Assembly: GCA_964057225.1 (NCBI GenBank)
Contig: OZ059900.1
Span: 22,940,001-23,004,000, forward strand
DNA length: 64,000 nucleotides
Source of the DNA: Auanema rhodensis
Lineage: Eukaryota > Animalia > Nematoda
Direction: 5' to 3'
The notes beneath the pieces are model-generated. The model was not told where the DNA came from and did no database searches. It was given only the letters and a program-made list of their open reading frames with translations. A program made the position numbers and the translations under genes. This document shows positions 1-64,000 of this stretch, one piece after another. Numbering within the stretch: position 1 is the first letter of the stretch; each line of letters begins with the position of its first letter.

Positions 1-196
1 ATTTCATGTGTTCAAACTCATGCAATGTCAATGAAACCTAGCTCAAAACTGTTCCTACAACGTCTAGTTCCACTTTCACGACAAAAAAACAGGGGTTAGA
101 AAATTAAGGAAATTAGCATATTCTGAGAGCACGACCCTTATGGCTAATATTGATTAAATCGATTTTTGTTCATATGAGTCGTCAAATGCAACGAAT

Positions 197-239
197 TTCA
201 GCGTGTTACATACTAAAATGAAGCATTTTACATGCTGAA
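197..239. other. Dyad symmetry (potential hairpin) in each satellite A monomer
   Basis: TTCAGCGTG-[8-nt bulge]-TAAAATG-aag-CATTTTA-CATGCTGAA gives a perfect 7-bp inner stem plus a 9-bp outer stem with one G:T pair. Confidence 0.6.
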
Positions 240-313
240 CACTAGAAAAATACAAAAACACAGTATTTCCCATGAGAAATATTTTATTATGCTGGAAAAC
301 CAGTTTTTGGAAA

Positions 314-330
314 TTTCGCTGTAAACAAGG
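314..330 (+). other. CENP-B-box-like 17-mer, once per full satellite A monomer (similarity only)
   Basis: TTTCGCTGTAAACAAGG versus human CTTCGTTGGAAACGGGA: 11/17 identical and 7 of the 9 core positions (TTCG....A..CGGG). Two essential G residues are A here. Confidence 0.25.
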
Positions 331-2835
331 TTTTGACTTACGATTTCATGTGTTCAAACTCATGCAATGTCAATGAAACCTGGCTCAAAACTGTTCGTAC
401 AACGTCTAGTTCCACTTTCACGACAAAAAAACAGGGGTTAGAAAATTTAGGAAATTAGCATATTCTGAGGGCACGCCCCTTATGGCTAATATTGATTAAA
501 TCGATTTTTGTTCATATGAGTCGTCAAATGCAACGAATTTCAGCGTGTTACATACTAAAATGAAGTATTTTACATGCTGAACACTAGAAAAATACAAAAA
601 CACAGTATTTCCCATAAGAAATATTTTATTATGCTGGAAAACCAGTTTTTGGAAATTTCGCTGTAAACAAGGTTTTGACTTACGATTTCATGTGTTCAAA
701 CTCATGCAATGTCAATGAAACCTAGCTCAAAATTGTTTGTACAACGTCTAGTTCCACTTTTACGACAAAAAAACAGGGGTTAGAAAATTAAGGAAATTAG
801 CATATTCTGAGGGCACGCCCCTTATGGCTAATATTGATTAAATCGATTTTTGTTCATATGAGTCGTCAAATGCAACGAATTTCAGCGTGTTACATACTAA
901 AATGAAGCATTTTACATGCTGAACACTAGAAAAATACAAAAACACAGTATTTCCCATAAGAAATATTTTATTATGCTGGAAAACCAGTTTTTGGAAATTT
1001 CGCTGTAAACAAGGTTTTGACTTACGATTTCATGTGTTCAAACTCATGCAATGTCAATGAAACCTAGCTCAAAACTGTTCGTACAACGTCTAGTTCCACT
1101 TTCACGACAAAAAAACAGGGGTTAGAAAATTTAGGAAATTAGCATATTCTGAGGGCACGCCCCTTATGGCTAATATTGATTAAATCGATTTTTGTTCATA
1201 TGAGTCGTCAAATGCAACGAATTTCAGCGTGTTACATACTAAAATGAAGTATTTTACATGCTGAACACTAGAAAAATACAAAAACACAGTATTTCCCATA
1301 AGAAATATTTTATTATGCTGGAAAACCAGTTTTTGGAAATTTCGCTGTAAACAAGGTTTTGACTTACGATTTCATATGTTCAAACTCATGCAATGTCAAT
1401 GAAACCTAGCTCAAAATTGTTCGTACAACGTCTAGTTCCACTTTCACGACAAAAAAACAGGGGTTAGAAAATTAAGGAAATTAGCATATTCTGAGGCCTT
1501 ATGGCTAATATTGATTAAATCGATTTTTGTTCATATGAGTCGTCAAATGCAACAAATTTCAGCGTGTTACATACTAAAATAAAGCATTTTACAAGCTGAA
1601 CACTAGAAAAATACAAAAACACAGTTTTTCCCATGAGAAATATTTTATTATGCTGGAAAACCAGTTTTTGGAAATTTCGCTGTAAACAAGGTTTTGACTT
1701 ACGATTTCATGTGTTCAAACTCATGCAATGTCAATGAAACCTAGCTCAAAATTGTTCGTACAACGTCTAGTTCCACTTTCACGACAAAAAAACAGGGGTT
1801 AGAAAATTTAGGAAATTAGCATATTCTGAGGGCACGCCCCTTATGGCTAATATTGATTAAATCGATTTTTGTTCATATGAGTCGTCAAATGCAACGAATT
1901 TCAGCGTGTTACATACTAAAATGAAGTATTTTACATGCTGAACACTAGAAAAATACAAAAACACAGTATTTCCCATGAGAAATACTTTATTATGCTGGAA
2001 AACCAGTTTTTGGAAATTTCGCTGTAAACAAGGTTTTGACTTACGATTTCATGTGTTCAAACTCATGCAATGTCAATGAAACCTAGCTCAAAATTGTTCG
2101 TACAACGTCTAGTTCCACTTTCACGACAAAAAAACAGGGGTTAGAAAATTAAGGAAATTAGCATATTCTGAGGGCACGCCCCTTATGGCTAATATTGATT
2201 AAATCGATTTTTGTTCATATGAGTCGTCAAATGCAACAAATTTCAGCGTGTTACATACTAAAATGAAGCATTTTACAAGCTGAACACTAGAAAAATACAA
2301 AAACACAGTTTTTCCCATGAGAAATATTTTATTATGCTGGAAAACCAGTTTTTGGAAATTTCGCTGTAAACAAGGTTTTGACTTACGATTTCATGTGTTC
2401 AAACTCATGCAATGTCAATGAAACCTAGCTCAAAATTGTTCCTACAACGTCTAATTCCACTTTCACGACAAAAAAACAGGGGTTAGAAAATTAAGGAAAT
2501 TAGCATATTCTGAGGGCACGCCCCTTATGGCTAATATTGATTAAATCGATTTTTGTTCATATGAGTCGTCAAATGCAACGAATTTCAGCGTGTTACATAC
2601 TAAAATGAAGCATTTTACATGCTGAACACTAGAAAAATACAAAAACACAGTATTTCCCATAAGAAATATTTTATTCTGCTGGAAAACCAGTTTTTGGAAA
2701 TTTCGCTGTAAACAAGGTTTTGACTTACGATTTCATGTGTTCAAACTCATGCAATGTCAATGAAACCTAGCTCAAAACTGTTCGTACAACGTCTAGTTCC
2801 ACTTTCACGACAAAAAAACAGGGGTTAGAAAATTT

Positions 2836-5800
2836 AGGAAATTAGCATATTCTGAGGGCACGCCCCTTATGGCTAATATTGATTAAATCGATTTTTGTTC
2901 ATATGAGTCGTCAAATGCAACAAATTTCAGCGTGTTACATACTAAAATGAAGTATTTTACATGCTGAACACTAGAAAAATACAAAAACACTGTATTTCCC
3001 ATAAGAAATATTTTATTATGCTGGAAAACCAGTTTTTGGAAATTTCGCTGTAAACAAGGTTTTGACTTACGATTTCATATGTTCAAACTCATGCAATGTC
3101 AATGAAACCTAGCTCAAAATTGTTCGTACAACGTCTAGTTCCACTTTCACGACAAAAAAACAGGGGTTAGAAAATTTAGGAAATTAGCATATTCTGAGGG
3201 CACGCCCCTTATGGCTAATATTGATTAAATCGATTTTTGTTCATATGAGTCGTCAAATGCAACGAATTTCAGCGTGTTACATACTAAAATGAAGTATTTT
3301 ACATGCTGAACACTAGAAAAATACAAAAACACAGTATTTCCCATGAGAAATATTTTATTATGCTGGAAAACCAGTTTTTGGAAATTTCGCTGTAAACAAG
3401 GTTTTGACTTACGATTTCATGTGTTCAAACTCATGCAATGTCAATGAAACCTAGCTCAAAATTGTTCCTACAACGTCTAATTCCACTTTCACGACAAAAA
3501 AACAGGGGTTAGAAAATTAAGGAAATTAGCATATTCTGAGGGCACGCCCCTTATGGCTAATATTGATTAAATCGATTTTTGTTCATATGAGTCGTCAAAT
3601 GCAACGAATTTCAGCGTGTTACATACTAAAATGAAGCATTTTACATGCTGAACACTAGAAAAATACAAAAACACAGTATTTCCCATAAGAAATATTTTAT
3701 TATGCTGGAAAACCAGTTTTTGGAAATTTCGCTGTAAACAAGGTTTTGACTTACGATTTCATGTGTTCAAACTCATGCAATGTCAATGAAACCTAGCTCA
3801 AAACTGTTCGTACAACGTCTAGTTCCACTTTCACGACAAAAAAACAGGGGTTAGAAAATTTAGGAAATTAGCATATTCTGAGGGCACGCCCCTTATGGCT
3901 AATATTGATTAAATCGATTTTTGTTCATATGAGTCGTCAAATGCAACAAATTTCAGCGTGTTACATACTAAAATGAAGTATTTTACATGCTGAACACTAG
4001 AAAAATACAAAAACACTGTATTTCCCATAAGAAATATTTTATTATGCTGGAAAACCAGTTTTTGGAAATTTCGCTGTAAACAAGGTTTTGACTTACGATT
4101 TCATATGTTCAAACTCATGCAATGTCAATGAAACCTAGCTCAAAATTGTTCGTACAACGTCTAGTTCCACTTTCACGACAAAAAAACAGGGGTTAGAAAA
4201 ATTCAGGAAATTAGCATATTCTGAGGGCACGCCCCTTATGGCTAATATTGATTAAATCGATTTTTGTTCATATGAGTCGTCAAATGCAACGAATTTCAGC
4301 GTGTTACATACTAAAATGAAGTATTTTACATGCTGAACACTAGAAAAATACAAAAACACAGTATTTCCCATGAGAAATATTTTATTATGCTGGAAAACCA
4401 GTTTTTGGAAATTTCGCTGTAAACAAGGTTTTGACTTACGATTTCATGTGTTCAAACTCATGCAATGTCAATGAAACCTAGCTCAAAATTGTTCCTACAA
4501 CGTCTAATTCCACTTTCACGACAAAAAAACAGGGGTTAGAAAATTAAGGAAATTAGCATATTCTGAGGGCACGCCCCTTATGGCTAATATTGATTAAATC
4601 GATTTTTGTTCATATGAGTCGTCAAATGCAACGAATTTCAGCGTGTTACATACTAAAATGAAGCATTTTACATGCTGAACACTAGAAAAATACAAAAACA
4701 CAGTATTTCCCATAAGAAATATTTTATTATGCTGGAAAACCAGTTTTTGGAAATTTCGCTGTAAACAAGGTTTTGACTTACGATTTCATGTGTTCAAACT
4801 CATGCAATGTCAATGAAACCTAGCTCAAAACTGTTCGTACAACGTCTAGTTCCACTTTCACGACAAAAAAACAGGGGTTAGAAAATTTAGGAAATTAGCA
4901 TATTCTGAGGGCACGCCCCTTATGGCTAATATTGATTAAATCGATTTTTGTTCATATGAGTCGTCAAATGCAACAAATTTCAGCGTGTTACATACTAAAA
5001 TGAAGTATTTTACATGCTGAACACTAGAAAAATACAAAAACACTGTATTTCCCATAAGAAATATTTTATTATGCTGGAAAACCAGTTTTTGGAAATTTCG
5101 CTGTAAACAAGGTTTTGACTTACGATTTCATATGTTCAAACTCATGCAATGTCAATGAAACCTAGCTCAAAATTGTTCGTACAACGTCTAGTTCCACTTT
5201 CACGACAAAAAAACAGGGGTTAGAAAATTAAGGAAATTAGCATATTCTGAGGGCACGCCCCTTATGGCTAATATTGATTAAATCGATTTTTGTTCATATG
5301 AGTCGTCAAATGCAACAAATTTCAGCGTGTTACATACTAAAATGAAGCATTTTACAAGCTGAACACTAGAAAAATACAAAAACACAGTTTTTCCCATGAG
5401 AAATATTTTATTATGCTGGAAAACCAGTTTTTGGAAATTTCGCTGTAAACAAGGTTTTGACTTACGATTTCATGTGTTCAAACTCATGCAATGTCAATGA
5501 AACCTAGCTCAAAATTGTTCGTACAACGTCTAGTTCCACTTTCACGACAAAAAAACAGGGGTTAGAAAATTTAGGAAATTAGCATATTCTGAGGGCACGC
5601 CCCTTATGGCTAATATTGATTAAATCGATTTTTGTTCATATGAGTCGTCAAATGCAACGAATTTCAGCGTGTTACATACTAAAATAAAGTATTTTACATG
5701 CTGAACACTAGAAAAATACAAAAACACAGTATTTCCCATGAGAAATATTTTATTATGCTGGAAAACCAGTTTTTGGAAATTTCGCTGTAAACAAGGTTTT

Positions 5801-8800
5801 GACTTACGATTTCATGTGTTCAAACTCATGCAATGTCAATGAAACCTAGCTCAAAATTGTTCCTACAACGTCTAATTCCACTTTCACGACAAAAAAACAG
5901 GGGTTAGAAAATTAAGGAAATTAGCATATTCTGAGGGCACGCCCCTTATGGCTAATATTGATTAAATCGATTTTTGTTCATATGAGTCGTCAAATGCAAC
6001 GAATTTCAGCGTGTTACATACTAAAATGAAGTATTTTACATGCTGAACACTAGAAAAATACAAAAACACAGTATTTCCCATGAGAAATATTTTATTATGC
6101 TGGAAAACCAGTTTTTGGAAATTTCGCGGTAAACAAGGTTTTGACTTACGATTTCATGTGTTCAAACTCATGCAATGTCAATGAAACCTAGCTCAAAATT
6201 GTTCCTACAACGTCTAGTTCCACTTTCACGACAAAAAACAGGGGTTAGAAAATTAAGGAAATTAGCATATTCTGAGGGCACGCCCCTTATGGCTTATATT
6301 GATTAAATCGATTTTTGTTCATATGAGTCGTCAAATGCAACGAATTTCAGCGTGTTACATACTAAAATGAAGTATTTTACATGCTGAACACTAGAAAAAT
6401 ACAAAAACACAGTATTTCCCATGAGAAATATTTTATTATGCTGGAAAACCAGTTTTTGGAAATTTCGCTGTAAACAAGGTTTTGACTTACGATTTCATGT
6501 GTTCAAACTCATGCAATGTCAATGAAACCTAGCTCAAAATTGTTCCTACAACGTCTAGTTCCACTTTCACGACAAAAAACAGGGGTTAGAAAATTAAGGA
6601 AATTAGCATATTCTGAGGGCACGCCCCTTATGGCTAATATTGATTAAATCGATTTTTGTTCATATGAGTCGTCAAATGCAACAAATTTCAGCGTGTTACA
6701 TACTAAAATGAAGTATTTTACATGCTGAACACTAGAAAAATACAAAAACACTGTATTTCCCATAAGAAATATTTTATTATGCTGGAAAACCAGTTTTTGG
6801 AAATTTCGCTGTAAACAAGGTTTTGACTTACGATTTCATATGTTCAAACTCATGCAATGTCAATGAAACCTAGCTCAAAATTGTTCGTACAACGTCTAGT
6901 TCCACTTTCACGACAAAAAAACAGGGGTTAGAAAATTTAGGAAATTAGCATATTCTGAGGGCACGCCCCTTATGGCTAATATTGATTAAATCGATTTTTG
7001 TTCATATGAGTCGTCAAATGCAACGAATTTCAGCGTGTTACATACTAAAATGAAGTATTTTACATGCTGAACACTAGAAAAATACAAAAACACAGTATTT
7101 CCCATGAGAAATATTTTATTATGCTGGAAAACCAGTTTTTGGAAATTTCGCTGTAAACAAGGTTTTGACTTACGATTTCATGTGTTCAAACTCATGCAAT
7201 GTCAATGAAACCTAGCTCAAAATTGTTCCTACAACGTCTAATTCCACTTTCACGACAAAAAAACAGGGGTTAGAAAATTAAGGAAATTAGCATATTCTGA
7301 GGGCACGCCCCTTATGGCTAATATTGATTAAATCGATTTTTGTTCATATGAGTCGTCAAATGCAACGAATTTCAGCGTGTTACATACTAAAATGAAGCAT
7401 TTTACATGCTGAACACTAGAAAAATACAAAAACACAGTATTTCCCATAAGAAATATTTTATTATGCTGGAAAACCAGTTTTTGGAAATTTCGCTGTAAAC
7501 AAGGTTTTGACTTACGATTTCATGTGTTCAAACTCATGCAATGTCAATGAAACCTAGCTCAAAACTGTTCGTACAACGTCTAGTTCCACTTTCACGACAA
7601 AAAAACAGGGGTTAGAAAATTTAGGAAATTAGCATATTCTGAGGGCACGCCCCTTATGGCTAATATTGATTAAATCGATTTTTGTTCATATGAGTCGTCA
7701 AATGCAACAAATTTCAGCGTGTTACATACTAAAATGAAGTATTTTACATGCTGAACACTAGAAAAATACAAAAACACTGTATTTCCCATAAGAAATATTT
7801 TATTATGCTGGAAAACCAGTTTTTGGAAATTTCGCTGTAAACAAGGTTTTGACTTACGATTTCATATGTTCAAACTCATGCAATGTCAATGAAACCTAGC
7901 TCAAAATTGTTCGTACAACGTCTAGTTCCACTTTCACGACAAAAAAACAGGGGTTAGAAAATTTAGGAAATTAGCATATTCTGAGGGCACGCCCCTTATG
8001 GCTAATATTGATTAAATCGATTTTTGTTCATATGAGTCGTCAAATGCAACGAATTTCAGCGTGTTACATACTAAAATGAAGTATTTTACATGCTGAACAC
8101 TAGAAAAATACAAAAACACAGTATTTCCCATGAGAAATATTTTATTATGCTGGAAAACCAGTTTTTGGAAATTTCGCTGTAAACAAGGTTTTGACTTACG
8201 ATTTCATGTGTTCAAACTCATGCAATGTCAATGAAACCTAGCTCAAAATTGTTCCTACAACGTCTAATTCCACTTTCACGACAAAAAAACAGGGGTTAGA
8301 AAATTAAGGAAATTAGCATATTCTGAGGGCACGCCCCTTATGGCTAATATTGATTAAATCGATTTTTGTTCATATGAGTCGTCAAATGCAACGAATTTCA
8401 GCGTGTTACATACTAAAATGAAGCATTTTACATGCTGAACACTAGAAAAATACAAAAACACAGTATTTCCCATAAGAAATATTTTATTATGCTGGAAAAC
8501 CAGTTTTTGGAAATTTCGCTGTAAACAAGGTTTTGACTTACGATTTCATGTGTTCAAACTCATGCAATGTCAATGAAACCTAGCTCAAAACTGTTCGTAC
8601 AACGTCTAGTTCCACTTTCACGACAAAAAAACAGGGGTTAGAAAATTTAGGAAATTAGCATATTCTGAGGGCACGCCCCTTATGGCTAATATTGATTAAA
8701 TCGATTTTTGTTCATATGAGTCGTCAAATGCAACAAATTTCAGCGTGTTACATACTAAAATGAAGTATTTTACATGCTGAACACTAGAAAAATACAAAAA

Positions 8801-10304
8801 CACTGTATTTCCCATAAGAAATATTTTATTATGCTGGAAAACCAGTTTTTGGAAATTTCGCTGTAAACAAGGTTTTGACTTACGATTTCATATGTTCAAA
8901 CTCATGCAATGTCAATGAAACCTAGCTCAAAATTGTTCGTACAACGTCTAGTTCCACTTTCACGACAAAAAAACAGGGGTTAGAAAATTAAGGAAATTAG
9001 CATATTCTGAGGGCACGCCCCTTATGGCTAATATTGATTAAATCGATTTTTGTTCATATGAGTCGTCAAATGCAACAAATTTCAGCGTGTTACATACTAA
9101 AATGAAGCATTTTACAAGCTGAACACTAGAAAAATACAAAAACACAGTTTTTCCCATGAGAAATATTTTATTATGCTGGAAAACCAGTTTTTGGAAATTT
9201 CGCTGTAAACAAGGTTTTGACTTACGATTTCATGTGTTCAAACTCATGCAATGTCAATGAAACCTAGCTCAAAATTGTTCGTACAACGTCTAGTTCCACT
9301 TTCACGACAAAAAAACAGGGGTTAGAAAATTTAGGAAATTAGCATATTCTGAGGGCACGCCCCTTATGGCTAATATTGATTAAATCGATTTTTGTTCATA
9401 TGAGTCGTCAAATGCAACGAATTTCAGCGTGTTACATACTAAAATAAAGTATTTTACATGCTGAACACTAGAAAAATACAAAAACACAGTATTTCCCATG
9501 AGAAATATTTTATTATGCTGGAAAACCAGTTTTTGGAAATTTCGCTGTAAACAAGGTTTTGACTTACGATTTCATGTGTTCAAACTCATGCAATGTCAAT
9601 GAAACCTAGCTCAAAATTGTTCCTACAACGTCTAATTCCACTTTCACGACAAAAAAACAGGGGTTAGAAAATTAAGGAAATTAGCATATTCTGAGGGCAC
9701 GCCCCTTATGGCTAATATTGATTAAATCGATTTTTGTTCATATGAGTCGTCAAATGCAACGAATTTCAGCGTGTTACATACTAAAATGAAGTATTTTACA
9801 TGCTGAACACTAGAAAAATACAAAAACACAGTATTTCCCATGAGAAATATTTTATTATGCTGGAAAACCAGTTTTTGGAAATTTCGCGGTAAACAAGGTT
9901 TTGACTTACGATTTCATGTGTTCAAACTCATGCAATGTCAATGAAACCTAGCTCAAAATTGTTCCTACAACGTCTAGTTCCACTTTCACGACAAAAAACA
10001 GGGGTTAGAAAATTAAGGAAATTAGCATATTCTGAGGGCACGCCCCTTATGGCTTATATTGATTAAATCGATTTTTGTTCATATGAGTCGTCAAATGCAA
10101 CGAATTTCAGCGTGTTACATACTAAAATGAAGTATTTTACATGCTGAACACTAGAAAAATACAAAAACACAGTATTTCCCATGAGAAATATTTTATTATG
10201 CTGGAAAACCAGTTTTTGGAAATTTCGCTGTAAACAAGGTTTTGACTTACGATTTCATGTGTTCAAACTCATGCAATGTCAATGAAACCTAGCTCAAAAT
10301 TGTT
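2836..10304 (+). repeat. 11-monomer (about 3760-bp) tandem duplication within satellite A, itself containing a repeated 3-monomer unit
   Basis: Private variants ATTTCGCGGT (6121, 9881) and GGCTTATATT (6291, 10051) recur at offset 3760. Copies are about 2836-6544 and 6597-10304. Confidence 0.88.
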
Positions 10305-11619
10305 TGTATAACGTCTAGTTCCACTTTCACGACAAAAAAACAGGGGTTAGAAAATTAAGGAAATTAGCATATTCTGAGGGCACGCCCCTTATGGCTAATA
10401 TTGATTAAATCGATTTTTGTTCATATGAGTCGTCAAATGCAACGAATTTCAGCGTGTTACATACTAAAATGAAGCATTTTACATGCTGAACACTAGAAAA
10501 ATACAAAAACACAGTATTTCCCATGAGAAATATTTTATTATGCTGGAAAACCAGTTTTTGGAAATTTCGCTGTAAACAAGGTTTTGACTTACGATTTCAT
10601 GTGTTCAAACTCATGCAATGTCAATGAAACCTAGCTCAAAATTGTTCGTACGACGTCTAGTTCCACTTTCACGACAAAAAAACAGGGGTTAGAAAATTAA
10701 GGAAATTAGCATATTCTGAGGGCACGCCCCTTATGACTAATATTGATTAAATCGATTTTTGTTCATATGAGTCGTCAAATGCAACGAATTTTAGCGTGTT
10801 ACATACTAAAATGAAGCATTTTACATGCTGAACACTAGAAAAATACAAAAACGCAGTATTTCCCATGAGAAATATTTTATTATGCTGGAAAACCAGTTTT
10901 TGGAAATTTCGCTGTAAACAAGGTTTTGACTTACGATTTCATGTGTTCAAACTCATGCAATGTCAATGAAACCTAGCTCAAAATTGTTCGTACAACGTCT
11001 AGTTCCACTTTCACGACAAAAAAACAGGGGTTAGAAAATTAAGGAAATTAGCATATTCTGAGGGCACGCCCCTTATGGCTAATATTGATTAAATCGATTT
11101 TTGTTCATATGAGTCGTCAAATGCAACGAATTTTAGCGTGTTACATACTAAAATGAAGCATTTTACATGCTGAACACTAGAAAAATACAAAAACACAGTA
11201 TTTCCCATGAGAAATATTTTATTATGCTGGAAAACCAGTTTTTGGAAATTTCGCTGTAAACAAGGTTTTGACTTACGATTTCATGTGTTCAAACTCATGC
11301 AATGTCAATGAAACCTAGCTCAAAATTGTTCGTACAACGTCTAGTTCCACTTTCACGACAAAAAAACAGGGGTTAGAAAATTAAGGAAATTAGCATATTC
11401 TGAGGGCACGCCCCTTATGGCTAATATTGATTAAATCGATTTTTGTTCATATGAGTCGTCAAATGCAACGAATTTCAGCGTGTTACATACTAAAATGAAG
11501 CATTTTACATGCTGAACACTAGAAAAATACAAAAACACAGTATTTCCCATGAGAAATATTTTATTATGCTGGAAAACCAGTTTTTGGAAATTTCGCTGTA
11601 AACAAGGTTTTGACTTACG

Positions 11620-14600
11620 ATTTCATGTGTTCAAACTCATGCAATGTCAATGAAACCTAGCTCAAAATTGTTTGTACAACGTCTAGTTCCAGTTTCACGA
11701 CAAAAAAAACAAGGGTTAGAAAATTAAGGAAATTAGCATATTCTGAGGGCACGCCCGTTATGGCTAATATTGATTAAATCGATTTTTGTTCATATGAGTC
11801 GTCAAATGCAACGAATTTCAGCGTGTTACATACTAAAATGAAGCATTTTACATGCTGAACACTAGAAAAATACAAAAACACAGTATTTCCCATGAGAAAT
11901 ATTTTATTATGCTGGAAAACCAGTTTTTGGTAATTTCGCTGTAAACAAGGTTTTGACTTACGATTTCATGTGTTCAAACTCATGCAATGTCAATGAAACC
12001 TAGCTCAAAATTGTTCGTACAACGTCTAGTTCCACTTTCACGACAAAAAAACAGGGGTTAGAAAATTAAGGAAATTAGCATATTCTGAGGGCACGCCCCT
12101 TATGGCTAATATTGATTAAATCGATTTTTGTTCATATGAGTCGTCAAATGCAACGAATTTCAGCGTGTTACATACTAAAATGAAGCATTTTACATGCTGA
12201 ACACTAGAAAAATACAAAAACACAGTATTTCCCATGAGAAATATTTTATTATGCTGGAAAACCAGTTTTTGGAAATTTCGCTGTAAACAAGGTTTTGACT
12301 TACGATTTCATGTGTTCAAACTCATGCAATGTCAATGAAACCTAGCTCAAAATTGTTCCTACAACGTCTAATTCCACTTTCACGACAAAAAAACAGGGGT
12401 TAGAAAATTAAGGAAATTAGCATATTCTGAGGGCACGCCCCTTATGGCTAATATTGATTAAATCGATTTTTGTTCATATGAGTCGTCAAATGCAACGAAT
12501 TTCAGCGTGTTACATACTAAAATGAAGCATTTTACATGCTGAACACTAGAAAAATACAAAAACACAGTATTTCCCATAAGAAATATTTTATTATGCTGGA
12601 AAACCAGTTTTTGGAAATTTCGCTGTAAACAAGGTTTTGACTTACGATTTCATGTGTTCAAACTCATGCAATGTCAATGAAACCTAGCTCAAAATTGTTC
12701 GTACAACGTCTAGTTCCACTTTCACGACAAAAAAACAGGGGTTAGAAAATTAAGGAAATTAGCATATTCTGAGGGCACGCCCCTTATGGCTAATATTGAT
12801 TAAATCGATTTTTGTTCATATGAGTCGTCAAATGCAACAAATTTCAGCGTGTTACATACTAAAATGAAGCATTTTACAAGCTGAACACTAGAAAAATACA
12901 AAAACACAGTTTTTCCCATGAGAAATATTTTATTATGCTGGAAAACCAGTTTTTGGAAATTTCGCTGTAAACAAGGTTTTGACTTACGATTTCATGTGTT
13001 CAAACTCATGCAATGTCAATGAAACCTAGCTCAAAATTGTTCGTACAACGTCTAGTTCCACTTTCACGACAAAAAAACAGGGGTTAGAAAATTTAGGAAA
13101 TTAGCATATTCTGAGGGCACGCCCCTTATGGCTAATATTGATTAAATCGATTTTTGTTCATATGAGTCGTCAAATGCAACGAATTTCAGCGTGTTACATA
13201 CTAAAATGAAGTATTTTACATGCTGAACACTAGAAAAATACAAAAACACAGTATTTCCCATGAGAAATATTTTATTATGCTGGAAAACCAGTTTTTGGAA
13301 ATTTCGCTGTAAACAAGGTTTTGACTTACGATTTCATGTGTTCAAACTCATGCAATGTCAATGAAACCTAGCTCAAAATTGTTTGTACAACGTCTAGTTC
13401 CAGTTTCACGACAAAAAAAACAAGGGTTAGAAAATTAAGGAAATTAGCATATTCTGAGGGCACGCCCGTTATGGCTAATATTGATTAAATCGATTTTTGT
13501 TCATATGAGTCGTCAAATGCAACGAATTTCAGCGTGTTACATACTAAAATGAAGCATTTTACATGCTGAACACTAGAAAAATACAAAAACACAGTATTTC
13601 CCATGAGAAATATTTTATTATGCTGGAAAACCAGTTTTTGGTAATTTCGCTGTAAACAAGGTTTTGACTTACGATTTCATGTGTTCAAACTCATGCAATG
13701 TCAATGAAACCTAGCTCAAAATTGTTCGTACAACGTCTAGTTCCACTTTCACGACAAAAAAACAGGGGTTAGAAAATTAAGGAAATTAGCATATTCTGAG
13801 GGCACGCCCCTTATGGCTAATATTGATTAAATCGATTTTTGTTCATATGAGTCGTCAAATGCAACGAATTTCAGCGTGTTACATACTAAAATGAAGCATT
13901 TTACATGCTGAACACTAGAAAAATACAAAAACACAGTATTTCCCATGAGAAATATTTTATTATGCTGGAAAACCAGTTTTTGGAAATTTCGCTGTAAACA
14001 AGGTTTTGACTTACGATTTCATGTGTTCAAACTCATGCAATGTCAATGAAACCTAGCTCAAAATTGTTCCTACAACGTCTAATTCCACTTTCACGACAAA
14101 AAAACAGGGGTTAGAAAATTAAGGAAATTAGCATATTCTGAGGGCACGCCCCTTATGGCTAATATTGATTAAATCGATTTTTGTTCATATGAGTCGTCAA
14201 ATGCAACGAATTTCAGCGTGTTACATACTAAAATGAAGCATTTTACATGCTGAACACTAGAAAAATACAAAAACACAGTATTTCCCATAAGAAATATTTT
14301 ATTATGCTGGAAAACCAGTTTTTGGAAATTTCGCTGTAAACAAGGTTTTGACTTACGATTTCATGTGTTCAAACTCATGCAATGTCAATGAAACCTAGCT
14401 CAAAATTGTTCGTACAACGTCTAGTTCCACTTTCACGACAAAAAAACAGGGGTTAGAAAATTAAGGAAATTAGCATATTCTGAGGGCACGCCCCTTATGG
14501 CTAATATTGATTAAATCGATTTTTGTTCATATGAGTCGTCAAATGCAACAAATTTCAGCGTGTTACATACTAAAATGAAGCATTTTACAAGCTGAACACT

Positions 14601-15041
14601 AGAAAAATACAAAAACACAGTTTTTCCCATGAGAAATATTTTATTATGCTGGAAAACCAGTTTTTGGAAATTTCGCTGTAAACAAGGTTTTGACTTACGA
14701 TTTCATGTGTTCAAACTCATGCAATGTCAATGAAACCTAGCTCAAAATTGTTCGTACAACGTCTAGTTCCACTTTCACGACAAAAAAACAGGGGTTAGAA
14801 AATTTAGGAAATTAGCATATTCTGAGGGCACGCCCCTTATGGCTAATATTGATTAAATCGATTTTTGTTCATATGAGTCGTCAAATGCAACGAATTTCAG
14901 CGTGTTACATACTAAAATGAAGTATTTTACATGCTGAACACTAGAAAAATACAAAAACACAGTATTTCCCATGAGAAATATTTTATTATGCTGGAAAACC
15001 AGTTTTTGGAAATTTCGCTGTAAACAAGGTTTTGACTTACG
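11620..15041 (+). repeat. 5-monomer (1711-bp) tandem duplication within satellite A
   Basis: Private variants ACGCCCGTTA (11751, 13462), GGTAATTT and an extra A in the A-run recur at offset 1711. Confidence 0.88.
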
Positions 15042-18000
15042 ATTTCATGTGTTCAAACTCATGCAATGTCAATGAAACCTAGCTCAAAATTGTTCGTACA
15101 ACGTCTAGTTCCACTTTCACGACAAAAAAACAGGGGTTAGAAAATTAAGGAAATTAGCATATTCTGAGGGCACGCCCCTTATGGCTAATATTGATTAAAT
15201 CGATTTTTGTTCATATGAGTCGTCAAATGCAACAAATTTCAGCGTGTTACATACTAAAATGAAGCATTTTACAAGCTGAACACTAGAAAAATACAAAAAC
15301 ACAGTTTTTCCCATGAGAAATATTTTATTATGCTGGAAAACCAGTTTTTGGAAATTTCGCTGTAAACAAGGTTTTGACTTACGATTTCATGTGTTCAAAC
15401 TCATGCAATGTCAATGAAACCTAGCTCAAAATTGTTCGTACAACGTCTAGTTCCACTTTCACGACAAAAAAACAGGGGTTAGAAAATTTAGGAAATTAGC
15501 ATATTCTGAGGGCACGCCCCTTATGGCTAATATTGATTAAATCGATTTTTGTTCATATGAGTCGTCAAATGCAACGAATTTCAGCGTGTTACATACTAAA
15601 ATGAAGTATTTTACATGCTGAACACTAGAAAAATACAAAAACACAGTATTTCCCATGAGAAATATTTTATTATGCTGGAAAACCAGTTTTTGGAAATTTC
15701 GCTGTAAACAAGGTTTTGACTTACGATTTCATGTGTTCAAACTCATGCAATGTCAATGAAACCTAGCTCAAAATTGTTCGTACAACGTCTAGTTCCACTT
15801 TCACGACAAAAAAACAGGGGTTAGAAAATTAAGGAAATTAGCATATTCTGAGGGCACGCCCCTTATGGCTAATATTGATTAAATCGATTTTTGTTCATAT
15901 GAGTCGTCAAATGCAACAAATTTCAGCGTGTTACATACTAAAATAAAGCATTTTACAAGCTGAACACTAGAAAAATACAAAAACACAGTTTTTCCCATGA
16001 GAAATATTTTATTATGCTGGAAAACCAGTTTTTGGAAATTTCGCTGTAAACAAGGTTTTGACTTACGATTTCATGTGTTCAAACTCATGCAATGTCAATG
16101 AAACCTAGCTCAAAATTGTTCGTACAACGTCTAGTTCCACTTTCACGACAAAAAAACAGGGGTTAGAAAATTTAGGAAATTAGCATATTCTGAGGGCACG
16201 CCCCTTATGGCTAATATTGATTAAATCGATTTTTGTTCATATGAGTCGTCAAATGCAACGAATTTCAGCGTGTTACATACTAAAATGAAGTATTTTACAT
16301 GCTGAACACTAGAAAAATACAAAAACACAGTATTTCCCATGAGAAATATTTTATTATGCTGGAAAACCAGTTTTTGGAAATTTCGCTGTAAACAAGGTTT
16401 TGACTTACGATTTCATGTGTTCAAGCTCATGCAATGTCAATGAAACCTAGCTCAAAATTGTTCCTACAACGTCTAATTCCACTTTCACGACAAAAAAACA
16501 GGGGTTAGAAAATTAAGGAAATTAGCATATTCTGAGGGCACGCCCCTTATGGCTAATATTGATTAAATCGATTTTTGTTCATATGAGTCGTCAAATGCAA
16601 CGAATTTCAGCGTGTTACATACTAAAATGAAGCATTTTACATGCTGAACACTAGAAAAATACAAAAACACAGTATTTCCCATAAGAAATATTTTATTATG
16701 CTGGAAAACCAGTTTTTGGAAATTTCGCTGTAAACAAGGTTTTGACTTACGATTTCATATGTTCAAACTCATGCAATGTCAATGAAACCTAGCTCAAAAT
16801 TGTTCGTACAACGTCTAGTTCCACTTTCACGACAAAAAAACAGGGGTTAGAAAATTAAGGAAATTAGCATATTCTGAGGGCACGCCCCTTATGGCTAATA
16901 TTGATTAAATCGATTTTTGTTCATATGAGTCGTCAAATGCAACGAATTTTAGCGTGTTACATACTAAAATGAAGCATTTTACATGCTGAACACTAGAAAA
17001 ATTTAAAAACACAGTATTTCCCATGAGAAATATTTTATTATGCTGGAAAACCAGTTTTTGGAAATTTCGCTGTAAACAAGGTTTTGACTTACGATTTCAT
17101 GTGTTCAAACTCATGCAATGTCAATGAAACCTAGCTCAAAATTGTTCGTACAACGTCTAGTTCCACTTTCACGACAAAAAAACAGGGGTTAGAAAATTAA
17201 GGAAATTAGCATATTCTGAGGGCACGCCCCTTATGGCTAATATTGATTAAATCGATTTTTGTTCATATGAGTCGTCAAATGCAACGAATTTCAGCGTGTT
17301 ACATACTAAAATGAAGCATTTTACATGCTGAACACTAGAAAAATACAAAAACACAGTATTTCCCATGAGAAATATTTTATTATGCTGGAAAACCAGTTTT
17401 TGGAAATTTCGCTGTAAACAAGGTTTTGACTTACGATTTCATGTGTTCAAACTCATGCAATGTCAATGAAACCTAGCTCAAAATTGTTTGTACAACGTCT
17501 AGTTCCAGTTTCACGACAAAAAAACAAGGGTTAGAAAATTAAGGAAATTGGCATATTCTGAGGGCACGCCCCTTATGGCTAATATTGATTAAATCGATTT
17601 TTGTTCATATGAGTCGTCAAATGCAACGAATTTCAGCGTGTTACATACTAAAATGAAGCATTTTACATGCTGAACACTAGAAAAATACAAAAACACAGTA
17701 TTTCCCATGAAAAATATTTTATTATGCTGGAAAACCAGTTTTTGGAAATTTCGCTGTAAACAAGGTTTTGACTTACGATTTCATGTGTTCAAACTCATGC
17801 AATGTCAATGTAACCTAGCTCAAAATTGTTCGTACAACGTCTAGTTCCACTTTCACGACAAAAAAACAGGGGTTAGAAAATTAAGGAAATTAGCATATTC
17901 TGAGGGCACGCCCCTTATGGCTAATATTGATTAAATCGATTTTTGTTCATATGAGTCGTCAAATGCAACGAATTTCAGCGTGTTACATACTAAAATGAAG

Positions 18001-21000
18001 CATTTTACATGCTGAACACTAGAAAAATACAAAAACACAGTATTTCCCATGAGAAATATTTTATTATGCTGGAAAACCAGTTTTTGGAAATTTCGCTGTA
18101 AACAAGGTTTTGACTTACGATTTCATGTGTTCAAACTCATGCAATGTCAATGAAACCTAGCTCAAAATTGTTCGTACAACGTCTAGTTCCACTTTCACGA
18201 CGAAAAAACAGGGGTTAGAAAATTAAGGAAATTAGCATATTCTGAGGGCACGCCCCTTATGGCTAATATTGATTAAATCGATTTTTGTTCATATGAGTCG
18301 TCAAATGCAACGAATTTCAGCGTGTTACATACTAAAATGAAGCATTTTACATGCTGAACACTAGAAAAATACAAAAACACAGTATTTCCCATGAGAAATA
18401 TTTTATTATGCTGGAAAACCAGTTTTTGGAAATTTCGCTGTAAACAAGGTTTTGACTTACGATTTCATGTGTTCAAACTCATGCAATGTCAATGAAACCT
18501 AGCTCAAAATTGTTTGTACAACGTCTAGTTCCAGTTTCACGACAAAAAAACAAGGGTTAGAAAATTAAGGAAATTAGCATATTCTGAGGGCACGCCCCTT
18601 ATGGCTAATATTGATTAAATCGATTTTTGTTCATATGAGTCGTCAAATGCAACGAATTTCAGCGTGTTACATACTAAAATGAAGCATTTTACATGCTGAA
18701 CACTAGAAAAATACAAAAACACAGTATTTCCCATGAAAAATATTTTATTATGCTGGAAAACCAGTTTTTGGAAATTTCGCTGTAAACAAGGTATTGACTT
18801 ACGATTTCATGTGTTCAAACTCATGCAATGTCAATGTAACCTAGCTCAAAATTGTTCGTACAACGTCTAGTTCCACTTTCACGACAAAAAAACAGGGGTT
18901 AGAAAATTAAGGAAATTAGCATATTCTGAGGGCACGCCCCTTATGGCTAATATTGATTAAATCGATTTTTGTTCATATGAGTCGTCAAATGCAACGAATT
19001 TCAGCGTGTTACATACTAAAATGAAGCATTTTACATGCTGAACACTAGAAAAATACAAAAACACAGTATTTCCCATGAGAAATATTTTATTATGCTGGAA
19101 AACCAGTTTTTGGAAATTTCGCTGTAAACAAGGTTTTGACTTACGATTTTATGTGTTCAAACTCATGCAATGTCAATGAAACCTAGCTCAAAATTGTTTG
19201 TACAACGTCTAGTTCCAGTTTCACGACAAAAAAACAAGGGTTAGAAAATTAAGGAAATTAGCATATTCTGAGGGCACGCCCCTTATGGCTAATATTGATT
19301 AAATCGATTTTTGTTCATATGAGTCGTCAAATGCAACGAATTTCAGCGTGTTACATACTAAAATGAAGCATTTTACATGCTGAACACTAGAAAAATACAA
19401 AAACACAGTATTTCCCATGAAAAATATTTTATTATGCTGGAAAACCAGTTTTTGGAAATTTCGCTGTAAACAAGGTTTTGACTTACGATTTCATGTGTTC
19501 AAACTCATGCAATGTCAATGTAACCTAGCTCAAAATTGTTCGTACAACGTCTAGTTCCACTTTCACGACAAAAAAACAGGGGTTAGAAAATTAAGGAAAT
19601 TAGCATATTCTGAGGGCACGCCCCTAATGGCTAATATTGATTAAATCGATTTTTGTTCATATGAGTCGTCAAATGCAACGAATTTCAGCGTGTTACATAC
19701 TAAAATGAAGCATTTTACATGCTGAACACTAGAAAAATACAAAAACACAGTATTTCCCATGAGAAATATTTTATTATGCTGGAAAACCAGTTTTTGGAAA
19801 TTTCGCTGTAAACAAGGTATTGACTTACGATTTCATGTGTTCAAACTCATGCAATGTCAATGTAACCTAGCTCAAAATTGTTCGTACAACGTCTAGTTCC
19901 ACTTTCACGACAAAAAAACAGGGGTTAGAAAATTAAGGAAATTAGCATATTCTGAGGGCACGCCCCTTATGGCTAATATTGATTAAATCGATTTTTGTTC
20001 ATATGAGTCGTCAAATGCAACGAATTTCAGCGTGTTACATACTAAAATGAAGCATTTTACATGCTGAACACTAGAAAAATACAAAAACACAGTATTTCCC
20101 ATGAGAAATATTTTATTATGCTGGAAAACCAGTTTTTGGAAATTTCGCTGTAAACAAGGTTTTGACTTACGATTTTATGTGTTCAAACTCATGCAATGTC
20201 AATGAAACCTAGCTCAAAATTGTTTGTACAACGTCTAGTTCCAGTTTCACGACAAAAAAACAAGGGTTAGAAAATTAAGGAAATTAGCATATTCTGAGGG
20301 CACGCCCCTTATGGCTAATATTGATTAAATCGATTTTTGTTCATATGAGTCGTCAAATGCAACGAATTTCAGCGTGTTACATACTAAAATGAAGCATTTT
20401 ACATGCTGAACACTAGAAAAATACAAAAACACAGTATTTCCCATGAAAAATATTTTATTATGCTGGAAAACCAGTTTTTGGAAATTTCGCTGTAAACAAG
20501 GTTTTGACTTACGATTTCATGTGTTCAAACTCATGCAATGTCAATGTAACCTAGCTCAAAATTGTTCGTACAACGTCTAGTTCCACTTTCACGACAAAAA
20601 AACAGGGGTTAGAAAATTAAGGAAATTAGCATATTCTGAGGGCACGCCCCTAATGGCTAATATTGATTAAATCGATTTTTGTTCATATGAGTCGTCAAAT
20701 GCAACGAATTTCAGCGTGTTACATACTAAAATGAAGCATTTTACATGCTGAACACTAGAAAAATACAAAAACACAGTATTTCCCATGAGAAATATTTTAT
20801 TATGCTGGAAAACCAGTTTTTGGAAATTTCGCTGTAAACAAGGTTTTGACTTACGATTTCATGTGTTCAAACTCATGCAATGTCAATGAAACCTAGCTCA
20901 AAATTGTTCGTACAACGTCTAGTTCCACTTTCACGACGAAAAAACAGGGGTTAGAAAATTAAGGAAATTAGCATATTCTGAGGGCACGCCCCTTATGGCT

Positions 21001-24000
21001 AATATTGATTAAATCGATTTTTGTTCATATGAGTCGTCAAATGCAACGAATTTCAGCGTGTTACATACTAAAATGAAGCATTTCACATGCTGAACACTAG
21101 AAAAATACAAAAACACAGTATTTCCCATGAGAAATATTTTATCATGCTGGAAAACCAGTTTTTGGAAATTTCGCTGTAAACAAGGTTTTGACTTACGATT
21201 TCATGTGTTCAAACTCATGCAATGTCAATGAAACCTAGCTCAAAATTGTTTGTACAACGTCTAGTTCCACTTTCACGACAAAAAAACAGGGGTTAGAAAA
21301 TTAAGGAAATTAGCATATTCTGAGGGCACGCCCCTTATGGCTAATATTGATTAAATCGATTTTTGTTCATATGAGTCGTCAAATGCAACGAATTTCAGCG
21401 TGTTACATACTAAAATGAAGCATTTTACATGCTGAACACTAGAAAAATACAAAAACACAGTATTTCTCATGAGAAATATTTTATTATGCTGGAAAACCAG
21501 TTTTTGGAAATTTCGCTGTAAACAAGGTTTTGACTTACGATTTCATGTGTTCAAACTCATGCAATGTCAATGAAACCTAGCTCAAAATTGTTTGTACAAC
21601 GTCTAGTTCCACTTTCACGACAAAAAAACAGGGGTTAGAAAATTAAGGAAATTAGCATATTCTGAGGGCACGCCCCTTATGGCTAATATTGATTAAATCG
21701 ATTTTTTGTTCATATGAGTCGTCAAATGCAACGAATTTCAGCGTGTTACATACTAAAATGAAGCATTTTACATGCTGAACACTAGAAAAATACAAAAACA
21801 CAGTATTTCCCATGAGAAATATTTTATTATGCTGGAAAACCAGTTTTTGGAAATTTCGCTGTAAACAAGGTTTTGACTTACGATTTCATGTGTTCAAACT
21901 CATGCAATGTCAATGAAACCTAGCTCAAAATTGTTCGTACAACGTCTAGTTCCACTTTCACGACAAAAAAACAAGGGTTAGAAAATTAAGGAAATTAGCA
22001 TATTCTGAGGGCACGCCCCTTATGGCTAATATTGATTAAATCGATTTTTGTTCATATGAGTCGTCAAATGCAACGAATTTCAGCGTGTTACATACTAAAA
22101 TGAAGCATTTTACATGCTGAACACTAGAAAAATACAAAAACACAGTATTTCCCATGAGAAATATTTTATTATGCTGGAAAACCAGTTTTTGGAAATTTCG
22201 CTGTAAACAAGGTTTTGACTTACGATTTCATGTGTTCAAGCTCATGCAATGTCAATGAAACCTAGCTCAAAATTGTTCGTACAACGTCTAGTTCCACTTT
22301 CACGACAAAAAAACAGGGGTTAGAAAATTAAGGAAATTAGCATATTCTGAGGGCACGCCCCTTATGGCTAATATTGATTAAATCGATTTTTGTTCATATG
22401 AGTCGTCAAATGCAACGAATTTCAGCGTGTTACATACTAAAATAAAACATTTTACATGCTGAACACTAGAAGAATACAAAAACACAGTATTTCCCATGAG
22501 AAATATTTTATTATGCTGGAAAACCAGTTTTTGGAAATTTCGCTGTAAACAAGGTTTTGACTTACGATTTCATGTGTTCAAACTCATGCAATGTCAATGA
22601 AACCTAGCTCAAAATTGTTCGTACAACGTCTAGTTCCACTTTCACGACAAAAAAACAGGGGCTAGAAAATTAAGGAAATTAGCATATTCTGAGGGCACGC
22701 CCCTTAGGGCTAATATTGATTAAATCGATTTTTGTTCATATGAGTCGTCAAATGTAACGAATTTTAGCGTGTTACATACTAAAATGAAGCATTTTACATG
22801 CTGAACACTAGAAAAATACAAAAACACCGTATTTCCCATGAGAAATATTTTATCATGCTGGAAAACCAGTTTTTGGAAATTTCGCTGTAAACAAGGTTTT
22901 GACTTACGATTTCATGTGTTCAAACTCATGCAATGTCAATGAAACCTAGCTCAAAATTGTTCGTACAACGTCTAGTTCCACTTTCACGACAAAAAAACAG
23001 GGGTTAGAAAATTAAGGAAATTAGCATATTCTGAGGGCACGCCCCTTATGGCTAATATTGATTAAATCGATTTTTGTTCATATGAGTCGTCAAATGCAAC
23101 GAATTTCAGCGTGTTACATACTAAAATGAAGCATTTTACATGCTGAACACTAGAAAAATACAAAAACACAGTATTTCTCATGAGAAATATTTTATTATGC
23201 TGGAAAACCAGTTTTTGGAAATTTCGCTGTAAACAAGGTTTTGACTTACGATTTCATGTGTTCAAACTCATGCAATGTCAATGAAACCTAGCTCAAAATT
23301 GTTTGTACAACGTCTAGTTCCACTTTCACGACAAAAAAACAAGGGTTAGAAAATTAAGGAAATTAGCATATTCTGAGGGCACGCCCCTTATGGCTAATAT
23401 TGATTAAATCGATTTTTGTTCATATGAGTCGTCAAATGCAAGGAATTTCAGCGTGTTACATACTAAAATGAAGCATTTTACATGCTGAACACTAGAAAAA
23501 TACAAAAACACAGTATTTCCCATGAGAAATATTTTATTATGCTGGAAAACCAGTTTTTGGAAATTTCGCTGTAAACAAGGTTTTGACTTACGATTTCATG
23601 TGTTCAAGCTCATGCAATGTCAATGAAACCTAGCTCAAAATTGTTCGTACAACGTCTAGTTCCACTTTCACGACAAAAAAACAGGGGTTAGAAAATTAAG
23701 GAAATTAGCATATTCTGAGGGCACGCCCCTTATGGCTAATATTGATTAAATCGATTTTTGTTCATATGAGTCGTCAAATGCAACGAATTTCAGCGTGTTA
23801 CATACTAAAATGAAGCATTTTACATGCTGAACACTAGAAAAATACAAAAACACAGTATTTCCCATGAGAAATATTTTATTATGCTGGAAAACCAGTTTTT
23901 GGAAATTTCGCTGTAAACAAGGTTTTGACTTACGATTTCATGTGTTCAAACTCATGCAATGTCAATGAAACCTAGCTCAAAATTGTTCGTACAACGTCTA

Positions 24001-27000
24001 GTTCCACTTTCACGACAAAAAAACAGGGGTTAGAAAATTAAGGAAATTAGCATATTCTGAGGGCACGCCCCTTATGGCTAATATTGATTAAATCGATTTT
24101 TGTTCATATGAGTCGTCAAATGCAACGAATTTCAGCGTGTTACATACTAAAATGAAGCATTTTACATGCTGAACACTAGAAAAATACAAAAACACAGTAT
24201 TTCCCATGAGAAATATTTTATTATGCTGGAAAACCAGTTTTTGGAAATTTCGCTGTAAACAAGGTTTTGACTTACGATTTCATGTGTTCAAACTCATGCA
24301 ATGTCAATGAAACCTAGCTCAAAATTGTTTGTACAACGTCTAGTTCCACTTTCACGACAAAAAAACAAGGGTTAGAAAATTAAGGAAATTAGCATATTCT
24401 GAGGGCACGCCCCTTATGGCTAATATTGATTAAATCGATTTTTGTTCATATGAGTCGTCAAATGCAAGGAATTTCAGCGTGTTACATACTAAAATGAAGC
24501 ATTTTACATGCTGAACACTAGAAAAATACAAAAACACAGTATTTCCCATGAGAAATATTTTATTATGCTGGAAAACCAGTTTTTGGAAATTTCGCTGTAA
24601 ACAAGGTTTTGACTTACGATTTCATGTGTTCAAGCTCATGCAATGTCAATGAAACCTAGCTCAAAATTGTTCGTACAACGTCTAGTTCCACTTTCACGAC
24701 AAAAAAACAGGGGTTAGAAAATTAAGGAAATTAGCATATTCTGAGGGCACGCCCCTTATGGCTAATATTGATTAAATCGATTTTTGTTCATATGAGTCGT
24801 CAAATGCAACGAATTTCAGCGTGTTACATACTAAAATGAAGCATTTTACATGCTGAACACTAGAAAAATACAAAAACACAGTATTTCCCATGAGAAATAT
24901 TTTATTATGCTGGAAAACCAGTTTTTGGAAATTTCGCTGTAAACAAGGTTTTGACTTACGATTTCATGTGTTCAAACTCATGCAATGTCAATGAAACCTA
25001 GCTCAAAATTGTTCGTACAACGTCTAGTTCCACTTTCACGACAAAAAAACAGGGGTTAGAAAATTAAGGAAATTAGCATATTCTGAGGGCACGCCCCTTA
25101 TGGCTAATATTGATTAAATCGATTTTTGTTCATATGAGTCGTCAAATGCAACGAATTTCAGCGTGTTACATACTAAAATGAAGCATTTTACATGCTGAAC
25201 ACTAGAAAAATACAAAAACACAGTATTTCCCATGAGAAATATTTTATTATGCTGGAAAACCAGTTTTTGGAAATTTCGCTGTAACAAGGTTTTGACTTAC
25301 GATTTCATGTGTTCAAACTCATGCAATGTCAATGTAACCTAGCTCAAAATTGTTCGTACAACGTCTAGTTCCACTTTCAAGACAAAAAAACAGGGGTTAG
25401 AAAATTAAGGAAATTAGCATATTCTGAGGGCACGCCCCTTATGGCTAATATTGATTAAATCGATTTTTGTTCATATGAGTCGTCAAATGCAACGAATTTC
25501 AGCGTGTTACATACTAAAATGAAGCATTTTACATGCTGAACACTAGAAAAATACAAAAACACAGTATTTCCCATGAGAAATATTTTATTATGCTGGAAAA
25601 CCAGTTTTTGGAAATTTCGCTGTAAACAAGGTTTTGACTTACGATTTCATTTGTTCAAACTCATGCAATGTCAATGAAACCTAGCTCAAAATTATTTGTA
25701 CAACGTCTAGTTCCACTTTCACGACAAAAAAACAGGGGTTAGAAAATTAAGGAAATTAGCATATTCTGAGGGCACGCCCCTTATGGCTAATATTGATTAA
25801 ATCGATTTTTGTTCATATGAGTCGTCAAATGCAACGAATTTCAGCGTGTTACATACTAAAATGAAGCATTTTACATGCTGAACACTAGAAAAATAAAAAA
25901 CACAGTATTTCCCATGAGAAATATTTTATTATGCTGGAAAACCAGTTTTTGGAAATTTCGCTGTAAACAAGGTTTTGACTTACGATTTCATGTGTTCAAA
26001 CTCATGCAATGTCAATGAAACCTAGCTCAAAATTGTTCGTACAACGTCTAGTTCCACTTTCACGACAAAAAAACAAGGGTTAGAAAATTAAGGAAATTAG
26101 CATATTCTGAGGGCACGCCCCTTATGGCTAATATTGATTAAATCGATTTTTGTTCATATGAGTCGTCAAATGCAACGAATTTCAGCGTGTTACATACTAA
26201 AATGAAGCATTTTACATGCTGAACACTAGAAAAATACAAAAACACAGTATTTCCCATGAGAAATATTTTATTATGCTGGAAAACCAGTTTTTGGAAATTT
26301 CGCTGTAAACAAGGTTTTGACTTACGATTTCATGTGTTCAAACTCATGCAATGTCAATGTAACCTAGCTCAAAGTTGTTCGTACAACGTCTAGTTCCACT
26401 TTCAAGACAAAAAAACAGGGGTTAGAAAATTAAGGAAATTAGCATATTCTGAGGGCACGCCCCTTATGGCTAATATTGATTAAATCGATTTTTGTTCATA
26501 TGAGTCGTCAAATGCAACGAATTTCAGCGTGTTACATACTAAAATGAAGCATTTTACATGCTGAACACTAGAAAAATACAAAAACACAGTATTTCCCATG
26601 AGAAATATTTTATTATGCTGGAAAACCAGTTTTTGGAAATTTCGCTGTAAACAAGGTTTTGACTTACGATTTCATTTGTTCAAACTCATGCAATGTCAAT
26701 GAAACCTAGCTCAAAATTATTTGTACAACGTCTAGTTCCACTTTCACGACAAAAAAACAGGGATTAGAAAATTAAGGAAATTAGCATATTCTGAGGGCAC
26801 GCCCCTTATGGCTAATATTGATTAAATCGATTTTTGTTCATATGAGTCGTCAAATGCAACGAATTTCAGCGTGTTACATACTAAAATGAAGCATTTTACA
26901 TGCTGAACACTAGAAAAATACAAAAACACAGTATTTCCCATGAGAAATATTTTATTATGCTGGAAAACCAGTTTTTGGAAATTTCGCTGTAAACAAGGTT

Positions 27001-30000
27001 TTGACTTACGATTTCATGTGTTCAAACTCATGCAATGTCAATGAAACCTAGCTCAAAATTGTTCGTACAACGTCTAGTTCCACTTTTACGACAAAAAAAC
27101 AAGGGTTAGAAAATTAAGGAAATTAGCATATTCTGAGAGCACGCCCCTTATGGCTAATATTGATTAAATCGATTTTTGTTCATATGAGTCGTCAAATGCA
27201 ACGAATTTCAGCGTGTTACATACTAAAATGAAGCATTTTACATGCTGAACACTAGAAAAATACAAAAACACAGTATTTCCCATGAGAAATATTTTATTAT
27301 GCTGGAAAACCAGTTTTTGGAAATTTCGCTGTAAACAAGGTTTTGACTTACGATTTCATGTGTTCAAACTCATGCAATGTCAATGAAACCTAGCTCAAAA
27401 TTGTTCGTACAACGTCTAGTTCCACTTTCACGACAAAAAAACAGGGGTTAGAAAATTAAGGAAATTAGCATATTCTGAGGGCACGCCCCTTATGGCTAAT
27501 ATTGATTAAATCGATTTTTGTTCATATGAGTCGTCAAATGCAACGAATTTCAGCGTGTTACATACTAAAATGAAGCATTTTACATGCTGAACACTAGAAA
27601 AATACAAAAACACAGTATTTCCTATGAGAAATATTTTATTATGCTGGAAAACCAGTTTTTGGAAATTTCGCTGTAAACAAGGTTTTGACTTACGATTTCA
27701 TGTGTTCAAACTCATGCAATGTCAATGAAACCTAGCTCAAAATTGTTCGTACAACGTCTAGTTCCACTTTCACGACAAAAAAACAGGGGTTAGAAAATTA
27801 AGGAAATTAGCATATTCTGAGGGCACGCCCCTTATGGCTAATATTGATTAAATCGATTTTTGTTCATATGAGTCGTCAAATGCAACGAATTTCAGCGTGT
27901 TACATACTAAAATGAAGCATTTTACATGCTGAACACTAAAAGAATACAAAAACACAGTATTTCCCATGAGAAATATTTTATTATGCTGGAAAACCAGTTT
28001 TTGGAAATTTCGCTGTAAACAAGGTTTTGACTTACGATTTCATGTGTTCAAACTCATGCAATGTCAATGAAACTTGGCTCAAAATTGTTCGTACAACGTC
28101 TAGTTCCACTTTCACGACAAAAAAACAGGGGTTAGAAAATTAAGGAAATTAGCATATTCTGAGGGCACGCCCCTTATGGCTAATATTGATTAAATCGATT
28201 TTTGTTCATATGAGTCGTCAAATGCAACGAATTTCAGCGTGTTACATACTAAAATGAAGCATTTTACATGCTGAACACTAGAAAAATACAAAAACACAGT
28301 ATTTCCTATGAGAAATATTTTATTATGCTGGAAAACCAGTTTTTGGAAATTTCGCTGTAAACAAGGTTTTGACTTACGATTTCATGTGTTCAAACTCATG
28401 CAATGTCAATGAAACCTAGCTCAAAATTGTTCGTACAACGTCTAGTTCCACTTTCACGACAAAAAAACAGGGGTTAGAAAATTAAGGAAATTAGCATATT
28501 CTGAGGGCACGCCCCTTATGGCTAATATTGATTAAATCGATTTTTGTTCATATGAGTCGTCAAATGCAACGAATTTCAGCGTGTTACATACTAAAATGAA
28601 GCATTTAACATGCTGAACACTAGAAAAATACAAAAACACAGTATTTCTCATGAGAAATATTTTATTATGCTGGAAAACCAGTTTTTGGAAATTTCGCTGT
28701 AAACAAGGTTTTGACTTACGATTTCATGTGTTCAAACTCATGCAATGTCAATGAAACCTAGCTCAAAATTGTTTGTACAACGTCTAGTTCCACTTTCACG
28801 ACAAAAAAACAGGGGTTAGAAAATTAAGGAAATTAGCATATTCTGAGGGCACGCCCCTTATGGCTAATATTGATTAAATCGATTTTTTGTTCATATGAGT
28901 CGTCAAATGCAACGAATTTCAGCGTGTTACATACTAAAATGAAGCATTTTACATGCTGAACACTAGAAAAATACAAAAACACAGTATTTCCCATGAGAAA
29001 TTATTTATTATGCTGGAAAACCAGTTTTTGGAAATTTCGCTGTAAACAAGGTTTTGACTTACGATTTCATGTGTTCAAACTCATGCAATGTCAATGAAAC
29101 CTAGCTCAAAATTGTTCGTACAACGTCTAGTTCCACTTTCACGACAAAAAAACAAGGGTTAGAAAATTAAGGAAATTAGCATATTCTGAGGGCACGCCCC
29201 TTATGGCTAATATTGATTAAATCGATTTTTGTTCATATGAGTCGTCAAATGCAACGAATTTCAGCGTGTTACATACTAAAATGAAGCATTTTACATGCTG
29301 AACACTAGAAAAATACAAAAACACAGTATTTCCTATGAGAAATATTTTATTATGCTGGAAAACCAGTTTTTGGAAATTTCGCTGTAAACAAGGTTTTGAC
29401 TTACGATTTCATGTGTTCAAACTCATGCAATGTCAATGAAACCTAGCTCAAAATTGTTCGTACAACGTCTAGTTCCACTTTCACGACAAAAAAACAGGGG
29501 TTAGAAAATTAAGGAAATTAGCATATTCTGAGGGCACGCCCCTTATGGCTAATATTGATTAAATCGATTTTTGTTCATATGAGTCGTCAAATGCAACGAA
29601 TTTCAGCGTGTTACATACTAAAATGAAGCATTTAACATGCTGAACACTAGAAAAATACAAAAACACAGTATTTCTCATGAGAAATATTTTATTATGCTGG
29701 AAAACCAGTTTTTGGAAATTTCGCTGTAAACAAGGTTTTGACTTACGATTTCATGTGTTCAAACTCATGCAATGTCAATGAAACCTAGCTCAAAATTGTT
29801 TGTACAACGTCTAGTTCCACTTTCACGACAAAAAAACAGGGGTTAGAAAATTAAGGAAATTAGCATATTCTGAGGGCACGCCCCTTATGGCTAATATTGA
29901 TTAAATCGATTTTTTGTTCATATGAGTCGTCAAATGCAACGAATTTCAGCGTGTTACATACTAAAATGAAGCATTTTACATGCTGAACACTAGAAAAATA

Positions 30001-33000
30001 CAAAAACACAGTATTTCCCATGAGAAATTATTTATTATGCTGGAAAACCAGTTTTTGGAAATTTCGCTGTAAACAAGGTTTTGACTTACGATTTCATGTG
30101 TTCAAACTCATGCAATGTCAATGAAACCTAGCTCAAAATTGTTCGTACAACGTCTAGTTCCACTTTCACGACAAAAAAACAAGGGTTAGAAAATTAAGGA
30201 AATTAGCATATTCTGAGGGCACGCCCCTTATGGCTAATATTGATTAAATCGATTTTTGTTCATATGAGTCGTCAAATGCAACGAATTTCAGCGTGTTACA
30301 TACTAAAATGAAGCATTTTACATGCTGAACACTAGAAAAATACAAAAACACAGTATTTCCCATGAGAAATATTTTATTATGCTGGAAAACCAGTTTTTGG
30401 AAATTTCGCTGTAAACAAGGTTTTGACTTACGATTTCATGTGTTCAAACTCATGCAATGTCAATGAAACCTAGCTCAAAATTGTTCGTACAACGTCTAGT
30501 TCCACTTTTACGACAAAAAAACAAGGGTTAGAAAATTAAGGAAATTAGCATATTCTGAGAGCACGCCCCTTATGGCTAATATTGATTAAATCGATTTTTG
30601 TTCATATGAGTCGTCAAATGCAACGAATTTCAGCGTGTTACATACTAAAATGAAGCATTTTACATGCTGAACACTAGAAAAATACAAAAACACAGTATTT
30701 CCCATGAGAAATATTTTATTATGCTGGAAAACCAGTTTTTGGAAATTTCGCTGTAAACAAGGTTTTGACTTACGATTTCATGTGTTCAAACTCATGCAAT
30801 GTCAATGAAACCTAGCTCAAAATTGTTCGTACAACGTCTAGTTCCACTTTCACGACAAAAAAACAGGGGTTAGAAAATTAAGGAAATTAGCATATTCTGA
30901 GGGCACGCCCCTTATGGCTAATATTGATTAAATCGATTTTTGTTCATATGAGTCGTCAAATGCAACGAATTTCAGCGTGTTACATACTAAAATGAAGCAT
31001 TTTACATGCTGAACACCAGAAAAATACAAAAACACAGTATTTCCCATGAGAAATATTTTATTATGCTGGAAAACCAGTTTTTGGAAATTTCGCTGTAAAC
31101 AAGGTTTTGACTTACGATTTCATGTGTTCAAACTCATGCAATGTCAATGAAACTTGGCTCAAAATTGTTCGTACAACGTCTAGTTCCACTTTCACGACAA
31201 AAAAACAGGGGTTAGAAAATTAAGGAAATTAGCATATTCTGAGGGCACGCCCCTTATGGCTAATATTGATTAAATCGATTTTTGTTCATATGAGTCGTCA
31301 AATGCAACGAATTTCAGCGTGTTACATACTAAAATGAAGCATTTTACATGCTGAACACTAGAAAAATACAAAAACACAGTATTTCCTATGAGAAATATTT
31401 TATTATGCTGGAAAACCAGTTTTTGGAAATTTCGCTGTAAACAAGGTTTTGACTTACGATTTCATGTGTTCAAACTCATGCAATGTCAATGAAACCTAGC
31501 TCAAAATTGTTCGTACAACGTCTAGTTCCACTTTCACGACAAAAAAACAGGGGTTAGAAAATTAAGGAAATTAGCATATTCTGAGGGCACGCCCCTTATG
31601 GCTAATATTGATTAAATCGATTTTTGTTCATATGAGTCGTCAAATGCAACGAATTTCAGCGTGTTACATATTAAAATGAAGCATTTTACATGCTGAACAC
31701 TAGAAAAATACAAAAACACAGTATTTCTCATGAGAAATATTTTATTATGCTGGAAAACCAGTTTTTGGAAATTTCGCTGTAAACAAGGTTTTGACTTACG
31801 ATTTCATGTGTTCAAACTCATGCAATGTCAATGAAACCTAGCTCAAAATTGTTCGTACAACGTCTAGTTCCACTTTCACGACAAAAAAACAAGGGTTAGA
31901 AAATTAAGGAAATTAGCATATTCTGAGGGCACGCCCCTTATGGCTAATATTGATTAAATCGATTTTTGTTCATATGAGTCGTCAAATGCAACGAATTTCA
32001 GCGTGTTACATACTAAAATGAAGCATTTTACATGCTGAACACTAGAAAAATACAAAAACACAGTATTTCCCATGAGAAATATTTTATTATGCTGGAAAAC
32101 CAGTTTTTGGAAATTTCGCTGTAAACAAGGTTTTGACTTACGATTTCATGTGTTCAAACTCATGCAATGTCAATGAAACCTAGCTCAAAGTTGTTCGTAC
32201 AACGTCTAGTTCCACTTTCAAGACAAAAAAACAGGGGTTAGAAAATTAAGGAAATTAGCATATTCTGAGGGCACGCCCCTTATGGCTAATATTGATTAAA
32301 TCGATTTTTGTTCATATGAGTCGTCAAATGCAACGAATTTCAGCGTGTTACATACTAAAATGAAGCATTTTACATGCTGAACACTAGAAAAATACAAAAA
32401 CACAGTATTTCCCATGAGAAATATTTTATTATGCTGGAAAACCAGTTTTTGGAAATTTCGCTGTAAACAAGGTTTTGACTTACGATTTCATTTGTTCAAA
32501 CTCATGCAATGTCAATGAAACCTAGCTCAAAATTATTTGTACAACGTCTAGTTCCACTTTCACGACAAAAAAACAGGGGTTAGAAAATTAAGGAAATTAG
32601 CATATTCTGAGGGCACGCCCCTTATGGCTAATATTGATTAAATCGATTTTTGTTCATATGAGTCGTCAAATGCAACGAATTTCAGCGTGTTACATACTAA
32701 AATGAAGCATTTTACATGCTGAACACTAGAAAAATACAAAAACACAGTATTTCCCATGAGAAATATTTTATTATGCTGGAAAACCAGTTTTTGGAAATTT
32801 CGCTGTAAACAAGGTTTTGACTTACGATTTCATGTGTTCAAACTCATGCAATGTCAATGAAACCTAGCTCAAAATTGTTCGTACAACGTCTAGTTCCACT
32901 TTCACGACAAAAAAACAAGGGTTAGAAAATTAAGGAAATTAGCATATTCTGAGGGCACGCCCCTTATGGCTAATATTGATTAAATCGATTTTTGTTCATA

Positions 33001-36000
33001 TGAGTCGTCAAATGCAACGAATTTCAGCGTGTTACATACTAAAATGAAGCATTTTACATGCTGAACACTAGAAAAATACAAAAACACAGTATTTCCCATG
33101 AGAAATATTTTATTATGCTGGAAAACCAGTTTTTGGAAATTTCGCTGTAAACAAGGTTTTGACTTACGATTTCATGTGTTCAAACTCATGCAATGTCAAT
33201 GAAACCTAGCTCAAAATTGTTCGTACAACGTCTAGTTCCACTTTCACGACAAAAAAACAGGGGTTAGAAAATTAAGGAAATTAGCATATTCTGAGGGCAC
33301 GCCCCTTATGGCTAATATTGATTAAATCGATTTTTGTTCATATGAGTCGTCAAATGCAACGAATTTCAGCGTGTTACATACTAAAATGAAGCATTTTACA
33401 TGCTGAACACTAGAAAAATACAAAAACACAGTATTTCCTATGAGAAATATTTTATTATGCTGGAAAACCAGTTTTTGGAAATTTCGCTGTAAACAAGGTT
33501 TTGACTTACGATTTCATGTGTTCAAACTCATGCAATGTCAATGAAACCTAGCTCAAAATTGTTCGTACAACGTCTAGTTCCACTTTCACGACAAAAAAAC
33601 AGGGGTTAGAAAATTAAGGAAATTAGCATATTCTGAGGGCACGCCCCTTATGGCTAATATTGATTAAATCGATTTTTGTTCATATGAGTCGTCAAATGCA
33701 ACGAATTTCAGCGTGTTACATACTAAAATGAAGCATTTTACATGCTGAACACTGAAAGAATACAAAAACACAGTATTTCTCATGAGAAATATTTTATTAT
33801 GCTGGAAAACCAGTTTTTGGAAATTTCGCTGTAAACAAGGTTTTGACTTACGATTTCATGTGTTCAAACTCATGCAATGTCAATGAAACTTGGCTCAAAA
33901 TTGTTCGTACAACGTCTAGTTCCACTTTCACGACAAAAAAACAGGGGTTAGAAAATTAAGGAAATTAGCATATTCTGAGGGCACGCCCCTTATGGCTAAT
34001 ATTGATTAAATCGATTTTTGTTCATATGAGTCGTCAAATGCAACGAATTTCAGCGTGTTACATACTAAAATGAAGCATTTTACATGCTGAACACTAGAAA
34101 AATACAAAAACACAGTATTTCCTATGAGAAATATTTTATTATGCTGGAAAACCAGTTTTTGGAAATTTCGCTGTAAACAAGGTTTTGACTTACGATTTCA
34201 TGTGTTCAAACTCATGCAATGTCAATGAAACCTAGCTCAAAATTGTTCGTACAACGTCTAGTTCCACTTTCACGACAAAAAAACAGGGGTTAGAAAATTA
34301 AGGAAATTAGCATATTCTGAGGGCACGCCCCTTATGGCTAATATTGATTAAATCGATTTTTGTTCATATGAGTCGTCAAATGCAACGAATTTCAGCGTGT
34401 TACATACTAAAATGAAGCATTTAACATGCTGAACACTAGAAAAATACAAAAACACAGTATTTCTCATGAGAAATATTTTATTATGCTGGAAAACCAGTTT
34501 TTGGAAATTTCGCTGTAAACAAGGTTTTGACTTACGATTTCATGTGTTCAAACTCATGCAATGTCAATGAAACCTAGCTCAAAATTGTTTGTACAACGTC
34601 TAGTTCCACTTTCACGACAAAAAAACAGGGGTTAGAAAATTAAGGAAATTAGCATATTCTGAGGGCACGCCCCTTATGGCTAATATTGATTAAATCGATT
34701 TTTTGTTCATATGAGTCGTCAAATGCAACGAATTTCAGCGTGTTACATACTAAAATGAAGCATTTTACATGCTGAACACTAGAAAAATACAAAAACACAG
34801 TATTTCCCATGAGAAATTATTTATTATGCTGGAAAACCAGTTTTTGGAAATTTCGCTGTAAACAAGGTTTTGACTTACGATTTCATGTGTTCAAACTCAT
34901 GCAATGTCAATGAAACCTAGCTCAAAATTGTTCGTACAACGTCTAGTTCCACTTTCACGACAAAAAAACAAGGGTTAGAAAATTAAGGAAATTAGCATAT
35001 TCTGAGGGCACGCCCCTTATGGCTAATATTGATTAAATCGATTTTTGTTCATATGAGTCGTCAAATGCAACGAATTTCAGCGTGTTACATACTAAAATGA
35101 AGCATTTTACATGCTGAACACTAGAAAAATACAAAAACACAGTATTTCCCATGAGAAATATTTTATTATGCTGGAAAACCAGTTTTTGGAAATTTCGCTG
35201 TAAACAAGGTTTTGACTTACGATTTCATGTGTTCAAACTCATGCAATGTCAATGAAACCTAGCTCAAAATTGTTCGTACAACGTCTAGTTCCACTTTCAC
35301 GACAAAAAAACAGGGGTTAGAAAATTAAGGAAATTAGCATATTCTGAGGGCACGCCCCTTATGGCTAATATTGATTAAATCGATTTTTGTTCATATGAGT
35401 CGTCAAATGCAACGAATTTCAGCGTGTTACATACTAAAATGAAGCATTTTACATGCTGAACACTAGAAAAATACAAAAACACAGTATTTCCTATGAGAAA
35501 TATTTTATTATGCTGGAAAACCAGTTTTTGGAAATTTCGCTGTAAACAAGGTTTTGACTTACGATTTCATGTGTTCAAACTCATGCAATGTCAATGAAAC
35601 CTAGCTCAAAATTGTTCGTACAACGTCTAGTTCCACTTTCACGACAAAAAAACAGGGGTTAGAAAATTAAGGAAATTAGCATATTCTGAGGGCACGCCCC
35701 TTATGGCTAATATTGATTAAATCGATTTTTGTTCATATGAGTCGTCAAATGCAACGAATTTCAGCGTGTTACATACTAAAATGAAGCATTTAACATGCTG
35801 AACACTAGAAAAATACAAAAACACAGTATTTCTCATGAGAAATATTTTATTATGCTGGAAAACCAGTTTTTGGAAATTTCGCTGTAAACAAGGTTTTGAC
35901 TTACGATTTCATGTGTTCAAACTCATGCAATGTCAATGAAACCTAGCTCAAAATTGTTTGTACAACGTCTAGTTCCACTTTCACGACAAAAAAACAGGGG

Positions 36001-36360
36001 TTAGAAAATTAAGGAAATTAGCATATTCTGAGGGCACGCCCCTTATGGCTAATATTGATTAAATCGATTTTTTGTTCATATGAGTCGTCAAATGCAACGA
36101 ATTTCAGCGTGTTACATACTAAAATGAAGCATTTTACATGCTGAACACTAGAAAAATACAAAAACACAGTATTTCCCATGAGAAATATTTTATTGAGCTG
36201 GAAAACCAGTTTTTGGAAATTTCGCTGTAAACAAGGTTTTGACTTACGATTTCATGTGTTCAAACTCATGCAATGTCAATGAAACCTAGCTCAAAATTGT
36301 TCGTACAACGTCTAGTTCCACTTTCACGACAAAAAAACAGGGGTTAGAAAATTAAGGAAA

Positions 36361-39300
36361 TTAGCATATTCTGAGGGCACGCCCCTTATGGCTAATATTG
36401 ATTAAATCGATTTTTGTTCATATGAGTCGTCAAATGCAACGAATTTCAGCGTGTTACATACTAAAATGAAGCATTTTACATGCTGAACACTAGAAAAATA
36501 CAAAAACACAGTATTTCCCATGAGAAATATTTTATTATGCTGGAAAACCAGTTTTAGCATATTCTGAGGGCACGCCCCTTATGGCTAATATTGATTAAAT
36601 CGATTTTTGTTCATATGAGTCGTCAAATGCAACGAATTTCAGCGTGTTACATACTAAAATGAAGCATTTTACATGCTGAACACTAGAAAAATACAAAAAC
36701 ACAGTATTTCCCATGAGAAATATTTTATTGAGCTGGAAAACCAGTTTTTGGAAATTTCGCTGTAAACAAGGTTTTGACTTACGATTTCATGTGTTCAAAC
36801 TCATGCAATGTCAATGAAACCTAGCTCAAAATTGTTCGTACAACGTCTAGTTCCACTTTCACGACAAAAAAACAGGGGTTAGAAAATTAAGGAAATTAGC
36901 ATATTCTGAGGGCACGCCCCTTATGGCTAATATTGATTAAATCGATTTTTGTTCATATGAGTCGTCAAATGCAACGAATTTCAGCGTGTTACATACTCAA
37001 ATGAAGCATTTTACATGCTGAAAACTAGAAAAATACAAAAACACAGTATTTCCCATGAGAAATATTTTATTATGCTGGAAAACCAGTTTTTGGAAATTTC
37101 GCTGTAAACAAGGTTTTGACTTACGATTTCATGTGTTCAAACTCATGCAATGTCAATGAAACCTAGCTCAAAATTGTTCGTACAACGTCTAGTTCCACTT
37201 TCACGACAAAAAAACAGGGGTTAGAAAATTAAGGAAATTAGCATATTCTGAGGGCACGCCCCTTATGGCTAATATTGATTAAATCGATTTTTGTTCATAT
37301 GAGTCGTCAAATGCAACGAATTTCAGCGTGTTACATACTAAAATGAAGCATTTTACATGCTGAACACTAGAAAAATACAAAAACACAGTATTTCCCATGA
37401 GAAATATTTTATTATGCTGGAAAACCAGTTTTTGGAAATTTCGCTGTAAACAAGGTTTTGACTTACGATTTCATGTGTTCAAACTCATGCAATGTCAATG
37501 AAACCTAGCTCAAAATTGTTCGTACAACGTCTAGTTCCACTTTCACGACAAAAAAACAGGGGTTAGAAAATTAAGGAAATTAGCATATTCTGAGGGCACG
37601 CCCCTTATGGCTAATATTGATTAAATCGATTTTTGTTCATATGAGTCGTCAAATGCAACGAATTTCAGCGTGTTACATACTAAAATGAAGCATTTTACAT
37701 GCTGAACACTAGAAAAATACAAAAACACAGTATTTCCCATGAGAAATATTTTATTGAGCTGGAAAACCAGTTTTTGGAAATTTCGCTGTAAACAAGGTTT
37801 TGACTTACGATTTCATGTGTTCAAACTCATGCAATGTCAATGAAACCTAGCTCAAAATTGTTCGTACAACGTCTAGTTCCACTTTCACGACAAAAAAACA
37901 GGGGTTAGAAAATTAAGGAAATTAGCATATTCTGAGGGCACGCCCCTTATGGCTAATATTGATTAAATCGATTTTTGTTCATATGAGTCGTCAAATGCAA
38001 CGAATTTCAGCGTGTTACATACTAAAATGAAGCATTTTACATGCTGAACACTAGAAAAATACAAAAACACAGTATTTCCCATGAGAAATATTTTATTATG
38101 CTGGAAAACCAGTTTTAGCATATTCTGAGGGCACGCCCCTTATGGCTAATATTGATTAAATCGATTTTTGTTCATATGAGTCGTCAAATGCAACGAATTT
38201 CAGCGTGTTACATACTAAAATGAAGCATTTTACATGCTGAACACTAGAAAAATACAAAAACACAGTATTTCCCATGAGAAATATTTTATTGAGCTGGAAA
38301 ACCAGTTTTTGGAAATTTCGCTGTAAACAAGGTTTTGACTTACGATTTCATGTGTTCAAACTCATGCAATGTCAATGAAACCTAGCTCAAAATTGTTCGT
38401 ACAACGTCTAGTTCCACTTTCACGACAAAAAAACAGGGGTTAGAAAATTAAGGAAATTAGCATATTCTGAGGGCACGCCCCTTATGGCTAATATTGATTA
38501 AATCGATTTTTGTTCATATGAGTCGTCAAATGCAACGAATTTCAGCGTGTTACATACTCAAATGAAGCATTTTACATGCTGAAAACTAGAAAAATACAAA
38601 AACACAGTATTTCCCATGAGAAATATTTTATTATGCTGGAAAACCAGTTTTTGGAAATTTCGCTGTAAACAAGGTTTTGACTTACGATTTCATGTGTTCA
38701 AACTCATGCAATGTCAATGAAACCTAGCTCAAAATTGTTCGTACAACGTCTAATTCCACTTTCACGACAAAAAAACAGGGGTTAGAAAATTAAGGAAATT
38801 AGCATATTCTGAGGGCACGCCCCTTATGGCTAATATTGATTAAATCGATTTTTGTTCATATGAGTCGTCAAATGCAACGAATTTCAGCGTGTTACATACT
38901 AAAATGAAGCATTTTACATGCTGAACACTAGAAAAATACAAAAACACAGTATTTCCCATGAGAAATATTTTATTGAGCTGGAAAACCAGTTTTTGGAAAT
39001 TTCGCTGTAAACAAGGTTTTGACTTACGATTTCATGTGTTCAAACTCATGCAATGTCAATGAAACCTAGCTCAAAATTGTTCGTACAACGTCTAGTTCCA
39101 CTTTCACGACAAAAAAACAGGGGTTAGAAAATTAAGGAAATTAGCATATTCTGAGGGCACGCCCCTTATGGCTAATATTGATTAAATCGATTTTTGTTCA
39201 TATGAGTCGTCAAATGCAACGAATTTCAGCGTGTTACATACTAAAATGAAGCATTTTACATGCTGAACACTAGAAAAATACAAAAACACAGTATTTCCCA

Positions 39301-39870
39301 TGAGAAATATTTTATTATGCTGGAAAACCAGTTTTAGCATATTCTGAGGGCACGCCCCTTATGGCTAATATTGATTAAATCGATTTTTGTTCATATGAGT
39401 CGTCAAATGCAACGAATTTCAGCGTGTTACATACTAAAATGAAGCATTTTACATGCTGAACACTAGAAAAATACAAAAACACAGTATTTCCCATGAGAAA
39501 TATTTTATTATGCTGGAAAACCAGTTTTTGGAAATTTCGCTGTAAACAAGGTTTTGACTTACGATTTCATGTGTTCAAACTCATGCAATGTCAATGAAAC
39601 CTAGCTCAAAATTGTTCGTACAACGTCTAGTTCCACTTTCACGACAAAAAAACAGGGGTTAGAAAATTAAGGAAATTAGCATATTCTGAGGGCACGCCCC
39701 TTATGGCTAATATTGATTAAATCGATTTTTGTTCATATGAGTCGTCAAATGCAACGAATTTCAGCGTGTTACATACTAAAATGAAGCATTTTACATGCTG
39801 AACACTAGAAAAATACAAAAACACAGTATTTCCCATGAGAAATATTTTATTATGCTGGAAAACCAGTTTT
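36361..39870 (+). repeat. Region with four 193-bp truncated satellite A monomers sharing one 149-bp deletion
   Basis: The novel junction CCAGTTTTAGCATATTC occurs at about 36555, 38116, 39335 and 39870. TTAGCATATT spacing from 36361 to 36554 is 193 bp. Confidence 0.95.
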
Positions 39871-41848
39871 AGCATATTCTGAGGGCACGCCCCTTATGGC
39901 TAATATTGATTAAATCGATTTTTGTTCATATGAGTCGTCAAATGCAACGAATTTCAGCGTGTTACATACTAAAATGAAGCATTTTACATGCTGAACACTA
40001 GAAAAATACAAAAACACAGTATTTCTCATGAGAAATATTTTATTATGCTGGAAAACCAGTTTTTGGAAATTTCGCTGTAAACAAGGTTTTGACTTACGAT
40101 TTCATGTGTTCAAACTCATGCAATGTCAATGAAACCTAGCTCAAAATTGTTTGTACAACGTCTAGTTCCACTTTCACGACAAAAAAACAGGGGTTAGAAA
40201 ATTAAGGAAATTAGCATATTCTGAGGGCACGCCCCTTATGGCTAATATTGATTAAATCGATTTTTGTTCATATGAGTAGTCAAATGCAACGAATTTCAGC
40301 GTGTTACATACTTAAATGAAGCATTTTACATGCTGAACACTAGAAAAATACAAAAACACAGTATTTCCCATGAGAAATATTTTATTATGCTGGAAACCAG
40401 TTTTTGGAATTTTCGCTGTAAACAAGGTTTTGACTTACGATTTCATGTGTTCAAACTCATGCAATGTCAATGAAACCTAGCTCAAAATTGTTCCTACAAC
40501 GTCTAATTCCACTTTCACGACAAAAAAACAGGGGTTAGAAAATTTAGGAAATTAGCATATTCTGAGGGCACGCCCCTTATGGCTAATATTGATTAAATCG
40601 ATTTTTGTTCATATAAGTCGTCAAATGCAACGAATTTCAGCGTGTTACATACTAAAATGAAGTATTTTACATGCTGAACACTAGAAAAATACAAAAACAC
40701 AGTATTTCCCATGAGAAATATTTTATTATGCTGGAAAACCAGTTTTTGGAAATTTCGCTGTAAACAAGGTTATGACTTACGATTTCATGTGTTCAAACTC
40801 ATGCAATGTCAATGAAACCTAGCTCAAAATTGTTCGTACAACGTCTAGTTCCACTTTCACGACAAAAAAACAGGGGTTAGAAAATTTAGGAAATTAGCAT
40901 ATTCTGAGGGCACGCCCCTTATGGCTAATATTGATTAAATCGATTTTTGTTCATATGAGTCGTCAAGTGCAACGAATTTCAGCGTGTTACATACTAAAAT
41001 GAAGTATTTTACATGCTGAACACTAGAAAAATACAAAAACACAGTATTTCCCATGAGAAATATTTTATTATGCTGGAAAACCAGTTTGAAAATTTCGCTG
41101 TAAACAAAGTTTTGACTTACGATTGCATGTGTTCAAACTCATGCAATGTCAATGAAACCTAGCTCAAAATTGTTCGTACAACGTCTAGTTCCACTTTCAC
41201 GACAAAAAAACAGGGGTTAGAAAATTAAGGAAATTAGCATATTCTGAGGGCACGCCCCTTATGGCTAATATTGATTAAATCGATTTTTGTTCATATGAGT
41301 CGTCAAATGCAACGAATTTCAGCGTGTTACATACTAAAATGAAGCATTTTACATGCTGAACACTAGAAAAATACAAAAACACAGTATTTCCCATGAGAAA
41401 TATTTTATTGAGCTGGAAAACCAGTTTTTGGAAATTTCGCTGTAAACAAGGTTTTGACTTACGATTTCATGTGTTCAAACTCATACAATGTCAATGAAAC
41501 CTAGCTCAAAATTGTTCGTACAACGTCTAGTTCCACTTTCACGACAAAAAAACAGGGGTTAGAAAATTAAGGAAATTAGCATATTCTGAGGGCACGCCCC
41601 TTATGGCTAATATTGATTAAATCGATTTTTGTTCATATGAGTCGTCAAATGCAACGAATTTCAGCGTGTTACATACTAAAATGAAGCATTTTACATGCTG
41701 AACACTAGAAAAATACAAAAACACAGTATTTCCCATGAGAAATATTTTATTATGCTGGAAAACCAGTTTTTGAAAATTTCGCTGTAAACAAAGTTTTGAC
41801 TTACGATTGCATGTGTTCAAACTCATGCATAGTCAATGAAACCTAGCT

Positions 41849-44800
41849 ACTGGAAACAGGCAGTACGCGATACGCAAATATTTGAATGACAGCTTTAATA
41901 CAATACGACTTAGCTTACTCAATCATATCAAGCTTCATGAACAGGGACTGCTTGAGTAATAGATGATAGCAATGATAGTTTCGTTTCTTTTTTTAATTAA
42001 CTTTCCAGTACGCGAGCTATAATATTTAGAACGCGATTCCTTGATAATGAAAAACTTTCAGAGCCTGCACTGATAATATAACTGGAAACAGGCAATACTA
42101 AAACATTTGAATGACAGCTTTATTACAATAGGACTTAGTTTACTCAATCATACCAATCTTCATGAACACGGACTGTTTGTGTAATAGATAATAGCAATAA
42201 TAGTTTCGTTTCTGTTTTTAATTAACTTTCCTGTACGCGAGTTATAATATTTAGAACGTGATTCCTTGATTATGAAAAATTTTTAGAGCCTGCACTGATA
42301 ATATAACTGGAAACAGGCAGTACGCGATACGCAAATATTTGAATGACAGCTTTAATACAAGACGACTTAGCTTACTCAATCATATCAAGCTTCATGAACA
42401 GGGACTGCTTGTGTAATAGATGATAGCAATGATAGTTTCGTTTCTTTTTTTAATTAACTTTCCAGTACGCGAGTTATCATATTTAGAACGCGATTGCTTC
42501 ATAATGAAAAATGTTTAGAGCCTGCACTGATATTATAATTGGAAACAGGCAGTACGCAATACGCAAACATTTGAATGGCAGCTTTAATACAAGACGACTT
42601 AGTTTACTCAATCATATCAAGCTTCATGAACACGGACTGTTTGTGCAATAGATGATAGCAATGATAGTTTCGTTTCTTTTTTTAACTAACTTTCCAGTAC
42701 GCGAGTTATAATATTTAGAACGCGATTCCTTGATAATGAAAAACTTTCAGAGCCTGCACTGATAATATAATTGGAAACAGGCAGTACGCAATACGCAAAC
42801 ATTTGAATGACAGCTTTATTATAATACGACTTAGTTTACTCAATTATATCAAGCTTCATGAACACGGACTGCTTGTGTAATATATAATAGCAATAATAGT
42901 TTCGTTTCTGTTTTTAATTAACTTTCCTGTACGCGAGTTATAATATTTAGAACGTGATTCCTTGATTATGAAAAACTTTCAGAGCCTGCACTGATAATAT
43001 AACTGGAAACAGGCAGTACGCGATACGCAAATATTTGAATGACAGCTTTAATACAAGACGACTTAGCTTACTCAATCATATCAAGCTTCATGAACAGGGA
43101 CTGCTTATGTAATAGATGATAGCAATGATAATTTCGTTTCTTTTTTCAATTAACTTTCCAGTACGCGAGTTATTATATTTAGAACGTGATTCCTTCATAA
43201 TGAAAACTTTTTAGAGCCTGCTCTGATAATATAACTGGAAACAGGCAATACTAAAACATTAGAATGACAGCTTTATTACAATAGGACTTAGTTTACTCAA
43301 TCATACCAATCTTCATGAACACGGACTGTTTGTGTAATAGATAATAGCAATAATAGTTTCGTTTCTGTTTTTAATTAACTTTCCTGTACGCGAGTTATAA
43401 TATTTAGAACGTGATTCCTTGATTATGAAAAACTTTCAGAGCCTGCACTGATAATATAATTGGAAACAGGCAGTACGCAATACGCAAACATTTGAATGAC
43501 AGCTTTATTACAATACGACTTAGTTTACTCAATTATATCAAGCTTCATGAACACGGACTGCTTGTGTAATATATAATAGCAATAATAGTTTTGTTTCTGT
43601 TTTTAATTAACTTTCCTGTACGCGAGTTATAATATTTAGAACGTGATTCCTTGATTATGAAAAACTTTCAGAGCCTGCACTGATAATATAATTGGAAACA
43701 GGCAGTACGCAATACGCAAACATTTGAATGACAGCTTTATTACAATACGACTTAGTTTACTCAATTATATCAAGCTTCATGAACACGGACTGCTTGTGTA
43801 ATATATAATAGCAATAATAGTTTCGTTTCTGTTTTTAATTAACTTTCCTGTACGCGAGTTATTATATTTAGAACGTGATTCCTTCATAATGAAAAATTTT
43901 TAGAGCCTGCACTGATAATATAACTGGAAACAGGCAATACTAAAACATTTGAATGACAGCTTTATTACAATAGGACTTAGTTTACTCAATCATATCAAGC
44001 TTCATGAACACGGACTGTTTGTGCAATAGATGATAGCAATGATTATTTCGTTTCTTTTTTCAATTAACTTTCCAGTACGCGAGTTATTATATTTAGAACG
44101 TGATTCCTTCATAATGAAAAATTTTTAGAGCCTGCACTGATAATATAACTGGCAACAGGCAATACGCAAACATTTGAATGACAGCTTTATTACAATACGA
44201 CTTAGTTTACTCAATCATATCAAGCTTCATGAACACGGACTGTTTGTGCAATAGATGATAGCAATGATAGTTTCGTTTCTTTTTTTAACTAACTTTCCAG
44301 TACGCGAGTTATAATATTTAGAACGCGATTCCTTGATAATGAAAAACTTTCAGAGCCTGCACTGATAATATAATTGGAAACAGGCAGTACGCAATACGCA
44401 AACATTTGAATGACAGCTTTATTACAATACGACTTAGTTTACTCAATCATATCAAGCTTCATGAACACGGACTGTTTGTGCAATATATAATAGCAATAAT
44501 AGTTTCGTTTCTGTTTTTAATTAACTTTCCTGTACGCGAGTTATAATATTTAGAACGTGATTCTTTGATTATGAAAAACTTTCAGATCCTGCACTGATAA
44601 TATAATTGGAAACAGGCAGTACGCAATACGCAAACATTTGAATGGCAGCTTTATTACAATACGACTTAGTTTACTCAATTATATCAAGCTTCATGAACAC
44701 GGACTGTTTGTGCAATAGATGATAGCAATGATAATTTCGTTTCTTTTTTCAATTAACTTTCCAGTACGCGAGTTATTATATTTAGAACGTGATTCCTTGA

Positions 44801-46833
44801 TTATGAAAAACTTTCAGAGCCTGCACTGATAATATAACTGGAAACAGGCAGTACGCAATAGGCAAACATTTGAATGACAGCTTTATTACAATACGACTTA
44901 GTTTACTCAATTATATCAAGCTTCATGAACACGGACTGCTTGTGTAATATATAATAGCAATAATAGTTTTGTTTCTGTTTTTAATTAACTTTCCTGTACT
45001 CGAGTTACAATATTTAGAACGTGATTCCTTCATAATGAAAAATTTTTAGAGCCTGCACTGATAATATAACTGGAAACAGGCAATACTAAAACATTTGAAT
45101 GACAGCTTTATTACAATAGGACTTAGTTTACTCAATCATATCAAGCTTCATGAACACGGACTGTTTGTGCAATAGATGATAGCAATGATTATTTCGTTTC
45201 TTTTTTCAATTAACTTTCCAGTACGCGAGTTATTATATTTAGAACGTGATTCCTTCATAATGAAAAATTTTTAGAGCCTGCACTGATAATATAATTGGAA
45301 ACAGGCAGTACGCAATACGCAAACATTTGAATGACAGCTTTATTACAATACGACTTAGCTTACTCAATCATATCAAGCTTCATGAACAGGGACTGTTTGT
45401 GTAATAGATGATAGCAATGATAGTTTCGTTTCTTTTTTTAATTAACTTTCCAGTACGCGAGTTATCATATTTAGAACGCGATTGCTTCATAATGAAAAAT
45501 GTTTAGAGCCTGCACTGATAATATAACTGGCAACAGGCAATACGCAAACATTTGAATGACAGCTTTATTACAATAGGACTTAGTTTACTCAATCATACCA
45601 ATCTTCATGAACACGGACTGTTTGTGTAATAGATAATAGCAATAATAGTTTCGTTTCTGTTTTTAATTAACTTTCCTGTACGCGAGTTATAATATTTAGA
45701 ACGTGATTCCTTGATTATGAAAAATTTTTAGAGCCTGCACTGATAATATAACTGGAAACAGGCAGTACGCGATACGCAAATATTTGAATGACAGCTTTAT
45801 TACAATACGACTTAGTTTACTCAATCATATCAAGAGTCATGAACACGGACTGTTTGTGTAATAGATAATAGCAATAATAGTTTCGTTTCTGTTTTCAAAT
45901 AACTTTCCAGTACGCGAGTTATTATATTTAGAACGTGATTCCTTCATAATGAAAAATTTTTAGAGCCTGCACTGATAATATAACTGGAAACAGGCAGTAC
46001 GCGATACGCAAACATTTGAATGACAGCTTTATTACAATACGACTTAGTTTACTCAATCATATCAAGCTTCATGAACACGGACTGTTTGTGTAATAGATAA
46101 TAGCAATAATAGTTTCGTTTCTGTTTTCAAATAACTTTCCAGTACGCGAGTTATTATATTTAGAACGTGATTCCTTCATAATGAAAAATTTTTAGAGCCT
46201 GCACTGATAATATAACTGGAAACAGGCAGTACGCGATACGCAAATATTTGAATGACAGCTTTAATACAATACGACTTAGCTTACTCAATCATATCAAGCT
46301 TCATGAACAGGGACTGCTTGTGTAATAGATGATAGCAATGATAGTTTCGTTTCTTTTTTTAATTAACTTTCCAGTACGCGAGTTATCATATTTAGAACGC
46401 GATTGCTTCATAATGAAAAATGTTTAGAGCCTGCACTGATAATATAACTGGCAACAGGCAATACGGAAACATTTGAATGACAGCTTTATTACAATACGAC
46501 TTAGTTTACTCAATCATATCAAGCTTCATGAACACGGACTGTTTGTGCAATAGATGATAGCAATGATAGTTTCGTTTCTTTTTTTAACTAACTTTCCAGT
46601 ACGCGAGTTATAATATTTAGAACGCGATTCCTTGATAATGAAAAACTTTCAGAGCCTGCACTGATAATATAACTGGAAACAGGCAATACTAAAACATTTG
46701 AATGACAGCTTTATTACAATAGGACTTAGTTTACTCAATCATACCAATCTTCATGAACACGGACTGTTTGTGTAATAGATGATAGCAATGATAATTTCGT
46801 TTCTTTTTTCAATTAACTTTCCAGTACGCGAGT
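41849..46833 (+). repeat. Satellite B, forward block: about 22 monomers of 225 or 232 bp
   Basis: Monomer heads A(C/T)TGG(A/C)AACAGGC at 41849, 42081, 42306, 42538 ... 46447, 46672, spaced 232 or 225 bp apart. The last monomer is cut after about 162 bp. About 35% GC. Confidence 0.98.
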
Positions 46834-47583
46834 TGTTCATGAAGATTGGTATGATTGAGTAAACTAAGTCCTATTGTAATAAAGCTGTCATTCAAATGTT
46901 TTAGTATTGCCTGTTTCCAGTTATATTATCAGTGCAGGCTCTGAAAGTTTTTCATTATCAAGGAATCGCGTTCTAAATATTATAACTCGCGTACTGGAAA
47001 GTTAGTTAAAAAAAGAAACGAAACTATCATTGCTATCATCTATTGCACAAACAGTCCGTGTTCATGAAGCTTGATATGATTGAGTAAACTAAGTCGTATT
47101 GTAATAAAGCTGTCATTCAAATGTTTCCGTATTGCCTGTTGCCAGTTATATTATCAGTGCAGGCTCTAAACATTTTTCATTATGAAGCAATCGCGTTCTA
47201 AATATGATAACTCGCGTACTGGAAAGTTAATTAAAAAAAGAAACGAAACTATCATTGCTATCATCTATTACACAAGCAGTCCCTGTTCATGAAGCTTGAT
47301 ATGATTGAGTAAGCTAAGTCGTATTGTATTAAAGCTGTCATTCAAATATTTGCGTATCGCGTACTGCCTGTTTCCAGTTATATTATCAGTGCAGGCTCTA
47401 AAAATTTTTCATTATGAAGGAATCACGTTCTAAATATAATAACTCGCGTACTGGAAAGTTATTTGAAAACAGAAACGAAACTATTATTGCTATTATCTAT
47501 TACACAAACAGTCCGTGTTCATGAAGCTTGATATGATTGAGTAAACTAAGTCGTATTGTAATAAAGCTGTCATTCAAATGTTT
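46010..47583. repeat. Long inverted repeat: 750-bp arms (46010-46759 and 46834-47583) with a 74-bp spacer
   Basis: Monomer-diagnostic variants mirror across the centre (paired coordinates sum to 93593): CCAATCTTC/GAAGATTGG, ATACGGAAAC/GTTTCCGTAT, CAGGGACTGC/GCAGTCCCTG and TTCAAATAAC/GTTATTTGAA. The first mismatch I found is at 46009/47584. Confidence 0.92.
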
Positions 47584-47849
47584 CCGTATTGCCTGTTGCC
47601 AGTTATATTATCAGTGCAGGCTCTAAACATTTTTCATTATGAAGCAATCGCGTTCTAAATATGATAACTCGCGTACTGGAAAGTTAATTAAAAAAAGAAA
47701 CGAAATTATCATTGCTATCATCTATTGCACAAACAGTCCGTGTTGATGAAGCTTGATATAATTGAGTAAACTAAGTCGTATTGTAATAAAGCTGTCATTC
47801 AAATGTTTGCGTATCGCGTACTGCCTGTTTCCAGTTATATTATCAGTGC

Positions 47850-49230
47850 AGGCTCTAAAAATTTTTCATAATCAAGGAATCACGTTCTAAATATTATAAC
47901 TCGCGTACAGGAAAGTTAATTAAAAACAGAAACGAAACTATTATTGCTATTATCTATTACACAAACAGTCCGTGTTCATGACTCTTGATATGATTGAGTA
48001 AACTAAGTCGTATTGTAATAAAGCTGTCATTCAAATATTTGCGTATCGCGTACTGCCTGTTTCCAGTTATATTATCAGTGCAGGCTCTAAAAATTTTTCA
48101 TAATCAAGGAATCACGTTCTAAATATTATAACTCGCGTACAGGAAAGTTAATTAAAAACAGAAACGAAACTATTATTGCTATTATCTATTACACAAACAG
48201 TCCGTGTTCATGAAGATTGGTATGATTGAGTAAACTAAGTCCTATTGTAATAAAGCTGTCATTCAAATGTTTGCGTATTGCCTGTTGCCAGTTATATTAT
48301 CAGTGCAGGCTCTAAACATTTTTCATTATGAAGCAATCGCGTTCTAAATATGATAACTCGCGTACTGGAAAGTTAATTAAAAAAAGAAACGAAACTATCA
48401 TTGCTATCATCTATTACACAAACAGTCCCTGTTCATGAAGCTTGATATGATTGAGTAAGCTAAGTCGTATTGTAATAAAGCTGTCATTCAAATGTTTGCG
48501 TATTGCGTACTGCCTGTTTCCAATTATATTATCAGTGCAGGCTCTAAAAATTTTTCATTATGAAGGAATCACGTTCTAAATATTATAACTCGCGTACAGG
48601 AAAGTTAATTAAAAACAGAAACGAAACTATTATTGCTATTATCTATTACACAAACAGTCCGTGTTCATGACTCTTGATATGATTGAGTAAACTAAGTCGT
48701 ATTGTAATAAAGCTGTCATTCAAATATTTGCGTATCGCGTACTGCCTGTTTCCAGTTATATTATCAGTGCAGGCTCTAAAAATTTTTCATAATCAAGGAA
48801 TCACGTTCTAAATATTATAACTCGCGTACAGGAAAGTTAATTAAAAACAGAAACGAAACTATTATTGCTATTATCTATTACACAAACAGTCCGTGTTCAT
48901 GAAGATTGGTATGATTGAGTAAACTAAGTCCTATTGTAATAAAGCTGTCATTCAAATGTTTGCGTATTGCCTGTTGCCAGTTATATTATCAGTGCAGGCT
49001 CTAAACATTTTTCATTATGAAGCAATCGCGTTCTAAATATGATAACTCGCGTACTGGAAAGTTAATTAAAAAAAGAAACGAAACTATCATTGCTATCATC
49101 TATTACACAAACAGTCCCTGTTCATGAAGCTTGATATGATTGAGTAAGCTAAGTCGTATTGTAATAAAGCTGTCATTCAAATGTTTGCGTATTGCGTACT
49201 GCCTGTTTCCAATTATATTATCAGTGCAGG
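47850..49230 (-). repeat. Local 3-monomer (689-bp) tandem duplication of HOR monomers 13-15
   Basis: The rare marker GACTCTTG occurs at about 47980 and 48669, 689 bp apart (232+225+232), and neighbouring variants repeat in the same order. Ends are approximate. Confidence 0.85.
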
Positions 49231-49640
49231 CTCTAAAAATTTTTCATTATGAAGGAATCACGTTCTAAATATAATAACTCGCGTACTGGAAAGTTAATTG
49301 AAAAAAGAAACGAAATAATCATTGCTATCATCTATTGCACAAACAGTCCGTGTTCATGAAGCTTGATATGATTGAGTAAACTAAGTCCTATTGTAATAAA
49401 GCTGTCATTCAAATGTTTTAGTATTGCCTGTTTCCAGTTATATTATCAGTGCAGGCTCTAAAAATTTTTCATTATGAAGGAATCACGTTCTAAATATTGT
49501 AACTCGCGTACAGGAAAGTTAATTAAAAACAGAAACAAAACTATTATTGCTATTATATATTACACAAGCAGTCCGTGTTCATGAAGCTTGATATAATTGA
49601 GTAAACTAAGTCGTATTGTAATAAAGCTGTCATTCAAATG

Positions 49641-52600
49641 TTTGCCTATTGCGTACTGCCTGTTTCCAATTATATTATCAGTGCAGGCTCTGAAAGTTTT
49701 TCATAATCAAGGAATCACGTTCTAAATATTATAACTCGCGTACAGGAAAGTTAATTAAAAACAGAAACGAAACTATTATTGCTATTATCTATTACACAAA
49801 CAGTCCGTGTTCATGAAGATTGGTATGATTGAGTAAACTAAGTCCTATTGTAATAAAGCTGTCATTCTAATGTTTTAGTATTGCCTGTTTCCAGTTATAT
49901 TATCAGTGCAGGCTCTAAAAAGTTTTCATTATGAAGGAATCACGTTCTAAATATAATAACTCGCGTACTGGAAAGTTAATTGAAAAAAGAAACGAAATTA
50001 TCATTGCTATCATCTATTGCACAAACAGTCCGTGTTCATGAAGCTTGATATAATTGAGTAAACTAAGTCGTATTGTAATAAAGCTGCCATTCAAATGTTT
50101 GCGTATTGCGTACTGCCTGTTTCCAATTATATTATCAGTGCAGGCTCTGAAAGTTTTTTATAATCAAAGAATCACGTTCTAAATATTATAACTCGCGTAC
50201 AGGAAAGTTAATTAAAAACAGAAACGAAACTATTATTGCTATTATATATTACACAAGCAGTCCGTGTTCATGAAGCTTGATATAATTGAGTAAACTAAGT
50301 CGTATTATAATAAAGCTGTCATTCAAATGTTTGCGTATTGCGTACTGCCTGTTTCCAATTATATTATCAGTGCAGGCTCTGAAAGTTTTTCATTATCAAG
50401 GAATCGCGTTCTAAATATTATAACTCGCGTACTGGAAAGTTAGTTAAAAAAAGAAACGAAACTATCATTGCTATCATCTATTGCACAAACAGTCCGTGTT
50501 CATGAAGCTTGATATGATTGAGTAAACTAAGTCGTATTGTAATAAAGCTGTCATTCAAATGTTTGCGTATTTCCTGTTGCCAGTTATATTATCAGTGCAG
50601 GCTCTAAAAATTTTTCATTATCAAGGAATCGCGTTCTAAATATTATAACTCGCGTACTGGAAAGTTAGTTAAAAAAAGAAACGAAACTATCATTGCTATC
50701 ATCTATTGCACAAACAGTCCGTGTTCATGAAGCTTGATATGATTGAGTAAACTAAGTCGTATTGTAATAAAGCTGTCATTCAAATGTTTGCGTATTGCCT
50801 GTTGCCAGTTATATTATCAGTGCAGGCTCTAAAAATTTTTCATTATCAAGGAATCGCGTTCTAAATATTATAACTCGCGTACTGGAAAGTTAGTTAAAAA
50901 AAGAAACGAAACTATCATTGCTATCATCTATTGCACAAACAGTCCGTGTTCATGAAGCTTGATATGATTGAGTAAACTAAGTCGTATTGTAATAAAGCTG
51001 TCATTCAAATGTTTGCGTATTGCCTGTTGCCAGTTATATTATCAGTGCAGGCTCTGAAAGTTTTTTATAATCAAAGAATCACGTTCTAAATATTATAACT
51101 CGCGTACAGGAAAGTTAATTAAAAACAGAAACGAAACTATTATTGCTATTATATATTACACAAGCAGTCCGTGTTCATGAAGATTGGTATGATTGAGTAA
51201 ACTAAGTCCTATTGTAATAAAGCTGTCATTCAAATGTTTTAGTATTGCCTGTTTCCAGTTATATTATCAGTGCAGGCTCTGAAAGTTTTTCATTATCAAG
51301 GAATCGCGTTCTAAATATTATAACTCGCGTACTGGAAAGTTAGTTAAAAAAAGAAACGAAACTATCATTGCTATCATCTATTGCACAAACAGTCCGTGTT
51401 CATGAAGCTTGATATGATTGAGTAAACTAAGTCGTATTGTAATAAAGCTGTCATTCAAATGTTTCCGTATTGCCTGTTGCCAGTTATATTATCAGTGCAG
51501 GCTCTAAACATTTTTCATTATGAAGCAATCGCGTTCTAAATATGATAACTCGCGTACTGGAAAGTTAATTAAAAAAAGAAACGAAACTATCATTGCTATC
51601 ATCTATTACACAAGCAGTCCCTGTTCATGAAGCTTGATATGATTGAGTAAGCTAAGCCGTATTGTATTAAAGCTGTCATTCAAATATTTGCGTATCGCGT
51701 ACTGCCTGTTTCCAGTTATATTATCAGTGCAGGCTCTAAAAATTTTTCATTATGAAGGAATCACGTTCTAAATATAATAACTCGCGTACTGGAAAGTTAT
51801 TTGAAAACAGAAACGAAACTATTATTGCTATTATCTATTACACAAACAGTCCGTGTTCATGAAGCTTGATATGATTGAGTAAACTAAGTCGTATTGTAAT
51901 AAAGCTGTCATTCAAATGTTTCCGTATTGCCTGTTGCCAGTTATATTATCAGTGCAGGCTCTAAACATTTTTCATTATGAAGCAATCGCGTTCTAAATAT
52001 GATAACTCGCGTACTGGAAAGTTAATTAAAAAAAGAAACGAAATTATCATTGCTATCATCTATTGCACAAACAGTCCGTGTTGATGAAGCTTGATATAAT
52101 TGAGTAAACTAAGTCGTATTGTAATAAAGCTGTCATTCAAATGTTTGCGTATCGCGTACAGCCTGTTTCCAGTTATATTATCAGTGCAGGCTCTAAAAAT
52201 TTTTCATTATGAAGGAATCACGTTCTAAATATAATAACTCGCGTACTGGAAAGTTATTTGAAAACAGAAACGAAACTATTATTGCTATTATCTATTACAC
52301 AAACAGTCCGTGTTCATGACTCTTGATATGATTGAGTAAACTAAGTCGTATTGTAATAAAGCTGTCATTCAAATATTTGCGTATCGCGTACTGCCTGTTT
52401 CCAGTTATATTATCAGTGCAGGCTCTAAAAATTTTTCATAATCAAGGAATCACGTTCTAAATATTATAACTCGCGTACAGGAAAGTTAATTAAAAACAGA
52501 AACGAAACTATTATTGCTATTATCTATTACACAAACAGTCCGTGTTCATGAAGATTGGTATGATTGAGTAAACTAAGTCCTATTGTAATAAAGCTGTCAT

Positions 52601-53289
52601 TCAAATGTTTGCGTATTGCCTGTTGCCAGTTATATTATCAGTGCAGGCTCTAAACATTTTTCATTATGAAGCAATCGCGTTCTAAATATGATAACTCGCG
52701 TACTGGAAAGTTAATTAAAAAAAGAAACGAAACTATCATTGCTATCATCTATTACACAAACAGTCCCTGTTCATGAAGCTTGATATGATTGAGTAAGCTA
52801 AGTCGTATTGTAATAAAGCTGTCATTCAAATGTTTGCGTATTGCGTACTGCCTGTTTCCAATTATATTATCAGTGCAGGCTCTAAAAATTTTTCATTATG
52901 AAGGAATCACGTTCTAAATATAATAACTCGCGTACTGGAAAGTTAATTGAAAAAAGAAACGAAATAATCATTGCTATCATCTATTGCACAAACAGTCCGT
53001 GTTCATGAAGCTTGATATGATTGAGTAAACTAAGTCCTATTGTAATAAAGCTGTCATTCAAATGTTTTAGTATTGCCTGTTTCCAGTTATATTATCAGTG
53101 CAGGCTCTAAAAATTTTTCATTATGAAGGAATCACGTTCTAAATATTGTAACTCGCGTACAGGAAAGTTAATTAAAAACAGAAACAAAACTATTATTGCT
53201 ATTATATATTACACAAGCAGTCCGTGTTCATGAAGCTTGATATAATTGAGTAAACTAAGTCGTATTGTAATAAAGCTGTCATTCAAATG
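49641..53289 (-). repeat. Complete 16-monomer HOR unit of satellite B (3649 bp), haplotype X
   Basis: The rare marker TTTGCCTATTG occurs at 49641 and 53290, 3649 bp apart (9x225 + 7x232). Confidence 0.93.
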
Positions 53290-56200
53290 TTTGCCTATTG
53301 CGTACTGCCTGTTTCCAATTATATTATCAGTGCAGGCTCTGAAAGTTTTTCATAATCAAGGAATCACGTTCTAAATATTATAACTCGCGTACAGGAAAGT
53401 TAATTAAAAACAGAAACGAAACTATTATTGCTATTATCTATTACACAAACAGTCCGCGTTCATGAAGATTGGTATGATTGAGTAAACTAAGTCCTATTGT
53501 AATAAAGCTGTCATTCAAATGTTTTAGTATTGCCTGTTTCCAGTTATATTATCAGTGCAGGCTCTAAAAAGTTTTCATTATGAAGGAATCACGTTCTAAA
53601 TATAATAACTCGCGTACTGGAAAGTTAATTGAAAAAAGAAACGAAATTATCATTGCTATCATCTATTGCACAAACAGTCCGTGTTCATGAAGCTTGATAT
53701 AATTGAGTAAACTAAGTCGTATTGTAATAAAGCTGCCATTCAAATGTTTGCGTATTGCGTACTGCCTGTTTCCAATTATATTATCAGTGCAGGCTCTGAA
53801 AGTTTTTTATAATCAAAGAATCACGTTCTAAATATTATAACTCGCGTACAGGAAAGTTAATTAAAAACAGAAACGAAACTATTATTGCTATTATATATTA
53901 CACAAGCAGTCCGTGTTCATGAAGCTTGATATAATTGAGTAAACTAAGTCGTATTATAATAAAACTGTCATTCAAATGTTTTCGTATTGCGTACTGCCTG
54001 TTTCCAATTATATTATCAGTGCAGGCTCTGAAAGTTTTTCATTATCAAGGAATCGCGTTCTAAATATTATAACTCGCGTACTGGAAAGTTAGTTAGAAAA
54101 AGAAACGAAACTATCATTGCTATCATCTATTGCACAAACAGTCCGTGTTCATGAAGCTTGATATGATTGAGTAAACTAAGTCGTATTGTAATAAAGCTGT
54201 CATTCAAATGTTTGCGTATTTCCTGTTGCCAGTTATATTATCAGTGCAGGCTCTAAAAATTTTTCATTATCAAGGAATCGCGTTCTAAATATTATAACTC
54301 GCGTACTGGAAAGTTAGTTAAAAAAAGAAACGAAACTATCATTGCTATCATCTATTGCACAAACAGTCCGTGTTCATGAAGCTTGATATGATTGAGTAAA
54401 CTAAGTCGTATTGTAATAAAGCTGTCATTCAAATGTTTGCGTATTGCCTGTTGCCAGTTATATTATCAGTGCAGGCTCTAAAAATTTTTCATTATCAAGG
54501 AATCGCGTTCTAAATATTATAACTCGCGTACTGGAAAGTTAGTTAAAAAAAGAAACGAAACTATCATTGCTATCATCTATTGCACAAACAGTCCGTGTTC
54601 ATGAAGCTTGATATGATTGAGTAAACTAAGTCGTATTGTAATAAAGCTGTCATTCAAATGTTTGCGTATTGCCTGTTGCCAGTTATATTATCAGTGCAGG
54701 CTCTGAAAGTTTTTTATAATCAAAGAATCACGTTCTAAATATTATAACTCGCGTACAGGAAAGTTAATTAAAAACAGAAACGAAACTATTATTGCTATTA
54801 TATATTACACAAGCAGTCCGTGTTCATGAAGATTGGTATGATTGAGTAAACTAAGTCCTATTGTAATAAAGCTGTCATTCAAATGTTTTAGTATTGCCTG
54901 TTTCCAGTTATATTATCAGTGCAGGCTCTGAAAGTTTTTCATTATCAAGGAATCGCGTTCTAAATATTATAACTCGCGTACTGGAAAGTTAGTTAAAAAA
55001 AGAAACGAAACTATCATTGCTATCATCTATTGCACAAACAGTCCGTGTTCATGAAGCTTGATATGATTGAGTAAACTAAGTCGTATTGTAATAAAGCTGT
55101 CATTCAAATGTTTCCGTATTGCCTGTTGCCAGTTATATTATCAGTGCAGGCTCTAAACATTTTTCATTATGAAGCAATCGCGTTCTAAATATGATAACTC
55201 GCGTACTGGAAAGTTAATTAAAAAAAGAAACGAAACTATCATTGCTATCATCTATTACACAAGCAGTCCCTGTTCATGAAGCTTGATATGATTGAGTAAG
55301 CTAAGTCGTATTGTATTAAAGCTGTCATTCAAATATTTGCGTATCGCGTACTGCCTGTTTCCAGTTATATTATCAGTGCAGGCTCTAAAAATTTTTCATT
55401 ATGAAGGAATCACGTTCTAAATATAATAACTCGCGTACTGGAAAGTTATTTGAAAACAGAAACGAAACTATTATTGCTATTATATATTACACAAGCAGTC
55501 CGTGTTCATGAAGCTTGATATAATTGAGTAAACTAAGTCGTATTATAATAAAGCTGTCATTCAAATGTTTGCGTATTGCGTACTGCCTGTTTCCAATTAT
55601 ATTATCAGTGCAGGCTCTGAAAGTTTTTCATTATCAAGGAATCGCGTTCTAAATATTATAACTCGCGTACTGGAAAGTTAGTTAAAAAAAGAAACGAAAC
55701 TATCATTGCTATCATCTATTGCACAAACAGTCCGTGTTCATGAAGCTTGATATGATTGAGTAAACTAAGTCGTATTGTAATAAAGCTGTCATTCAAATGT
55801 TTGCGTATTTCCTGTTGCCAGTTATATTATCAGTGCAGGCTCTAAAAATTTTTCATTATCAAGGAATCGCGTTCTAAATATTATAACTCGCGTACTGGAA
55901 AGTTAGTTAAAAAAAGAAACGAAACTATCATTGCTATCATCTATTGCACAAACAGTCCGTGTTCATGAAGCTTGATATGATTGAGTAAACTAAGTCGTAT
56001 TGTAATAAAGCTGTCATTCAAATGTTTGCGTATTGCCTGTTGCCAGTTATATTATCAGTGCAGGCTCTAAAAATTTTTCATTATCAAGGAATCGCGTTCT
56101 AAATATTATAACTCGCGTACTGGAAAGTTAGTTAAAAAAAGAAACGAAACTATCATTGCTATCATCTATTGCACAAACAGTCCGTGTTCATGAAGCTTGA

Positions 56201-59200
56201 TATGATTGAGTAAACTAAGTCGTATTGTAATAAAGCTGTCATTCAAATGTTTGCGTATTGCCTGTTGCCAGTTATATTATCAGTGCAGGCTCTGAAAGTT
56301 TTTTATAATCAAAGAATCACGTTCTAAATATTATAACTCGCGTACAGGAAAGTTAATTAAAAACAGAAACGAAACTATTATTGCTATTATATATTACACA
56401 AGCAGTCCGTGTTCATGAAGATTGGTATGATTGAGTAAACTAAGTCCTATTGTAATAAAGCTGTCATTCAAATGTTTTAGTATTGCCTGTTTCCAGTTAT
56501 ATTATCAGTGCAGGCTCTGAAAGTTTTTCATTATCAAGGAATCGCGTTCTAAATATTATAACTCGCGTACTGGAAAGTTAGTTAAAAAAAGAAACGAAAC
56601 TATCATTGCTATCATCTATTGCACAAACAGTCCGTGTTCATGAAGCTTGATATGATTGAGTAAACTAAGTCGTATTGTAATAAAGCTGTCATTCAAATGT
56701 TTCCGTATTGCCTGTTGCCAGTTATATTATCAGTGCAGGCTCTAAACATTTTTCATTATGAAGCAATCGCGTTCTAAATATGATAACTCGCGTACTGGAA
56801 AGTTAATTAAAAAAAGAAACGAAACTATCATTGCTATCATCTATTACACAAGCAGTCCCTGTTCATGAAGCTTGATATGATTGAGTAAGCTAAGTCGTAT
56901 TGTATTAAAGCTGTCATTCAAATATTTGCGTATCGCGTACTGCCTGTTTCCAGTTATATTATCAGTGCAGGCTCTAAAAATTTTTCATTATGAAGGAATC
57001 ACGTTCTAAATATAATAACTCGCGTACTGGAAAGTTATTTGAAAACAGAAACGAAACTATTATTGCTATTATCTATTACACAAACAGTCCGTGTTCATGA
57101 AGCTTGATATGATTGAGTAAACTAAGTCGTATTGTAATAAAGCTGTCATTCAAATGTTTCCGTATTGCCTGTTGCCAGTTATATTATCAGTGCAGGCTCT
57201 AAACATTTTTCATTATGAAGCAATCGCGTTCTAAATATGATAACTCGCGTACTGGAAAGTTAATTAAAAAAAGAAACGAAATTATCATTGCTATCATCTA
57301 TTGCACAAACAGTCCGTGTTGATGAAGCTTGATATAATTGAGTAAACTAAGTCGTATTGTAATAAAGCTGTCATTCAAATGTTTGCGTATTGCCTGTTGC
57401 CAGTTATATTATCAGTGCAGGCTCTGAAAGTTTTTTATAATCAAAGAATCACGTTCTAAATATTATAACTCGCGTACAGGAAAGTTAATTAAAAACAGAA
57501 ACGAAACTATTATTGCTATTATATATTACACAAGCAGTCCGTGTTCATGAAGATTGGTATGATTGAGTAAACTAAGTCCTATTGTAATAAAGCTGTCATT
57601 CAAATGTTTTAGTATTGCCTGTTTCCAGTTATATTATCAGTGCAGGCTCTGAAAGTTTTTCATTATCAAGGAATCGCGTTCTAAATATTATAACTCGCGT
57701 ACTGGAAAGTTAGTTAAAAAAAGAAACGAAACTATCATTGCTATCATCTATTGCACAAACAGTCCGTGTTCATGAAGCTTGATATGATTGAGTAAACTAA
57801 GTCGTATTGTAATAAAGCTGTCATTCAAATGTTTCCGTATTGCCTGTTGCCAGTTATATTATCAGTGCAGGCTCTAAACATTTTTCATTATGAAGCAATC
57901 GCGTTCTAAATATGATAACTCGCGTACTGGAAAGTTAATTAAAAAAAGAAACGAAACTATCATTGCTATCATCTATTACACAAGCAGTCCCTGTTCATGA
58001 AGCTTGATATGATTGAGTAAGCTAAGTCGTATTGTATTAAAGCTGTCATTCAAATATTTGCGTATCGCGTACTGCCTGTTTCCAGTTATATTATCAGTGC
58101 AGGCTCTAAAAATTTTTCATTATGAAGGAATCACGTTCTAAATATAATAACTCGCGTACTGGAAAGTTATTTGAAAACAGAAACGAAACTATTATTGCTA
58201 TTATCTATTACACAAACAGTCCGTGTTCATGAAGCTTGATATGATTGAGTAAACTAAGTCGTATTGTAATAAAGCTGTCATTCAAATGTTTCCGTATTGC
58301 CTGTTGCCAGTTATATTATCAGTGCAGGCTCTAAACATTTTTCATTATGAAGCAATCGCGTTCTAAATATGATAACTCGCGTACTGGAAAGTTAATTAAA
58401 AAAAGAAACGAAATTATCATTGCTATCATCTATTGCACAAACAGTCCGTGTTGATGAAGCTTGATATAATTGAGTAAACTAAGTCGTATTGTAATAAAGC
58501 TGTCATTCAAATGTTTGCGTATCGCGTACTGCCTGTTTCCAGTTATATTATCAGTGCAGGCTCTAAAAATTTTTCATTATGAAGGAATCACGTTCTAAAT
58601 ATAATAACTCGCGTACTGGAAAGTTATTTGAAAACAGAAACGAAACTATTATTGCTATTATCTATTACACAAACAGTCCGTGTTCATGACTCTTGATATG
58701 ATTGAGTAAACTAAGTCGTATTGTAATAAAGCTGTCATTCAAATATTTGCGTATCGCGTACTGCCTGTTTCCAGTTATATTATCAGTGCAGGCTCTAAAA
58801 ATTTTTCATAATCAAGGAATCACGTTCTAAATATTATAACTCGCGTACAGGAAAGTTAATTAAAAACAGAAACGAAACTATTATTGCTATTATCTATTAC
58901 ACAAACAGTCCGTGTTCATGAAGATTGGTATGATTGAGTAAACTAAGTCCTATTGTAATAAAGCTGTCATTCAAATGTTTGCGTATTGCCTGTTGCCAGT
59001 TATATTATCAGTGCAGGCTCTAAACATTTTTCATTATGAAGCAATCGCGTTCTAAATATGATAACTCGCGTACTGGAAAGTTAATTAAAAAAAGAAACGA
59101 AACTATCATTGCTATCATCTATTACACAAACAGTCCCTGTTCATGAAGCTTGATATGATTGAGTAAGCTAAGTCGTATTGTAATAAAGCTGTCATTCAAA

Positions 59201-59659
59201 TGTTTGCGTATTGCGTACTGCCTGTTTCCAATTATATTATCAGTGCAGGCTCTAAAAATTTTTCATTATGAAGGAATCACGTTCTAAATATAATAACTCG
59301 CGTACTGGAAAGTTAATTGAAAAAAGAAACGAAATAATCATTGCTATCATCTATTGCACAAACAGTCCGTGTTCATGAAGCTTGATATGATTGAGTAAAC
59401 TAAGTCCTATTGTAATAAAGCTGTCATTCAAATGTTTTAGTATTGCCTGTTTCCAGTTATATTATCAGTGCAGGCTCTAAAAATTTTTCATTATGAAGGA
59501 ATCACGTTCTAAATATTGTAACTCGCGTACAGGAAAGTTAATTAAAAACAGAAACAAAACTATTATTGCTATTATATATTACACAAGCAGTCCGTGTTCA
59601 TGAAGCTTGATATAATTGAGTAAACTAAGTCGTATTGTAATAAAGCTGTCATTCAAATG
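53290..59659 (-). repeat. Rearranged HOR interval (6370 bp, 28 monomers) with two register jumps
   Basis: Monomer order is 1-10, a chimeric 11/4 (about 55380-55600), 5-11, a chimeric 12/7 (about 57200-57400), then 8-16. The excess of 2721 bp equals 1589 + 1132. Confidence 0.85.
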
Positions 59660-62600
59660 TTTGCCTATTGCGTACTGCCTGTTTCCAATTATATTATCAG
59701 TGCAGGCTCTGAAAGTTTTTCATAATCAAGGAATCACGTTCTAAATATTATAACTCGCGTACAGGAAAGTTAATTAAAAACAGAAACGAAACTATTATTG
59801 CTATTATCTATTACACAAACAGTCCGTGTTCATGAAGATTGGTATGATTGAGTAAACTAAGTCCTATTGTAATAAAGCTGTCATTCAAATGTTTTAGTAT
59901 TGCCTGTTTCCAGTTATATTATCAGTGCAGGCTCTAAAAAGTTTTCATTATGAAGGAATCACGTTCTAAATATAATAACTCGCGTACTGGAAAGTTAATT
60001 GAAAAAAGAAACGAAATTATCATTGCTATCATCTATTGCACAAACAGTCCGTGTTCATGAAGCTTGATATAATTGAGTAAACTAAGTCGTATTGTAATAA
60101 AGCTGCCATTCAAATGTTTGCGTATTGCGTACTGCCTGTTTCCAATTATATTATCAGTGCAGGCTCTGAAAGTTTTTTATAATCAAAGAATCACGTTCTA
60201 AATATTATAACTCGCGTACAGGAAAGTTAATTAAAAACAGAAACGAAACTATTATTGCTATTATATATTACACAAGCAGTCCGTGTTCATGAAGCTTGAT
60301 ATAATTGAGTAAACTAAGTCGTATTATAATAAAACTGTCATTCAAATGTTTTCGTATTGCGTACTGCCTGTTTCCAATTATATTATCAGTGCAGGCTCTG
60401 AAAGTTTTTCATTATCAAGGAATCGCGTTCTAAATATTATAACTCGCGTACTGGAAAGTTAGTTAGAAAAAGAAACGAAACTATCATTGCTATCATCTAT
60501 TGCACAAACAGTCCGTGTTCATGAAGCTTGATATGATTGAGTAAACTAAGTCGTATTGTAATAAAGCTGTCATTCAAATGTTTGCGTATTTCCTGTTGCC
60601 AGTTATATTATCAGTGGAGGCTCTAAAAATTTTTCATTATCAAGGAATCGCGTTCTAAATATTATAACTCGCGTACTGGAAAGTTAGTTAAAAAAAGAAA
60701 CGAAACTATCATTGCTATCATCTATTGCACAAACAGTCCGTGGTCATGAAGCTTGATATGATTGAGTAAACTAAGTCGTATTGTAATAAAGCTGTCATTC
60801 AAATGTTTGCGTATTGCCTGTTGCCAGTTATATTATCAGTGCAGGCTCTAAAAATTTTTCATTATCAAGGAATCGCGTTCTAAATATTATAACTCGCGTA
60901 CTGGAAAGTTAGTTAAAAAAAGAAACGAAACTATCATTGCTATCATCTATTGCACAAACAGTCCGTGTTCATGAAGCTTGATATGATTGAGTAAACTAAG
61001 TCGTATTGTAATAAAGCTGTCATTCAAATGTTTGCGTATTGCCTGTTGCCAGTTATATTATCAGTGCAGGCTCTGAAAGTTTTTTATAATCAAAGAATCA
61101 CGTTCTAAATATTATAACTCGCGTACAGGAAAGTTAATTAAAAACAGAAACGAAACTATTATTGCTATTATATATTACACAAGCAGTCCGTGTTCATGAA
61201 GATTGGTATGATTGAGTAAACTAAGTCCTATTGTAATAAAGCTGTCATTCAAATGTTTTAGTATTGCCTGTTTCCAGTTATATTATCAGTGCAGGCTCTG
61301 AAAGTTTTTCATTATCAAGGAATCGCGTTCTAAATATTATAACTCGCGTACTGGAAAGTTAGTTAAAAAAAGAAACGAAACTATCATTGCTATCATCTAT
61401 TGCACAAACAGTCCGTGTTCATGAAGCTTGATATGATTGAGTAAACTAAGTCGTATTGTAATAAAGCTGTCATTCAAATGTTTCCGTATTGCCTGTTGCC
61501 AGTTATATTATCAGTGCAGGCTCTAAACATTTTTCATTATGAAGCAATCGCGTTCTAAATATGATAACTCGCGTACTGGAAAGTTAATTAAAAAAAGAAA
61601 CGAAACTATCATTGCTATCATCTATTACACAAGCAGTCCCTGTTCATGAAGCTTGATATGATTGAGTAAGCTAAGTCGTATTGTATTAAAGCTGTCATTC
61701 AAATATTTGCGTATCGCGTACTGCCTGTTTCCAGTTATATTATCAGTGCAGGCTCTAAAAATTTTTCATTATGAAGGAATCACGTTCTAAATATAATAAC
61801 TCGCGTACTGGAAAGTTATTTGAAAACAGAAACGAAACTATTATTGCTATTATCTATTACACAAACAGTCCGTGTTCATGAAGCTTGATATGATTGAGTA
61901 AACTAAGTCGTATTGTAATAAAGCTGTCATTCAAATGTTTCCGTATTGCCTGTTGCCAGTTATATTATCAGTGCAGGCTCTAAACATTTTTCATTATGAA
62001 GCAATCGCGTTCTAAATATGATAACTCGCGTACTGGAAAGTTAATTAAAAAAAGAAACGAAATTATCATTGCTATCATCTATTGCACAAACAGTCCGTGT
62101 TGATGAAGCTTGATATAATTGAGTAAACTAAGTCGTATTGTAATAAAGCTGTCATTCAAATGTTTGCGTATCGCGTACTGCCTGTTTCCAGTTATATTAT
62201 CAGTGCAGGCTCTAAAAATTTTTCATTATGAAGGAATCACGTTCTAAATATAATAACTCGCGTACTGGAAAGTTATTTGAAAACAGAAACGAAACTATTA
62301 TTGCTATTATCTATTACACAAACAGTCCGTGTTCATGACTCTTGATATGATTGAGTAAACTAAGTCGTATTGTAATAAAGCTGTCATTCAAATATTTGCG
62401 TATCGCGTACTGCCTGTTTCCAGTTATATTATCAGTGCAGGCTCTAAAAATTTTTCATAATCAAGGAATCACGTTCTAAATATTATAACTCGCGTACAGG
62501 AAAGTTAATTAAAAACAGAAACGAAACTATTATTGCTATTATCTATTACACAAACAGTCCGTGTTCATGAAGATTGGTATGATTGAGTAAACTAAGTCCT

Positions 62601-63308
62601 ATTGTAATAAAGCTGTCATTCAAATGTTTGCGTATTGCCTGTTGCCAGTTATATTATCAGTGCAGGCTCTAAACATTTTTCATTATGAAGCAATCGCGTT
62701 CTAAATATGATAACTCGCGTACTGGAAAGTTAATTAAAAAAAGAAACGAAACTATCATTGCTATCATCTATTACACAAACAGTCCCTGTTCATGAAGCTT
62801 GATATGATTGAGTAAGCTAAGTCGTATTGTAATAAAGCTGTCATTCAAATGTTTGCGTATTGCGTACTGCCTGTTTGCAATTATATTATCAGTGCAGGCT
62901 CTAAAAATTTTTCATTATGAAGGAATCACGTTCTAAATATAATAACTCGCGTACTGGAAAGTTAATTGAAAAAAGAAACGAAATAATCATTGCTATCATC
63001 TATTGCACAAACAGTCCGTGTTCATGAAGCTTGATATGATTGAGTAAACTAAGTCCTATTGTAATAAAGCTGTCATTCAAATGTTTTAGTATTGCCTGTT
63101 TCCAGTTATATTATCAGTGCAGGCTCTAAAAATTTTTCATTATGAAGGAATCACGTTCTAAATATTGTAACTCGCGTACAGGAAAGTTAATTAAAAACAG
63201 AAACAAGACTATTATTGCTATTATATATTACACAAGCAGTCCGTGTTCATGAAGCTTGATATAATTGAGTAAACTAAGTCGTATTGTAATAAAGCTGTCA
63301 TTCAAATG
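59660..63308 (-). repeat. Complete 16-monomer HOR unit of satellite B (3649 bp), haplotype Y
   Basis: Marker TTTGCCTATTG at 59660 and 63309. I counted 16 monomer heads with long/short pattern L S L L S S S S S L S L L S L S. Confidence 0.93.
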
Positions 63309-64000
63309 TTTGCCTATTGCGTACTGCCTGTTTCCAATTATATTATCAGTGCAGGCTCTGAAAGTTTTTCATAATCAAGGAATCACGTTCTAAATATTAT
63401 AACTCGCGTACAGGAAAGTTAATTAAAAACAGAAACGAAACTATTATTGCTATTATCTATTACACAAACAGTCCGTGTTCATGAAGATTGGTATGATTGA
63501 GTAAACTAAGTCCTATTGTAATAAAGCTGTCATTCTAATGTTTTAGTATTGCCTGTTTCCAGTTATATTATCAGTGCAGGCTCTAAAAAGTTTTCATTAT
63601 GAAGGAATCACGTTCTAAATATAATAACTCGCGTACTGGAAAGTTAATTGAAAAAAGAAACGAAATTATCATTGCTATCATCTATTGCACAAACAGTCCG
63701 TGTTCATGAAGCTTGATATAATTGAGTAAACTAAGTCGTATTGTAATAAAGCTGCCATTCAAATGTTTGCGTATTGCGTACTGCCTGTTTCCAATTATAT
63801 TATCAGTTCAGGCTCTGAAAGTTTTTTATAATCAAAGAATCACGTTCTAAATATTATAACTCGCGTACAGGAAAGTTAATTAAAAACAGAAACGAAACTA
63901 TTATTGCTATTATATATTACACAAGCAGTCCGTGTTCATGAAGCTTGATATAATTGAGTAAACTAAGTCGTATTATAATAAAGCTGTCATTCAAATGTTT

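Follow-up and report, generated by a model that had tools for sequence, protein, structure and literature searches.

The locus raises the question of whether the perfect inverted repeat at a satellite strand switch records a fold-back of the array on itself, or whether it is what the meeting of two oppositely oriented pieces of the same repeat would leave in any case. The window analysed was the whole 64-kb stretch of DNA, in which only tandem repeats were found by TRF, composition and anchor scans. These were two satellites, A and B (Table 1). The array of satellite A formed the left flank of satellite B, and an anchor scan of the window detected satellite A on the plus strand only. Satellite B ran on the plus strand at 41849-46833, spacer included, and on the minus strand from 46834 to the window end (TRF), past which the right array continues. 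The two arrays were very unequal in size, the left being 5 kb long and stopping at satellite A, the right comprising at least 17 kb of regular HOR. No RNA family was identified anywhere in the window with Rfam. Satellite B gave no match in viral or prokaryotic-genome collections; metagenome collections gave 1 match, a chance 25-mer, the satellite itself not being found there, and no family corresponding to satellite B was identified in the literature by k-mer or by monomer length.

Anatomy of the strand switch

Satellite B was cut at a conserved anchor, giving 96 monomers, which were then typed by HOR position. Left monomers are designated L and right monomers R, numbered outward from the junction. 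Monomer length was 225 or 232 bp in all 96, so that rearrangements inside satellite B, the strand switch aside, took place in monomer register. The 3649-bp period of the right array corresponded to 9 x 225 + 7 x 232 bp, or 16 monomers. The 16 monomer types showed 1-32 pairwise base differences (1 base between positions 1 and 2, at least 4 between the others), and monomers at the same HOR position, 3649 bp apart or in other HOR copies, showed 0-3. Satellite B thus consists of divergent monomers arranged in far more similar n-monomer blocks, as in an HOR satellite.

Typing of the left array, read outward from the junction, gave positions 4, 5, 6, a 7/8 hybrid, 9, 10, 11, 12, a 13/14 hybrid, 15, 16, a 2/11 hybrid, 12, 13, 13, 14 and onward. 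HOR positions therefore rise away from the junction on this side, with several in-register hybrid monomers among them. The right array, read outward in the same manner, gave 4, 5, 6, 7, an 8/9 mosaic, 9, 10, an 11/9 mosaic, 9, 10, 11 and onward to 16, 1, 2, 3, 4. L01, L02 and L03 were of the same types as R01, R02 and R03, namely HOR positions 4, 5 and 6, which places the arms in phase. The first monomer of each arm is of HOR position 4, and the two begin at an identical base of that monomer. Relative to the right HOR, private changes were absent from L01-L07 (the inner 1.6 kb of the left array) and numbered ∼1 in each of L08-L21, among which L18 (0 differences) and L15 (1 difference) were near-canonical despite their distance from the junction.

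The strand switch was located at 46833/46834. An ungapped reverse-complement walk from the centre showed 46010-46759 and 46834-47583 to be exact reverse complements over 750 nt, with 0 mismatches. A sequence-only reading of the locus had described a reversal at 46834, arms of 750 bp without mismatch round a 74-bp spacer, and a 16-monomer HOR with both sides at the same position. The reversal was reproduced by TRF and the arms and spacer by the reverse-complement walk, and the HOR and its phase were confirmed by the 3649-bp period and by the typing of positions 4/5/6 on each arm.

Table 1. Coordinates of the features in the 64-kb window
Feature	Position	Strand	Description
Satellite A array	1..41848	+	342-bp unit, ∼122 copies; TRF, anchor scan
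Left satellite B array	41849..46759	+	L21 to L01 plus a 95-nt partial monomer
L04 hybrid monomer	45846..46077	+	Junction-proximal part of position-7 type, distal part of position-8 (or 6) type
Left palindrome arm	46010..46759	+	L01 (4), L02 (5), L03 (6), junction-proximal 68 nt of L04
Spacer, 74 nt, non-mirrored	46760..46833	+	Continues left array in register, monomer columns 0-73
Head-to-head join	46833..46834	.	Non-homologous
Right satellite B array	46834..64000	-	At least 75 monomers; 16-monomer 3649-bp HOR
Right palindrome arm	46834..47583	-	R01 (4), R02 (5), R03 (6), first 68 nt of R04 (canonical 7)
R05-R08	47741..48661	-	Mosaics R05 (8/9) and R08 (11/9) bound a 689-bp three-monomer duplication

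Mirror symmetry extends over 3.3 monomers; its limit at 750 nt is set by L04, a 7/8 hybrid. The 68 junction-proximal nt of L04 are of position-7 type and identical to R04; the remainder is an exact match to the R52/R68 variant of position 8, and position-6 type fits equally well. L04 thus bears the signature of an in-register unequal exchange in which one monomer was lost. Position 8 is of regular type on the left and an 8/9 mosaic on the right, which limits fine-scale mirroring to positions 4-7. The next-best long inverted match covered 1624 nt at 97% and was offset by 914 bp, the offset being accounted for by the deletion at L04 together with the 689-bp duplication in the right arm.

The join itself was the sole out-of-register junction among the 96 satellite B monomers, as expected of one non-homologous event amid homologous exchange. 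Microhomology amounted to 1 nt, only the T at 46834 being assignable to both sides. Inverted microhomology of 2 nt or more, or a short pre-existing inverted repeat, was not found at the boundary between spacer and inversion, and the start of the right arm bore no similarity to the canonical continuation of the spacer monomer. The junction 17-mer, GCGAGTTGTTCATGAAG, occurred 1 time in the window. A short inverted repeat was considered as a primer for fold-back and rejected, none being present; the 8-bp palindrome TTCATGAA sits within the arms and off the join, and a switch at TTCATGAA would give a palindrome lacking a spacer, unlike the one observed.

The spacer differed from the canonical next monomer, position 3, at 8 of 74 bases, from position 14 at 1 of 74 and from positions 7 and 11 at 2. 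The 60 nt at 46775-46834, comprising its last 59 nt and base 46834, were identical to position-14 monomers. No exact donor of this patch was present in the window, the best match having 1 mismatch. The HOR order of the left array was broken exactly at the boundary between arm and spacer. The canonical HOR stops at the end of monomer 4 on the left, plus at most 7 ambiguous bases, and at the end of monomer 4 on the right. Since the spacer is not canonical position 3, it is compatible with the progenitor sequence of the template arm only if the progenitor array was already irregular there, and a plain loop model needs that pre-existing irregularity exactly at the priming site. Its placement in the register of the left arm, its different monomer type and its 60-nt identity to position 14 fit a patch primed by homology.

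The inner 200-nt arms folded as a single hairpin at -241 kcal/mol (z = -44 against shuffles), an energy that is trivial for a perfect inverted repeat. By predicted folding the palindrome would be capable of forming a hairpin or cruciform. Cruciform extrusion or fragility at this site, which the sequence-only reading had proposed, is a reasonable suggestion, the 74-nt spacer being expected to lower extrusion. Spacer length and divergence are reported to lower the instability of inverted repeats in double-stranded DNA and to matter little in long single-stranded DNA (PMC10164571).

Arm identity and HOR phase

The left 750-mer had 4 perfect reverse-complement copies, at 46834, 56410, 57542 and 61191. 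The three distant copies (56410, 57542 and 61191), 10-15 kb away, matched the left arm 7 nt further inward than did the adjacent arm. The first 1036 nt of the right arm recurred as direct copies at 57542 and 61191, a longer match than that to the left arm. Over ∼1.8 kb, the proximal HOR copy of the left array showed 5, 6, 5 and 8 differences from four HOR copies of the right array, the nearest included. No variant private to the two arms was found among the HOR copies. The sole hint of private sharing was that L11 and L18, the left position-16 monomers, carry the R16/R39 variant, a 50% coincidence.

With perfect copies elsewhere and direct copies of 1036 nt, the 750-nt identity does not indicate that one arm was recently copied from the other. 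Any head-to-head join of this array would be expected to yield perfect arms of this kind. Arm identity was accordingly rejected as a sign of recent copying, given the four perfect copies and the equal distances to all HOR copies. The arms of a fold-back should be each other's closest relatives, and these were not; the sequence-only reading had named arm identity relative to other HOR copies as a check, and its main supporting argument did not survive that check, the arms being no closer to each other than to those copies. Judged on sequence, in so homogeneous an array, the same comparison cannot have the power to exclude a recent copy.

For a null distribution, random pieces of the same satellite B array were joined head-to-head to give 372 simulated junctions. 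Perfect inverted repeats of 300 nt or longer lay near the join in 93% of these, with a median arm of 970 nt. The median spacer was 1115 nt, and a spacer of 74 nt or less was obtained in 3.8% (P = 0.038, for a single junction and post hoc). Among the features of the palindrome, only the short spacer was unusual relative to the simulated joins. Two HOR arrays placed head-to-head always share a mirror register, and only the offset of that register, which is the spacer, varies.

The canonical ends of the arms lay 0-7 bp apart, for which the chance expectation is ∼15/3649, or 0.4%, a post hoc figure that assumes the left array to be canonical there. The breakpoints were thus closer in progenitor coordinates than chance would place them, in a single case judged post hoc. 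Whether judged by the spacer (P ∼0.04) or by the canonical ends within 0-7 bp of each other (∼0.004), the phase coincidence at this one junction favours an origin at the same site rather than at breakpoints unrelated to each other. An in-phase match of ∼1 in 16 had been predicted for unrelated breakpoints, and the simulated 3.8% was close to this. The fold-back proposed for the locus therefore retained the phase coincidence in its favour and lost the argument from identity, and its account of the spacer requires a modified model.

Readings of the junction

The favoured reading, held at about even confidence, is a break-repair event at one site, belonging to the class of fold-backs and sister fusions, in which a short templated patch may have been added. 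An inverted copy abuts a non-inverted copy through a short spacer, with exact arms of 750 nt and a centre of 74 nt, as in fold-back inverted duplications. From the observed anatomy, phase, hybrid monomers and spacer type, we infer a break, copying or fusion, and an order of events. A break would have occurred at or just past the end of HOR monomer 4, after which the mirror image of the array would have served either as the partner to which it was joined or as the template from which it was copied, giving both arms the same starting HOR coordinate.

Two variants of this repair may be distinguished. In variant (a), the 74-nt centre would be the loop of a classical fold-back primed 74 nt behind the break, which requires a progenitor with an irregular 4/X monomer adjacency exactly at the priming site. 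Such an irregularity would be a coincidence of about 1%, as estimated from the density of in-register exchange points. In variant (b), the broken end would first have been extended by ∼67-74 nt, in register, on a position-14-like monomer, and the extended end would then have been end-joined, through 1-nt microhomology, to the mirror end of a sister chromatid or of a folded-back strand. Variant (b) is considered somewhat more likely than variant (a), since it covers the in-register but out-of-phase patch, the coinciding ends of the arms and the 1-nt microhomology with no extra coincidences. Later in-register unequal exchanges would have changed both arms, producing the 7/8 hybrid on the left and the 689-bp duplication on the right, and the right array would have been lengthened by HOR amplification.

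Neither variant alone explains a left array of 5 kb that ends at satellite A and carries ∼1 private change per monomer beyond L07. The inequality of the arrays and the private changes on the left mean that a further step must be added, either subsequent amplification of the HOR on the right or a plus-strand array already present on the left. A recent fold-back of the whole arm is not what is seen, since spacer type, 1-nt microhomology, 3.3-monomer symmetry and unequal arrays are all problems for the loop model. Counting against the favoured reading are the lack of any private arm variant, the symmetry of 3.3 monomers, the microhomology of 1 nt and the restriction to a single junction in a single window.

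A rival reading is an older, out-of-phase strand switch, in which a fragment of position-14 type came to lie against the inverted array and the in-phase palindrome arose secondarily. A later break in the left array would have been repaired on the inverted right array (by gene conversion, SDSA or BIR), with monomers ∼12 to 4 copied as far as the right array reaches and a 74-nt stub left unconverted. This sequence of events accounts for the position-14-like, in-register spacer, for L01-L07 without private differences against ∼1 each in L08-L21, and for an independent plus-strand array adjoining satellite A. It is nevertheless unlikely. It requires copying that halted precisely where the template arm ended and was followed by a joining to the stub without homology, whereas an ending one or more monomers earlier would have been equally easy and would have left the arms out of phase. 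The identity gradient on which it draws may be an ordinary effect of the array edge, and L18 and L15 are near-canonical far from the junction. Less likely again is a coincidence, in which the breakpoints of an ordinary inversion or insertion were unrelated and happened to agree in HOR phase to within one-third of a monomer. Perfect arms follow from HOR homogeneity in any case, as the simulated joins show, distant copies resemble each arm as closely as the other arm does, and the spacer, by monomer type 14-, 7- or 11-like, does not share the phase of position 4. In some human satellites, moreover, strand switches occur often and with apparently random placement, according to the surveys cited below. 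Against coincidence stand the low probabilities of so short a spacer (∼0.038 for 74 nt or less) and of canonical ends within 7 bp (∼0.004); the window also holds this one strand switch and no other, so that it offers no pool of junctions for multiple testing. A simple inversion between two breaks, of the 5-kb left block at 41849-46833, was rejected. When re-inverted, this block reads ..CCTGTTTCCAGT followed by TGTTCATG.. at the breakpoint, where the canonical array continues from ..CCAGT into TATATTATC.., and a continuous array is not restored.

An error of assembly or of reads was judged as improbable as the older switch. A chimeric inverted read, arising by polymerase strand switch, a missing adapter or a ligation chimera, would have been threaded by the assembler into HOR copies of 100% identity. 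No regions are more prone to misassembly than satellite arrays. Within the window the junction k-mer has no second copy, and the HOR copies are identical over 750-1036 nt, so that an assembly graph could leave a chimeric read within less than 1 kb. A fold-back read would, however, mirror its full length, and past 750 nt R04 (7) is not the counterpart of L04 (7/8); no mirrored satellite A follows within 17 kb. A strand-switch error does not explain a 74-nt in-register patch of another monomer type, and ligation chimeras would be in phase only ∼4% of the time. In its plain form, a fold-back read artefact is unlikely, as mirroring of the left side by the right ends at 750 nt.

That in-phase fold-back or fusion with a short spacer is a regular route to strand switches in satellite B, and perhaps in HOR satellites generally, is very doubtful. 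Were it so, each switch would mark a break that had been repaired against its own mirror image and had afterwards seeded a mirror-image HOR array, and the centre would persist in the array as a hairpin-prone fragile site or structural landmark. Confirmation of this junction in reads, with recurrence at other switches, would suggest that satellite inversions and mirror-symmetric arrays can arise by break-and-self-copy.

Relation to known systems

The arms of large palindromes, for example those of the human Y, are kept alike by gene conversion from arm to arm, and the rDNA palindrome of Tetrahymena has a short non-palindromic centre. Satellite B resembles both in having near-perfect arms round a short asymmetric centre. 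It differs from them in that its arms are tandem repeats, their identity is common to many copies and the symmetry extends over 3.3 monomers. By analogy, the homogeneity of the inner 1.6 kb of the left array could be due to conversion from one inverted arm to the other.

In fold-back inverted duplications, a break is followed by intrastrand pairing and a dicentric, as in human inv-dup del chromosomes (PMC3907307), and foldback inversions in yeast and in cancer belong to the same class (PMC10622511). Sequenced human fold-back junctions have spacers of 766-70,466 bp and microhomology of 2-8 nt, and some documented junctions carry insertions instead of microhomology (PMC3907307). The satellite B junction, in comparison, has a spacer of 74 nt and microhomology of 1 nt. 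It is further unlike the human cases in that the spacer is not the expected progenitor sequence, and in that it lies inside a tandem HOR array, so that arm identity is uninformative. The model of U-type sister-chromatid exchange has no spacer (PMC3907307). As in a U-type fusion of two sister ends left by one break, the ends of the satellite B arms coincide (to 0-7 bp in the canonical HOR); unlike the classical model, which has no spacer at all, the join has a 74-nt centre.

End-joining with templated insertions is also documented (PMC3834830, PMC11724301), and the putative short templated patch at the satellite B join resembles it. Short templated and inverted insertions at yeast breaks are reported to be mostly ∼5-34 bp long (PMC11724301); measured against that range, the satellite B patch is 67-74 nt, with no exact donor in the window.

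Strand switches placed at random along the arrays are described for human satellites, the examples including HSat3, beta satellite and alpha-satellite HOR inversions (10.1101/2021.07.12.452052; 10.64898/2026.07.22.740206). More widely, complete assemblies show satellite strand switches to be common, and their breakpoints are rarely dissected. HOR phase can be used for this purpose as a coordinate system inside the repeat, distinguishing an event at one site (fold-back or fusion) from unrelated breakpoints, where perfect arm identity is meaningless in a homogenised array. The satellite B junction is of a known class and an ordinary kind of feature, and it is a well-documented single example. 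It shares with the human satellite switches an abrupt change of orientation within one family, a position beside another satellite and homogeneous arrays. Where those surveys count switches and report their placement, the junction described here adds an analysis of phase and spacer at the level of the breakpoint.

Satellite boundary and flanking arrays

The boundary between satellite A (342-bp repeat) and satellite B at 41848/41849 is abrupt, reading from ..AACCTAGCT into ACTGGAAACAGG.., and interrupts units of both satellites mid-monomer without a transposon, filler or evident microhomology. It is the second non-homologous junction within the window. On the satellite A side, four near-identical internal partial duplications of 193 bp were observed, none of them more than ~5.5 kb from the start of satellite B (span 36361-40063). 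In the remainder of satellite A the 342-bp unit recurs regularly, apart from a few units of 341, 343 and 335 bp. On the satellite B side, the distal left-array monomers L08-L21 (41849-45156; numbered outward from the strand switch) are mostly in-register two-type mosaics, a patchwork of canonical monomers of the higher-order repeat (HOR), with only 0-4 private changes apiece. The apparent divergence of the left array close to satellite A is mostly rearrangement rather than mutation.

Coordinates of features in the satellite arrays
Feature	Window positions
Satellite A 193-bp partial duplications	36361-36748, 37922-38309, 39141-39528, 39676-40063
TTCATGAA 2 nt from the inner arm ends	46750-46757 and 46836-46843
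Right-array in-register HOR structural variants	55271-55734 and 57092-57541

Satellite B monomers and the strand switch

An 8-bp natural palindrome, TTCATGAA, is present in every satellite B monomer. It sits 2 nt from the monomer point at which the two exact inverted arms both end, and away from the join itself. A strand switch inside TTCATGAA would produce a palindrome without a spacer. The only match to a conserved satellite B 20-mer in public collections was metagenome contig UBJH01003424.1 (2025-2049), which has just 25 bases in common with the window; it was rejected as a relative and attributed to chance.

Structural variants of the right array

At R38/R39 (right-array monomers) the HOR passes from position 6 to position 16, with nine monomers absent. 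Across R46/R47/R48 the order runs from 7 through an 8/3 mosaic to 4, thereby repeating positions 4-7. Both variants are typical products of unequal exchange.
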